A stretch of DNA of 59,705 nt, the filler included, from Globobulimina sp. (lineage: Eukaryota), in the NCBI GenBank assembly GCA_003354225.1. It is 9 parts of 9 records of this genome, joined end to end, with 100 filler letters (N's around TTAATTAATTAA, not from the genome) between each part and the next. Parts side by side here need not be neighbours in the genome. Positions count along the whole stretch, not along the records: positions 19,977 to 26,526 come from PIVH01000277.1; 8 more parts are not named here. One strand, written 5' to 3'. Positions within the stretch are counted from its first letter, which is position 1; each line of letters begins with the position of its first letter. The position numbers and the translations under genes were made by a program. The notes under the pieces are model-generated. The model had not been told where the DNA came from, made no database searches, and was given only the letters and a program-made list of their open reading frames with translations. Shown here in pieces: positions 1 to 59,705 of the stretch.

Positions 1-116
1 AGAGGCAATAGAGTGAGGACTATTTATTAATCCACGCTGCTGGCAAGCAATCCTCTTAGACATAAGTAGACTTGAAATGTAACGGTCTCGAAAAAAACTT
101 AGTTGAGCATAGTCTA

Positions 117-245
117 ATAGGACGTGTTAGAAACACTTCGTTTTTAAAATTCGCACATTCGCAAGTCATTTTGTTGGAGCTTGGTGATGAGATCATCACC
201 AAGTGGTTCATTTTTCCAAAACGAAGTGTTTCTAACACGTCCTAT
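117..245. mobile_element. MITE-like element with 28-bp perfect terminal inverted repeats
   Basis: ATAGGACGTGTTAGAAACACTTCGTTTT (117-144) is the exact reverse complement of 218-245. TCTA flanks both sides (113-116, 246-249), and there is an internal 11-bp hairpin at 180-203. Confidence 0.65.
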
Positions 246-578
246 TCTAAAGTAATTCTGTAAATTGGTGTTAATTTTTTCTATCTGCATCAGCAATGGT
301 TTTGTAAACAATTGCTAATGTACATTTGTTCTTCAATCATGGACCTACTTAATATGTATAAATAACATTGTTTGCTAGCTCCAGCTCCTTCTTCATGCTC
401 GGTATACAACAAAAAATCACAAAAGATTGGTGTATTGAGTTTATGGACGTTGCCAATGTAAAAAAAAATATAGATTTTCTTATGGGTTACAAATACAGAG
501 GGTTATCTTTTGGAATATATCGTTCAGTTAAATTGACTACAATTAGCACACCACTCTCAAAACAACAGAGTTTTAGCG

Positions 579-3500
579 TCACATTACATTTGGTTTAATT
601 GTTTGATACGGATTATTTGCTCTTACACCAGGCATTTCTATACTGTTTCTAAGACGATTACCAATAGGAACCTGTTTCCAATTCTCATCAATATGTCCCG
701 CTGCTTTATAATTTGGAAATCGATAAAATGGGGAAATCAAACAAAATAATAATAATATTAATATTGGTAACAAAAAAACAATACTTGTAATAACATGCGA
801 GAACTGATGATTTTTAATAAATATTACTAAAATCGTCAATGACAAACAAACAGTTTCCAAGACATTGATATAATAATTAATAAATGGCAGCATTCTGTCA
901 TTTACGATTAAACAAAATATTAAAAATGAAATAATTATAAACTCTGCGTATTGCCGATTTGCAAAAGATAAAACAGAAAATAATGCAATAACTGTTCGAC
1001 GGAATAAAATAAAAAATTCAAAATACCAATACTTATTTTTATATGATTTAGTTAAAGAATTTAAATATGAATCTTTAGAGCCTCTTAATTTGTCATCCAT
1101 TTTATATAAATTTATAAAAAATACCATAAAAATAAGTACAATTAAACATAATGCGATTAATGCAACAAACCATGAAACATCATAACAAGAAGAATATGCA
1201 TAATAAAAATGAACATTAATATCATCATTTATTTGTCGACATGATAAAATTTTAAAAATAACTCCTAAGATTTGACCCATACACAATAATAAAATAACTA
1301 TAAATGCTTTAAAAAAATTTGGTGGAGCTTTATTTTTTTTATTTTTATTACAAACGGGACAAAGTGATAATAAATAATATATAACCAAACAAACCATCGA
1401 TAGAGTGGACACTGTTAAACTTAATAAAATTTTATTTTGAGCATTGAGATTTTTCAAAAAGCATAAACCAGAGAATGATGAATTTGAATTTGATGAAGAT
1501 ATAAAGGATAAATTAAATAATTCAATGAATGATAATAAATAAACTGACACATTTATACCGTTATTATGTGTTAATATCATTGATATGGATTGGAAATAAT
1601 ATGAGATCGGATTAAAAATCATTATTAGAATCACTCTGTAAAACGAAGTTTTAGATTTATTGCCTTTTTTAATACAAAAACATGTTTTTGTATTGGTTTC
1701 TTTTTTTGCGTGGTTTGTGTTGTGTGATGTATGTAATATAAATATTGATATTATCATCGCAAATGCCAATGGGAATAATGTGCGTTCATAATAATTTCTG
1801 TCACACTTTCCACATTGTACAGCACCAATTAATTCAGTATATCCATGTAAACATTTTGAACATAAATAACTGTTTTTGTCTCTGCCTTTTGCGCACAATG
1901 TTGCTTCAGAATCATTATAATAATTACATCCATTCATACTGTTACAACATCGATACGGAGGACACAAACTGGATATTATTGATTGATTCTTATCATTAAT
2001 ATCTATATCAATCCAATAATTAAAACTTACCAAAATATCATTTTTTCCATTACACGAAATTGCATTTTCAGTATCAATATTATCTGCATTACAATCGATG
2101 CATTGATTAATGGTTGGAAGCAAAGAAAAATAACCATTGGAACATATTTCACATTGCTTTATTGTGCCGCTTTTACCATAACCGGATGGACAGGGAATAA
2201 CTGTAAAATTTACATCATTTACATTAAATTCATTATTTAATACAACTGTGTCGATGGTATAATAATTTCCAACATTGTCCATATTAATTGTTTGGATATA
2301 AATTCCTTGTTCACAAATCTCACAATAACCAGTCGCATCAATATGTATTGATAATTGTATGTATAATTCCTCTGATTCTAATTCAATATTAATTGCTTGA
2401 TCATAATCACTGATTTTATTTCCATATTCGTCTTGAATGAAATAATTAATATGCAATTTGCCTCCGGCATAATATCCATTCTCTATTATTTCTAAATATA
2501 CATTAATTGGGGTCCAGTGCTTAGAAAATGAAGATCTGGAATCTGATAATGATATTATCGGATTTGAATCTGTTGAATTATACATTGCTGCGCAATCAAC
2601 ATATATTTGTTTGATGACTAATGCATTAATATTAGAATTAGAATCTTCTGTCTTATTAATCATTTCATAGCAATTTAAATCACAATGATCGCCATATGAT
2701 ATATCTATATTATCAGCTAACAAAATATCAAACATTAGTATTGTTCCAGAAGTTAATACAATGGCATTGTATATTCCTTTTATATCATTGACAGATAAAA
2801 ACCTGATTTGTTGTGAAGCAAAAACACTCTGTGATGAATCCATAGAAATCAATGGCACATCATTTTGTATGTTAACATCTGTTGCAATAAAATAATCGAT
2901 GTCTCTGTTTGTTTGAATACACACATCATCGAAATCTCTCATTCCTCCATTCCAGCATTGTGAGTCTGTGCTATTTATAATATCAATTAATTTATGTCTA
3001 GAACAGGATGTGATGCTTCCTGATGATAAATGTACTGAATAGCCATAAATTATATTCGCCGACATACAATTAATATTTTGATTTTTCATTATAATGAAAG
3101 GAATATCATTAACTAATGATTGCCCCGCAAATGTATTCCCAATCAATTGTACTCGCGTATTAACATCAAAAAATAATAACCCATCTGTATAAAATAGACT
3201 TTTTGGGTCAAAATTGTCTAAAAAAAGACCAAGTGTTTCTTTTAAATCACCCAAAATGGAGTCAATTTCTGCAGCAAAATTTATTCCATTTTTCAACAAT
3301 GCTAAACCAGCAATATTAATAACAGGAGAAATTAAATTAAATGAAAATGTATTGTTTGTTAATGTGGCTTGGTACGGCTCAGACGATGACTGATATGAGG
3401 CAGAAAGCAATGCATTCCATGCTCTGGGACTAATAACCACAAATCCCCACGGATCATAAAATGAAAAATTACAATTTTTAATAACTGTTTCTTGGGCACT

Positions 3501-4217
3501 AATAAAGATCGGAGGTTGCAGAGCGGCGGACTCAGCGATTGAAAGTAATGAGCCATAAAAGGATCCGATATCAATAAGTTGAACATTATCAAAATATAAA
3601 TATACAACGCCGGGAGATGCAGAAACTACAGAATAAACCTGTTTAACTATTGCATTGGAAATAAAATTGGAGCCTCCATTTAAAAAAAATGATAGAAAGC
3701 CACCAAAAATATCTGCATTATTTATTTCCATCAAACCGCCGCCTTCAATGGCATCATTTCCATCGTTTCTGAACCAAACCCCCGTCACTAAAGCCTTTGC
3801 ATCAAAGCGACAGAAATTATTATTTGCTGAACATTGTGTGCCATGATAATATTGTGTATAATATGACTCTACATTATTGATAAAAGCATTTCCTTTGTTT
3901 CGAAGCAATACAGCATGAACACCGCTTCCTGCCACCATGAAATTGTCGAGATTTAATATCGCAGCGTTATAAATCAACGAATATTTATTTAATCTGAACT
4001 CATAATAAAAGTTACACAGCACAGAGTCGTCCAAACAGAGCTGATTTGAAAACAAACGCATTTCGTCATAACTTATGTCGTTTGAAACTTTAAAATTTGT
4101 AATATTAACCACACCATAATTTTCTATAAATTGTATAGGTACAGAACATGACATTTCTGCCACTGTGTAATAAGAACCATAAGTTTGTACGTGATCCTTC
4201 CAACAATTTGCAGTCAC
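579..4217 (-). CDS. Large membrane receptor-like protein: Asn-rich ectodomain, Cys-rich GCC2/GCC3-TNFR-like segment, multi-pass (~7 TM) C-terminus; 5' end uncertain
   Basis: 1212-aa ORF containing CPSGYG...CEICSNGYFS...CIDC and CAKGR...LCSKCLHGY Cys repeats, followed by several hydrophobic helices. It starts at GTG with no signal peptide, so it is probably 5'-incomplete. Confidence 0.75.
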   Translation of the reverse strand: MTANCWKDHVQTYGSYYTVAEMSCSVPIQFIENYGVVNITNFKVSNDISYDEMRLFSNQLCLDDSVLCNFYYEFRLNKYSLIYNAAILNLDNFMVAGSGVHAVLLRNKGNAFINNVESYYTQYYHGTQCSANNNFCRFDAKALVTGVWFRNDGNDAIEGGGLMEINNADIFGGFLSFFLNGGSNFISNAIVKQVYSVVSASPGVVYLYFDNVQLIDIGSFYGSLLSIAESAALQPPIFISAQETVIKNCNFSFYDPWGFVVISPRAWNALLSASYQSSSEPYQATLTNNTFSFNLISPVINIAGLALLKNGINFAAEIDSILGDLKETLGLFLDNFDPKSLFYTDGLLFFDVNTRVQLIGNTFAGQSLVNDIPFIIMKNQNINCMSANIIYGYSVHLSSGSITSCSRHKLIDIINSTDSQCWNGGMRDFDDVCIQTNRDIDYFIATDVNIQNDVPLISMDSSQSVFASQQIRFLSVNDIKGIYNAIVLTSGTILMFDILLADNIDISYGDHCDLNCYEMINKTEDSNSNINALVIKQIYVDCAAMYNSTDSNPIISLSDSRSSFSKHWTPINVYLEIIENGYYAGGKLHINYFIQDEYGNKISDYDQAINIELESEELYIQLSIHIDATGYCEICEQGIYIQTINMDNVGNYYTIDTVVLNNEFNVNDVNFTVIPCPSGYGKSGTIKQCEICSNGYFSLLPTINQCIDCNADNIDTENAISCNGKNDILVSFNYWIDIDINDKNQSIISSLCPPYRCCNSMNGCNYYNDSEATLCAKGRDKNSYLCSKCLHGYTELIGAVQCGKCDRNYYERTLFPLAFAMIISIFILHTSHNTNHAKKETNTKTCFCIKKGNKSKTSFYRVILIMIFNPISYYFQSISMILTHNNGINVSVYLLSFIELFNLSFISSSNSNSSFSGLCFLKNLNAQNKILLSLTVSTLSMVCLVIYYLLSLCPVCNKNKKNKAPPNFFKAFIVILLLCMGQILGVIFKILSCRQINDDINVHFYYAYSSCYDVSWFVALIALCLIVLIFMVFFINLYKMDDKLRGSKDSYLNSLTKSYKNKYWYFEFFILFRRTVIALFSVLSFANRQYAEFIIISFLIFCLIVNDRMLPFINYYINVLETVCLSLTILVIFIKNHQFSHVITSIVFLLPILILLLFCLISPFYRFPNYKAAGHIDENWKQVPIGNRLRNSIEMPGVRANNPYQTIKPNVM

Positions 4218-4445
4218 ATTATATTTATAATCAAATTTGATTACGATGGCAATCGATATATTATAACAGTAATGTGATTTGATTATAAATAATGAAATTG
4301 GATAGATTATGAATAATCACACTGCACAGATTTGAAATGTATACAAAAAGTGTATACTTAAATAATTAATCTGAACGATAACAATCTGAAAACCACACTC
4401 TAAAAAAATAAAACCAAAACAGATTGAAACGGAATAAAAAGATAA

Positions 4446-5015
4446 TTATAAACTTGAATTATTTGAATTTTTATTTTTATTTTTATTTCTATTTTCTACC
4501 AATTTATCACATTCTTCAACCAATATTTTATCCGAAATAACACTGTCAACAATCTCATACACCAATTCCTTGAATGCTTCCTTTGATACTTCCAATAAAT
4601 GCATCGGTTCTTCATCCTCTTCATCGCCTTCACTTTCATCCATTTCTCGTTTGTCGCTTTTTCGTCGGCTGACTCGACTCTGTCTTGCGTCTTCGTATTT
4701 TCTTCGCCGCAACTCATCATAATAAATCTTTATCGCTTCTTTTTGACGTTGTGCGTAATCATAAGGCCGTGGATAATATTGCATAACGCGCATCTTTGCC
4801 AATGATTGGCCGTATGCCGACGCCCTCAAAAATAACATGGATGGCGGTTGATGTAATTGCCATCTTCGAATTCTTCGGCATTCATCATTCGATGCTTCGC
4901 GACAATCTGCAATTCTCGCTTGAATAATTCTTAATTTCGCCATAAGGCGATTTCTCTCAATTTTCAATCTAACAAATAATGACAATGGCTTTTGTCGTAT
5001 TCTTTTAGGTGACAT
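4446..5015 (-). CDS. Hypothetical basic/coiled-coil protein, possibly an accessory ORF of the adjacent Crypton-like element
   Basis: ORF from ATG 5015 (MSPKRIRQKP...), Arg-rich then acidic. Same strand as, and downstream of, the recombinase. Confidence 0.45.
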   Translation of the reverse strand: MSPKRIRQKPLSLFVRLKIERNRLMAKLRIIQARIADCREASNDECRRIRRWQLHQPPSMLFLRASAYGQSLAKMRVMQYYPRPYDYAQRQKEAIKIYYDELRRRKYEDARQSRVSRRKSDKREMDESEGDEEDEEPMHLLEVSKEAFKELVYEIVDSVISDKILVEECDKLVENRNKNKNKNSNNSSL

Positions 5016-5125
5016 TGCAAAAGCTTTTAGGTGCGAAAGAAAGAGTTTACTGAAAAAGATTTGACTGACAAGAATGTGAAAAACTTTTTTGTTTTCAATT
5101 AAATAAAGGAAAAAAATAAAAGAAG

Positions 5126-5416
5126 TCATTTTTCCGGTTTAACAACACCAACATCTCTTATACTCCGTAATACACCGCAAATAATTGAATTTATCTGCGA
5201 CTGAGTGACTTGTAATAATTCTTCCGGTTCTTTCTTTTCCTCTGTTTCTGGCTTTTTCTTTTTCATTCCCATAAATATAACTTCATCGTCTTCGTTTTCA
5301 TATTTTGTGATACTTTTTGTTCCTTTCAATGGCGAATATCGTGCATTTGCACACTTATTTTGTACGCCGTGATTGAATTTTTTATGTTCTAACTCTTCTT
5401 TTTCTAATTCTGGCAA
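5126..5416 (-). CDS. Probable 3' exon of the Crypton-like gene, or a small acidic/basic ORF
   Basis: Open frame LPELEKEE.... A GT-AG intron at 5425-5600 (donor GTAAGA) would join it in frame to the upstream ORF, which is speculative. Confidence 0.35.
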   Translation of the reverse strand: MPELEKEELEHKKFNHGVQNKCANARYSPLKGTKSITKYENEDDEVIFMGMKKKKPETEEKKEPEELLQVTQSQINSIICGVLRSIRDVGVVKPEK

Positions 5417-5442
5417 TTTAATTTCTGTGTTATTTGCATTAC

Positions 5443-6567
5443 TTAGACTGATAAAATTATTGAGTTAATTTGCATCACTTGCGATGAGTTAAAATTATTA
5501 TTTTGTGATAAAATTTGCGAATTTCGCAAATTCCAATTCGTTGCATTTACGCCATTCAATGAATTCATTCTTAAATCTGGCAATGAAATATTTGTCTTAC
5601 CGCCACTTACAAGACATGGCGGAAAATAATCGCTTAACGGTGGCAATGTAACATTACTTATTGATGCTGGATTAAATATATCTATATCCATATCATTATT
5701 ATTCGTATTATTATTATTCTTATTATGATTATTATTCGTATTTTGATTACAAATATTACGTAATCCCATATCAATAATGGATTCAGTTTGTGATAAATCG
5801 CGTTTTTTATTTATTGACTCTAAATAATTTGTGAGCCCTCCCTTTTGATGACCGGATCTACGCCGGATTTGTAACTCCGATAAATTCAATTGTTCCATTA
5901 CACCGACGCCTAAATAACGTAAATCATTCACTATTCCCTCATAATTACATCCAAATGACTCCAATACCAATTTGACACTGTTTAAAAATCCCGTTTTGCC
6001 CAACCTCGATCCCTCATAAAATCCAATCTCTCTCCCCTTTATTTTATAGACTAAAATATATAAAAACAAGCAATATAAAATATACACACATTAACTATCT
6101 CATATCGCTCTTTTGGATGCGCAAAGAATGCGCGTTCACGCACTTTCTTTGGGCGTAAACTAATTAAATCCAAAAATACATCATAACTATTTGGCTCATC
6201 GGCTCTTCGATTGCTAATATATACGCGATCATTCTCCATTTGCTGCCCATTAACACCCGGAACTTTACTCTTTTTCGTCGATTTATTATTTTTAATGCCA
6301 AGCGGGTGCACAAAAGTGATTCCATCGTTGGTGTAATACACGTTTCTCTCCATTTGCAACAATAAATATTCATCTTCGCTTCTTTGGATAAATTTGACGC
6401 ATAAATGTAATATGCAGCAACCTGTTAAGTATTTGGGGGTGTGATATTTCTTGATAAATTTGTATTTTTTATAACATTCACGCCATATAGGCGCAAATTG
6501 CTCGACCGTCAATCCATTATTCTCGGCGCCCCTTTCCTTGTTTTTTTTTTTTGGCGCAATATACTGT
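5443..6567 (-). mobile_element. Crypton/DUF3504-type tyrosine recombinase, 5'-partial, one intron (6051-6085)
   Basis: Joining ORFs 6051-6512 and 5443-6087 across a 35-nt GT-AG intron gives QRSEDE...KNNK...AFFAHP...FYEGSRLGK...VNDLR...IRRRSGHQKGGLTNY. This matches the Crypton pattern LRGGEE/SKNN/FYLRP/WY..PLGK/NHSLR/TGH.S....Y. Confidence 0.7.
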
Positions 6568-6667
6568 NNNNNNNNNNNNNNNNNNNNNNNNNNNNNNNNN
6601 NNNNNNNNNNNTTAATTAATTAANNNNNNNNNNNNNNNNNNNNNNNNNNNNNNNNNNNNNNNNNNNN
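6568..6667. other. Artificial contig spacer
   Basis: 44N + TTAATTAATTAA + 44N. Confidence 0.99.
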
Positions 6668-7237
6668 CAGTTGGAACAACAACCGATATTCAACCAGCAA
6701 CAACGAACGGTGCATGGTAATTGATATGATGAAGCTTGGAATGGTTTGGAAGATGTGGAACGATCGCTGCTTTCTCAAGCTTGTTCAGGCACTTTCGGTG
6801 CTGGTGGTGTTGACATGCCTGACTTTCCAGATACCTATCCATGCTCAAACGGAGGTAACAAATTCAATTTTTCTAAAAAACATAGAGATAACAAAGGGAA
6901 ATTATTTAGATTATTTCTAAAAATTGAGAGAAGACCAAGAAAAGCAGAGATTACAGTTTAGTTTCTACATATTGCTAGTCTTGTGTGCTGTACAATGTAC
7001 AGCCTCAAACTGCAATGATGCAGTAGCACTTATGTTGTAATTTCTATCAATTGCTGGTGTGGTGTGTTGTTCCATGAACAACCCCCAAACTGCAATGAGG
7101 TATGAGTAGTATAAAATTTCGTACAACTTTGTGTGTACTAATGATGATGTACCTTACTGGTTAAATCCAGTATAAATACCTGACCATACATATTATTGTC
7201 TAAATATCACAGCGAGGAAAGCATTCATTCATAGGAA

Positions 7238-10200
7238 ATGATGATGGACAACTCAGATTCTGAAAATGTAAGTATTGTTTGAACGATTGAGAATGTTGCC
7301 ATATAATTCCACTTTTAGTCTAACAGCAGTGGCGAGGAAAGTACTGGAGATGACGAATTCCTTAGAAATTCGGGCGGGTAAGTGCTATCTATCTACTAGT
7401 ATACCCAGAATAAGTAATGTTTTTTGCAGATACAATCATTTCAAAGTTGAATCGGAACCACTACTGAAGCGTGCAAAAATTCTTGCTAATCAGATGGGTG
7501 GGGCAAAAGTTGGTGATAGCACTGATGGTGATACAACAGACGATGAGAAAGAAAAGCAGGAACGAGAGTCAAGTATGATAAATCGTCACTTGGGTTTGAT
7601 CCAAGATTATACATTTGTTACAAAAACTAATCCCAATCATATTTACGTTAATTTTAATTTACTCGAGCTAGAACTAAATACTGTAACTGTAATGGAGCAT
7701 TTGCGTACAATTTTGAAAATATATAGTAATCCAAACACCCAAATTTTCGTAAATCCTCAACTCGGCTTCATTCTCTATAACCAAACCGGAAATGAAATCG
7801 TTAAATATTTCTATCCAAGTGCCAATACTTCCTTATTCTCCCAGTTTAAACTTTTGTCGACAAAAACTTTAAAACAATTAGAATCCGACGTAGGTAAATT
7901 GTATCTATTAAATTGGCCTTTTCATGCCAAAATGGAAGGTGCTGAAAAGAGCGATTTAGGCTTCACATTGATTACTAATATTTGCTACAGTATAATTATT
8001 GAATAATTATAGCAACGATCAATAAAATGCAAATTTTAATGGATTTTGATACTGTAATGACCAATATCAGTGAAAAAATCAGTACTAGTCTTTTCTGCTG
8101 CATTGTGAAGTACCTTGATCGGGAAGTGGGCTTACTAAATCGAAAAGATCGTTTACTACTAGAAAAGGCATTAGATTCGATGGTTTTGGCAATTAACGAT
8201 TTGCTCCCATCCGATATTCAGAATCTTAGAGCTTTTGGCATCATAAGGCCTACAATTGAAAATTTTAAAATACTTTGTAAACTTGAAAAGTACTTTAAAA
8301 TTGGTATACGTATACGAAATGATGACGGTTTTGAAGTTAGATCTCCAGGTCAAAGCGATTTAAATACCCAAATATGGGACCATCATTTCTACGATAATAC
8401 CATGAATGTAATCTATACCCTAAAGGGACATCAGCGATATGTATTGATACTGAATGAAGATGCTTACTTTGGTCATCATCGATGCAATTATTGCAACAAT
8501 TTGTATGACAACCACAGTGAATTAAATCACCATCTTAATCGTTATGGATGTCCGGCCGAAAAGCATCTGGACACCACTGGAGAACTCCCAGGTTTCAATG
8601 ACCAACTCGGAATTCAATATGTATGCAAGCAAGGAATATGGCGCCCAAAAATGAACATCATACAAGTACTTACAGTATTGATGATGCTAACATATTATTA
8701 GCCAAGTTATTTGCAGAAATTAGAGGAATTGGACATTTTATTACTGCCGCGTCATAAAGCTCCAGATGGTGTGATGTATTCAAAAATGTTCTGCGTGTTC
8801 GATATTGGTTAGTTTTTTATTGTATTAATTACACTTGCTTTTTTTTGATTATTGTTGTCTATAGAATCATTTTTGGAAGGTATAGATGATAATACAGCAC
8901 ACTATAGATACTCTATGGAACACAAAGCTGCTATGGTAATCATTTCATATTCTGACAAAAAATATGCAAATTTTTGTCATTGCTAGATTGCTTACACCAA
9001 TTCTTTCGATTGGCAAACCAAAGTTTTTGTTTCTGACCCAAAGGAACCTTCCAAGTTTGTCTGTGAATTCATACATTCTCTACTAGAATGTCAACAAACT
9101 ATGAGCAACAATTTACGACAAGAAATTCAAATATATTTCGATGAGATCGAAAGACGAATAATGCATGAAAAGCGCGATTATTGGTTGAAGCGTTACAACT
9201 CACTACTCAAAACTCTGAATACATATGTAGAAACTATACCTATTTTAGGCTGGAACTCTGGCAAATATGACATCCCAGTTTTGAGAACAATGGGGTTTTT
9301 TTATTACTTAGACAATCTCGATGGTCCCATCAGTGCCTTAAAGAAAACGGGGAGCCGTTATTTGAGTGTCAATTCAAAACATTTAGTTTTTTTAGATTGG
9401 ATTTGCTTTCAAGGGTCTAAATTACCACTTAGAGACTATTTGACCAAATTTCAAAATGCTTCAAACCAGAAAGCTATGGAGAAAGAATATTTTCCATATG
9501 GGTAAGGTCGAGCACTCACAGGGGCCGCTGCAAGACACGCTTGCGTGTCTTGCAGGGGAAGAGATAGTCAAGCGCGCGCCCACACAACACCGAAAAAAGC
9601 AAGCCTGGCTTACATTCTTATTAAATAGAATCAAATATGTGGCCTGGCCTCAAATTATTGTTTCTATTTCAGCTGCCTAATATCTCATTCATCTTTGCAT
9701 CAACCATTACCAACACTTGATAAATTCTGGGATGATCTACACAAACGAAATCAATTGGCTTCAACTGAATGGCTAAAGTATGAGAAATTGTGCAGCAAGC
9801 ATAATCATCAGCAGGCCCTGGCTATGCTCAAACTGGACAAACCACCCGAAAGCCCTGAAGAAAAATATCAGATTGTCAAGAATTACTGGATAAGTAAAGG
9901 TTTCAAAACAGTACTGGACATTTTGGTTAGTTACATTAAAGCCGATTGCCTACCATTAGCGAGAGCCATTCTCCAGTCCTTGACTTTATACCATTCATAT
10001 AATATCGACATTCTTTGTGACTATGTTAGCTTACCATCTTTTGTGCTGCATTTGGCTATAAGCTTCATACCTAATAAGAAAGATTGCTTTTTCGTTTTGT
10101 TGCAGTGGGATGAGAGAGAGATGTTGCAAAAGTGTTTGCTCGGAGGACCTTCAATAATATTTACTCGATATGTCAAAGTAGGTGAATCACGGCTGAGACC

Positions 10201-12529
10201 TCATGATTACCCTCATTCACCAATGGCAAAGAAAATCATCGGATTTGACCAGGTATGTTTCTGCATGACAGGTAAAGGTATATTTATGTTTAAACACATT
10301 TCAGAATAATCAATATGGTAAGTTGTTCAGACGAAAGTACACGGTAACATGCTTTATGTGCTATAGGCGGTGCATTAAAAAAGGAATCATTCATTGGATA
10401 TTACTATTTGAGATGTGTTGACCAAGCTTTTGATCCAAAACTGTTAGGAGCAAAACGGCATAATGAAATATTGTATGTTGAATATTTTGCATACAAGAAT
10501 GGGCTGTCGAATGTACGGCACATTGCTTCCGGTCACGGCATTGGCCAGAAATGGATTAAAATCTCTTCTGGTCTGATTCAAGCCGATGGCTACTGTTCCA
10601 TAACCGAACCTGATGGGACTTGGCGCCGGCTTATAATTGAATATCACGAGGAAGGTAAGGGAAGCTGCTGAGCCGCTGTTCTATTTATCACAATATGATC
10701 TACCAGCAGTTATGCTTATTTACTCAAGGGTTCTCACATGGATGGTGTGAAGCTTGTCAAACAGATGAGAGAAATTCGAAAATTTTCCATCCCACTGGAA
10801 AAACCATGTTGCATCAGTACAACCGAACCATGGAGAGAATGGAAGAAATCAAAAATGCTGGTTTCGAATTACACTTCATATGGGAATGTCAATTTGAAAA
10901 GATGAAGAGAGAGAAGGAATTTGCTTTCTTTGAAAGATATCATTTTCATTTGGGACCTTTCATCAAGCAACGCTTTTTGACTGAACAAGAAGCACTTCAG
11001 CAAATATTTACAGGCGATATCAATGGATTCGTAGAATTATCGTGCAGAGTAGATCCCAGTGAGAGGTGGTACTTTTGTGACTTTCCAGCCATTTTCAAGG
11101 TGTGCTACTCTTTTTCCTTATTGTAACTATAATTGATTGATTGCTTTTAAGCATATGGAAATCGATAGATCGATGCTCTACGAACCAATGTTGAGTTACG
11201 CGAAAAAGTACAATCTGTTACAACATAAACAAAAGCTGCTTGTTTCATCATTTCACGGCGATAATGTGGTTTTCTCTACAACCTACATCAGATTTCTGCA
11301 AGGCCTTGGTGTGTCATTCTTTGGTGTCAAGAAAATTATACAATTTCGATCAGATCCATGCCTTGCGCCGTACATTGACAAATTTACGGAAAACAGATTG
11401 AAAGGTGACACTACAAATAATCCGTTATTGAGCGAGTGGAGTAAATCAGGTTTGTTTAATTATTATGTTGTTTTAACGATGTATTTTGTGACTGTTATGT
11501 TTTCTCTCAGCGATCAATAACAGTTTTGGTTATTCAATCATGAATCAAAAGAAAAGAACAGTCACAAAATACAAGAATTGGAAACAGTTTCGAAAAATTC
11601 TAATGAATAGATCACCAGTGATTGATATGTTTGAAGCAGGGCTACCCGATACTCCAACTGAATTAGTCGAAGTAACTACCAGGCCAAAAAAGATAGTATT
11701 CAATACACCCATACAAATTGGAACAGAAGTTTTATCCAGAGGTAGTGGCTAAAATTTCCTAAAAACTTTACTTTTGTCATTGACTCTTGCAGGAAAAGTG
11801 GAGTTGCTCAAATTTGTTTATGAAGTGATCAAGCCAAATCTAAAACCAGATCACTATGAGTTTCTGCTTACTGATACCGATAGTATGTATTGTTTTAGTT
11901 CACGATTTTTATTTACTATGAGATGGATTTGTAGGTGTATATATGGCCATTGCAGCGGAATCACTGGCTGATTGTTTGAAAGAAGGTCGTGTGGATGAAT
12001 GGAAACGAATTCAATATGAGCGATTTGTAGATGAAACGACGGAAGCTCGAAAATTAGCCACCAAACGAACTCCCTTATACTGGTATTGCTTTCTCTCAAA
12101 ACACCAATGCATATAGAATTAGGAAGTATAATATTTTAGGCATGTAGAACGAGAATCTAAAGGAACACTGGTTGGTGCAGTGATATTTCCGGTAAATTTC
12201 TGTAGCTTTGTTTTTCGATTCAATTTTTATAGATTGCCCTCTCTTCCAAATTGTACATTATCACTGATGAGTCTGATCAAGCAATAAAGACAAGCGCTAA
12301 GGGAATACAAAAACAAAAGAACCAAAATTTGATGAGTAAAGCTCTGTTTGAGAGTCTGCTACATGACAGGGAAATGGATGGATTACCCTTGGTTGTTAAT
12401 ACAGGTTTTATGCAAAAAAATGAAAAAATGAAAACATATACTTTGAACAAGCATAGTCTACATAGCTTATATATCAAACGAATTGTTCGTGATTGCAGAG
12501 TCCATACAAAAACCTATTCAGAATATTAA
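7238..12529 (+). CDS. Polinton/adintovirus-type protein-primed DNA polymerase B, 17 exons, ~1441 aa
   Basis: GT-AG introns at 7268-7318, 7378-7429, 7990-8012, 8666-8716, 8808-8864, 8936-8986, 9502-9672, 10253-10304, 10318-10366, 10655-10728, 11100-11151, 11450-11510, 11742-11792, 11883-11934, 12083-12139 and 12171-12232 leave a 4326-nt open frame. It contains ExoI VFDIES, ExoII GWNSGKYD, KEYFPY, ExoIII YIKAD, GGPSIIFTR, motif A GFDQNNQYG, motif B KSAINNSFG, motif C TDTDS, IALSSKLY, SAKGI and YIKR. Confidence 0.9.
9528..9555. repeat. Perfect 13-bp GC-rich hairpin inside polB intron 7
   Basis: CTGCAAGACACGC-TT-GCGTGTCTTGCAG. Confidence 0.9.
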
Positions 12530-12632
12530 ACGAATTGTTTGCTTGTTTGTTCATTTCAGAACATGTGGCTTTGGAATGAAGTGAACGATTTTATTTGGGT
12601 GTATATACAGTTAATCAAAGCTGAACAATAAA

Positions 12633-13145
12633 TCAGGTTAGTTTATCTTTTCTAAATTTGAGAAATATACGTCGCAAATTAGGATCATTAAGCTGGCTTG
12701 TGCCAAATGGTGTATCGCTTAACATTTCTAGAAATTCTTTCACTCCTTCGACCATATTGTCGTCAGTAATTCCATGTTGATTAGGTCCTAATTGTTTAGT
12801 TACTATAGCCAATATATCTCTCAAATTAGAACATTTAACTCTAATTCGAGCATTTTTAACCGGTACATATTTTAAGATATGTCCTGTATTGGCATCATAA
12901 CCAAATAATTCGCCTTTTAAAAGCAACTTGATCATGTCAGTTGCTAATTCTCTGTTTCTTGCTGGTAGGGAATTGATCACTTCAGTAAATGCAGCGTTCA
13001 TTTCTTGAACTTTTGGCTTTGTTTCTTCATGTAGTACTGATGGTTGAGCTGAATTTACTTTTTGACTTTTCAACTGTTCCATTTCGTTTAACAAATCATC
13101 CAACTCTAATTTATTTATAGCTACATGTTCAGAAAAATTATTCAT
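12633..13145 (-). CDS. Hypothetical protein resembling a conserved uncharacterised Polinton/adintovirus ORF
   Basis: 170 aa with the pattern INSLP.RNRE.A..MIKLL...YDANTGHI...SNLRDIL...EGVKEFLEML..TP...LND. It is convergent with polB. The family resemblance is from recall. Confidence 0.5.
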   Translation of the reverse strand: MNNFSEHVAINKLELDDLLNEMEQLKSQKVNSAQPSVLHEETKPKVQEMNAAFTEVINSLPARNRELATDMIKLLLKGELFGYDANTGHILKYVPVKNARIRVKCSNLRDILAIVTKQLGPNQHGITDDNMVEGVKEFLEMLSDTPFGTSQLNDPNLRRIFLKFRKDKLT

Positions 13146-13224
13146 AATTTAGCAAAATTTCTATCAATGGTTTTAGTTCTTTCAAATGAATTCGCAAATA
13201 ATTAGCTGGTCTTTTGACTTTCTT

Positions 13225-13324
13225 NNNNNNNNNNNNNNNNNNNNNNNNNNNNNNNNNNNNNNNNNNNNTTAATTAATTAANNNNNNNNNNNNNNNNNNNN
13301 NNNNNNNNNNNNNNNNNNNNNNNN
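13225..13324. other. Artificial contig spacer
   Basis: 44N + TTAATTAATTAA + 44N. Confidence 0.99.
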
Positions 13325-13417
13325 GGAAATAGAAATAATTAAATTAATTAATTTTCACCCAAAAGACATCAATTGCAACAAAAACAAGCTAGAATTCAAT
13401 TATTCAAACTTTAGAGC

Positions 13418-14194
13418 ATGAATTTGTTGACAGTACTATTTGACACAGAAACATGGTTGGGAGAAGTTATTCACATTGGAATTCAAATTTTTATTTGGCT
13501 CCGAATGCAGAAGTTAATCAATAAATATTTTGCAAACAGCAAATGGCATCAAAAAGCTGTTGCTAACACAAACGATGCAACTGGTGTCATTTTGAGAACA
13601 CTTTGGATTCGCACGCATCATTCATTCACTCTATTTATGTGTTTGATTGGATATTGTTCAGTCAACGCTGCATTGTTTCGTATTGGTTTGTTTTCAGAAA
13701 TTGCATTTGTATTAGTTGACTTACATTACACAAGGGTACATTCAAAAATGTTAATGTCAAAAAACAAATTGTTTTTTATTGGAAGCTTATTTCATCATGC
13801 TTGTGATATTTTGGTATTGCCTTCTTTCAATCTTTATATGGGAAACAATATAAGAGCACAAAGATTAATAATTTCACTCATGGCAGCATCGCCATTTAGA
13901 TCTATAATATGGATTTTAAAAGTGACAAGAAACAAAAAACATTTGAAAGAAAGATCTCAGTTTGCTGTAATTTCATTTATTTCAATTTTGATTTTCGTTT
14001 ATACGAGATTTTATGACGCTCCGTATTGTTTTTTTCAATTGTTTCAATCAGATTTTGTTGGCGATGGAGAAATTACGAAATTTGAATTTATGATGATGTT
14101 TGGTTACACTTTGAATAACATATTTAATGTGTTATTGCTGTATCTCGAATGCAAAAGTTTGTATGTGTTATTGTTTGGTAAACACAAAAGGTGA
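13418..14194 (+). CDS. Multi-pass membrane protein, TLC (TRAM/LAG1/CLN8)-domain-like
   Basis: 258 aa with several TM segments, the di-histidine motif LFHH, and FVYTRF. Confidence 0.55.
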   Translation: MNLLTVLFDTETWLGEVIHIGIQIFIWLRMQKLINKYFANSKWHQKAVANTNDATGVILRTLWIRTHHSFTLFMCLIGYCSVNAALFRIGLFSEIAFVLVDLHYTRVHSKMLMSKNKLFFIGSLFHHACDILVLPSFNLYMGNNIRAQRLIISLMAASPFRSIIWILKVTRNKKHLKERSQFAVISFISILIFVYTRFYDAPYCFFQLFQSDFVGDGEITKFEFMMMFGYTLNNIFNVLLLYLECKSLYVLLFGKHKR

Positions 14195-14722
14195 AGGCGC
14201 TGTTGCATTATTTATAGACTGGATTTCATTTTATTTCTTTAATTTTACTTCGCTATTTTTTCAACACTTGCAGCGGCAATGCTGACGCTTAAAAATTGAA
14301 TAATAATTCCGAGCAAAATCCATCGTATTTGACAGTTTTTTGGATTTTGTATTCATTTACTTAATTTTGCTTGCTCCACATTTGTGAAGTTTTCCAATTC
14401 GATTTTAAGTCAACCATCCTCTCTTCAATTCATGGTTAGCCATTTTATGTTGTATATATCTTACTTGGGTTGGTATTGATCAAAACCAATCACCAATAAC
14501 GTTTTTAAAGTGACAAATTTGTGTGATATTGATCCCCCTTTGATCCCCCCTTGACTGTTATTTTCTCTTAACTGCAAAATGGCAACCTGACCCTTGCTGG
14601 TAAGTACTGCAAACGCTTCTGAGACTATCAGAATACCCAAATCAACAATACATCAATCACACATTCGTCATTCGGGTTCCCATCGATTTTTCAATATTGA
14701 TACGCTAAAGGAATCGACCAAA

Positions 14723-14832
14723 GAAACAAATGAAACCAATGAAACAAAATGAAACCAATGAGACGAAATGAAACCAATGAAACTGATTGAAACGAATGAA
14801 ACAATGCAACCAATGAAATTAATGAAACTAAT
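14723..14832. repeat. Degenerate 9-10-bp tandem repeat (GAAACCAAT-like)
   Basis: About 12 units such as gaaaccaat, gaaacaaaat, gaaacgaat and gaaactaat. Confidence 0.8.
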
Positions 14833-16393
14833 CACAGCTGAGATCTCTTTGTTTCAATGATGGCGTAAACTGGAGTTGTAATGAGTACGCATTGTTTGAC
14901 GTATGTAATGGATCATCAATTGAATGATGAAATTTTAATTTTGTTTGTGTTTTGCAATTGTCAGTTTAATTTATTACGTTTGTTGTGAACAATTCTCTTT
15001 TTTATGAACCACATGTGCAAGGATATAACTAATTTAAAGTATAAGGACAAAAAACGTTTTCTGAAGTTCAAACTCTGGAAGATTAAATAAATATATTAAA
15101 CGAATAAATAGCTGGTACAATCAAACAAACACAATCACAACAATGAACCAAACACAACAATATATACAATTTAATACAAAGCATGAGTCTTCTTTGTTGG
15201 CGATCACATAAGATCGCCAAGCTGTTTTATCCAAGGTCCATACAAGGTCCATCCATGAATTCAAAAGAGACTTTAATTAATTTTGAAGATGTGTATGTCA
15301 TTTGACCGATGATGCATCAACAACGAACACATTTGCGTTGTGTTAATTGTGTTTGTATGTGTGTTAATTGTGTTTGTGTGTGGTAATGAAATGAATGTAA
15401 TCCATTTTTCAATGTGTTTGTTAACATCGTTTGCAGATCAAATCATGTAATGTAATGAATCAAAGCAATGCAATGAAATTGCAACTGCGAAGACAATTAT
15501 GTTTCTTATCGAACATTTGTGTCGTAGTTATTTTGAACGATTATGAAATGTTGCTGCTGTTGAGTTATATTAATGATGATCCATTGTGAGTAAACAAAAA
15601 TGTATATTTTGAGATCAAATAACGTAAAACAAATAAAATGAAAGCTGTTTGAACAGCGATCAACTCTTGCTCTGATATGCCAGGCATAGCTTTCAATTGC
15701 TCGCAGCGATTTATCAATTCTTTGGCAGTCACATATGTCTCGTCTTCAAATTCTTTCAATCCATTTCGTAAATAATATTCAATCTGTTTAATATTGTTTA
15801 CAGTGTTTCAGATATGTTTAATAATATTCAATCTGTTTAATATAATCTTAACTGAACGGTCTCCCTCTACGATGTCATTTTCTCCGTCTCATCGCCTTCG
15901 ATTCCATCATTTTCTTCCATAGTATCGTCTTCATCACTGGAAGACAAAGGTGGTTTGGATTGAGATGATTTTGATGGTTTGGATGTATCTCTTGCCATAT
16001 TGGATGGTTGTCTCAAGTAAAAAAGGTGAACATGACTAGCTGTCTCAAGTAAAAAAGGTATTCGAAAATTTTTCAAAAAAAAGGTATTTTTTGGCAAAAG
16101 GTATTTTCTGCCAGCAAAAAATCATTCCAAGCCTGAATTCAACTCATTCAATTATTTAAATAATATGCACCGGAATTGATAACTGCGACCTTTCTCGTAA
16201 TTATTTCCAAACTGAAAACAAACTAAACACAAAGTACTATGACGGAGCTCTCCGTTTGCATTGGGTTTCTGTCTGATTTGCGAGAGAAAAAAATGTTTTT
16301 GAGTCCAGTTTCTTTCTTAGTAAAATTGATAATGGCAATCAAAATACACACAACAGTGCGACAGGAGGCAAACGCGATACACTTTCCAATTCA

Positions 16394-17418
16394 ATGCAAG
16401 AGAATGACAAACATTACCAGAAAACCTACACAAACTTCTTAATCGAACACTGCTTTGTCGAGGAAGAGGACATAAACGAGCAGTACGAATGGTTGCACGA
16501 ATCGTATGACATACAATACGACCCTGACGACCCGTATGGTCTACGATTGCCTCCCAATCACAAAGGACGGACTGTCACAAATGCCAAGGCTGAATACACG
16601 GAAAAGGAGCAATATTTTGGGAAGAGTTTCAGAGCCGAAAAATTGGAGTTTAATCACTTCAATAAATCGTTCATTTTAGACTCGTGTCCGCCTATGCCCG
16701 ACCGAATGGTGCATCACTCACCCAACGAGCGCAACGAAGCGCCACTGTATTTGCCCCACATTTCTCAGACCATTCCGCAGTGGAGTTTAAAGAAAAAGAT
16801 TGCCAAAACCTATGGGCCTTCGTATATGAAAGAGATAACTTTGCCGCCCATGAAATTGCCAAACGAGTCTGATTTTCAGACAATGCTAGTCCAGTTTGTG
16901 CGCGAGAAAAAGTACAAAAATTTCGCAGTGGAAAGGCACAGCGAAATTGAAACTAAAAACCATAAAAACAAAGACATTTCTTTGGAGAAATATTTGAATT
17001 TGACAATGGCGTGAGCTCAGAGTATTTGAGAGAGAATTTGGGAAGGAAAAAGCAATTGGGCATTGGCACTCCCTTTAATAATGAGAGCTATGACCGACAC
17101 AATGATATCGTGAGCAGAGAGTACGAAATATGTGACAAAGACCTGTGCTATGAAATGAAGGGCAGTGGCGACCCTCGATTGCCGTCGGAGTTTAAGCACT
17201 TTGTGTTTCGGCAATTCATTGACAGTATCGATCGGAATGGGTCAATGGCGCCGTGGCAAAAGAATTATGCCTTCTCTTTGTTGCCGAAGGCGTTTGGGGG
17301 GCCAAAGGGACAGTTTATCGAAGAGATATTGGCGGGATGGCACCAAAGGAGCAGAGATTGGAGTATAGATTGGAGAGGTTTGGTGGCGAGGTTGGTGGGA
17401 GTGACATTACTACTTTGA
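16394..17418 (+). pseudogene. Frameshifted hypothetical gene (ORFs of 206 and 135 aa in different frames)
   Basis: The ORFs abut with higher GC than the flanks. The second frame is already open upstream of 17011 (RHFFGEIFEFDNGVSSEY), suggesting a frameshift near 16960. No family recognised. Confidence 0.4.
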
Positions 17419-18145
17419 TCAAGGATGGTACTACTGCTGCTGCTCTTGACACTTCTGGCTTGGGCTTGTGAAATTTTAAAAGTTTTTTTTAGAAAGTTCG
17501 ATCAGATCATGGCCGCTCAAGACAGTGCATCAAATGAAGACAGCTCCACAGTCAAACCCACCCGCAATACCGTCGATTTCAGCATATTTGAAAGCACAAA
17601 CGTTAAACGACTGTCAATGTCTGAAACGAATGGCATATGGCCTGCGATACTACGATGGATCGTTCCGTATTTTTCAAATATGCCACCGTTAATTTGCTGC
17701 TTTATTATATGTGTGTATATATTCAAAACAAACAGCTGCAAACTCAACTACAGAATTATGATGAATGGAAATAGAAATAATTAATATTTACAGATGACTT
17801 GTCTGATGATAAATTATTCAACAACGTAATCGAAATGATATAGCATGGATAACATCACATTGGTGTAACATCTTGCAATGTTTATTTCTGGCAAAGTTGA
17901 TGGCATATATACATATATAACGATACTTGAACACAAGAAGTTCACTTAATTAAAAAAAATCTTGTTATACAGCATAAATAATTTTAATGAACCAGACAAA
18001 GTTTACTATATACAATAGTGTCTTTTGTATTTATAACACTTGTATGACAATAAAATATCCATTATTTCTATTAAAATATTAATGCGGTTAAAACCTATAT
18101 GAAAACGTTAACTCACTTAAATTAAAGTAAAATAACAAAAAAAGC

Positions 18146-19876
18146 TCAATAATCACACCATGGCACCCATATTTGCCCAACAGAAGTGTTTGGATGTATT
18201 GGCGGCGGACACGTAGTGTCGTTTTGCAACGGTGGAACCCCATTTTGTTCCAAATACAACATCATTTCTTGCAATAATGCAACTAATGCGGAATTATTTT
18301 TTGTGACATTCTGATATTCATAAGGATCCACATCAAGCATATACAACTGGGGATAAATACCACTTGCTTCAATTTCATTCGGTGGTGGAATATGTCCACC
18401 ATCTCGATCTCCGCCAGTTCCATTTATTAATTTATTCCATTTATATCTATACCCAACGTTCGCATAATTTGTAATATTTGTAAAATTCGTTGCCGACGTA
18501 GCATACCCGTACCATATATAATCTCTGAAAGCAAAATATTTATCCTCTGCAATGGCTGATTCGTTGCCTATAATCCCCTTCCATTGACTTACACTGTCAA
18601 TGCTATGATTTATTGAAGCATTGACATCAATTCCTGCTGCTTCCAAAAACGTAGCATACCAATCCACAGTGTGCATTAATTGTGTATAGTTTCTTCCTCT
18701 CCAACTGCTTGGTATTAAGTCAGGTGTACCATAAATGAATGCAGTTAATCTGGTGCCACCTTCCCAAATGGTTGCCTTTCCTCCTTTTAATGGATAATTA
18801 AAACCACCGCACTGACCCACCGGAGCTCCATTATCCGATGAAAAAATAATTAGAGTGTTCCCATCATCATTCATATATCCATTCTCCTTCAGAGCTTGTG
18901 TGATATTTCCGATTCCCTCATCTAAAATACTCAACATTCCGGCAAATGTTCTTCGCGTAGTGTCATTAATGGAGTTGTTGTATGCAGCTACATACTGTGC
19001 AGGCACTTGACACGGACCATGTACAGATTGCCTTTTTATAATTGCATGCAACATACATTTATTAAAATAAAATAAAAGTAATAGAATAATATTAGAAATA
19101 ACCAAGGAATATAAAGAAATAATGGTTGATCGGAATTTGAATTGGAATGATTGTTAATAATTTGTATGGCTCTTCTGGTGAATGAAAACGTGGAATATTC
19201 GCCTTTGGCGGACCCGTCCGGTTTATAACAACCTTCACCACATTCGATGCCATTTAACTCCATAAAATCATAATATCCGTCTCGTATATGCTGCAATATA
19301 CAGTATTGTCAGAAACAAAGCTGGATAATATACAAAACATACAGTGTAGTAATTTTCTTCTCCATTGAAATAGCCATAAAAACTTTTAAAGCCTCTGTAT
19401 GTCGGAGTGTATGGCCATTTGTAAAAACCCAAATGCCATTTTCCGACCTATTTATATGTTTGTTTGTAGTTTCGGTTATTTGTTTGGGCAAAATATATGT
19501 AAACTTAACGCAATGTGTATCATATCCATGTTCATATAATACCTTTGGTAGAAATTTAAACTGCAATGGGACACCGCCAGCATATGTTGGTGGTATTATT
19601 GTGTTGATGCCAGTATGCTGTAATAAGTGATTCAAGCGCATAGAAATAAATACATATCAATGACACGTATATATATACATTATACCAAAGGAAAAGATCC
19701 TGTCATGATTGTACTGCGTGTTGGTGTGCATAACGGTGTTCCGTAATACCATTCTAAAAATTGTGATTGTTGTCTTAAACCATTAATATTTGGTGTATGT
19801 ATTTGATTATTATCTTGAAATCCAAGGTCATCATAACCCAGGTCATCTGCTAAAAAAAAATGATATTTGGTGGTTT
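18146..19876 (-). CDS. Arylsulfatase B-like sulfatase, 5'-partial, multiple introns
   Basis: The minus strand at the contig end reads KPPNIIFFLADDLGYDD...LCTPTRSTIMTG (CxPxR). Further motifs are KWHLG, VHGP, SSDNG, NYPLKGGKATIWEGG, HTVDW and DPYE. Short GT-AG introns split the ORFs. Confidence 0.92.
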
Positions 19877-19976
19877 NNNNNNNNNNNNNNNNNNNNNNNN
19901 NNNNNNNNNNNNNNNNNNNNTTAATTAATTAANNNNNNNNNNNNNNNNNNNNNNNNNNNNNNNNNNNNNNNNNNNN
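19877..19976. other. Artificial contig spacer
   Basis: 44N + TTAATTAATTAA + 44N. Confidence 0.99.
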
Positions 19977-21138
19977 TCTGAAATCAAAAGGAAATTCTCT
20001 CTGTTTCTGGTAAAGCATCACTCCGATTGTTTGCCATAATTAAATTTTTGCAGCGTTATATCCAATAATCCCATCCAGTCATTGGATTATACTGCGTCGA
20101 ATTGTGTCGGTGACATAATCAGCGATAAACGAACAAAAATTAATAATCAAACTGCCATCATTTGTTCGTTCAGAATGACCAACTTGTAATACATTTTTAA
20201 CCCATTCGATTACTCTTGACAGTATTGCATAATATTTGTTTCTTCTCGTCGTCTAATCAGGTGATAATATTAGGCGGCGAAAAAATAGATCAGTGTGTGT
20301 GTGTGTTCCAGACAGACTGAGAAATGCGCCGTTAAACAAAATCATTTATAACCAAATACATACTCAAATATTCCAATTAAAAGGTTCAGGATCAGCTGCA
20401 TGAAATGGCTTAAATGGTCTACTTTCATTGCAAATTGCAACTTGTAATTCCAATAAAGTCCAATTAATAAATTGCGAAATGGTCGATGGTAACGTAGGGT
20501 TTTCTGCAGTTTTCTAAAAACTTTACTGAATAATCACCAGCTTAAATCTAAATACACGGCTCACAAATTACGTGCAATTGTGGCGATTTAAAGCTATCGA
20601 TGAATGGAGTTGTGAGGAATAAATTGAATGAATGATTTCTATCAATTTAAGTGCTGAAAATGAGCATAAAATCGGTGGCTTGATATTAATTCATTGCTGG
20701 ATATGGGGATATTATGGTGAAGAAGCTGTCAATACGAAAAGTTGGTGAGTGTGCGGCAGTGTTCTGCTCATCAACCTTTTGTGTCTGCATGAGCACAATG
20801 AATTTGTTCGGTGTTTGTTGTTTTTATTTTTAAAGTTGAAATATGTCAGTTTGTAATTTATAATACAGATATATCTTGAATATACAGCTGTAGGCACAAC
20901 ATATCAAACGTACAATACATTTGGCACCGCAGATATTTTTTTATGCGTTGTTTTGTGTTTGACAATTTATTTTTGTTTCGTTTTTGTATTATACGTATAC
21001 TTTTCAAACAATATTTACCTAAATCCAATCCCTTGAACTGTGAAATGAATTGCCAGAATTACCCATAAACCAAGCACCATGGCATCAATCTTTGATGGTT
21101 TTTGTCTGCTGCCATAACGTACCTAAACTATATATTTT

Positions 21139-21303
21139 AAAAAAGTCATATTTGATTTTCGTTGGCGCTGCATCGAAACTATACGTTGTATGACGTCGAT
21201 GTAGCTTACAAAAAAGTCATAATTGTTTTTGGTCGGTCTTGCACCATACGTAGTATGATGTCGATGTAGCATTTAGCAAACTTACAAAAAAGACATAATT
21301 GTT
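21139..21303. repeat. Imperfect tandem repeat, ~65-76-bp period, 2.3 copies
   Basis: AAAAAAG(T/A)CATA(A/T)TTG occurs three times (21139, 21210, 21286). ATACGT(T/A)GTATGA(C/T)GTCGATGTAGC occurs twice (21181, 21246). Confidence 0.8.
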
Positions 21304-21435
21304 ACATACTTGGTAAAACACAACACACGTAATAACTAAGCACATACTGAGTTCTTTGTAGCTGTCTGTATAGTTTGAGTTAAAAATAAGCATTTCAGAA
21401 AGTAATTACAAACCTAAGATTGTCATTGGAATGAT

Positions 21436-21503
21436 TTCGCACAACAGGAATTGAACCTGTATCCTGAAACAAATCCAGTGCTCTACATTTGAGCTATGTG
21501 CAA
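21436..21503 (-). tRNA. tRNA-like element or pseudo-tRNA with a non-canonical anticodon arm (possibly TTG)
   Basis: Minus strand: TTGCACA-TA-GCTC-AAATGTA-GAGC-A-CTGGA-TTTGT-TTCAG-GAT-ACAGG-TTCAATT-CCTGT-TGTGCGA-A. All four stems pair and A/B-box-like motifs are present, but the anticodon loop is only 5 nt. Confidence 0.65.
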
Positions 21504-21620
21504 TGACGCAATTCTATCTATGTGTTCAGTTGGTGAGCTAGCTGGCACAACCTAAAGTTTTATTTTGTTAGTAAAAAATGCTAGAAATGTTTAATTGATT
21601 TCGAAAAGTTTTAAAGAAGT

Positions 21621-22688
21621 TTATATTTGTCGATTTGTATCATCATTCAAAAATTCTAATTCTTGTAACAAATTGCGATAATCCAACCATCGCATTTCCT
21701 CTAAACAATCAATAACAGATATCCACGCTTCGCATTGTTCAGTTATTGGTCCCAAACGTTTTAATTTTTGTTTTATCCCTAAAAAAACATGTTCAGCAAT
21801 GTTTAACAATGGATAATAAGCTGGTAAATATAATACATAGCAACCAAATTTATCACAAAAATCATCAATCATAGCACGATTATGCCAGCTCGCATTATCC
21901 ATTAATAAAATAGAATTTGCATATGGATATGGATTAATCTGTTCATATAAACTAGTCCATAGGAAATCCATAAAACTCCATTTATCAAAATTATCCCTCG
22001 ATAAAACATAATCTACAACACCATGGTAGTTTGCCGCTAATAAAATATTTAATTTAAAACCTCTTAAATATGATACTGTGTTGTAACAAGGTCTTCCTCT
22101 GGGTGAACGACCATAATATCGGTTATGACTTCGATCATTTCTCCATGATTCATCGATGAATAACAATTGTGAATATGCAGTACATATTCTATCAAACACA
22201 ATCCAAAAAATCGCGACTTCAGTAATTGAATGTTCTCTAGAGATCTAATTGAGTTATCAAAAGTAAAAACGTACAATGCAGCACATTGAAAACTAAACTT
22301 TTGCTGCGCGTTTAAAGGTAAAAACTAAGCGTTCAGTCATATAATAATGGAGAGCTGTTTCCGAAACATGAATTCCATTATTTCCTAATATTGTCCTAAA
22401 TTCAAATAATGTAGTTGATGGATTGCGATATACTTGTGCTAACACAATAAATTGGCCAAATAATGTTAATTTATGTCTTCGTTTAGGATGTAAATAATGC
22501 CTATTTTGTTTTCTAATTACCTCTAAAGGTGTTAACACATCACCAGTTGTGTCAAATATACAACTTAAAGTCCATACATATTGCCTGCTAATATCATGAA
22601 TCTCGCAAATTTGAGAGAGTGGATAATTACCTCTGCGACATGCTTTTAAAATGGCCCATCGTTGTGCAACAGGTATGAGTTTTGGCAT
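21621..22688 (-). mobile_element. IS630/Tc1-mariner DD34E transposase, ~337 aa, one intron (22245-22298)
   Basis: An N-terminal HTH-like exon and a catalytic exon with FIDES, LMDNASWH and YLPAYYPLLNIAE. There are 34 residues between the second D and E. A 54-nt GT-AG intron restores the frame. Confidence 0.88.
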
Positions 22689-22818
22689 TCTGTCAGGAAA
22701 GTTAAGAAATTTGATCTCTTAGCTAGTTGTGTTTCTGAAGCCATCTTAGTAGTAGGGTCTGTTTTTAAAGTGAAAAGATTTACAAAGTTAATTAAAAACT
22801 AAAAAAAAAAAACAAATA

Positions 22819-24883
22819 TTATTGATTGTTATTTACTTTTCTTTTCTTTACCGGGGGTGGATTGTAAGGATCCACTTTAAAATTGTGTAATGTTTGTTTA
22901 TTAAAGCGAGCACCATTTTCGTCCTCATAATGTCCGAATCCATCATCCGTCGGTTCATAACTACCCATCCCTCCATCATTGCCAATGCCTCCATCATTAT
23001 TGCCAGTCCCTCCGCCATTGTTGTTGCCAATCCCTGCACTCAATGCATCTGTCAATGCCAATGCCTCCAACACTGACAATGCCTTCATCCCACTGTTAAT
23101 GCCTCCATCACTGACAAGGCCTTCAACACTGCCAACGCCTCCAACACTGCCAATGCCTCCATCAATGCCAATGCCTCCATCCTCCGACATTTCTTTCTGA
23201 TGCGGTCCATCCGTTACCATACTTAACCAATATTGCTCCGCGTCTTGTTTACTGATATCTTTATTTTTCTCTAAGTAATTCTTGCCGAATTCTTGCATTT
23301 GTTCCCGCATAAATCCTGTACATTCAAAAATTTTTACTGCTTTCTCCAGTGCGCTGCTTTTCTCGTCTAATAATATGCTGTTGACGCTGATTTGCTCAGC
23401 CAATTGATCACTTTGCTGTGTAGAAATTTTGTATAGCAAAAGAGATACATCGGAATAAATCAAAACCTACCGATTGTAAAATGTCGAAAAGTTGCTTACG
23501 ATCTTGCAACAGTTGTGCTAATTGTTGCTTTGCGAAGATTTGCCATTCATACATTGACTGCAACTGTTGTGTAAATGTGTGCAACTGATTTTGTGCGGGA
23601 GGTGTTGTAAATTGTCTCCGAGTCACCCTGGACCCAGCCATTCTTGTTTGCCCTGCATCTTTAAAATAAGACATAGACGTGCCGGCATATTTCCTTTGTA
23701 TTATGCTTTGTTTTTTCTTTCTTCCGACACTGTTAACACGTGGTTTGTTGTCTGGTTTACTAAGTGGTTTGTTGTCGGAATTATCACCACCATTTGTGTC
23801 GGGTTTCATTGGTTTACTAAGTGGTTTGTTGTCGGAATTATCATCATCATTTGTGCCGAATTTCATTGGTTGTTTGTTGTCGGAATTAGCACCACCGGCA
23901 TCATTATAATCATTATCGTCACTATCTGGCGAACAAAGATTTACCTGATGCCCACGTTTAACTGCGCTACGTTTACCTGTACAATGGGCGAATAAATTAA
24001 CTGCGCCACGCTGATTAATTTGCATTTGACGCTGATTGGTATACGGGCTTCCTAATCCAAAATTAACTCTTTTATCATACATAACAGGCAAATACTTTTT
24101 GGAGATATGTTCTCTAACGTCATGCATTGACATTTTGCCATTTGCCATATTAAATGCCAATTTCATTAAATAATGCTCAGATTTAATTTCTGGTAAAAGC
24201 CCAGCTTTGGCCACTACGTCTTTGATATCTGCAAAAGTAGCCTGAACTTTATCGTCCATCTCTTTCTTCTCCGCTTGTTTCAAATTGGATCTGGTTTGTT
24301 TTTTTAATATTTTTTGTGCCGCCACAGTCATCAAAGTCGGTGCTAATGCTGATGATGCGCTAATTTCTGCACCTATAATTGTTTACCACACACTACTATA
24401 TATATAAAAAAAAAGGCAAAACAGATATTTGAACATACAAAGGAATCCTTCTTTTTGTTTTCTTTGTCGTTGGAATTTAATCAGTATGTGGTCACCTTTA
24501 GGCGGCGTCCACCACTCCATAGGAAAAAAATCTGAATCAAATAAGTCAGTGTCATGCTCGATTGATGTCCATACTTTATCGAGACGCACTGCACATCCAA
24601 TATTATCCCCTGCCATATCACAGCCATGGCCATCCCTTTTTGCACAGCCATATAAAGCCTGGATAAATGCAGCGGATAGCTCAATTGTTGATTGCGAAGC
24701 TGATAAACTCGATAAAACAGCAACTTTTAGTCGATATCTGGTGAACTCTGGATAATTTCCCGCTGATTTTGCACACGTTTCGACCTGAATAAAATAAAAC
24801 AATTTAGTTGCTTTAATAAACTCTTGTTTGGTCTGATGCGCTAATGATTTGCCTGTGTCCGTTGTAAGATCGAAGTCATTCAT
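22819..24883 (-). CDS. Hypothetical ~647-aa protein with internal repeats and a C-terminal NLS-like motif; introns 24373-24438 and 23416-23470
   Basis: Three ORFs join in frame across two GT-AG introns. The product has NSDNK(P/Q) repeats x3, GGIG-type Gly repeats, and ends PPPVKKRKV. Confidence 0.65.
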
Positions 24884-25077
24884 ATTATTTGGGCAATGTC
24901 AATTAAAAAGATATTTACTAATTTCGAAACGATGACAGTTTGTAAGTGTGGTTTTTTTTTTTTAAAATCTTCAAAACTTTTAATTTCTTAAAAACAGTAC
25001 TTTTTTTAGATTATTGGGTTTCCCTGAAAAAAATAAATCATTTAGAGCTAGAAATGGAGAACAAATAAATAAATAAA

Positions 25078-26481
25078 TCATTTAGAGCTACACCATATGT
25101 CAGACGAGCCTATATGTTTCGTAAGATGTAATATTGATTCTTTTGTAATTCCATAATGGCTCAGAGACATTTTATCAACTAACAATATCCCACGAAAAGT
25201 TAATCTTTGTTGAATGGAAGGTATGCCTTCTATCTTGCAAATTTTATCTTTAACTTTTTTTACTGTTTCATTTTGTTCAACATTCAATTTTATTTTTTTC
25301 CCAGTGAACATCCTCACAAATATTTGCATAGCATTATGTACTAATATTGAATTTGCAAAAAAATTATGTATCTGATTAATACATAAAGTATAGACCAATA
25401 CGTTATTACTCAAATTTACAAACTTGATGCATGAAACTTAAACTGTTTCCAACTTATTGTTTAATACTTTATCTCCAACACACAGTTGGTCACAAACCAA
25501 ATCAGACGAACTCAACTCAGCACTACACCAACTTTGTTTATTTGAAACAAATATGGGATGTCCAACAGTACAAACTATTTCATTATGATCACATAATGTA
25601 ATCACAACTAACTCATTCACAGAATATTGTGATATATTATCAACATGATATATTTCAAATGCATTCTTCTCTAAATTAAATGTTGTGACAGCATCACCAA
25701 TTTCAACACATTCGATATTTATCTCTTTATTATGTGTTGTCAACACCTTTGTGCCAGCAACAAAGCATCCGACTTTACGCATAATTACTAAACAAACATT
25801 ATCATCAGAATTGCTTAATATATCATTATCAAATAATTGCTTCCCATCAAATATAATTTTTTGTTGCGATGTTTCAATGTTATATGATTTATAAATAGCA
25901 TTTTTCAGTTCTCTTACTGTTTTATTTTGACATAAATTTATTTCCCATATCCCATGATCCAATGTCTTAACATTTATTGTTTGGTGGTTGTTTGATGATG
26001 TAATAATATTATTAATATTATTAATATTATTATTGTTACTTACTGGCATTTCGAATGTGTAGTCTTGTTTAGCTGTAATAATACTATTATTGTTACTTAC
26101 TGGCATTTCGAATGTGTTGTCTTGTTTAGCTGTTTGTTGCTTGTTTGATGTAATAATATTATTATTAATATTATTATTATTACTTACTGGCATTTCTAAT
26201 TTTGATTGAATTTCCAAAACAGCAGATACAAATTTAAGTTGTTGAACAATATTATCAGTTAATGCAGCTGCAATTTTATTCACATTGCATGCAGATTTCA
26301 TATAACCAGTCAATAAAAAATGCAATGTAATTTGTTCTTTCTTTATATTTGATTTTATTTCTTGTAAATGATATTTACATATAAAATCATCCATATTTGC
26401 AACATCCTTTTTCACTTTTTCTCTTTTTCTCTTTTTACTTTTTTTCTTTTTTTTATTCTTTTTCTCTTTCTCTTTTTCCAT
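25078..26481 (-). CDS. BUBL-type protein: ubiquitin-like domain, Hint (intein-like) domain, ubiquitin domain; one in-frame TAA at 25438-25440; probably 5'-partial
   Basis: UBL ending RKVG, then Hint CFVAGTKV...TVGHP...L.VGD...VYTL...HNFFANSILVHN (25333-25767), then A-MQIFVRMFTGKKI...IEGIP..QQRL. The two track ORFs are in the same frame, separated by a single stop. Confidence 0.88.
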
Positions 26482-26526
26482 TTCCTTTTTCTTTTTCTTT
26501 TTCTTTTTCTTTTTCTTTTTCTTTTT

Positions 26527-26626
26527 NNNNNNNNNNNNNNNNNNNNNNNNNNNNNNNNNNNNNNNNNNNNTTAATTAATTAANNNNNNNNNNNNNNNNNN
26601 NNNNNNNNNNNNNNNNNNNNNNNNNN
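26527..26626. other. Artificial contig spacer
   Basis: 44N + TTAATTAATTAA + 44N. Confidence 0.99.
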
Positions 26627-26628
26627 TC

Positions 26629-27645
26629 ATGTTTTTTGATACATTACACAATGTAATCACACCGGAAATGGATCACGGCGTGATAGAGTCGACACATTTT
26701 ATGTGGACAACGCGAGTCATTGATATAATATCCACCATAACCATTGGTATTATATTTTTTACCCACATGTACACTGTAATTTCATTCCATCGCAGCTATA
26801 AACGAAATACATCATTGGTAAACATGACCGATGCATTAGAATCATGGAACAATACATTAGCTATTTTGACATTTTTATTCATTTTATCTCAATTTGTTTT
26901 ATTATTGTTATTAACCTTGAATATCTGGGAAATAATACCTATCACATTCCCCTGTGATATTATTGTTTTATTAATGGTTATTTTATATCATTTATCAAAA
27001 TCAATTTTTTATTGCATATTAATAACTCGTTTACAAGTTGCTTTTTGTTTAAGTTCAGTACAATATCGCAACTCTACCATAACGTTATTATATTTATTTG
27101 TTGTTTTGTATACAATATTTGTGTGTATTGGTACACCATTTATAATTTTCGGTGTATGGCTAACAAATCCAATTAATTGGTGCCATATCCATACGCATGA
27201 TTCAGTGTTGTCGTCGATATCTATCGGTATCTGGATATTTTTGGATGTGATAATTTCCATAATTCTCTGTTATTTATTCATAAGACCACTAAAAAAAGTC
27301 TTGCAATTAATTGACCAGAACCAAATGAGATTTACTGCATTATATATTAAGTATGCATTGTTAACATATATTTCAATCATCTTAAATTTAGTGAGTTTAT
27401 TATTATATTTATTTGATCATTTCACCATTTTAATTGAGATCACTGCCGCAATTAATTGTATTTGTATCATATTAATGCATGCGAGAAATGACGCAATCTT
27501 TGTTTTTTTTTGTGGCTGCACTGTGAATTTTGTTATGAGTAAAAAAAAGAAAAAAGAAACGGAATCATTGCGAAGTATAAATACAAAAACAATAGTTTCT
27601 GAATGTCAAACAAAGGAAAGTAAGACTGTAGGCACAAATGTATAG
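26629..27645 (+). CDS. 7TM GPCR-like membrane protein
   Basis: 338 aa with seven hydrophobic segments, Cys in the presumed ECL1 and ECL2, RL after TM3, and FIRPL after TM5. Confidence 0.7.
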   Translation: MFFDTLHNVITPEMDHGVIESTHFMWTTRVIDIISTITIGIIFFTHMYTVISFHRSYKRNTSLVNMTDALESWNNTLAILTFLFILSQFVLLLLLTLNIWEIIPITFPCDIIVLLMVILYHLSKSIFYCILITRLQVAFCLSSVQYRNSTITLLYLFVVLYTIFVCIGTPFIIFGVWLTNPINWCHIHTHDSVLSSISIGIWIFLDVIISIILCYLFIRPLKKVLQLIDQNQMRFTALYIKYALLTYISIILNLVSLLLYLFDHFTILIEITAAINCICIILMHARNDAIFVFFCGCTVNFVMSKKKKKETESLRSINTKTIVSECQTKESKTVGTNV

Positions 27646-28085
27646 CATTTTTATATTAATATTTTTAATTTATGGTTGCTATTAGCACATAAATACATAA
27701 TTCAACACAATTTATACAAGTTTTTTATTTTATTTTTTGCAATTTTTTTTTATTATTTTAATTTGTTAAGGTTTGTTTGTTTTGTTTTCGTGTTTGATCG
27801 ATCATGTTTTGAGAAAATTGAAAACATTTTCCAATTCAAAAATGTGTGCATCAAACATGACAATGTTTTGAATTATTTCTAAATTCAAAATATAAGAGCA
27901 ATTTTTTCATGACAATGTTTGAATATTCCGCATTTTTATGGCGATTATAATTTTAATTTTAAATGTAATCAGGACTGGTGGTATACGTATTATATTTGTT
28001 AATAATCAAAATATCAGGACTGTTATCAAAATATTTTCCCCAAAGCAAAGTGAGTGAAATTACAATAAAACCTCATATCCAAAGA

Positions 28086-28898
28086 ATGGTGAAAGATTGC
28101 TTTGGTAATCGTCGCATACGAGTCTTATTATTCACCCTCACATTAATGTTTTGGTCAATATTTGCATTTTCCTGTGAAATTGATGCAGCAAATGACAGCA
28201 ATTCAAATACTCCAAAAATCCGAGTGTCTGCAGAGCTTATTATTTTTGTTGGTTCATTAATTGCATTTTTTGTAGAAGCATTAAATAAGAATAGTAATAA
28301 TATGGATGTCGTAAGTGGTGCATTTGTAATAATTGGATCTATTTTATATTTAATTGCAATGTTTATGGATTTAAATGGTATTTATGGAGAAACTGTATCT
28401 TATTTAATAGGAGCTCAATATTTAATACCTGGCGGTACCGCATTATTGGTTGGCATTGATATTACAGCGAAAGTGGATAACATTTTGAATAATATACGTG
28501 GGAGAATATGTATATTTACATTAATATTAGCAATATGTGGCATATTAACACTAATTTGGTATTTTAATCGTGATCAAAATGTATTGACTGGTAAGCAAAA
28601 ATGGTATGAATCTGGTTGGATATTAATCGTTGCCTCCTCACTTATTTTATTAATCATTATCGGATTGTTAAATAAAAGTAGTATTTGTTTATTCAATGTT
28701 TTATTTGGATTTATTTTATTTTGTGGTGCCTGTATTGTGCTGTATTTTGGAAGTGATATGACATATTCACAAAGCGATTTTTCTTGTGATATGAGGGATA
28801 TTGGATATTATATTATTGTATTTATTGACGCATTTGTGGTGATATGGGATGTTCAAGTTGGTGCAAGTGCTGATTCTGGTGGGTACCGTACATTTTAA
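28086..28898 (+). CDS. Multi-pass membrane protein of unknown function
   Basis: About 8 hydrophobic segments in two similar halves, each starting N(N)xRxRxxxF. ATG at 28086 is preferred to the GTG start. Confidence 0.65.
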   Translation: MVKDCFGNRRIRVLLFTLTLMFWSIFAFSCEIDAANDSNSNTPKIRVSAELIIFVGSLIAFFVEALNKNSNNMDVVSGAFVIIGSILYLIAMFMDLNGIYGETVSYLIGAQYLIPGGTALLVGIDITAKVDNILNNIRGRICIFTLILAICGILTLIWYFNRDQNVLTGKQKWYESGWILIVASSLILLIIIGLLNKSSICLFNVLFGFILFCGACIVLYFGSDMTYSQSDFSCDMRDIGYYIIVFIDAFVVIWDVQVGASADSGGYRTF

Positions 28899-29190
28899 AT
28901 TGTAAATAACTGTGCAAATATTCCAATGTGATTCTCTTTTTGTTTATGCATCTCATAATAATCCGGCCATAATTTATATTCTTGTGCATGTATGAAATTA
29001 ATTAAATCAATTTCAATGCATTAGTGCGAAAAATACGAATTAAAAGCGACTGATATGTGGTTTTGTTTTTAGATCAAATAAAAAAACAACAATTAATTTC
29101 ATGGGCATATGAAAAAAACCAATATCGATCATTTAAATAAGTAATAAAATCTCACTAAATCATAAACAATTAAAATTAAAACAAAGTCAT

Positions 29191-29751
29191 TTAATAATTC
29201 GGAATGAAATTTGGAATCATAATTAAACCCATTAGTATCGAGGCAGCAATAAATATAGAAATCCATCCCCAAATCGGCCAAATGGAAGCCACAAATGTTA
29301 CATAAGTCACAATGGTTAAAAATAATGTAGCATGGATATGTTGAGGATGGGTCGCATTAAAATCATCAATTTTTTCCTTTCTGCAACATGGTAAAAAGAA
29401 TGATAAATATAATACTAATGATACTACAGCCAACCATGAAGCGCCTGCAATATATAGTAATGGTAAAATTACCCGATCATCCAATCGAATCACACGTATC
29501 AAATCGCTGTATTTTATCACAAATAAAGCTAAACAAATCCAAAATAATGAATGTGCGTAAGTACTAATTTCATTTCCTATTTTTTTCGCACGCGAGTTTT
29601 TCATCATTCCCGGTATAAAAACTGGTCTATCACCCTCATCTTCAGTAGGAACACGAGTATATTTGTAATTGCTTCTGTTTTTTGTGTTTTGATTCTTCAT
29701 TTTTTTAAAATCACAACGATGGGATGTTGGCAAGTACTTAAAGTTGTGCAC
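29191..29751 (-). CDS. TMEM128: Transmembrane protein 128-like
   Basis: HSLFWI...DLIRVIRLDDRV...YLSFFLP...IWPIWGW, 4 TM. The true start is probably an internal ATG. Confidence 0.7.
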   Translation of the reverse strand: MHNFKYLPTSHRCDFKKMKNQNTKNRSNYKYTRVPTEDEGDRPVFIPGMMKNSRAKKIGNEISTYAHSLFWICLALFVIKYSDLIRVIRLDDRVILPLLYIAGASWLAVVSLVLYLSFFLPCCRKEKIDDFNATHPQHIHATLFLTIVTYVTFVASIWPIWGWISIFIAASILMGLIMIPNFIPNY

Positions 29752-29842
29752 TTAAAAAAACATTTTAAATAAATCTTTTTGTCCACATCTAAATTAAATG
29801 CATTTTAATTAATTAATTATCATAAATACAGCAAGCAAGATG

Positions 29843-30468
29843 TTAACAATCAAATTCATTATTTTTTGCGATGACATTATTGCATTTCCTGCAATAATGA
29901 TAATGACCATATGAACAATCAAAACATGGAACAAAACAACATGAGAAAGCAAACAATGAAGCAATGCATAACCCCCAAAATTTAGTTGCTCGATCTTTTT
30001 TTACTCGTGTTGGCGCAGTCTGGGTATTAGAATTATTTTAATAAAATTAATTGAAACATGTACACGCGATATTTATGAGCAAAATACATAACATACGTGT
30101 CCGCATAATGTACAAGTAACAATGCATGGTCTCGTTCCTCGTGGCATGCCAACTGTTGGTGTATGCCGAATTTGTTGCAATTGCATTATTGGTCGTTGTA
30201 CAATGATAGGTTGTGTGGTATGATTTGGTTGAACAATAATAGGTGTTTGTTGTTGCATTGGTGCATACGTTTGTTGATGCATTGGTTGATATGTTTGTTG
30301 ATGTATGGGTTGAAGTGTTGGGGGTTGGTATCCATGTGCGGGATTAGACAATATCGGCTGTTTTTGTATATTGATTGTTTGCGGTTGCTCTGGTTTGTAT
30401 GCTGGATTATAATTGTATGTTGGCGCCTGTTGCCTTGGTACTTGTTGATTGTATTGTTGTCCTTCCAT
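29843..30468 (-). CDS. LITAF-domain (zf-LITAF-like) protein with a Pro/Gln-rich N-terminus, one intron
   Basis: PCIVTCTLCGH, then an intron, then TAPTRV...CCFVPCF...HYCRKCNNVIA. This is the CxxC / hydrophobic / HxCxxC architecture. Confidence 0.85.
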
Positions 30469-30530
30469 GATTTGCACGGATTTTGTTGGAGATTGCAACT
30501 GTAAATGTTTTTAACTAAAAACCATTGTCA

Positions 30531-30983
30531 ATGATGGATTTCCTTTATGGATTTGTTACAACCAATATTGTTGGTTATGCTGCTGCACTATTGATTAGCA
30601 TAATATTTGGTGTTTTATGGTATGGACCTATTATGGGAGAAGTTTGGGCTGAGGGGCATGGTGTTTCTTTGTCTGATAAAAAGAAAATGGAAGAATTAAC
30701 AAGCGTCTTTAATGAAAAATCAATGCTATCAACAATGTGCGTGTATTTAGTTAGAATATTGGTCGTTGGGTATGTTGCAGAAACGACAAATTGCAAAGCT
30801 GTAACTGATGGCCTGTTATTGGGTGCTATATTATTTGTAGGTTTTGCATTGCCATTAACAACTGTGAAATATGCATATAATCCATCTGGTAAAAGGATAT
30901 TATTATTATTTGATTTAGCATATCAAATGATACATTTCTTATTATTAACTGCATGCATTGTTTATTTTAGTAGTATCGAATAA
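30531..30983 (+). CDS. DUF1761-family membrane protein
   Basis: GVLWYGPIMGEVW motif, 4 TM, and C-terminal DLAYQ. Confidence 0.75.
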   Translation: MMDFLYGFVTTNIVGYAAALLISIIFGVLWYGPIMGEVWAEGHGVSLSDKKKMEELTSVFNEKSMLSTMCVYLVRILVVGYVAETTNCKAVTDGLLLGAILFVGFALPLTTVKYAYNPSGKRILLLFDLAYQMIHFLLLTACIVYFSSIE

Positions 30984-31230
30984 AAAAATCTAAAAACGAA
31001 ATTATTAAGTTGCACGATATGTGTTTTTCCAGAACTTAACCAATTTATTTTGTAAATCAACTGGTATATCACGCATTTAGTGTCGTTCAGTCGTAGCTCG
31101 TAGGGATGTGTCCGTAATCTTTGAGCTAGCCAGAAAATAAAGATCTAGATCATCTGACATATTTCATGCTAAATGTCAAAAATCATCACGATAAACTGAA
31201 TAAAGCGTGGATTAAAATAAGTACAGTAAA

Positions 31231-32710
31231 TCACGCTTTGATTATTGTGAAACAATCTTGCGGGAATCTATTGTGTATCCAATTATTTGTGAACTTAGTT
31301 ACATATATTCGTGGATCTAACACTATTCGCGATAACAATTCACTACAAATCCAACTACGACTTGTAACATGATGATCATATGATATTTCCCAATGCGCCT
31401 TAACAATTATTTGCAGATTATCCTTACTATGCGCTGTATTTAATAATTCACATAATTTTAACAACGGAAATGTATATTTACTAAATGGAACGCGATTTGT
31501 TGTCTCCAATGTCACGGTATTCAAATTCTTAAACAATTCAAATAAAATTGGTTTCGGTAAAAACGAACCGTTTCTAAACACCAAATACCTCAATTCCAAA
31601 AAATATTTATCAATACCATGCAAATTCAATATAATGTGCCTTTTCTGATTACAAAATGATTCAAATGTTTTGTTAACATAATCCACAAATTCATTACTTT
31701 CTACATTTAATTTATGCCGCATCAATTTCTCTAAAATATCACAGTCCGTTTCTGCAATTTCATTATTTGTATCTACATTTTGCATATCAGCTCCGTTTAG
31801 CATCGAATCAAAATAAAATAACGCATGGAAAAATGGTCTGAAAATATTATCTGTATTGTCAACCTCAAGCACATTGGCATTCAGTGCATACCTGAAATCT
31901 CTGTGTGTTTCAATATTTCGAACACTTTCTACTTTTATGCAATGTCTACCGCCCATAAATAACCTCTCTTCTTCGGCATTATAATTTGAAATCCATGAAC
32001 AATTAAAAAATTTCAGATATTCACTGTAAAAGTCACCGTTATTATTCAACTGAATAATAATACCATGATCTCCTCCAAATCGTGTAGCTACTTCGATATA
32101 CTTACTCGTAGACGTCGGACCAAATAATCTGATGTTGAATTGTGGAATAATGCAAACAAATGACATTCCACAATAAAATGGTCCAATGGTCCCGGTCCAT
32201 TCATTGCTTTTCTTATCCAAATATCCTTTATGATCACCAAATAATTCCACAGTTTCCCTGAGAATCTTTGATACATTCCAATATTCGCGATTTCGTCGTT
32301 TAATGGATGACAGTAATTCAAAGGAACGATTTCTTCGAAACGTTGATGAAAATGCAGTGCAAAAATCAGAATAATCACAGTATAAAATCACACAAATTAG
32401 ATTTTCGAGTGTAAATTTTGAATGCTGTTTGATTCCACAATGAATAAAATCACTGCAGGAAGACATAGATTTAATGCGTTTGCATTGCCTAAAGTTTTCA
32501 GCTTTTTTTACAATATCAAGCCAGGCGCAATTAGGTACCACACAGATGTTATTATTTAATACCTCCTCTTGAAGTGAGGCATATTTCTGTCGAATATACA
32601 ATTCTTTGGGTAAATGATTAATGTCGCCATAATTATGTCTAATACGCGTTTTATTTTTGTAATACGGCCAATAATAAAATATGAATCCTGTACTGAATGA
32701 TGACTCATAA
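31231..32710 (-). CDS. Putative ADP-ribosyltransferase-fold protein; upstream exons missing
   Basis: ILYCD...FSSTFRR...PFYCGM...GPTSTS...VATRF...SNYNAEEERLF. The frame stays open upstream (FSTGFIFYYW) to a splice acceptor near 32711. Confidence 0.6.
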
Positions 32711-32920
32711 ACTAAACAAAAATTATATAATTAATTAACAAAATGTATACTGAAGAGAAATGTGATGGTATGTAGACATGCTATATGTACGTATTTGTTA
32801 TAGTTGAAATGATGATGTGTACAAATTCTTTGTTTTGTATATTTGGAATCTATACGTATTTGCTTAATTTGTTTTTGATATATTTTTTTTACATCATTAG
32901 CGCGTACGTGGCGCGATGGT

Positions 32921-33163
32921 TTGCGTGATAATTTGGCAGAATATGGCCTTAGTTCCAAGGAAATAGAAAAATTGCGAACTTTTATCAATGAACAAGAATT
33001 TGACACTGATGCTGTTTCCTATGACGTTGAAGATTTTATGGATAATATATTTCGAAACAAAATGAATACTTCCAATATAATCAGCCATTTGAATAATGAT
33101 AAAACAAAATTGAATGTGGTTGTACAATACGCAAATGATAGTACCAGTATGTATTTTTTTTGA
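32921..33163 (+). CDS. Exon fragment of a hypothetical protein (EQEFDTDAV motif)
   Basis: 80-aa open frame ending at a GTATGT donor next to the contig edge. Confidence 0.35.
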   Translation: MRDNLAEYGLSSKEIEKLRTFINEQEFDTDAVSYDVEDFMDNIFRNKMNTSNIISHLNNDKTKLNVVVQYANDSTSMYFF

Positions 33164-33168
33164 CCAAA

Positions 33169-33268
33169 NNNNNNNNNNNNNNNNNNNNNNNNNNNNNNNN
33201 NNNNNNNNNNNNTTAATTAATTAANNNNNNNNNNNNNNNNNNNNNNNNNNNNNNNNNNNNNNNNNNNN
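33169..33268. other. Artificial contig spacer
   Basis: 44N + TTAATTAATTAA + 44N. Confidence 0.99.
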
Positions 33269-34155
33269 GAAATAAACGCCGCCTGAAATGGAGAAACCGC
33301 CATACCATTCGATCTCTGACGTGGACGAGCTGCATAATTGTTACGTAACCATTTATTGGTTTTCCTCTGTTTACTTAATTGTCTCTGCAACAATTTAGGA
33401 CAATTACGCTTAAAATGCGGGCCGCTGCATTCAAAGCATCGCAAGACACGCGAAGTGGACCTGGCTGCACCAGTAAAAGGCACAGAGTAAGTCATAGGGC
33501 CTCCGGTATGGGGCGCACTGTTGTTGGGCACCGAGATGTAAGCCTCAAGACAGTCATCCGGCAGACCTTGAACAACCAGCAAAGGCTTATCGTGCGAAAG
33601 CATCATTTGACGCCACGCATGAACGAATTCCGCTGATTTCCAATTCAATCGACACTCATTATTCGCAATCCGATATTTATTGACCTCACAAGCAATGGCC
33701 GCTCGTTGCCAGAAGATGGGAGCGGAGACAGTCGGGTCATTTATCAACGACACAAGATTGGAATTATAAAAAACGCGCACATCCTTCAAATGCGCCATGA
33801 TGAAAGCAATTAATTTGTTAAAACGAGGATCAAATGTTTGTTTCAAGAGCGTCTCAGTAGTACGCTCCGAAATGGTCGTGATCAATAAATGAAAATTAAC
33901 CTTATTGGAGATGAATCCCTTCAATGCCAAAGGAATGGTTTTGCCCCAATTTAGATGCAATTTCCACATGGAAATCCAAAGAAACTTCACCAAACAGAAC
34001 GCATTGCCATGACCATCCAAGATAAAGTGCAGAAACTGCCTCAAAGCAATGTCAATCTCCGCTTTTTTAGTGACATAAATGCCATCGGATTTCAATTCAT
34101 GCTGAAATAATAACTGATCTGTTTCAAGTATGTGCATAGATAAACTGTAAATCAA
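33269..34155 (-). CDS. Gag-like protein C-terminal part with a CCHC zinc knuckle, 3'-partial
   Basis: CFECSGPHFKRNC, plus a Trp-spaced segment FWQ...YR...NW......W resembling DIRS gag. A probable splice acceptor lies near 34120. Confidence 0.7.
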
Positions 34156-34490
34156 TATGTTTGTGATGTGTTTAGGTCGTAAAGCGCGCAGAACCCCGCC
34201 ATAAGTCTACCGCAATGGCGCTGGGAAAAGGCAATGTATGTTGAACGCATACGAAACGTACACAAAAACAATACAAATTTGTGGCATCAACAGCAGACAA
34301 CATACCGTTGCAAGTGCAGCACGGAAAAAAGGTTGGCCATGTCATACAAAACAACCATCCGCCACACGCTAACACTGTGACAGATTGATACTGATCGAGA
34401 GTATTACATCGCTGCCAACAGAAAGAAAGAGAACGAAAAGTGTACTGCCTTCACCAAAACTATCATTATAATACCAATAACGACGTAAAG

Positions 34491-35783
34491 TTACCATGAA
34501 GACGCAGCCACAAACAAATGAGCCATAGATAGGTGCCAAGCAGTTGCAAACACAAAGAAACACAAAGAAAGAACATGAACTAAACTCGCAGCAATACACT
34601 GTGTCGCCGACGCCCATGAAATCTTATTATGTTCACCATTGTTAAGTATATTCATAATCACCTTATTATTCTCTAAAAAGGCCTCATCGATCAAACGCTT
34701 CGACGCTTTCGGGTTAAACACCTTTTCCATCTGCTTACGATCAGCGATGGTAACAATATAATTATAGGCATTATTCCCCGCTAAGCCATGCGTCTCTGCA
34801 TAGTTCTGGACACTGGCCATCTGCAAAGGAGCCACTCTCGAAGCTGCCTGACATTGATGGTTCAACTTCTTCAACAGCCCCAACAACTGCTTCGCCTCCG
34901 AGGAACCAATGGCATCCATCATACCGGCCATCTCATCCTTCGCTGTCGTACTACCACCACCCTCGGAATCAACGATCATTGATTCATGACCCAGACGGTT
35001 TGGTGTTGCTGGATTTGTATCGTTTGGAAGGTTTGGGTCACGTTCGGAGGATTTGCTATCACTCTCCGGTGGTCGTAACAGGGTGGTTTGGGTAGAAATC
35101 GCCGACTGAATGGCTTGAAACGACTCTGCCGCCGCCGCCTGTACCTCAGCCGAAGTCATCAAAGCATGGACATTCTTCTGCAATACATTAGGCGCTTCAG
35201 CCTTCATCACATTGGTCGCCGCCAAATGGATACTAATACGCTGCAAAGCGGTACTAAAAATCGTGCGAATATCTGCCAACGTGCCCGCATCCGCAGCATC
35301 TAAACCCCACGACGCCAAATGTGCATAATCAATATTGGCGAATGTATGAGAAGTGTTATTGGCGGTATTCGCGGTACGAATATGGCTCCGTACCTTCGCT
35401 CTAAGATCCTTCAAGATCTTCTTAACCATTAATATCGTATCTAGCCTCAAACAGGCCATCACATCACCCAATAAAATGGACAAAAAAGACACCATACGTT
35501 GCTCACGCACAGAGTCAGAACCTGCCAAGCCAGATAGTAACGGTTTCAACCGATTTCGGATGTTGGTTTGTATGGCTCTGGAAACCAACACAAAGTTCGC
35601 ATGACGTGGAGGACGATCACCATCAGCTTCTTCACCAAACGTACATACATTAAAACAATCAGGAAAGAACAAAACACCGCTATTAATCCATTCCTCTGCA
35701 ATCACAGCCGATGCCGAAGATTGCATTGCTTTGTACTCAGTTTGCGTTAACTGGGTAATCCTCGATAATGCTTGAGACGCCAT
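34491..35783 (-). CDS. Gag-like ORF1, N-terminal part (probably spliced to 33269-34155)
   Basis: 430-aa Ala-rich helical ORF from ATG 35783, upstream of the zinc-knuckle ORF. Confidence 0.55.
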   Translation of the reverse strand: MASQALSRITQLTQTEYKAMQSSASAVIAEEWINSGVLFFPDCFNVCTFGEEADGDRPPRHANFVLVSRAIQTNIRNRLKPLLSGLAGSDSVREQRMVSFLSILLGDVMACLRLDTILMVKKILKDLRAKVRSHIRTANTANNTSHTFANIDYAHLASWGLDAADAGTLADIRTIFSTALQRISIHLAATNVMKAEAPNVLQKNVHALMTSAEVQAAAAESFQAIQSAISTQTTLLRPPESDSKSSERDPNLPNDTNPATPNRLGHESMIVDSEGGGSTTAKDEMAGMMDAIGSSEAKQLLGLLKKLNHQCQAASRVAPLQMASVQNYAETHGLAGNNAYNYIVTIADRKQMEKVFNPKASKRLIDEAFLENNKVIMNILNNGEHNKISWASATQCIAASLVHVLSLCFFVFATAWHLSMAHLFVAASSW

Positions 35784-35799
35784 AAACGCGTATTTACTT

Positions 35800-35895
35800 T
35801 ATTTGTAATATATTTGTAGCTGCTTTTAATGTATTTATTTGTAGTTGCGTTCTTTATTTGTAATGTATTTATTTGTAATGTATTTATTTGTATGT
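35800..35895. repeat. Short tandem repeat (TATTTATTTGTAATG-like) upstream of the gag ATG
   Basis: About 6 degenerate copies of TATTTGTA. Confidence 0.7.
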
Positions 35896-36308
35896 GTAGT
35901 TTATAAGAATTTGCTTTGTTATTTAATTTGTTTGCTATTTAATCTTGATTTAAATGAAACGTTTCTTTCGACTCAATCGTAAAGTGCAACTGCAATAGAT
36001 GCCCTTGTCTGGGTAGAGTTTAGTAGCGAAAGAAAAAAAGTCACAAAGTTTCTAAATCAAACACACAAAAACTTTGAGTCACTTAGACACACTTCAATCT
36101 GTGAAACAATCGTTTCGAAGAGAACGTCATGTTTTACTGTGATTTCGTTTGTGGACAAATATGATAAATTCATTTTATATTAATTTATTATTATATACCC
36201 ATTCTATTATATCATATACATTGATATAATTAGAATCCTCCAAATCGTAAAATACACAAATCTATCTTTATCTCTTTTATTGTCCAACTCGAAATCACAC
36301 AGATACTA

Positions 36309-37568
36309 CTATATCAATATCACATCCGGCGCCTGCAAACTGGACTGAAACTTCTTCAGAAAATCCGAGGACACCGTGGCTTTCATATGAGGCAAAGCTT
36401 TTACCAAATCACACTCTGCGCCATCCATATCAACCTGTTCACCACTCACCGGCGAGCCATACAAGTATGTATCAGCCAAACCAATCAACTCATACTGAGT
36501 ATGAATAATATAGCGATAGATGGCCGCCGTCAACTTCCAACGCCCAGCAAAAGCTATCAGGCTCGTTGGCACTCCATTCTGTAACAACGTGGTTGCAAAT
36601 CCTTTCCGGAGGCCATGGAAACGATAACGCTCCGCCTCCAGAAACCCCATTGCATGCACTACTTTGCTCCACGTCTTCTTGATACGCGTCAGGGTACAGT
36701 CAACCCCCTGCACCTGAAACAAGTACCTATTAAGTAATTTATATTTGTATATGCGCCTCAATTCACGTCGCTGTAAATGATATAGATGATATAACAAAAT
36801 CGCAGGATCGATACGCTTATTGGTACGCCCCACACGCAAGAAAACATCGCTTCCGAGTCTCGCGGATTTCGAATGTCGCAATCTGATGCGAACATGATGC
36901 AAATTATCATACGCACGAGAATATGCATTGCTTGTATACAATGTGCGTGCACCATCACGTTGCCAGAACATGGTCAAATCGCGGAGGTACACACCATATC
37001 CTTTGTATGCTTTATTGCCATTTTGGTAGCACTCTGCCCCCCTCAAACCTAACACACCTACAAACAGGAGAGACAACGCAAACATGTACCATACCAATCT
37101 CTGCTTATCATGCCATATCTGGGCGAAAGACAACCATTGTTTTGCGAGTGCGATTTCATGTGTATTCATAACCAAACCATAATATACCTTAAACGTCATG
37201 ATATATTGTACAATCTGCAGGAGAAGCCTCGCAGTAACGGGTAGGGTATTACTTCCCTTCCCAGGATGCCTCTTTCGGACATATTTAATTAATGCCATCA
37301 ACGCCGGGTTGGTGGACCACGACTGCTGTAAGCCACAAAGCTGCGCAACAAAATCCAGGGATCTTAACTTATTTCGCACCGTCTCATAGACATTTTTCCT
37401 TGTTCGAATAAAACAACAATCAATAACATATATCTGCAAAATAACGTCACTGAGCGGCAAATCCCAGACCATCGCATCCGGAATTTTCAGACGCCTCATC
37501 GTCCGCCAGAACTCACACCAGTTCTTAGCATATGTGTCCTCTGAGGTAGCTTTCACCCCACCATTCAA
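36309..37568 (-). CDS. Tyrosine recombinase (DIRS-type)
   Basis: LGLRGAE, RLRHSKS, FHGLRKGFAT, GRWK and IYRY give the R-K-HxxR-W-Y set. The frame is open to ~37640, where a TTTCTGCTACAG acceptor lies. Confidence 0.92.
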   Translation of the reverse strand: MNGGVKATSEDTYAKNWCEFWRTMRRLKIPDAMVWDLPLSDVILQIYVIDCCFIRTRKNVYETVRNKLRSLDFVAQLCGLQQSWSTNPALMALIKYVRKRHPGKGSNTLPVTARLLLQIVQYIMTFKVYYGLVMNTHEIALAKQWLSFAQIWHDKQRLVWYMFALSLLFVGVLGLRGAECYQNGNKAYKGYGVYLRDLTMFWQRDGARTLYTSNAYSRAYDNLHHVRIRLRHSKSARLGSDVFLRVGRTNKRIDPAILLYHLYHLQRRELRRIYKYKLLNRYLFQVQGVDCTLTRIKKTWSKVVHAMGFLEAERYRFHGLRKGFATTLLQNGVPTSLIAFAGRWKLTAAIYRYIIHTQYELIGLADTYLYGSPVSGEQVDMDGAECDLVKALPHMKATVSSDFLKKFQSSLQAPDVILI

Positions 37569-37815
37569 AGTAGAATACAGAATTTGTTTGTATTCCGGAG
37601 ATACATAATCAGATAACGGATTGTTAAATTGTTTACATCTGACTGTAGCAGAAAAACAAAGTTAGTAAGGTACCCTAAAAAGAAAAAAGATGTATAAAAA
37701 CGACAAAGGCATGGCACCTGCCGACAAACTATAAGTTGTGTGATTGCAAAGATGCAAACAAAGTCAAAGTCAAAGCATGCAATAATCTGAAAATGGAACG
37801 CTGCAGAAACGAAAA

Positions 37816-39808
37816 TCACCATTGATGAATGTCTGGAATGCATGGAACCGCAGAAAAAGGCTGCAATGACCAGTTATTATCTAAGCATGTTTGCCGCGCC
37901 AAAGCATTAAAGTCACGTAAATGAAAACGCGACGCCATATCCGGTAATTTATTAATCTTTGTATTAACATAATTGACATATAATTTGAGTTCTTTCTCGA
38001 CTGCAAACATACAGATCCATCGCAGCGCAGATTGCAAGAACTCATCACTCGCATTCTTATTAATCAAAACAGACTCAACATGCTTGCTATCTGTCTTTAA
38101 TAGGATCTTCGTTCTCGGCGTCAATAAATGTCGAAACGTGTGCAAGCCCGTAATGATAGCAATGATTTCGAAGTGGGCAATGGCGAAATCAGCTTCATAA
38201 TCCTCATCATGCGTGGCAAATGTATGAGTGTATTGGGATGGAATGGAGGCAGCAATCCAATGGCCTTTGTACCAAACACCTATTGCAGGATTCCATCCAT
38301 TCTCACGAGAGCCATTAGTCGCACCATCAAAGTGCATCTCATCCGTTGGCATGACTTGATCGACTATGTCAAAAATGGAGATGCTGGACACTTGATCAAT
38401 ATATTTAATCCACCACCGGATATCCTTGAGCTCCCAAGGGGTCAATGGTATGACCACATCTTTCCGGCCATATGCATCAATGTACTTATACATAGATTTC
38501 CGGAGTCGGCGCAAAAACGCTTTTCCCGGCCAACCCATATTTGATACATCCTGCAATTTGCTCACCATTGACTCATAAATATGCAAAATCAGTGATTCAT
38601 GAAAGACAGCCGCATATAGCACCTGCTTGATCTTCCAAATGCGATTCTCACTGAGCGAAATCCGCATGGTCTGCGTATTGATGATGAAACCAATCATCTC
38701 CAGCAACCTAACCGGACCGCGCCGTTTCTTGGGTAACTCATCCAACCCAATCAAGTGGAGATATTCACAGAAAGTATTAAATAATTTCGACGCATAACTA
38801 AATACCGGCGGCAAAAAGATAATGTAATCATCAATATAGTTATTTATGATTACCTTCAATATCTGCTTACTATTTGCTTTTAAAATGAACAGCCAATCAA
38901 AAAATTGGCAATCTCTAAACAACTGCAGATCAGCCGTCGTCAAGATAGGTGACAACCGATCCTCAGTACATCGAATCAAACGCGCTCCATTGCATAGGAT
39001 TGTATCCGCAAAAGGAACCAACGCCGACATATAATGAGAGGATAACCATTTGATAACCAATTGTTTATCCCATTTAAAAATTAATTTATTATCATAGACA
39101 AAAGCCCTATCAACGATAGGTTCGTGGTTCACCTCTTCACGAAACTTTCCATAGAAGTACTGCACATTCGCATTCTCGACGGCCGCATTAATATCAGACA
39201 ACAAATCCGAACCATTACATTTTATATTAAAATAACGGCAGACCAGCTGACCCAAATCCTGCGTATGTTTGGAGCCAGTTCTGGTGCCCCAGAAGTCATA
39301 AAAATCCACCATTGTACATCCATCAAATTTATAGCCACTGTACTGCGGCTCCGTTATTGCCAACGGAACCTGACGAAAAGCCGTTTTCAAGTCAGTCTTC
39401 GCCAAATAGAAGCCTCTGCCCCATAACAGATAATAAATGATGCAGTACGACGCCAGTTTGCGAAGATTCATCAATGCGATATGGGCCTTCTCATCCGGTG
39501 TCAACATGTTTATTGACGGATTGCGAGCGGATCCTTTCGTACCGTCCCGTATTACGCGCCAATCAATTATCTCACCCGTGTCAGGGTCCACTGTTTTTGG
39601 ACGGGTAAAGAGGGGAACATAGCCATTCGCTTTTGTCAGCCAGCTGACGGTTTTACCAATACAGAGATCCTTGGTAAGACACTGCGCAATCTCAATTTTC
39701 GATTTCCGGCCTCCAGCCCCATCAGCATATGTGAACTGATTTAATTGTTTGTTTTCAGGATTATGTATATTCAATTTCCAACCAAAACGCAAATAATGTT
39801 TATTAATT
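37816..39808 (-). CDS. Reverse transcriptase-RNase H of the DIRS type, 5'-partial, with a SAM-like insertion
   Basis: RT motifs: WRVIRD, KTDLKTAFRQVP, FWGTRTG, NYIDD and MIGF. RNase H motifs: FDGA, IAHFE, KTDS and NKLPDMASR. Confidence 0.92.
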
Positions 39809-39908
39809 NNNNNNNNNNNNNNNNNNNNNNNNNNNNNNNNNNNNNNNNNNNNTTAATTAATTAANNNNNNNNNNNNNNNNNNNNNNNNNNNNNNNNNNNN
39901 NNNNNNNN
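39809..39908. other. Artificial contig spacer
   Basis: 44N + TTAATTAATTAA + 44N. Confidence 0.99.
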
Positions 39909-39909
39909 C

Positions 39910-40188
39910 GTGATTTTATATATCATGTTATGTGGCTCGCAGCCTTTTAACGGAGTCGCTTTGCCCGTTCTTTACCGCTCGATTATTAAAGGCGAATACG
40001 GCTTAAATTCCAAGAAATGGAAGAAAATATCTGCAGAGGGCAAGCATTTGGTGCAGTGTCTCTTGAATGTCGACTCTGAGCAGCGTTATTCCGCCGAGCA
40101 AATCAAAAAACATGCCTGGATTGAAAATATATGCGGGATTTGGGACAGTACGCAATTTATTGACATTTTTGTATCGAGAGAGTTATAG
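39910..40188 (+). CDS. CAMK-group protein kinase, C-terminal fragment
   Basis: VILYIMLCG.QPF...WKKISAEGKHLV..LL..D...R.SAEQ...HAW (subdomains IX-XI). Confidence 0.85.
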   Translation: MILYIMLCGSQPFNGVALPVLYRSIIKGEYGLNSKKWKKISAEGKHLVQCLLNVDSEQRYSAEQIKKHAWIENICGIWDSTQFIDIFVSREL

Positions 40189-40606
40189 CGCATACATTGA
40201 TTCCTAGCATTTTCATTTTCAATCAATTCAACGCTCTCGATACAGACTATATTTTTATAGCGAGCTTTTAATTTAATTTTATTAGTATTTTTATTTGCAA
40301 AATTTAATATGTTTTGCATTCTTTTGCTTTATTATTTTGTTGCTTTATTATTTTTTATTTTTTTTTTAATTGTTTTTAATGTTTTTTACCTTTTCTCTTT
40401 TTCATAATATTATTATATTTTTTGGCTGTTGCAGTTGTACATTTCCTCAAAATTTGTTGCGACCTGTATAGGCATAGCAAACCATATATGTTTGTGATCC
40501 AAAAACGTTCGTTTTTGATTAACAACAAAAATAAATCTTTCTGATATTGCTGTAATTCTCACTAGTAATCTGATTCAAAACCTTCTCCACAGTCCACACT
40601 TCAATC

Positions 40607-41857
40607 ATGGCACACCAACATTGCTCACAAAATGCAGATGAGCTATTAGCACAATCATTAGCCATGCAAGATTTGATGGACTTCCAACAAAACACCACAA
40701 CATTGCAAACAAAGAGCAACAATACAAACAACTCACAACATCAACACATCAGATTACCAAACACATCAAACACCTCAAACATATCAAACACCACAAACCC
40801 AAAGCCGCCACCAAAAGTATTAAATGAACAATGCCTAACCTCCATATTAAACAACTACATCTCACGTAAGTCCCTTATCAGTTTAGGACCAGACATATCA
40901 TCGACAAACCCGGACATTTACAATCTGTTCTTCAAGTACAATTATTTGTATTTCGACAACAAACTGTCAGGCTGTGTAGTAAAATGGAGCAAACGCATGA
41001 CATTATGTGCCGGCTTATGTTGCTACGAAGGTGGCGGTGGGCTATGTTCAATAAAATTATCGTCGCCGCTGCTCCAATACCGATCGACAAAGGAAATGAT
41101 AGAAACACTTATTCATGAGATGATCCATGCGTATTTATTTGTGACTTTTAATAATAAGGATCGGGAGTCGCATGGTCAGAGATTTAAAACCTTTATGAAT
41201 GTCATCAATTATGCCTCGCATTTAGACATTTCAATATACCACACCTTCCATGATGAGGTGGATCAGTGCAGGACGCATATATGGAAATGCAATGGTGTCT
41301 GTCAACAGAAGTCTCCTTACTTTGGAGTGGTGAAAAGAAGTATGAATCGGGCGCCGGGACCAAATGATCGATGGTGGAGCCAACATGCGAGGAATTGTGG
41401 TGGGAGTTACACCAAAATATCGGAGCCGAAGGCGTTTACGGAGAAACAAAGAAAAAAAAAGGAGAGACTGGAAAGGAAAAAGGAGAGGGAGGAAAAGAAA
41501 AAGTTGAAGGCAGAAATGAAGAAAAATAATAGTAATGCGAATGGGAAGGGGACGGAGAGAAAGAAGGGGCAGAAAAGAAAGAGGGAGAAGGATAAAAGTG
41601 TGCGGACTTTGGTGGATATGTTTGGTAATGGTAAGGGTGGTGATGAAGCATTGAGAAAGAGGCAGAAAATTGAGGAGAAAATTGAGGAGAATAATAGTGA
41701 TTTAGAGATATTGGAGAATACGGATAATAATTATAATAAGAATCGGAATGGTAATAATGGTAATAATGGGAATGCATTGAAAGTAAAGTGTCCAATTTGT
41801 CAAGAGATGTTGGTCGAGAATATGATAAATTTACATTTAGATGATTGTTTGTCGTGA
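40607..41857 (+). CDS. SPRTN: SprT-domain DNA-dependent metalloprotease Spartan
   Basis: WSKRMTLCAG, ETLIHEMIHAY (HExxH), SHG..F, YHTFHDEVD, VKRSMNRAPGPND.WW..H...CGG.Y.K, and a C-terminal UBZ CPIC...INLHLDDCL. Confidence 0.96.
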   Translation: MAHQHCSQNADELLAQSLAMQDLMDFQQNTTTLQTKSNNTNNSQHQHIRLPNTSNTSNISNTTNPKPPPKVLNEQCLTSILNNYISRKSLISLGPDISSTNPDIYNLFFKYNYLYFDNKLSGCVVKWSKRMTLCAGLCCYEGGGGLCSIKLSSPLLQYRSTKEMIETLIHEMIHAYLFVTFNNKDRESHGQRFKTFMNVINYASHLDISIYHTFHDEVDQCRTHIWKCNGVCQQKSPYFGVVKRSMNRAPGPNDRWWSQHARNCGGSYTKISEPKAFTEKQRKKKERLERKKEREEKKKLKAEMKKNNSNANGKGTERKKGQKRKREKDKSVRTLVDMFGNGKGGDEALRKRQKIEEKIEENNSDLEILENTDNNYNKNRNGNNGNNGNALKVKCPICQEMLVENMINLHLDDCLS

Positions 41858-41936
41858 TTTTTATTTAAAGCGTGGATCAAAAAATATTGAGTAAAACATT
41901 AATGATAACTTGAGTATCAGCGGTTAGTTTGTTAAT

Positions 41937-44231
41937 ATGCAACAGAATGAACCGATTAAGCAACATATACAGTTAAATGTCCCCTCACCTGAACAAATAG
42001 CGAAGAATCATGATCATGCAAAAACGGATTCATTTGGAGCAAAGATAAAAACTGGCAAATCGTTACACAAAAGAAGCACATTCATAATATATTTGATAAT
42101 CACCTTTGCATTTGCTGCAATCCAATCGTTTCCAGCCACATTAATACCGCAATTTGAGAGACAGATAAATTGCCCCAACACATCTGACATTGTATGGTTA
42201 TTTGGTGCCCGCTCATTGGGCTACTGTTTTGCAACAATAATTGTCGGAATACAGTTAGATTGGTTCAACAAGACACATTATTTCGCGTCTGCCACAATGA
42301 CAATATCCTTAATTCCATTAATATTTATGAGCGCCATCAGCAATTTCCATATATTCATTGTATTTTGGGTTGTTATTGGTTTTGGCACTGGAACCATGGA
42401 AGTAAGGTTTGTTATGTTGCACGAAAAGAAACGTTCTAAAACCCAACCAAATTAATACTAACTGTGACCAATTTGTAGTGTTCCAGTTTATATTTGGCGA
42501 TTGTATGCAACCTCAGCTTCAGCACGATACACATTCATAGGAGCTATGTCAAGTATTGGTGGCACATTAATGCCGTTATTAATACAACTGTCATTGTATT
42601 TATTTGGTTCATACAACGTTACATTATATTTATTATCATTTATCCTCATCATCTGTGCATTCTTTTTGATTGTTTATCAAACACCAAACTATGAATCGGT
42701 TGTCGAGCGAATGAAATCTGTCAAAAATAAAAACATGAGAACGATTCGAACATTGCGAAATAGACAAATCCAATTACAAGCAAGCGGTCACAGTGAACTA
42801 TCCGTTGGCATTCAACTGCAAGACAGCAAATCCAACAGTGTCAGCCAACAGCCTCAAACGCGCAAAATGAAGACATTGGAGTTGCTGAAGAGGACATTCA
42901 CGCAAATATTAATAGATGACAACATTGGCGATGTGAATATATTTGATATCGAAGAGAATCAGAATGCAGCAGAGATCAGAATGGGTGCGGTGTTTAATCC
43001 CATATTATTGTATGAGATGAACGAAGCCAATGAAGAAGCGGGACTGGAGAACATAATCAGATCAACGCGATCTGCAGCAACTGGCCGGGATCATAGTCAT
43101 CATACTAAGCTACACAAAATGTTAAGTGCTGGCATTGATAATGTCGATGATTTGGACGTGTTAAATTATACGTTTTCATGGTTCTCTCCAAGCTTAAGAA
43201 CCGATACTATTAATGTTGATATTACTGATCAAGATATGGAGAATGACAGCGACTCTGAGGAAACGGAACATTGGTTTGGTTTTGAGAAACCTTTGGCTGA
43301 TTTAATCGGGAAAATGAGAGGCAAATCGAGGCTGAATGTATTAGACAATGATTATTATCGGAAACAGCAAAGGTAGTTCCTCGCAAATAGTGGATAGCGT
43401 ATACATAATAATATAATATTAACCCAATTGCTTATCCACTATTTGCGGAACTGCCTTTTCAGACAATATCAACGTGAAAGCATGCAATTTTATTATCAGA
43501 CGCCTACACAACATGGAACTGCTCAAACTGACACGGACACAACGACAAAATCCAAAGATGCGGCAACAGCAAATTGGAGTGCAATGAAGGAGGGATTGAA
43601 ACGTGCTCGATATAAACAGGAGGTCATCATACTTTGTCTCATTTTAATGCTATTTTTTTATGGATGGCAGACAGTTTTGTTAGCAAATATTATTTCATTT
43701 GTTCCACGTGAAAATATTGGAAGATATTTGATATCAATTTATTCATTTTCAAAATATATGTCAAGGTTTATTTTGTTGATACTTTCGAAACATACACGGC
43801 ATATATCTTTGGGACAGATGACGTTTATACAGTTATTGCTGCTGTTAATGTCATCATTTATTTTTTGGGTGATTGGATATACGGAAGTTGATGAAAATAA
43901 TATTTATTTGTATTTTACGTTTATTGCCTTTGGTGCACTGGGAGCTGGCGTTAAAACCGCAGTATTTTCAATTTGCAAAAATATTCAACCCGTTTCTGGC
44001 TTTGTTGCCTCAATTTGTTTATTATCGAAATGTTTCGGCGACGGGATTGTACCATGGATTGTTGCGAAGATTATTGATAAATACAACCTTGTCGTTTATG
44101 TCTGGGTCATTGGATTTGCCCCCTTTTTTATATTAACTTCGTGGATCTGTATCGTAATATTGTTTCGACGCTTCACTGAGAGCAGAAACAAAGCCCGTAA
44201 TTTAATTAAAAGTCCTTCATGCGATAATTAG
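41937..44231 (+). CDS. MFS transporter with a long central cytoplasmic loop, at least 2 introns
   Basis: Three ORFs separated by GT-AG introns, giving 6 TM + hydrophilic loop + 6 TM. Motifs include LFGARSLGY and GTLMP. Confidence 0.75.
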
Positions 44232-44311
44232 TCACAATCGCAAATTCATTTGACCATTCCTCGCAAATTCATTCATGACACTAATTCTGAAAACCGTTTT
44301 TTTTGTGGAAC

Positions 44312-45996
44312 ATGGCAGATATAGAGTTGCAAGAACGTATTGAGTTGGAAGAGAAAGCATTATTGGTTGTAGATAATGAACACCAATCCAATGTGGAAGA
44401 GCTGGTATCTCTCAGTGCTCTCATATATACAGATCGAAACCTATCAACCACCAAATCATATCATAACAATAAACAGGAATCAAATGTTAATGAGGTTGCA
44501 GTGCCGACAAAATACAGCGGAATACCTGGAGCCACCATGAATTTTGTCAATTCAATGTTTCGTTTCTTATAATTACGTTATATATATATTTATCCATAAA
44601 TGAATAATGTAATACAAATCCAGTGTTGGTGCAGGCATCATAGGTTAACTTATATTAAGTAATTTTATTATTTCTTGTAATATGTTTTATTACTTAGGAC
44701 TCCCGAATGCGTTGCTTAAATGTTAAATTATTTTATTATTGCTTTTGCACATAAATGCATTTATTGTTTAGCTGGCTTTGCATTCGGTTTATTCTTAATG
44801 GTTATTGTTGCATTGATTGTAGACTATGGAGTCAGTCAATTAATTAAATGCGGTTTGAAAATCCGAAAAAACTCATATGAAGAAACCATGCAATATGCAT
44901 TTGGCAACACAGGTTTTTACATTGCATCATTGTCTATATTTTCATTTGCCTTCGGTATAATGATAATATATCATGTAATTATCGGTGATACCATTCCAAA
45001 TATATTCAAAACTTTATATCCGAACTCCATTTTGTGTAACAGAGCATTGGTGGTTTTCTTGTATTCCATATTGTTTATTTTACCATTATCTTTATTGAAG
45101 AATATGGCGTCTTTGGATAAAACCTCTTCACTCTCAATGCTGTCGGTGATATTTATTGTATTTACTGTAACTGTCAAAGCAATCCACATCTCATCGTATG
45201 ACGATTTGAGTGGGTTAAAAGCAAAACATTTGATTTTCAATCAACAGTGGTTTGCTGCTATCGGGATTATGGCCTCTGCGGTAATTAAGTTTATATATTT
45301 ATAACTTCTGACTTTCAAAAATAAATAATATGTATATACTGTACACAGTTTGTATGTCACCATAATTCGTTTATTGTTTTCAATTCATTGCGTAATAAGA
45401 CACAAAAACGATGGAATATCACTACTCATTCTTCAGTGGGGATATCATTGTTTGTGTCAATGTGGGTAGCTATTGTTGGCTTTGTTTGTTTTCAGACAGA
45501 TACAAAAGGAGACATATTAAACAATTTTAGTGATAGCGACACTGTGATAAATTGTACGAGAGCGGTTCTGGCAGCAACCATGGTTTTTACATATCCGTTG
45601 GAATTATTTGTTGCGAGGCACTCATTGATACAATGTTTGAAATTAAGGAAAAGCATAAATACACGAAATGAGAATAAATGGTTTTATTCGCTCACGATTG
45701 TGTTATGGATCATGTCTTTGTTAATTGGAGCATTTGTGTCTGATTTGGGCATTGTTTTGGAACTTGTTGGAGTTGTTTGTGGTGCTTTGATTGGATTTAT
45801 TTTCCCGGGATTAGTATTTCTGAAAATTTACGGATATCAGCATTTGAAAAATAATATGGTTCAAACATATGCGGAGAATAAAACAGTGAAAGATAAATGT
45901 ACGGCTTGGTCGCATTTCTTATTTCCGATATTTATGACTTTGTTTGGTGTTCTAATTATGATCATGGGATCGATTCAAATATTCATGAACCTGTAA
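44312..45996 (+). CDS. Amino-acid transporter (Aa_trans / SLC38A11-like), multiple introns
   Basis: GATMNFVNS|VGAGII|GLP.A, SYEE, YHVIIGDT, FVCHHNSF, KGDILNNF and FTYPLE.FVAR. Confidence 0.9.
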
Positions 45997-46239
45997 ACTG
46001 TAAACTGTCTACCTTTGTTAAATAGTGAATCGTTTTCAGTCCGATAATCTGAAAGCAAACCCTTGCAAATTTATACAAATCTTCAGGAATTGTACAGGAA
46101 ATGGAAAATTATTAATTATATAAAAATACGTTTGAAAAAAACAAAAAAAAAACTAACGATATGCATCCTGTACACCTTTGGGTGCCAGGATAAATATTCT
46201 TGAATATTAAGTCATATAATTTTAGTTATAATAGAATGC

Positions 46240-46441
46240 TTACAGATTAATTGCCGCATTTTCATCTGACGAGTCAACATATTTAACATTGCGATATTGC
46301 GTATATTTCCTTTGTTTACTATTACTACACCACACATATGCGATTACCAACACATTCAACGCCAACGAGAATACAATTAAATAATCTCTATAATCATTAA
46401 ACCAATTTTTAATTTTCACACCATTATCAATATCATGGTAA
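46240..46441 (-). CDS. C-terminal fragment of a single-pass membrane protein
   Basis: Open from the contig edge: YHDIDNG...YLIVFSLALNVLVIAYVWC.NSKQRKY...AAINL*. Confidence 0.5.
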
Positions 46442-46541
46442 NNNNNNNNNNNNNNNNNNNNNNNNNNNNNNNNNNNNNNNNNNNNTTAATTAATTAANNN
46501 NNNNNNNNNNNNNNNNNNNNNNNNNNNNNNNNNNNNNNNNN
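46442..46541. other. Artificial contig spacer
   Basis: 44N + TTAATTAATTAA + 44N. Confidence 0.99.
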
Positions 46542-46745
46542 GCCGCTGTTGAAGCCGCCGAGTCCATCGGGTCCATGCATGCTCAGGGCCCGCTCTGGCA
46601 TGTTTGCGTTTTCTGTAGCGATCCCAATTCGTGGGGTTCGCGGTGGGTCGAGATAGGTGACAATCGCCTGAAGGTTTGTTGTTGCCTGTTCAGGCGAGAC
46701 ATTACCCCCGGTTGCGGTTACAGCAAGTACATCAAGGCGCGGGAT
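46542..46745 (-). CDS. Bacterial nucleoside hydrolase (IU-NH family) internal fragment
   Basis: PRLDVLAVTATGGNVSPEQATTNL...PRIG...HGPDGLG, GC-rich. Confidence 0.8.
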
Positions 46746-47927
46746 GAACGGGTGGCCGCCCTTAAAGAAGCTAAGCGCCAGCAGGATGAAGAAATTTGCC
46801 GCGTTGAGGCGTTTATCAATCGGTTTCGCTATCAGGCAAATAAGGCTTCGCAGGTCCAGAGCCGGGTCAAACAGTTGGAGAAGATTGAACGGATCTCTTT
46901 GCCTCCAGGGCGAAAAAAGATTGCTTTTACTTTTCCGCAACCCCCCAAGAGCGGAAGAATGGTCCTGGAGCTTTTCAAAGCGTCACAGCAGTATGGTGAG
47001 CTGCTGGTTCTGAATCAAGTGGATGTGCAGATCGAGCAAGGAGAGCGGGTAGCGCTGGTTGGTCCCAATGGGGCGGGAAAGTCGACTTTGATGCGATTGT
47101 TAGCGGGGGTGGAAAAATCTGTCGCCGGGGAACGAAAAGAAGGGCATAATCTGCATCTGGCTTATTTCGCCCAGGACCAGGCCCGTGAATTGAATTCGGC
47201 GCGGAATGTCTTCGACGAACTCTGTGCCGATGCCCCGGTGCCGATGGTGCCGAAACTGCGCAATATCCTAGGGGCGTTCCTGTTCTCCGGGGATGAGGTC
47301 GAAAAACCGGTCAATGTGCTCTCCGGCGGTGAACGCAATCGACTGGCTCTGGCCAAGTTGCTGTTGCGTCCGGCCAACCTGTTGTTGCTTGATGAACCGA
47401 CCAATCATCTGGATCTGCAATCGAAACAGGTGCTGCTCGATTCACTAAAGGGATACCAGGGTACCATCGTCTTTGTTTCCCATGATCGCTATTTTGTTGA
47501 TGAACTGGCAACTCGGGTTCTGGAAGTCGGTCGTGGAAAAGTCGAATCCTATCAGGGCAATTACGAAGACTTTCTGGGCGAAAAACAGCGCTTTGGCGAT
47601 CTCAGTCACAGCGCGCAACGGGTCGAACAGCATCTCCAGCAGCCGACTGGTGTGGCCGTCCCCGAAAAAGAACTGCGCTTGCAAGGGCATGCTGATCGTA
47701 AAGAGCAGAAGCGGCGCGAACAGAAACGGCTGCGAGATTTGACGGCCATTGAAACCCGGATCGAAATCCTGGAAACCAGACTGGCAGAGTTGGAACAGCG
47801 GATGGCAGAACCTGAGCTATACCAGGACCAGGTCCACTGGCGGCAGGTCAGCCAGGAGCATGCCGCCCTGAAAGAAGAGTTGGCGCAGGCCTACCAACAA
47901 TGGGAAGGATTGCAGGAATCGGCATGA
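46716..47927 (+). CDS. Bacterial ABC-F ribosome-associated ATPase, C-terminal half only
   Basis: Linker GYSKY...FINRFRYQANKASQVQSRVK, then GPNGAGKST, LSGGE, LDEPTNHLD, VSHDRYF and a coiled-coil tail. GC-rich and intronless, with the first ABC domain absent. Confidence 0.93.
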   Translation, partial: GYSKYIKARDERVAALKEAKRQQDEEICRVEAFINRFRYQANKASQVQSRVKQLEKIERISLPPGRKKIAFTFPQPPKSGRMVLELFKASQQYGELLVLNQVDVQIEQGERVALVGPNGAGKSTLMRLLAGVEKSVAGERKEGHNLHLAYFAQDQARELNSARNVFDELCADAPVPMVPKLRNILGAFLFSGDEVEKPVNVLSGGERNRLALAKLLLRPANLLLLDEPTNHLDLQSKQVLLDSLKGYQGTIVFVSHDRYFVDELATRVLEVGRGKVESYQGNYEDFLGEKQRFGDLSHSAQRVEQHLQQPTGVAVPEKELRLQGHADRKEQKRREQKRLRDLTAIETRIEILETRLAELEQRMAEPELYQDQVHWRQVSQEHAALKEELAQAYQQWEGLQESA

Positions 47928-47949
47928 TCGAAAACCCGCCATAGGTTGC

Positions 47950-48408
47950 GGATGTTGCTTTCATGCAACCAAAGCAATCAATAACTTCACCAATGCCATC
48001 ATTATAAACTGTCAATGTCCTTAATAGCACCATAAGTTCTTTGATTTTGAATACATGCTCGATTTTATTAAATCGGATCGATTTTATATTCTCTGAAAAT
48101 AAAAATGAATTGTTGTTGTTATTAATTATGTATAATTTGCCACTCATATCATCATAAGTAACCTCGATATTATTCTCAACACAGCCCGCTAACCAGGCTC
48201 CTTTCCAGAATTCGGGTGATTCCAATGCTATTTTGTCAATTAATATTCTACCACTTAATGACATACAATTTGCGTCTTGTTTTAACTCTTCATCGTTTTT
48301 GTGTTGTTCTGCATTCTCGACCAATTCTTCATCATTTTTTAACTTCCAAAAAGGAAGTCCTGCTGGGCCCGGAATACGTCGTTTCTTCTCTGCGGATTTA
48401 CAAGACAT
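47950..48408 (-). CDS. HROB: HROB/MCM8IP-like OB-fold protein, 3'-truncated at the junction with bacterial DNA
   Basis: RRIPGPAG and KIKELMVLLRTL...IDCFGCMKAT resemble HROB (RRFPGPAG; KV..M.V.IKSL...DPTGEM.GT). The similarity ends abruptly at the GC shift. Confidence 0.65.
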
Positions 48409-48434
48409 GTTTGAGTCTGACAAGGTAAAGTTTT

Positions 48435-49037
48435 TTAAGTTTTTTTATAAAGCATTTGTTGTATTAATTTGTCGTTAAACGTTTCTTTGATCAGTTCGAA
48501 ATCAAAACTGGTTTCAAATGAATATAATGCTTTCTTTATGGTTTCCAAAGGCTCAAAATATATTGACACAACTTTTTGATCCTTTACACCACATTTTTTT
48601 ACTGTGTCACTGTATTCGTTTGGCAGTGTTGTGCAATATATTACAAGTCCTTTTGCCGGAATTTGGTTATTATAAATCTTGCAAATGTTTATTGTTTCCA
48701 ATATCGATGATCTAGCACTCAAGACACGCACTCTACTCTTCAAGTTGTGGATATACATTAAATCTGTCCGCAAATTTTTAATGTAGTTTGCTATTTCCGC
48801 GTGTGGTTCAATATGAATAGAAATGCAAGTTCCATGTCCTCCTATCATATTCAACAATGGCTTGATCTTTTTATACAAATTCCATTCTTGTTTGTTATAA
48901 TAAAATGATAAACAAATCCATTTTATTGGTCCGGGTATTGAATAACCAGCATGCGGATTTTCCAATTGATGGATATATCCTAACACCAGATATGTGACAG
49001 AATCGTCAACTGATTGCAATTGCTTTGATAGCAACAT
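48435..49037 (-). CDS. Stand-alone divergent eRF1 N-terminal domain protein
   Basis: GHGTCISI...HNLKSRV...IPAKGLVIYC...VSIYFEP...LYSFETSF aligns with eRF1 domain 1. The ORF stops before any GGQ domain. Confidence 0.8.
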   Translation of the reverse strand: MLLSKQLQSVDDSVTYLVLGYIHQLENPHAGYSIPGPIKWICLSFYYNKQEWNLYKKIKPLLNMIGGHGTCISIHIEPHAEIANYIKNLRTDLMYIHNLKSRVRVLSARSSILETINICKIYNNQIPAKGLVIYCTTLPNEYSDTVKKCGVKDQKVVSIYFEPLETIKKALYSFETSFDFELIKETFNDKLIQQMLYKKT

Positions 49038-49085
49038 TGTTTCAAAATACTTACAAAGTAAAAAAACAGCAAAAACATCTGCGGC

Positions 49086-52000
49086 ATGACTGACAAAAAT
49101 ACTATAATATCGGCATATGGGTTGGATATCTCATCAACCACTATCAAATGGGAAGGCTGGCGACCGAATAAAAAATATTCGGATAACATAGTCATCTCCA
49201 ACCTCAACACGAAAACAGTTAATATCAAAATAAAAGCCTTACCAAAATCAAAGTATTTCCAAGTCAATGATAACAATAACGACATAGTAAAAATCCGCGG
49301 TGGTCATTCCAAAAAAATCAACATTAATTTCCTGCCTTTAGAAATCCAAAATTATTCCGATCAAATACTGTTCGCAATTTGTCCAAACAACAGTTGTGAG
49401 GAAAGCAATGAAATTACAATATCCTTAAACGCCGATATTCCAAAAACGTCATTACAAATTCCATCAGAAATTGATTTCGGTTTTTTGGCAGTTAAAGAAG
49501 AGGCAAATGTACAGTTTGAAATGATTAACAATGGCGATACTCAGCTAAATTTCAATTGGATTGCTACAAATTCGCCATTGGTTTTTACGCCAAACACTGG
49601 AATCATTAATAACAAATCGCAAATAATAAATATTCAATTTACTCCGCAAAGTGCGAGTTGCGTAGAAATGAAGGTTCCTTTACAAATAAATATAAATAAC
49701 AACAACAAACACAAGGAAATCATGTATATGACAGTCAAAGCAATCTGCACTTATCCATTTTTTAAGATATCCACAGACATTGTCGATATGGGCGCCATTT
49801 CAATCGGTGACTGCAAGAGGAAAAAACTAAAAATTGAAAATTGTTCACCTGTTTCTGCACTAATTCATATAAAAAATGATAAAAATATTAACAAGAATTC
49901 CAACAATAATGAGAATAAAATAGAGAGTGTATTTAGTATCAATCCCAATTCTTTGATTAAGATAAAAAAACACTCCTTCATAGAAATAGAAATACAATTT
50001 AAGCCCAGAACAGTCGGTGTCAAATACACAGAACATTACATAATTGATACGTTGTGCGGATATAAAGTCCGATTTCAAATAAACGGCAAAGCGGATTCTC
50101 CCAAAATTAGCACGGATGTGAATTTAATAAATTTTAAATCTGTGGAAATTAATAAATTCAAAACAGATACATTTATTTTAACAAACCATTCTTCCATCGA
50201 CAGTCATTTTGAATTTATGAATTGCGGTGAATCGGAAATCAGCAAATCTTCATTTATTTTATCGCCAAAAAGAGGCAAAATCTTTGCAAACGAAGCTGTT
50301 GTAATCACTGTACGTTTTAAACCAAATAATGTCATGTTGTATGGCAAAGAGATTTATTGTACGATACATCATCACATTCCATTATTTATACAGCTAATTG
50401 GCGTTGGTATTGATGATAAAACAAAGTTTATTTTGGAGCCACAATTTAATAAATTAGAAAATGAAATAATTCAGAAATTGGAAACAAATAAAATCAAAAA
50501 AACAGATAAATATTACACCAATATGTCGCATAAATTATTTACAAAGTTATTTGACGAAAATGCATCGGAAAAATATATGAAAATATCTACAAATATCATT
50601 GAATTTGAATCATGTTCGTTGTCGCAAGGAATTGCTCCATATCATGACATCACATTATTTAACGTTGACAAAACAAACTTAATTTCGATAAAATGGGACA
50701 TTGAATCAACAAATAAAAATAACAAAAGCAATAAAAGAAAAGCAGAGTTTGCAGTATTTCCGCCTTTTATGGATATTCGAGCCTTATCTTCTGCGGATTT
50801 CAGTGCTGCATTTCAACCAACTATGGATTTAATGTATTTTTATGAATGTATTGATTGTTATTATTTTTATAAAAACAATGACAAGAAACTGGCATTAAAG
50901 TGTGCGTCCATTGACTTATTTGGCCATAGTTTTGGTGCTAAATCAACCAATCATTTTGATGCAAATGTAGCATTATCGACAAATGTCATTGAATTCACGC
51001 CGTGCTCGCTTGGTTCATCTATTTATGCCACTATTAAAATTAGAAACTTATCTGATAAATATCCAACAATTTGGAAAATAGAAAATGAAGAAAAAAAAGA
51101 AAATGAAGAGCATAAATCATTTGATTTTTATCCAATTCAAGGATATATTCCCCCAAATACTTTCCAATTAATTGTCACGAAATTTAAACCATTAAAACAA
51201 GGAATAACTACATTTAGTACAAATATCAAATTTAATCAAAGCGAGAATAACCTAAAACCGCTACAATTAATTGGCATTGCAGTGGAACCAAAGCTACATT
51301 TTAAAAATAATGAAATTTATGTAATTCCGACCTGTATTGGCATGACAAGTATTGAACATATTCAATTATATAACTACTCCCCAATCCCAATACATTATGA
51401 ATGGAAAATACCTGAACAATATTTAAAAGATAACATTATTTCACTTGAACCAATGAATGGCATTTTGGATATAAATGAGAAAAAAAAATCAATTTTAAGG
51501 TTTTCGCCAAATAAATTGTCGGGAAACTATGTGATTGAATGTCAATGTTACTATGGGAATACAACGGAAATGGGATATTTTGAGACATTGAAAATTAATG
51601 CATGTTGCAACCAATCAATTATCGAATTTATACCAAAACAATCTGATTTCAATTCCATTTTAATTGACTGTCAAACCACAAAATCTGTTTCCATTCAAAA
51701 TAACGCGGACTGTCAACTAAATTGCGATTTTTATATTGAACCAAATAGCCCTAATTCCGAAATAAAACCAAGTAGAAATAATTTATATATCCCTCCCAAA
51801 ACCAGAAAACAATTAGAATTGGACATAAATGCAATACATCCGGGAATGCATGAATATAAATTAATTGCCAAAGTCAAAAGAATTGACGGTAATGGCAGTA
51901 TTAACTCGCTGTCAGACATCAAATTCAATGCAATTTGGCCAACTTTGAGTGTTATTGATATTCAGTGCAATGATATGTTATTAAGCAAAGAAAATCTATG

Positions 52001-53073
52001 GTCAAAATTTTCAATTAATGAGTTAAACAAAACGTTTTTAAGCGATTTAACAAAGTTTGAAAGAAATTGGAATAATGTTAATGTTGAAAAAGAAAATATG
52101 GTCGGAAACGATAATTTGAATAACATTTTAAAACTTAAATTTGCAAATATTTCATTCAATTTTGGCACAAAACAGTTATATGAATACATGTACAAAGATA
52201 ATGAAACGAAAATATTGTTGAAGGTATATAATAAAAGCTCAATCTCCGCGACTATAAATTTAAAATCTGTAAATCAATTATTGTGTAAACCAGAACATTG
52301 GGTCGAAAATAATAATAAAAACTGCAATGATGAAAATGATAATTATTTATTTGAGATTGAACCAAAACATTTCGAATTGGAAGCAAACAAATCTCAAATT
52401 GTATCATTTACATATTGTCACAAAATGTGCGGTGAACATCAAACCAAAATATTACTATCAATACAAAATGGAAAACAAATCACATTGAATTTATTTGGCG
52501 AAACCACTGCAAATAATTACTATCCTCGCTTATCAATACCATTTAATACAATTTATCTAAAATCGCAACAAATCGGTTTATTGAACAAAGACATTGTAAC
52601 ACAATTTGTGCCAATTAAGAATTTATCAAATCATGATTTACTTTATTCGGTTGATACCAATTCTGTCAATAAAATAAATAATGAAAATTATAATTTTAAC
52701 ATATTCCAAGTTATGAATTTGCAGGGAATTATAAAAAAAAATGAAACCATATATTTACAAATGACATTCCAGCCAATTGAAGTTAAAAAATATTCATTTA
52801 ATTTAAGAATTAACGCAGAAATAAACGACAAAGAAATTGAAAATCCAGAAGCTACATTCATTAATATAGCAATTGTTGCGAATGGTATCAATAACAATGA
52901 TGCTGTGGCTGTCGAGGATGAATGTTTTGGCCGAATGTATGATATAAAAAACATGATAAAATTACCAAATTGCAATGGTAGATTATCGACTCAAGTGTTG
53001 AATTTTGGTGTTATTCCGTTACGAGCGAACATTCGGAAATTTATTACGATTTATAATGAACGAAAGGATTGCT
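49086..53073 (+). CDS. CFAP65: Cilia- and flagella-associated protein 65-like (tandem ASH/Ig-like domains), 3'-partial
   Basis: N-terminal WEGW.P...Y...I...N.....KI...LPKSKYF and repeated IDFG/INF...N...F.I.P..G modules over more than 1300 aa. Confidence 0.75.
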
Positions 53074-53173
53074 NNNNNNNNNNNNNNNNNNNNNNNNNNN
53101 NNNNNNNNNNNNNNNNNTTAATTAATTAANNNNNNNNNNNNNNNNNNNNNNNNNNNNNNNNNNNNNNNNNNNN
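53074..53173. other. Artificial contig spacer
   Basis: 44N + TTAATTAATTAA + 44N. Confidence 0.99.
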
Positions 53174-53217
53174 CGAATTCGAACGCCGACAACCAATTAT
53201 TCAAAGAAATATTATCA

Positions 53218-54414
53218 TTGCGGATGGAGTCCCGCTCAGAGATCACAGCCTTAACCGGCGACCACAACCAACATTTTAGCGACCGCAAGTTCCACAGCGC
53301 AGAGCAGAAAAATAAAAATCAGGGCCACATTGGAAGGGGCCATGTTTGCCCGTTGAAGGCCAAAAATAAGCATATAAACAGGAACAGATTTGTATTCATG
53401 GCGGACATTCACGTGGAGCCATGGTATAACCCCGACGGCACTTCGTATGTTACGCGGTTTGCCGGCTATTCTGCGGATAATATGTTTGAATGTCGCGATA
53501 AAAATGGCCATTCGCTGGACGTGGCGCATGAATGTACGCTGACCGGCTTCAGTGATCCGCCCATAACCTTATTTGCGTCGGCTTTGCATGCCTGGAATAT
53601 GTACGCTCGGCGCCCGGAGGAATCCGTGCTGTTTTTCGTTGGCGACGCCCAGGCGCACTCCTTCCTGCCTTCGGAGGACGCCATCGAGTCGCTGATGTTC
53701 TCTCTGATCGATAGCATGTTATATTACTTCGAACCGGACGGCATTTATATAGCGGCGGGCAACAATGACGGACCGCACAATGCCATATTTAGCAACAACG
53801 GCGACGTCGGTTTGATCGCAGCGTGGGCGCAGACCCTGGTTAGTACCGGAATTGTGAATAATATTCAAATGCCGGATCGGAAGTATCTGATTTATGACGA
53901 GTTTTATGATACGGTTTCGTTGTTTGTTCGGACCGGATATTATATGAAACCGCTGAGTAAGATCCATGACAACTATTTTGTGATTGTGTTGAACACAAAC
54001 TTGGGGAGTTTGAATCCGACGCAACAAATGGCGCTGGAGTTTGATTTGTCATTCGTGCAGAGTTTGGGTGGAAAGGTGACGATTTTGGGACATCATCCGT
54101 CTGTTTTGGAGAATATGATACCAGCCATTTATTTGGATTCTGTGAGTGAGCCAATAAAGGAGGAGAATGACATCATTTTGGGTTTGTTTAGCGGCCACAT
54201 TCATTACTTTTCGCCTACGAATCAACGCGGATTCACGACGTTGCCGGCAATGACGCAGTTTGCGCCCTATTCTGCTTTCGCTATGGCCGATATTCAGGAT
54301 TTTGCAATGGAGGATGGTGACAGCAGCAAAAAAAGAATCAAACTCACAAATGAGAATATTTTGATGTATGTCGCCAATGACCATCAATTAGTTGACAGCC
54401 ATTGTTGGCAATAA
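53218..54414 (+). CDS. Calcineurin-like metallophosphoesterase, acid-sphingomyelinase-like; probably 5'-partial
   Basis: DIH, GD...H, GNND, GHHP and GHIH motifs in canonical order. Confidence 0.85.
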   Translation: MRMESRSEITALTGDHNQHFSDRKFHSAEQKNKNQGHIGRGHVCPLKAKNKHINRNRFVFMADIHVEPWYNPDGTSYVTRFAGYSADNMFECRDKNGHSLDVAHECTLTGFSDPPITLFASALHAWNMYARRPEESVLFFVGDAQAHSFLPSEDAIESLMFSLIDSMLYYFEPDGIYIAAGNNDGPHNAIFSNNGDVGLIAAWAQTLVSTGIVNNIQMPDRKYLIYDEFYDTVSLFVRTGYYMKPLSKIHDNYFVIVLNTNLGSLNPTQQMALEFDLSFVQSLGGKVTILGHHPSVLENMIPAIYLDSVSEPIKEENDIILGLFSGHIHYFSPTNQRGFTTLPAMTQFAPYSAFAMADIQDFAMEDGDSSKKRIKLTNENILMYVANDHQLVDSHCWQ

Positions 54415-54545
54415 AATGTTAATATAGTTTTAGTAATTTTTTTTGTTCGATTAAATTGTCCATTTTTTTGAAATTTCTCCACCAGAAAGAAATTAACGGC
54501 AACATAGCAAGTATTAAATAATAAAAAAAGAAAAACAAAAACACT

Positions 54546-55941
54546 TTATGTAAATTGCAGCCATAATTTCTTTGTCTCATTGTCATTAAACTGCGGAATA
54601 AAATCGATATTAACAATTTCATGCAATCCTTCCTCCAAATGAGGCGGCTCATTTTCGCGCACTTTCTTATAAAAAATATTGTAAACCATGCCGGGAATCC
54701 TTTTCGTTTGGCCCTTTGTGAGCGTCTCCCGAACCAAATTCATATGTTCTGCGACGTCCCTCGCTGTGCTCATATTAAATAGTCGGATTTTTGCTCGATT
54801 TGCTTGTCCGATTTTAATATATGCTTCGCGCGCTTTGTAATCCGGATTTGTATTGTCAATCACCACATTTTTCTTGTTTTGCAATGCTTTTTTTGTGGCG
54901 TCCAAACATTTTCTTTTCGTTTTCAACGTGTCCCGATTTATCCATTCGTATCCTTGTGACACTAAATATTGTTTCGCAAATGTCGACTTCCCACAACCCG
55001 GCGGGCCTCGCATCAAAACCATATCTAAATTGCCGGTCTTTGCAATTGGCAAATTGCCGTGGAACCAATTTTTTTCATCTTTTAGGCGCGCGGAATCATT
55101 TTCTTTTCTTTCCACATATTCTGTCGGATTCAATGAGAGCCAGTTCCATGTTTTACATTCTGTCTCTTGCAAAAAATATGGCTCCGGTGTATGAAATGCA
55201 ATACCTACGTTATGCGCAAATTTCCTATCTGTTAATTCCAAAAAAAAGAGTTTAGTAAAACTTAGTAAGACTTAGTAAGATAATGCATGGCGACGTACCG
55301 GAGCAAGAGAAATCTTTCTTTGTCGTCTTACTCCTCCATCCTTTTGGCCTTCCCGCAGCATCGCCGCAATAAAAGGACAAATTATAATCAATTCTGACGT
55401 TGTTATTATAATTATTGGCAAAATAATGCCACATTGCGGTGTTTGGTTTCCTCCAATGATCTTTCTGTATGGTTAGGAATGCAAATATCGGTATTTCTAA
55501 TTCTTGGGACAGATCGATGATTTTTCCAGCTACGGAGTCGAGCGATTGTTTGCCGGCGCCAATTCCATTCTGATTCGAGAATATTACAATTTGATAGCCG
55601 TTGTTATGAATTTGCTTCAATTTCTTTGGAACTGTTTTGGTGTCAAACATCCAGACCCAATCTTTCCTGCCTTTGGGAAACTTATTCTTTCCTTTCGGTT
55701 TAATTAATGTCCAATCCATGTCAAAGGCGGCGATTTTGGCCGAACCCACAATTTGATCATGGTCTGCTGCAATAATTGCAATTGTCTCATATTCCCGCAC
55801 TTGTAAATCAAACATATTCTTTTCTTCCTCCTCTTTTCGTTTTTTTTTATCTGCTACGCGACGTGATTTCTTCCGTGGTGGTCCTACGTCTTCATCGGAT
55901 TCGCTCTCTATCTCTTTTAATGCACGTTTCTTTCTTGGCAT
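54546..55941 (-). CDS. PNKP: Polynucleotide kinase 3'-phosphatase, one intron (55229-55298)
   Basis: HAD motif FDMDWTL, SNQ.GI, WRKP, GDAAGR, DFSCS|DRKFA, P-loop GPPGCGKST, NRDTL and IDNTN. Confidence 0.96.
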
Positions 55942-56220
55942 GGTCAGCGGAGATGTTATACGCGGATAGCTTTGTTTTTTGTCAAAAAAACAGTCAACTC
56001 TGCCAGTCTTCACATTTTCTGATCTTTGCTGACAATCCGTTCAACAAAGTCTTGACATTTAGCAAAATACGTTTAAAACTAGCTATCGAAAGCAACAATT
56101 TAAATCACGAATAACTCGATAACACATAATTACAAACAAACAAACAACAAAAACAGAACGAACGTGTCCCGTGCTGTTATTTTTAATTGTTGACATACAA
56201 AAATCCCCAAATATAGCAAT

Positions 56221-58030
56221 ATGTCATTCTCACTCAACGACTTACCATCGATCAAAATCCCGAGCTCGCCATTGCCAAACACCAATCCGCATTTACTCTT
56301 CCTTCCATCTTCAAACCGGTCCAACATCTCCGAAGTCTCCACTCCTCCCACCATCCACACCAATTCTCCATCCTCCTCCAAACGCGAACTCACAAACATA
56401 TTCTCGCCGTCCATGGACCAATCATCGCCCATTTCCACCTCATACACGATCCACCCCTACCAATACTCGACTATTTACACCTCACCAGAATCCATTCCGA
56501 GGAAACACATCACCGAAATCATCTGCAACACTCCCAACACAATCAACCACATCCTATCCAAAACCAAATATAAATACAAGCATCAATCTGACAGCAACGC
56601 CCACCATACCTCCAGCAGCAACTCCTTACAGTTATCCGTCACCCCTTTGACCCCCACACCGAGACAGGACATTGCGTTTAAATTCGATGTCGAAGACATC
56701 GCCGAACCCCAACTCGACCCCGCAGTGCCACAGCAACACACAAACAAAAAGAATGTGTTACATGTACTGATTGAAAGTGAAGATATTGATAATATCGACG
56801 TCGACAATGAGTGCAAGGATGCAACTGCAGAAATGGTGATGTGTGAGGACGAAAACAGTGAGGTTTTGCTGTTGGAAAAAAAAGGCTACGTAAAACTGAG
56901 GAAGATAACGGACACATTGCAAGGCAGCGTGTTCGTAGCACAGCAGCTGCAGTCCGAGGATGAGGGGGATAACGTTTTAGTGCTCAAGAGGACGAGCAAG
57001 TATTTGCACAAAAAAGGTATTACTATACAGGACGGGAAGGAGTACGCAGTGAACGAGAATGTGATTGCCGAGTATGAGGTTTTGAAGCATTTTCGCAGTG
57101 ATTCGCATTGTCCGTCGCAGATAATTCGCGTGATCGACTTTTTCGAGTCGGCGTATAATTATTATTTGGTGATGGAAAATGGAGGGAAGGATTTCTTTGA
57201 CTTTATAGTCAAAGCACATCGGCTGATTAATGCCCAAAAGCTGAAGGTTAAGGAATGGAGAAAGTTTGTAAAGTATATGTTTTACCAAATGGTTGTTGTG
57301 GTGCAATGGCTGCATAATCAAATGCATTGTTTAGTAGTTTTTTGGGCGAAATAACGTCTGAAATAACTTGAATGTTTGTCATTTTCCACAGGTTGTCATT
57401 TGGATATAAGTCTGGAAAATATCACGGTGCAGAATGGCAATTTTGTGTTGCAGTCGGATGGATATTATACGATAAATCCAAATATAAAGTTGAAGTTTGT
57501 CGATTTTGGATTAGCTGAATTCTTTGACCCAAAAGACCGATTTGAATGTGTTAAATATTGCGGTAAAACGGCATACAAAGCACCAGAAATATACAGAGCG
57601 AAAAGGATATTTGATGCCAGGAAGGCAGATATATGGAGCCTTGGTGTTGTGTTATTTTGTATGGCTGTTGGCTCGCCGCCTTATGTGAAGCCGTCAAATA
57701 GCGATGATGCGTATAAGTACTTTATCAAAACGGGTAATATCGAAAAATTATTGTTTCAATGGAATCGACACTTTTGTGTCACGGTGAAAATGCTTGATTT
57801 GGTATGTTTGTATTATGACACTCGTACAATATAAATATACGTCGGATATACAGATAAAAAGTATGTTGAAAGTTGATATTCGAAGCAGATTTTTAGTTGG
57901 TAACATATTGAAACATCAATGGTTGTCTGTATACCAAAAACAATATAACTCCATGTATTATCATCAACAAATAACAATAAATAGCGATAAAAATAGTGAA
58001 ATAACAGTATATAAATTGCCGACTAATTAA
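56221..58030 (+). CDS. Ser/Thr protein kinase (CAMK-like, HLDISLEN catalytic loop); introns 57329-57391 and 57802-57853
   Basis: TLQGSVF, VLK, HLDISLEN, DFGLAE, GKTAYKAPE and DIWSLG, with a Ser/Pro-rich N-terminus. Confidence 0.92.
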
Positions 58031-59422
58031 TTTAACATATAATCGTAATGCATTTTTTTGTAATCATATTTATCTCATTCCAGTGTAATATCTTTCCATT
58101 TTTTTTTAACCAAACAATTTAACTTAGCTTCAAAATTTATTTATTCATTAATTTCATTTTGAAATATTAAAAAAAATGTTTTTGAGTGAAAAAAATTTAT
58201 TTTTTGTTAATAAATTGAAAATATTTAAAACAAGAAAATAATTTATTTTGACATTGAATTTTGAAATCATTTTACACAAAGGGTAAATATGTGTTTTTTG
58301 TTTGTTAAATATTTATATAGTGCTTTTTGTGTGTTTTGAATGGTGGATTTTTTTTGCCATTCTCCCAGCTTTAATTATGATGACATTTTGAAAAATTATA
58401 TGATTTCAGCTTCAATTTCAAAGGGAACAAAATAAAAACATTATTTTTTTTTTTTTCTCCATTATTTATATCATTCCTTTTTTACTTCAAATTTTTTTTT
58501 GCAGTTTTGTTTTATTTATTTACTTTCTTGTGTGGAAATACATCCTTTCAATCAAAGATTGGATGTATTGTTTGTTTACGGTTTCAATGTATTATTTTAT
58601 AAAATATATATTTATAAATCATAAAAATTGCATTTTACTAATTATGAATTTTGCAATTTCTTAATGCATTGCTCACCAATGGCTTGTTGTAATTTGTAAA
58701 CATCTCTACTCTCTACTCTGTATTCTGTAATTTGTTTTTGCGTTTCTTTTTTGGTAAAGTTTATGTTGTCGCCACATTCTTGAATGGAATACGAAAAATA
58801 TTTCATCCAACGCATGTGACTTTAAATTTTTATTAATATTAATTGTACAGTACGTTGATCATCGTGATCATTGACGCTATGAAGATTTCAGCTATCATTG
58901 GTACTCTAAAAAAATATTTATGTCTAAATATTTACACTACCAATGGCTTCATACTTTGGTTTTTGATTTATCCCTATGTCCAGTTTGCCTCCGGCATATT
59001 GGAGAAGAATTGATTGCAACCATTGTGGTTAGTATGGTGCAGGCAATATTTGGTGGCTTGTTTGAATAATCCAACAGCGCAGACTCAACATTATGTGACG
59101 GATAATTACAAGAATCAGACCGAGTTAATCAAAGCGGGCGTTATTGCCTATTTGGCTGGGAATTGGTATAAACAGTATTAATTTAAAAGATGAAGTTGCT
59201 CGAAAACACAATGAATTAATGATGTGATTCGACCGCATTGCGATCGGGTGATGTTGCAAAGCAATGTATGTCGGTGAAGCCGGATGTAAATAGTGTGCGG
59301 AAGGGAGGCAAATGAGCTTTTATTAAATTAATTATTATTTAATATGTACATATTCGTCTGTTGATATTTTGTTACTTTTTTTAGTTATGCTTTTTGCAGA
59401 AATGAAAGCAAAACAAAAACAA

Positions 59423-59705
59423 TCACACACACTCAAAAATTAATAAATCTTGTCTACGACCATAATAATCACTTGTTTGTTGTATTGATATTTTAATTTT
59501 TGTATATTTAATATTTAATGATGATGAGATTGATGAATATAAATAATATAACCAACTTCGTCTATTTCCACTCCCTTTGCTTGGATCCTTCCATACGCCA
59601 TATAATGAACATTTTATTTTATTTCTTTTTCTTGTTTCACTTAAAATATCCAATAAACCACATAATGAAAATTGATATGAATAACGTCCACCAATACTCG
59701 TACAT
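59423..59705 (-). CDS. C-terminal fragment of a hypothetical protein
   Basis: The frame is open from the window edge (...FSLCGLLDILSE...FECV*). Confidence 0.35.
   Translation of the reverse strand, partial: CTSIGGRYSYQFSLCGLLDILSETRKRNKIKCSLYGVWKDPSKGSGNRRSWLYYLYSSISSSLNIKYTKIKISIQQTSDYYGRRQDLLIFECV

Follow-up and report, generated by a model that had tools for sequence, protein, structure and literature searches.

A predicted protein-primed DNA polymerase gene of the Polinton/adintovirus kind divided into 17 exons in a Globobulimina sp. assembly

Analysis of a 59,705-nucleotide stretch of DNA from Globobulimina sp. (GCA_003354225.1; the window) identified a gene, pPolB, whose predicted product is supported, by sequence and by fold modelling of a homologue, as belonging with the protein-primed family-B polymerases of Polintons and adintoviruses. 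Relatives of this virus- or transposon-type polymerase are each encoded by one continuous gene; pPolB is unusual in lying on a eukaryotic contig in 17 exons, separated by short introns of host style, while it still looks functional and under selection. We tentatively read pPolB as still encoding the enzyme that replicates an endogenous, low-copy element of Polinton type, with a confidence somewhat short of even.

Gene structure

About 13 fragmentary plus-strand ORFs of 36-244 aa tile positions 7272-12529. As the original prediction had claimed, they become one stop-free frame when 16 GT-AG introns are removed: 7238-12529 minus 16 segments leaves 4326 nt, that is 1442 codons including the stop, with 0 internal stops and a predicted product of 1441 aa (Table 1). 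The splice model was derived from the sequence and then refined against the family profile described below, the best of 18 variants being chosen; the initial model encoded 1431 aa, and homology favours the 1441-aa version. GT..AG borders were found in 16/16 segments, which total 966 nt, and retention of any single one results in a stop or a frameshift (16/16). Fifteen segments measure 49-171 nt and the remaining one 23 nt (in order: 51, 52, 23, 51, 57, 51, 171, 52, 49, 74, 52, 61, 51, 52, 57 and 62 nt), and the model returned the predicted count of eight with 51-52 nt. For intron 16, the alternative 12192-12232 would measure 41 nt, and the 62-nt version scores ~8 bits better against the family profile. 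The junction peptides are FCVFDI/ESF, IIGFDQ/NNQY/GGAL, SKS/AINNSFG and LLTDTD/SVY (slashes mark junctions); ExoI and Pol motifs A, B and C are thereby rebuilt, in the same peptides that the original prediction had named.

The 16-segment open frame is far from chance. In a shuffle control, 5 of 15 shuffled regions contained no stop-free GT-AG path, and the other 10 needed 17-20 introns, with a mean of 3380 of 5292 nt removed and a coding fraction of 0.36, versus a minimum of 11 introns and 1077 nt removed for the real sequence.

Table 1. Positions, counted from the first letter of the window, of pPolB, its exons and intron-like segments, and flanking features
Feature	Position	Strand	Remarks
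Contig of the gene	6668..13224		Flanked by N44-TTAATTAATTAA-N44 linkers; rest of window is other contigs
TATAAATA, TATA-like box	7171..7178	+	60 nt upstream of ATG; putative function
pPolB gene	7238..12529	+	ATG to TAA; 17 exons, 16 GT-AG segments; CDS 4326 nt, 1441 aa
Exon 1	7238..7267	+	30 nt
Intron 1	7268..7318	+	51 nt, GTAAGT..TTTTAG, phase 0
Exon 2	7319..7377	+	59 nt
Intron 2	7378..7429	+	52 nt, GTAAGT..TTGCAG, phase 2
Exon 3	7430..7989	+	560 nt, family-specific N-terminal domain
Exon 3, last 17 codons	7939-7989	+	Conserved ..LITNICY.. motif
Segment 3	7990..8012	+	23 nt, GTATAA..TTATAG, phase 1; doubtful spliceosomal intron
Exon 4	8013..8665	+	653 nt; C2H2-type zinc finger at ~8483-8552
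Intron 4	8666..8716	+	51 nt, GTACTT..TTGCAG, phase 0; CTAAC 26 nt from 3' end
Exon 5	8717..8807	+	91 nt, ends ..FCVFDI (ExoI first half)
Intron 5	8808..8864	+	57 nt, GTTAGT..CTATAG, phase 1; splits ExoI (FDI/ES)
Exon 6	8865..8935	+	71 nt
Intron 6	8936..8986	+	51 nt, GTAATC..TGCTAG
Exon 7	8987..9501	+	515 nt; ExoII (GWNSGKYD), ..KEYFPY motif
Intron 7	9502..9672	+	171 nt, GC 0.48, perfect 12-bp hairpin; position common to relative P0161
Exon 8	9673..10252	+	580 nt; ExoIII (YIKAD), GGPSIIF, motif A start (IIGFDQ)
Intron 8	10253..10304	+	52 nt, GTATGT..TTTCAG, phase 0; position common to relative P0002
Exon 9	10305..10317	+	13-nt micro-exon (NNQY of motif A)
Intron 9	10318..10366	+	49 nt, GTAAGT..CTATAG
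Exon 10	10367..10654	+	288 nt; motif A end, first half of Vsr-like nuclease insert
ADGYC of Vsr-like insert	10582-10596	+	In exon 10
Intron 10	10655..10728	+	74 nt, GTAAGG..CTCAAG, weak acceptor; splits Vsr-like domain
Exon 11	10729..11099	+	371 nt; second half of Vsr-like insert (SHGWCEAC; IWECQF 10878-10895)
Intron 11	11100..11151	+	52 nt, GTGTGC..TTTAAG
Exon 12	11152..11449	+	298 nt
Intron 12	11450..11510	+	61 nt; splits motif B (KS/AINNSFG)
Exon 13	11511..11741	+	231 nt, motif B
Intron 13	11742..11792	+	51 nt
Exon 14	11793..11882	+	90 nt, motif C (LLTDTD)
Intron 14	11883..11934	+	52 nt, GTATGT..TTGTAG
Exon 15	11935..12082	+	148 nt
Intron 15	12083..12139	+	57 nt
Exon 16	12140..12170	+	31 nt; 52 nt with donor at 12192
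Intron 16	12171..12232	+	62 nt, GTTGGT donor
Exon 17	12233..12529	+	297 nt; KxY (KLY, 12248-12256), KG motif; stop TAA 12527-12529
AATAAA	12627..12632	+	98 nt past stop; putative function
Convergent neighbour gene	12636..13142	-	169 aa, intron-free, no known family

Family, motifs and predicted fold

Against a profile of 73 uninterrupted homologues, the spliced product matched in one HMMER domain that covers residues 73-1438 of its 1441 (796 bits, E 3.7e-243), and with P0004 alone as target the match is likewise a single domain (q344-1428, E 2e-146). Between 20 and 70 of the 73 homologues extend across each of junctions 4-16, and junctions 6, 7, 8, 12, 13 and 14 are gap-free in 12/12 aligned homologues. 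The model keeps 62 of the 67 family columns conserved at ≥90%, including every Exo and Pol motif. In first-model numbering, ExoI (DxE; D446/E448), ExoII (Nx2-3[FY]D; N561/Y565/D566) and ExoIII (Yx3D; Y730/D734) occupy invariant family columns, and motifs A (Dx4-5Y; D835/Y840), B (Kx3NSxYG-like; K1158/N1162/G1166), C (DTD; D1264-T-D1266-S) and KxY (K1339) are present, three of these four being reassembled across splice junctions.

The forecast that ORF-based screens would miss the gene was borne out: a Pfam scan of 10 single-exon ORFs matched no polymerase family (0/10), and a word-based search with one exon came back empty. Among uninterrupted homologues, DNA_pol_B_2 was detected in 3/8 of one set and 10/26 of another, with scores of 38.8 bits for P0004, 33.1 for P0011 and 46.9 for P0024 (cut-off 25.8). 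The family profile also matches E. coli Vsr (1vsr_A, 1odg_A and 1cw0_A; E 1.8-2.4e-5) at profile positions 812-882, between motifs A and B, and P0011 matches DUF559 with 24.7 bits (cut-off 20.6). Judged by these matches, the family is DNA_pol_B_2 in which motifs A and B are separated by a predicted Vsr-like nuclease insert; the motifs ADGY.., ..SHG.. and IWEC of this insert are kept in the window gene, and one conserved Cys is replaced.

The fold comparison used the homologue P0004, which has 30% identity with the model across 1096 aa and whose fold is predicted with high confidence (pLDDT 85.5). Its nine best matches in the PDB are all phi29 polymerase (best E 1.3e-11), and the closest viral models are polymerases that carry the labels densovirus, adintovirus, bidensovirus and MELD virus, with E-values from 8.7e-35 to 4.7e-26. 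This phi29/adintovirus-like fold, together with the DNA_pol_B_2 matches of the homologues, upheld the proposed Polinton/adintovirus-type assignment. The ~440-aa N-terminal extension is presumably a candidate terminal protein for priming, by analogy with linear plasmids. The language-model cluster nearest to the gene is commonest in Mollusca.

Relatives, copies and selection

In the tree, the model branches within a group of uninterrupted ORFs (supports 0.98, 0.98 and 0.96), in line with the earlier statement that relatives are normally intronless; since the relatives are uninterrupted, the introns are taken to be derived. The other contrast drawn there, with fewer introns in host genes of the window, did not amount to a same-locus comparison, those genes being on other contigs. 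The terminal branch of the model is 1.19 long versus a median of 0.67. Two relatives have intron positions in common with the model: homology of P0002 (58% identical) ends exactly after ..IIGFDQ, the position of intron 8, and that of P0161 (76% identical) after ..EYFPY, the position of intron 7. The relatives' contigs are 749-4442 nt long, and P0161 and the exon-8 fragment P0003 are both on 1215-nt contigs. In a search among 1.84 billion representatives, >50% identity was reached only by P0002 and P0003, and the IMG/VR viral contigs scanned yielded no relative of the pPolB family.

Selection and copy number were both among the checks that the original prediction had proposed. In a second copy from the same sample, found in run X1, 28 of the 37 exonic differences listed (a further 12 lie outside this list) are at third codon positions, and 27 synonymous versus 9 non-synonymous codons were counted among them. 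The intron sequence of this copy has diverged beyond alignment: the intron 6 donor is kept and followed by different sequence, and divergence begins directly past the intron 14 donor. A signal of purifying selection on pPolB is thus present between copies. Contig pieces in the sample fall into only three identity classes, of 15, 3 and 6 pieces, and copy number looks low. Among the sequencing runs that match the stretch no RNA run is listed, and the matching contigs are DNA-like and include the introns.

Possible readings: element-borne replicase or domesticated gene

Rather than one locus, the window strings together unrelated contigs of ~6.5 kb, and that of pPolB extends only 570 nt beyond the gene on the upstream side and ~700 nt on the downstream side. 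Because its ends are so near, a virus lineage and domestication cannot be told apart on this contig. The search for virus genes and terminal repeats that had been suggested covered this short span, and found no capsid, packaging ATPase, protease or integrase gene on it; the other window contigs showed no such element gene by tblastn with polymerase homologues or in a Pfam scan of 20 large ORFs. Within 6668-13224, inverted repeats of ≥30 nt were absent; element ends, if any, lie beyond the contig. The only neighbour is the 169-aa convergent gene, 55-84% conserved in four proteins.

In the reading that we tentatively prefer, pPolB would belong to the sub-type in which a Vsr-like nuclease separates Pol motifs A and B. 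Host RNA polymerase II would transcribe the gene, and 15-16 short GT-AG introns would have to be spliced out of the transcript before it encodes a 1441-aa enzyme, presumably active. This enzyme would combine the family-specific N-terminal domain and a C2H2 finger with a 3'-5' exonuclease (ExoI-III) and with motifs A, B, C and KxY. Intron gain would have followed the entry of the polymerase into the host lineage, because the relatives are uninterrupted ORFs, and the element would persist in the genome and be copied as DNA, so that new copies inherit the introns. We lean towards this element-borne replicase because the whole replicase architecture is kept, including the N-terminal domain. Several results weigh against it: the 23-nt length of segment 3, the weak acceptor of intron 10, the negative searches for element genes and terminal repeats, and the negative scan of IMG/VR viral contigs.

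Alternatively, a Polinton-derived pPolB may by now serve the cell as an ordinary host gene of low copy number, its element context lost and its introns gained over a long vertical history, which we consider possible, if doubtful. Sixteen introns in 4.3 kb are a very high density for a mobile-element gene, and intron positions are common to relatives at 58-76% identity; domestication would also suit the strong excess of synonymous changes between old copies that can no longer be aligned in their introns, the few close relatives in the large search, and the convergent small gene alongside, which is intron-free and conserved at a similar level. The apparently low copy number and the long terminal branch fit a domesticated gene equally well, and the nuclease insert has lost a conserved Cys. 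On the other hand, no domesticated pPolB was found in the literature searched, and the retained set of all exonuclease and polymerase motifs plus the element-type N-terminal domain is what an element replicase needs and exceeds the architecture of most co-opted fragments; the neighbour may itself be an element gene.

Integrity of the gene and origin of the contig

The description of the gene as apparently intact stands for its motifs, and otherwise depends on the splicing of the 23-nt segment 3 or of an alternative 74-nt intron. When segment 3 is left unspliced, the frame stops at 8004-8006. The in-frame alternatives, 7939-8012 (74 nt) and 7894-8012 (119 nt), both remove a family-conserved motif at a cost of 9-12 bits. 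A second weak spot is intron 10, with its weak AAG acceptor, where the product lacks the family-conserved Cys of the Vsr-like domain. It is conceivable but improbable that pPolB, functional until lately, has been inactivated by a break at the boundary of exons 3 and 4 (7990-8012), where the open GT-AG paths would be fortuitous. Such a break would account for the only homology-preferred crossing of 7990-8012 being far shorter than the other fifteen segments, for the frame-1 ORF ending at the stop named above, and for homology extending up to 7982-7997 in five homologues. Against it, the remaining 15 junctions are clean, the conserved columns are largely kept, no further stop or shift occurs in the gene, the synonymous excess speaks for constraint over most of the divergence, and the in-frame 74-nt GT-AG alternative is available; moreover, an independent Logan contig from the same data has identical letters there without gaps, which argues against an obvious assembly slip.

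That the contig is foreign to the main organism (a contaminating eukaryote or free virus) or an assembly artefact is very improbable, and would, if true, change the host and leave the nature of the gene the same. In its favour, the contigs that make up the window are short and of low depth, nothing physically links the gene's contig to the others, and it is present in only one of three sample runs; against it, the spliceosomal-type introns and the convergent cellular-looking neighbour point to a nuclear eukaryotic locus, and the GC content (0.34-0.39) is inside the range of the other contigs.

Comparison with known systems

Among solved structures, phi29 DNA polymerase (1xhx, 2pyj, 2ex3) is the best match of P0004 (TM 0.64-0.69 on target), with the same exonuclease and the palm, fingers and thumb of protein-primed polymerases; it has 572 aa, whereas the window family adds ~440 N-terminal residues, a zinc finger and the nuclease insert. 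The PolBs of adintovirus, bidnavirus and 'MELD virus' (BFVD models) are the best structural matches of P0004 (TM 0.40-0.54 on query), but are only 13-15% identical to it and are compact viral genes.

With respect to introns, intact vertebrate Mavericks belong to the same element class, and their eight core genes are described as intronless by Barreat & Katzourakis (2021, PMC8097293), who cite Kapitonov & Jurka (2006) to the same effect, unlike the window pPolB. The host genes Gin-1 and Gin-2, which derive from the transposases of Ginger1 (Bao et al., 2010, PMC2836005), set a precedent for canonical GT-AG introns in a mobile-element gene, at positions that element and host copies have kept in common; they differ in coding for an integrase-type transposase, with 1-4 introns in the elements and 6-8 in the host genes.

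A close known counterpart is the pPolB2 with a VSR endonuclease domain from Polintons of molluscs and marine nematodes (Jeong et al., 2023, 10.1101/2023.08.22.554363, PMC10748475), which, in the portion of that source consulted, was collected as integrase-linked genes and with spliceosomal introns unmentioned. The window gene differs in having 16 intron-like segments, no visible element context and one conserved Cys fewer in its nuclease insert, and agrees with pPolB2 in being, by prediction, a protein-primed family-B polymerase with Exo I-III, Pol A, B, C, KxY and a Vsr-like domain.

Removal of 16 GT-AG segments opens a complete polymerase frame

On the + strand, about 13 stop-to-stop ORFs, each 36-244 aa long, together tile positions 7272-12529. 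A splice model of the pPolB gene was obtained by reading the sequence together with a dynamic-programming search for GT-AG segments. Once 16 such segments were removed, an open frame ran between the ATG at 7238 and the TAA at 12527-12529, and its length of 4326 nt, stop counted, equals the 1442 codons of the original prediction. Along the gene the segments measure 51, 52, 23, 51, 57, 51, 171, 52, 49, 74, 52, 61, 51, 52, 57 and 62 nt, so that the predicted eight introns of 51-52 nt were found among the 16, and retention of any single segment produced a stop or a frameshift (16 of 16). The catalytic motifs that had been claimed to be rebuilt at the junctions were recovered as well, namely FDI|ES (ExoI), GFDQ|NNQY|GGAL (motif A), KS|AINNSFG (motif B) and DTD|S (motif C), motif A being joined through a 13-nt micro-exon. 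Three junctions were ambiguous, and 18 variants of them were scored with a profile built from 73 uninterrupted homologues; the top-scoring variant carries introns 3, 4 and 16 as listed in the table. A first model with a 74-nt intron 3 and a 41-nt intron 16 (1431 aa) was superseded by these profile-scored variants. As a chance control, 15 shuffled sequences were searched: five had no stop-free GT-AG path, and the other ten needed 17-20 introns that removed a mean of 64% of the sequence, compared with at least 11 introns and 1077 nt for the real region.

Positions of the features discussed (each linker is N44-TTAATTAATTAA-N44)
Feature	Position	Strand	Remark
pPolB gene	7238-12529	+	17 exons
Intron 3 (segment 3)	7990-8012	+	GTATAA..TTATAG
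Intron 4	8666-8716	+	
Intron 7	9502-9672	+	GC 0.48
Inverted repeat	11480-11501 / 11552-11573		between intron 12 and exon 13
Intron 16	12171-12232	+	
Neighbouring gene	12636-13142	-	169 aa, intron-free
Cys-rich protein ORF	579-4316	-	1245 aa, uninterrupted
DIRS-like retroelement	36309-39807	-	
SprT/Spartan-like protease	40574-41857	+	single 427-aa ORF
ABC-F ATPase (EttA/Uup-like)	46542-47927		truncated, bacterial-type
CFAP65 ciliary-protein ORF	49062-53072		1337 aa, intron-free
Linker	6568-6667		
Linker	13225-13324		
Linker	19877-19976		
Linker	26527-26626		
Linker	33169-33268		
Linker	39809-39908		
Linker	46442-46541		
Linker	53074-53173		

The spliced product is colinear with uninterrupted relatives

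Colinearity with intron-free relatives is the strongest test of the splice model. Exon 8 was searched by full HMMER against 1.84 billion representatives, which gave 431 proteins at E ≤ 1e-3, and the 73 kept matches that are single ORFs of at least 700 aa make up the profile. The spliced product matched the homologue P0004 (1157 aa) as one domain (query residues 344-1428, E 2e-146), and the family profile was matched likewise as one domain over residues 73-1438 of 1441 (796 bits, E 3.7e-243). Each of junctions 4 to 16 was covered by 20-70 homologues out of 73, and junctions 1-3 by none of them in the same test; junctions 6, 7, 8, 12, 13 and 14 were free of gaps in all 12 homologues aligned. Of the 67 columns with conservation of 90% or more across 26 homologues, the product retains 62, all exonuclease and polymerase motifs included, and departs from the family at five (N to S at 477, C to E at 936, P to D at 1045, P to A at 1057 and K to H at 1317).

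The family is a DNA_pol_B_2 polymerase with a Vsr-like insert

The assignment to DNA_pol_B_2 held for the homologues P0004, P0011 and P0024, which lie above the curated Pfam cut-off; the single exons matched no polymerase family, as expected because the domains are split between them. With a word-based search among longer proteins also finding no homologue of exon 7, the claim that ORF-based screens miss the gene was borne out. A sequence search of the PDB with exon 7 gave no match, and a language-model look-up of the same exon returned DNA_pol_B_2 clusters, most frequent in Mollusca. Ten of the 26 aligned homologues match DNA_pol_B_2, several carry C2H2 fingers, and P0011 also matches DUF559 in Pfam. 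In the profile of these 26, positions 812-882, which lie between motifs A and B, matched the three PDB entries for the Vsr endonuclease of E. coli (E 1.8-2.4e-5), and positions 285-308 matched C2H2 fingers.

A structure model of P0004 from a 36-sequence alignment was confident (pLDDT 85.5, pTM 0.81). Its top matches among solved structures were nine chains of phi29 polymerase (E 1.3e-11 to 1.7e-9, target TM 0.61-0.69), and among viral models those labelled densovirus (metagenomic), Adintovirus sp., Drosophila-associated adintovirus 3, bidensovirus, MELD virus and adenovirus (E 8.7e-35 to 2.7e-20).

Introns are derived and shared, and the coding sequence is constrained

In a FastTree phylogeny that combined the model with the long homologues and retained 73 tips from 74 rows, the model was nested among uninterrupted ORFs, in clades of 3, 7 and 11 tips with supports of 0.98, 0.98 and 0.96; because of this nesting, the introns of the pPolB gene are, by the tree, derived. 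The model's terminal branch is 1.19 against a median of 0.67, and the top blastp match, P0004, is 30% identical over 1096 aa. Closer relatives are exon-sized fragments only. P0002 (207 aa, 58% identical) tracks exon 8, its homology ending exactly after ..IIGFDQ and being followed by V and a stop, and P0161 (166 aa, 76% identical, 110/145) tracks exon 7 and ends exactly after ..EYFPY; introns 7 and 8 are thus common to lineages at 58-76% protein identity. The contig of P0161 is 1215 nt long, and an equal size is recorded for P0003, an exon-8 fragment 66% identical. The 13 short introns were no more alike than shuffled ones (-5.41 vs -5.57 +/- 0.53), so they are not copies of each other, and an introner burst was rejected as their source.

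Among three public runs of one sample, the stretch was found only in X1, as DNA-like contigs with introns included; X2 gave no match, and X3 contributed just two fragments, of 19-24 nt, that belong to an unrelated contig. A look-up of RNA runs gave none that contain it. X1 holds 24 contig pieces, 15 at ≥99%, three at 95-99% and six at 90-95% identity, and includes a diverged second copy of the gene. Among the 40 differences listed (12 more lie beyond them), 37 are exonic, and 28 of these 37 fall at third codon positions. The listed differences correspond to 27 synonymous against 9 non-synonymous codons. At introns 6 and 14 of the diverged copy the donor is kept and the alignment then ends (loose ends at 8958 and 11885). 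Judged by these substitutions, both copies have long been under purifying selection.

Weak points of the splice model

In frame 1, the alignment of five homologues continues as far as 7982-7997 (..LITNICYSI vs ..MLTNINWSI, ..VTNITFYV and others), and conserved coding sequence therefore reaches almost to the frame-1 stop at 8004-8006, at most a few codons short of it. Canonical routes across this boundary are limited to the 23-nt segment 3 or the upstream donors 7939 and 7894, which are in frame, lose the conserved motif and score 9-12 bits lower. At 23 nt, segment 3 may be too short for this host to splice, and the exon 3/4 boundary may thus be a genuine break. Intron 10 has an AAG acceptor and lies at the position of a family-conserved Cys that the gene lacks. 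Intron 16 starts either with a GTTGGT donor (62 nt), which homology favours, or with GTAAAT (41 nt).

Intron 7, GC-rich and three times the length of the other introns, contains a perfect 12-bp hairpin (CUGCAAGACACG / CGUGUCUUGCAG). Its fold z-score is a modest -1.76, and no RNA gene was matched in Rfam at E ≤ 1 in it or in the gene's contig; the intron may be a small insertion. Further downstream, two 22-nt segments form an inverted repeat with 91% complementarity, which could be due to chance or act as a splice-regulating stem.

Locus and window

A TATA-like box lies 60 nt upstream of the ATG and an AATAAA 98 nt past the stop. The one other gene on the contig (6668-13224) is convergent, with overlapping 3′ regions. 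It matches no known family and has full-length relatives at 84, 71 and 55% identity, conserved from start to stop, and one partial relative at 63%. No inverted repeats of at least 30 nt were found on the contig. Four scans of IMG/VR viral contigs found no relative of the polymerase, and a metagenome scan with the homologue P0017 returned four loci with the nuclease or zinc-finger part only, none matching the model.

The window, 59.7 kb long, does not represent a single locus: it is cut by eight paired 44-N runs with TTAATTAATTAA between the members of each pair, a linker of the six-frame-stop type. The pieces between linkers measure 6567, 6557, 6552, 6550, 6542, 6540, 6533 and 6532 nt, a spacing that shrinks steadily, and the window is a chain of size-sorted contigs of ~6.5 kb. 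Adjacency of the pieces is therefore biologically meaningless. The host genes with which the polymerase had been compared are present in the window, but all lie on contigs other than its own; there, a crude ORF-bridging script yielded no reliable introns. The polymerase family had no match on any other contig of the window.

Other contigs carry features of their own. The ABC-F ATPase and the CFAP65 ORF share one contig (46542-53073; GC 0.54 at 47001-48000), a combination that reflects horizontal gene transfer into a ciliated eukaryote unless the contig is a chimera. The DIRS-like element has a tyrosine-recombinase ORF (Phage_integrase, E 1.7e-6) and an adjoining ORF that matches RT_RNaseH weakly (E 2.3e-4, under the Pfam cut-off). 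The Cys-rich protein has a hydrophobic, multi-pass C-terminal half and no Pfam family, and the protease matches SprT-like (E 1.1e-28) and SPRTN_ZBD (E 3.8e-26).

Discussion

Polinton/Maverick and adintovirus polymerases are regarded as compact, near-intronless viral genes, and big surveys detect them through ORF calling. The pPolB gene is a member of this family hidden from such screens: divided into 17 exons, it is yet splice-compatible, colinear with its relatives, motif-complete in its catalytic sites and selectively constrained.

We lean, tentatively, towards an endogenous Polinton-type element, low in copy number, that has stayed in the lineage long enough to gain host introns, because the full replicase architecture is kept. 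The gene would be transcribed by Pol II from the predicted TATA promoter, its 15-16 introns would be spliced out, and the 1441-aa enzyme then translated would start from a protein primer, copy linear double-stranded DNA and proofread its product. By analogy with linear plasmids, the N-terminal part of ~440 aa is a candidate for a priming module or terminal protein, and the Vsr-like insert may serve as an accessory nuclease, possibly weakened in this gene. Host introns would be handed on as the element is copied at the DNA level.

The kept replicase architecture tells against domestication, a serious but somewhat less probable account in which a Polinton replicase was retained for a cellular job and gained its 15-16 host introns, more than are seen in other genes of the assembly, with the proofreading and polymerase sites intact. 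The low copy number fits domestication equally well, and so do the long terminal branch, the host-like neighbour gene and the extreme intron density. That the gene is a recently broken copy is improbable, a reading that rests on the problem of segment 3. A foreign or contaminant contig is very unlikely and would alter the host assignment, not the nature of the gene.

If the gene is element-borne, endogenous Polinton lineages would persist in one host lineage long enough to become "eukaryotised", which would bear on element persistence and on evasion of silencing. A bolder variant of the element-borne reading is that the introns are adaptive, the transcript looking host-like and escaping silencing aimed at intronless foreign genes. 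If the gene is domesticated, a protein-primed polymerase would have been co-opted by the host, conceivably the first DNA polymerase of this kind to be so. Full-text literature searching turned up no description of a pPolB that is domesticated or has several introns; copies with introns may appear in the supplementary tables of Jeong et al.

As far as the available text of Barreat & Katzourakis 2021 (PMC8097293) goes, intact vertebrate Mavericks have intronless genes, in agreement with Kapitonov & Jurka 2006 as cited there. For another element, the part of Bao et al. 2010 (PMC2836005) available to us describes Ginger1 transposases with 1-4 introns, and introns conserved in the derived Gin host genes. 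Within the Polinton class pPolB2, the accessible portion of Jeong et al. 2023 (PMC10748475) describes a mollusc and marine-nematode subgroup with a VSR endonuclease domain, and it is this VSR-bearing subgroup that the pPolB gene would work like, a likeness drawn from its description.

Follow-up and report, generated by a model that had tools for sequence, protein, structure and literature searches.

Organisation of the locus

A gene of the BUBL type lies on the minus strand at 26481..25078 of the window, that is, the whole stretch of 59,705 nucleotides from Globobulimina sp. that was analysed. All its parts share one frame and follow each other in the order SAM-like helical domain, repeat-rich linker, first ubiquitin-like domain (UBL1), Hint domain of 145 residues, alanine and second ubiquitin-like domain (UBL2). 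An earlier note on this DNA had described, at 25078..26000, a UBL ending in RKVG followed by Cys1 (CFVAGT), TVGHP and a terminal HN, and then Ala and an MQIFV ubiquitin without GG. Every one of these elements was found in a single minus-strand frame; the span given lies within the gene and covers only part of it, the frame going up to the ATG at 26481.

The 5' region (26395..26526, minus strand) is rich in lysine and of low complexity, and the first ATG at 26481 falls inside it. Upstream of this ATG the frame stays open up to 26526, where the contig stops: the window consists of nine contigs joined by N-linkers (the linker N44-TTAATTAATTAA-N44 starts at 26527). The true start is uncertain, the candidates being M1 at 26481, M30 at 26394 and a codon beyond the contig, and part of the gene may be lacking on its 5' side. 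Among the related proteins, P0004 and P0007 begin 8 residues ahead of the SAM-like domain and P0005 has about 200 residues more.

The SAM-like domain (residues 30-96, 26194..26394, minus strand) has five helices in an AF2 model with a pLDDT of 89.3. When this model was compared with the PDB by Foldseek, the top matches were almost all SAM domains (Sans, tankyrase, Eph, BICC1 and ANKS3, with TM 0.57-0.78 and a probability of up to 0.97), at E values of 0.17 or more, none of them reaching 0.001. A Pfam scan of the same domain gave no match at E <= 0.01. The domain is shared with P0004, P0005 and P0007 only, which are 3 of the 194 proteins fetched. No SAM-linked form was found in the BUBL and BIL ubiquitin literature covered, namely the CASP14 paper, one modelling paper and its preprint, and reviews; Dassa 2004 and Chiarini 2021, represented there at second hand, could bear on its novelty.

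The Asn-rich linker that follows (25984..26193, minus strand) contains three F/L-E-M-P-V-S-N-N-N repeats and a tandem duplication of 57 nt (26022..26133, 2.0 copies, 96% matches). The Logan contigs break at these repeats.

Two stretches of the protein match the Pfam ubiquitin family (E 1e-30). UBL1 comprises residues 167-238 (25983..25768, minus strand), ends in R-K-V-G and is covered by the second Pfam ubiquitin stretch and by Ubiquitin_4. It is 4 residues shorter than in the relatives, ahead of the last strand, and 19 of its 56 residues aligned with a ubiquitin repeat of P0001 are identical. Its last residue, Gly238, is the -1 residue of the Hint domain. The +1 residue, Ala384 (25332..25330, minus strand), precedes UBL2 (residues 385-458, 25108..25329, minus strand; Pfam ubiquitin over 387-454), which begins with M-Q-I-F-V at 25329 and has 36 of 69 residues in common with a P0001 ubiquitin repeat. 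In its start and its beta-grasp fold UBL2 resembles ubiquitin and polyubiquitin, but several surface positions of ubiquitin are altered, among them the equivalents of Lys6, Lys48 and Ile44 according to our own reading of the alignment with PDB ubiquitin. The C-terminal Gly-Gly through which E1 activates ubiquitin proper is absent from UBL2, whose end reads H-L-T-K-H-I-G-S-S, so that it would not be an E1 substrate in the usual way. P0004 likewise ends without Gly-Gly, whereas P0002 and P0006 end in R-G-G. The gene closes with a tail of nine residues, S-S-D-I-W-C-S-S-K, and its terminator (25078..25107, minus strand; the TGA itself at 25080..25078), and a 24-nt direct repeat occurs twice here (25027-25050 and 25067-25090), with the last codons inside one of the copies.

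A tblastn search of the window with P0004 and P0001 gave this locus only and no second copy. A contig of run X1 has a loose end at 25316 that, when translated, runs on into the ubiquitin-like K-T-L-T-G-K-T-I-T, and this is the only hint of a paralogue. Elsewhere in the window, the ABC-F protein at 46575..47927 is bacterial, with 82% identity to its closest proteins and 69-76% to those of Desulfuromonadales type, and a CFAP65 fragment has relatives at 65% identity or less (EukProt, metagenome).

The Hint domain and its closest structures

The Hint or BIL-type autoprocessing domain occupies residues 239-383 (25333..25767, minus strand) and is matched by the Pfam families Intein_splicing, Hint and Vint. 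Its motifs, all on the minus strand, are Cys1 in C-F-V-A-G-T (25767..25765), block B as T-V-G-H-P (25569..25555, with T305-x-x-H308 at 25569..25558), H-N-F-F-A-N starting at 25368 and the terminal His382-Asn383 (25338..25333). It carries no endonuclease insert. The profile check that the earlier note had proposed for Hint plus ubiquitin came out positive, with Pfam ubiquitin found twice and Intein_splicing above its cut-off (E 2.7e-9, 37.4 bits against 35.8); Hint (23.4 bits against 29.7) and Vint (19.7 against 27) match weakly, below their cut-offs. The agreement of motifs and domains goes far beyond chance.

A sequence search of the PDB put 6Y75/6TMM first (E 2.6e-8, spanning residues 2-142 of a 143-residue query), and a fold search put 6y75_B first (TM 0.93, rmsd 1.1 A over 148 columns). 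These entries are BIL2 of the BUBL1 locus of Tetrahymena thermophila, and the likeness to the Tetrahymena BUBL architecture suggested earlier is thus borne out as homology. Both have i) a Hint domain between two UBLs and no endonuclease, and ii) Gly ahead of Cys1, a T-x-x-H block B and a His-Asn end. At the position where the window copy has an in-frame TAA, BIL2 has Gln. The catalytic residues C239, T305, H308, H382 and N383 are invariant in an alignment of 7 sequences that includes the window protein. On the other hand, identity with the BIL2 Hint domain is only about 24%, and the Zn ligands H48 and H125 of BIL2 are Tyr and Cys in the window protein by our own alignment reading, so that details of BIL2 regulation may not transfer to it. 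The window gene further differs from the Tetrahymena type in its SAM-like head, its +1 Ala, its single unit, its premature stop and the region of the W-C-C-x-E-P-type motif, which here reads W-C-S-A-E-L. Relatives of Tetrahymena type have instead an ADP-ribosyltransferase domain (4 of the 17 scanned, all with +1 Met).

Bacterial BIL domains are also close. The A-type domain of Clostridium thermocellum (2LWY) aligns with TM 0.88 and a sequence E value of 8.7e-4; however, A-type domains occur in variable secreted or surface proteins of bacteria and have no UBL flanks. They keep the C-terminal His-Asn and often have no +1 nucleophile (PMC7765530).

Relatives in the family

A Hint domain flanked by UBLs on both sides was found in at least 24 of the 152 relatives examined, the 24 being sequence-cluster representatives, with 29 complete Hint domains among them. 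Seven sequence relatives of the window protein also have the order UBL-Hint-UBL. The accessory domains across these proteins are the ADP-ribosyltransferase, the SAM-like domain and a MYND finger. The junctions are kept strictly: -1 is Gly in 28 of the 29 domains, Cys1 is present in all 29 and His-Asn in 27, and position +1 holds Ala (14), Met (6), Ser (5), Lys (2), Thr (1) or Ile (1). Hint domains of the set without UBL flanks have varied -1 residues, and Lys at +1 in 135 of 228.

These junctions bear on whether the domain could be an ordinary selfish intein in a polyubiquitin gene, which would splice out and restore a linear di-ubiquitin. The Hint fold with Cys1, T-x-x-H and His-Asn would suit it, and mini-inteins do appear among the fold matches (1mi8, 8ubs); the Ssp DnaB mini-intein (1MI8) has the same horseshoe Hint fold, Cys1, block B and terminal Asn, with TM 0.80. 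Canonical mini-inteins, however, are selfish, have a +1 nucleophile and are inserted inside conserved host motifs, none of which is seen in the window gene. Here +1 is Ala rather than Cys, Ser or Thr, 23 of the 29 domains of the relatives have a non-nucleophile at this position, there is no homing endonuclease, both junctions lie exactly at UBL boundaries, between separate folds and not in a conserved host motif, and the nearest structures are BIL domains (6Y75, 2LWY) instead of inteins. This origin is thus extremely improbable.

Very improbable, too, is a Hedgehog-like fate in which a sterol or another small alcohol or thiol would resolve the Gly238 thioester and yield a SAM-UBL1 tagged with a lipid or metabolite. 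The first chemical step would be identical, and the sub-cut-off Pfam matches include the Hint family of Hedgehog type as well as Vint. Against this, a UBL follows directly after the Hint domain, with no sterol-recognition region, and the His-Asn kept in 27 of the 29 domains is there for the cyclisation of Asn, a step that Hedgehog is not known to take.

Regarding conservation in general, among the columns that do not vary in the other relatives the window protein has lost 5 of 40 in the Hint domain, 4 of 16 in UBL1 and 2 of 15 in UBL2; tested likewise, those relatives lose 0-4, 0-2 and 0-3, respectively. Every family-invariant catalytic residue is kept. A metagenome scan with alignment A2 gave 80 loci, none of which showed a Hint domain when searched by tblastn with Hint alone, these being plain ubiquitin genes; no close orthologue was therefore found that could reveal the ancestral codon at the TAA. 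A search of the protein atlas gave no usable match.

The in-frame stop codon

Codon 348 is an in-frame TAA (25440..25438, minus strand) within the Hint domain, between block B and blocks F/G. The earlier note alludes to it with the word 'stop-repaired'. The same TAA is present in a second assembly, of run X1 (Logan contig record 4, 24964..25991, 0 differences, depth 12.6). It has been read from assembled contigs, which drop rare variants, and the two assemblies probably derive from the same reads. The frame of a BUBL gene should be uninterrupted and that of the window copy is interrupted, so the status of active member is less supported and that of homologue is unaffected.

Beyond the TAA, 119 codons are open (chance expectation 1.2e-5, 0 of 20000 shuffles open), whereas the other two frames contain 12 and 14 stops in the same test. 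The TAA aligns without gaps with Gln in P0004, P0007 and Tetrahymena BIL2 and with Thr or Glu in the others, and CAA accounts for 21 of the 22 Gln codons of the window ORF. An intron around the TAA was rejected as unlikely: the alignment is gap-free there and no GT..AG pair of suitable length was seen.

Since the codon falls on Gln, it could be asked whether it is read as such, by a ciliate-type code or by programmed read-through, giving the full protein perhaps at a regulated low level. BUBL genes are known in Tetrahymena, where TAA and TAG code for Gln; a code of this kind would give precisely the alignment described, and the terminator of the ORF is TGA. Nevertheless, the ORF has one TAA against 22 CAA/CAG codons. 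The table-11 ORFs of the gene's own contig measure 347, 324, 215, 207, 171 and 141 aa, and its only other in-frame TAA sits within a 66-nt GTATGT...TAG intron. ORFs of 1212 and 1347 aa on other contigs of the window are free of TAA and TAG. The contig's one tRNA-like sequence (Rfam, 47 bits) has a shortened anticodon loop, and ARAGORN calls no tRNA there. Past the TAA we recognised no read-through context known to us. Table 6 as the code of the organism was rejected on the codon counts and the long TAA/TAG-free ORFs, and the host is a eukaryote with ordinary, non-recoded stop codons. Recoding in either form is accordingly improbable.

The gene could also be intact in the organism, the TAA being an error introduced by sequencing, amplification or consensus calling, or else one allele of a polymorphic site, and the protein would then autoprocess. 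This is fairly unlikely. It agrees with the 119 open codons and with the retention of all catalytic and invariant residues; besides, the stop rests on contigs at a word depth of 12.6, and another contig of the window joins bacterial DNA (54% GC) to eukaryotic DNA (30% GC), so the assembly is not flawless. However, at a depth of about 12-fold a consensus is seldom wrong at a single base, and the two assemblies are identical over 24964..25991, though probably built from the same reads. There is little decay besides the stop, and a functional gene would account for this almost as well as a pseudogene of recent origin.

The TAA is most likely a CAA-to-TAA nonsense change, a transition, and a recent one because the 119 codons past it are open and all family-invariant catalytic residues are kept. 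As it cuts off blocks F/G, His-Asn and UBL2, the copy as assembled should be incapable of autoprocessing. Probably it is a paralogue that was disabled not long ago, or else a null allele. The whole is thus rather likely to be a BUBL-family member of a SAM-like sub-type, with one UBL-Hint-UBL unit and a non-conjugatable last UBL, disabled by the TAA. Of this reading, the architecture, the homology, the conservation of residues, the stop and the open frame past it are direct observations.

Proposed autoprocessing and its relation to BIL2

We infer every chemical step that follows, as well as the inactivity of the window copy; the mechanism is borrowed from the family and from Tetrahymena BIL2. 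In an intact copy, Cys239 would attack the Gly238 carbonyl in an N-S acyl shift aided by Thr305 and His308, leaving SAM-linker-UBL1 as a thioester. Asn383 would then cyclise with the aid of His382 and set Ala-UBL2 free; UBL2 would come free in this way and not by a deubiquitinase, as ubiquitin does from polyubiquitin. Since +1 is Ala, no transesterification is proposed. The thioester could be resolved i) by a lysine amine, giving a SAM-UBL1 isopeptide conjugate with neither ATP nor E1, ii) by the freed alpha-amine of Ala-UBL2, giving a linear fusion, or iii) by water. In the window copy, translation would halt two thirds of the way through the Hint domain and no processing would follow.

Two points of the earlier note need to be qualified here. 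The block by the +1 Ala, which the note states for canonical splicing, holds for the canonical route and not beyond it: a JBC paper of 2004 reportedly deals, by its title, with splicing and auto-cleavage of BIL domains without a C'-flanking nucleophile. Papers on BIL2/BUBL1 are those of Dassa, Yanai and Pietrokovski (2004) and of Chiarini et al. (2021). As for the UBL-Gly thioester, it is a fair suggestion by homology, and the activated moiety would be the SAM-like domain plus linker plus UBL.

The BIL2 authors report that isopeptides form and that ubl4 is conjugated, independently of ATP, to lysines of ubl5 and of Ras (PMC8616854, section 2.4); on this account, Tetrahymena BIL2 alone is known to autoprocess and to pass on the UBL ahead of it by way of a thioester. 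The E1-independent activation put forward for this gene is for this reason reasonable by homology. It is also already in print, and so is not a new hypothesis, and the copy at hand is stopped by the TAA. To the known BUBL genes the window gene adds nothing beyond its SAM-like head and its occurrence in a host without stop recoding.

A bolder reading takes P0004, P0005, P0007 and the window gene as single-turnover, ATP- and E1-free 'self-loading' modifiers that would tag lysines with SAM plus UBL, the released UBL2, which lacks Gly-Gly, being a non-conjugatable by-product or the acceptor and the TAA a leaky gate. We regard it as quite unlikely. If it were true, the SAM plus UBL tag would be a polymerising or scaffold-binding handle on targets, and the leaky TAA might gate the amount of active protein in the window organism.

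Implications for the family

Given that the window gene is probably dead, little is added by it alone. Its relatives are of wider interest, as intein-driven UBL transfer free of E1, E2, E3 and ATP has been studied so far in one Tetrahymena locus. The UBL-Hint-UBL arrangement recurs with strictly kept junctions (Gly before Cys1, and His-Asn followed by Ala, Met or Ser), which offers more natural proteins in which this chemistry could be tested, P0004 being an intact and short example of the SAM type. The SAM-type form also suggests that the payload can exceed a UBL.

Gene structure and domain order

An earlier note had proposed a UBL-Hint-ubiquitin gene at 25078..26000. Its elements are real, and they lie on the strand opposite to the natural reading of those coordinates: no plus-strand gene is present at 25078..26000, and all the elements are encoded in a single minus-strand frame, which starts with an ATG at 26481, terminates with a TGA at 25080..25078 and comprises 467 residues, with one internal TAA read as X. 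A Lys-rich start precedes a helical domain (residues about 30-96), followed by an Asn-rich linker containing F/L-E-M-P-V-S-N-N-N three times, the first ubiquitin-like domain (UBL1, residues 167-238, ending in R-K-V-G), a Hint domain of 145 residues (239-383) with the blocks C-F-V-A-G-T, T-V-G-H-P, H-N-F-F-A-N and L-V-H-N, Ala384, and the second ubiquitin-like domain (UBL2), which starts with M-Q-I-F-V and ends in ..H-L-T-K-H-I-G before a nine-residue tail. Pfam searches gave ubiquitin in two stretches (E 1e-30) and Intein_splicing (E 2.7e-9, 37.4 bits against a cut-off of 35.8), besides weaker matches to Hint, Vint, Hint_2 and Hom_end_hint. These matches, falling in one minus-strand frame, therefore confirm the original observation. 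UBL2 has no Gly-Gly, and the same is true of the last UBL of the relative P0004.

The N-terminal domain is shared only with the relatives P0004, P0005 and P0007 (3 of the 194 proteins compared). No Pfam family matched it. Its model (pLDDT 89.3) found almost exclusively SAM domains among the top PDB fold matches, with TM 0.57-0.78, probability up to 0.97 and E never better than 0.17; on this modelled fold, the domain is best called SAM-like rather than a proven SAM domain. The linker between this domain and UBL1 carries a 57-nt (19-codon) tandem duplication (26022..26133, 2.0 copies, 96% identity), whose copy number is uncertain because the Logan contigs (a second assembly of the reads of sequencing run X1) break there.

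Contig and surroundings

The window consists of nine contigs arranged from the longest (6567 bases) to the shortest (6532 bases) and joined by N44-TTAATTAATTAA-N44 linkers at 6568-6667, 13225-13324, 19877-19976, 26527-26626, 33169-33268, 39809-39908, 46442-46541 and 53074-53173. Neighbours across a linker are thus not genomic neighbours, and open reading frames reaching a linker are cut off. The BUBL gene lies on the contig 19977..26526, and its frame continues without a stop across a Lys-rich low-complexity stretch as far as 26526. The 5' end of the gene may therefore be missing. At the N-terminus P0005 is about 200 residues longer, and P0004 and P0007 begin just before the helical domain.

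The same contig holds two minus-strand ORFs of a Tc1/mariner- or IS630-like transposase (21621..22718; DDE_3 E 3.9e-20, and HTH_23) and, downstream of the BUBL gene, a gene of unknown family (23408..24883), whose only in-frame TAA falls inside a 66-nt GTATGT...TAG interval on the minus strand (24373..24438). Removal of this interval keeps the frame, which makes it a likely spliceosomal intron and suggests that the contig is nuclear eukaryotic DNA with short spliceosomal introns. A minus-strand tRNA-like sequence at 21436..21503 (Rfam 47.4 bits), with an anticodon loop seemingly two bases short in the Rfam alignment and no ARAGORN call, could represent a tRNA pseudogene or else a repeat derived from a tRNA. 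Just 3' of the BUBL gene (24955..25064) several contigs have loose ends, and the depth summed over contigs climbs from about 12 to a maximum of 299, a pattern that suggests a repeat present in many copies. A direct repeat of 24 nt (25027-25050 and 25067-25090, 40 nt apart) overlaps the last codons and the stop of the gene.

Other contigs differ in character. On 46542..53073 a bacterial-type ABC-F gene (46575..47927, 53-56% GC, 82% identity to related proteins, with named matches in Desulfuromonadales) stands beside an AT-rich eukaryotic CFAP65 gene (49086 onward, about 30% GC); this contig is probably chimeric and the data set a mixture. Adjacent minus-strand ORFs at 36309..39792, on a contig of 42% GC, match an RT-associated RNase H and a tyrosine recombinase (Phage_integrase E 1.6e-6), and look like a DIRS-like retroelement.

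The in-frame TAA

Codon 348 of the BUBL frame is TAA (25440..25438), located downstream of block B and upstream of the H-N-F-F-A-N and L-V-H-N blocks. An intron artefact was ruled out, as the alignment with the seven relatives is gap-free there; the aligned residue is Gln in P0004, P0007 and Tetrahymena BIL2 (the Hint domain of the T. thermophila BUBL1 locus), Thr in P0005 and Glu in three others. Nor is the codon a peculiarity of one assembler: over 24964..25991 the window is identical to record 4 of the run-X1 Logan contigs (1094 nt, depth 12.6). X1 is probably the run from which the window itself was assembled, and minor variants are hidden in contigs.

Recoding of TAA as sense is unlikely: the BUBL frame uses 21 CAA, 1 CAG and 1 TAA, table-11 ORFs on its contig are 141-347 aa long, and other contigs of the window carry ORFs of 1212 and 1347 aa free of TAA and TAG, which may be another organism's. 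The 119 codons past the TAA are open (expected probability 1.2e-5; 0 of 20000 shuffles open), and the other two frames contain 12 and 14 stops there; the stop-forming change looks recent on these sequence features. The other relatives share 40 invariant columns in Hint, 16 in UBL1 and 15 in UBL2; the window protein matches 35, 12 and 13 of these, and the relatives themselves lose 0-4, 0-2 and 0-3 columns, respectively, in the same leave-one-out test. It is thus slightly more divergent than they are, and decay besides the TAA is slight. UBL1 shows a four-residue deletion, and W-C-S-A-E-L replaces the W/F-C-C-x-E-P of the relatives. The simplest account of the sequence is that a gene working until recently underwent a CAA-to-TAA transition; second comes an error, or a null allele in the heterozygous state, and last a TAA that is read through. 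The gene is probably a disabled BUBL member.

Family breadth and junction constraint

A word-indexed search with residues 160-467 of the window protein gave 43 proteins among 1487 candidates. Ten of these matches were inspected: P0001, P0002, P0004, P0005, P0006, P0007 and P0008 contain UBL-Hint-UBL units, P0013 begins inside the Hint C-terminus and continues into a UBL, and P0003 and P0009 are polyubiquitin-like, with Hint absent. The remaining matches, mostly of about 630-790 residues, belong to Hint families without ubiquitin according to precomputed Pfam lists. When Hint with four or five flanking residues per side was searched by phmmer against 1.84 billion cluster representatives, 2445 matches were obtained at E <=1e-3, 251 at <=1e-10 and 13 at <=1e-30.

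Junctions were scanned, with HMMs cut from the alignment of relatives A2, in 152 proteins (150 listed phmmer matches of the 2445, plus P0004 and P0006), giving 316 Hint matches, 265 of them full length. Taking a UBL within 12 residues of a full-length Hint as flanking, 29 such domains in 24 proteins have UBLs on both sides, 7 only before, 1 only after, and 228 (in 112 proteins) on neither. In the 29 doubly flanked domains the -1 residue is Gly in 28 and Ala in 1, the first residue is always Cys, the final His-Asn is present in 27, and +1 is Ala (14), Met (6), Ser (5), Lys (2), Thr (1) or Ile (1). The Gly/Cys and His-Asn/Ala-Met junctions of the window are hence a family rule and not an accident. 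The 228 domains that lack UBLs have mostly Lys at +1 (135) and various residues at -1. An NAD:arginine ADP-ribosyltransferase domain occurs in 4 of the 17 UBL-flanked representatives scanned, each time with Met at +1, and fits the name given to the molecule in the Tetrahymena PDB entries; 1 representative has a MYND finger.

A second run-X1 contig matches the Hint C-terminus plus M-Q-I-F at 25316..25368, and its loose end, in translation, reads on as ubiquitin-like K-T-L-T-G-K-T-I-T; at least one more BUBL-type junction thus exists in that data set.

Relation to BIL2 and proposed chemistry

Hint alone retrieved the four 6Y75/6TMM chains (BIL2) first among PDB sequences (E 2.6e-8 to 3e-8, alignments covering residues 2-142 of the 143 searched), with Clostridium thermocellum BIL 2LWY (E 8.7e-4) and the Pho RadA intein as the next matches. 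UBL1-Hint-UBL2 as modelled by AlphaFold2 (8 sequences, mean pLDDT 78.1) superposes on 6y75_B with a target-normalised TM of 0.93 (rmsd 1.1 A, 148 columns), on 2LWY with 0.88 and on mini-inteins with 0.70-0.80.

According to section 2.4 of the CASP14 target paper by the BIL2 structure authors (PMC8616854), BIL2 is located between ubl4 and ubl5, ubl4 becomes joined by isopeptide bonds to lysines of ubl5 and of Ras, the reaction is ATP-independent, and Zn binding swings the block B histidine H69 into the active position; PMC9200820 repeats the same account. By homology, we infer that in an intact protein of this type a Gly238-Cys239 thioester would form first, that Asn383 cyclisation would then release Ala-UBL2, and that the N-terminal part would be handed to an amine or water. 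The earlier idea of conjugation from a UBL thioester is sound as homology to BIL2, but it has been published before and does not hold for the TAA-bearing copy as assembled; moreover, the acyl donor would be the whole SAM-like-linker-UBL1 piece instead of a free UBL. Ala at +1, held to block splicing, is indeed present (Ala384), but the absence of a +1 nucleophile need not stop ligation of the flanks. A JBC paper of 2004 concerns, by its title, splicing and auto-cleavage of BIL domains without a C'-flanking nucleophile, and the account in a review differs in part (PMC7765530).

In contrast to BIL2, whose Zn ligands include H48 and H125, the window protein has Tyr and Cys at these positions (counted on the BIL2 alignment). 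The Tyr at the H48 position is invariant in both alignments of relatives, A1 and A2, so that the Zn control of BIL2 may not carry over.

What is known and what is new

BUBL genes were reportedly described in 2004, in a paper said to cover two ciliate species. A 2019 paper is said by title to concern a 'non-conjugatable' UBL in the Tetrahymena locus, and E1-free UBL transfer was reportedly described in 2021. The kind of gene is already known, and the mechanistic idea is already in print. No mention of a SAM-linked BUBL form was found in open-access literature text. The present case contributes a BUBL member that carries a SAM-like head and comes from an organism in which TAA and TAG are not sense codons, together with counts that extend the family beyond a single locus.
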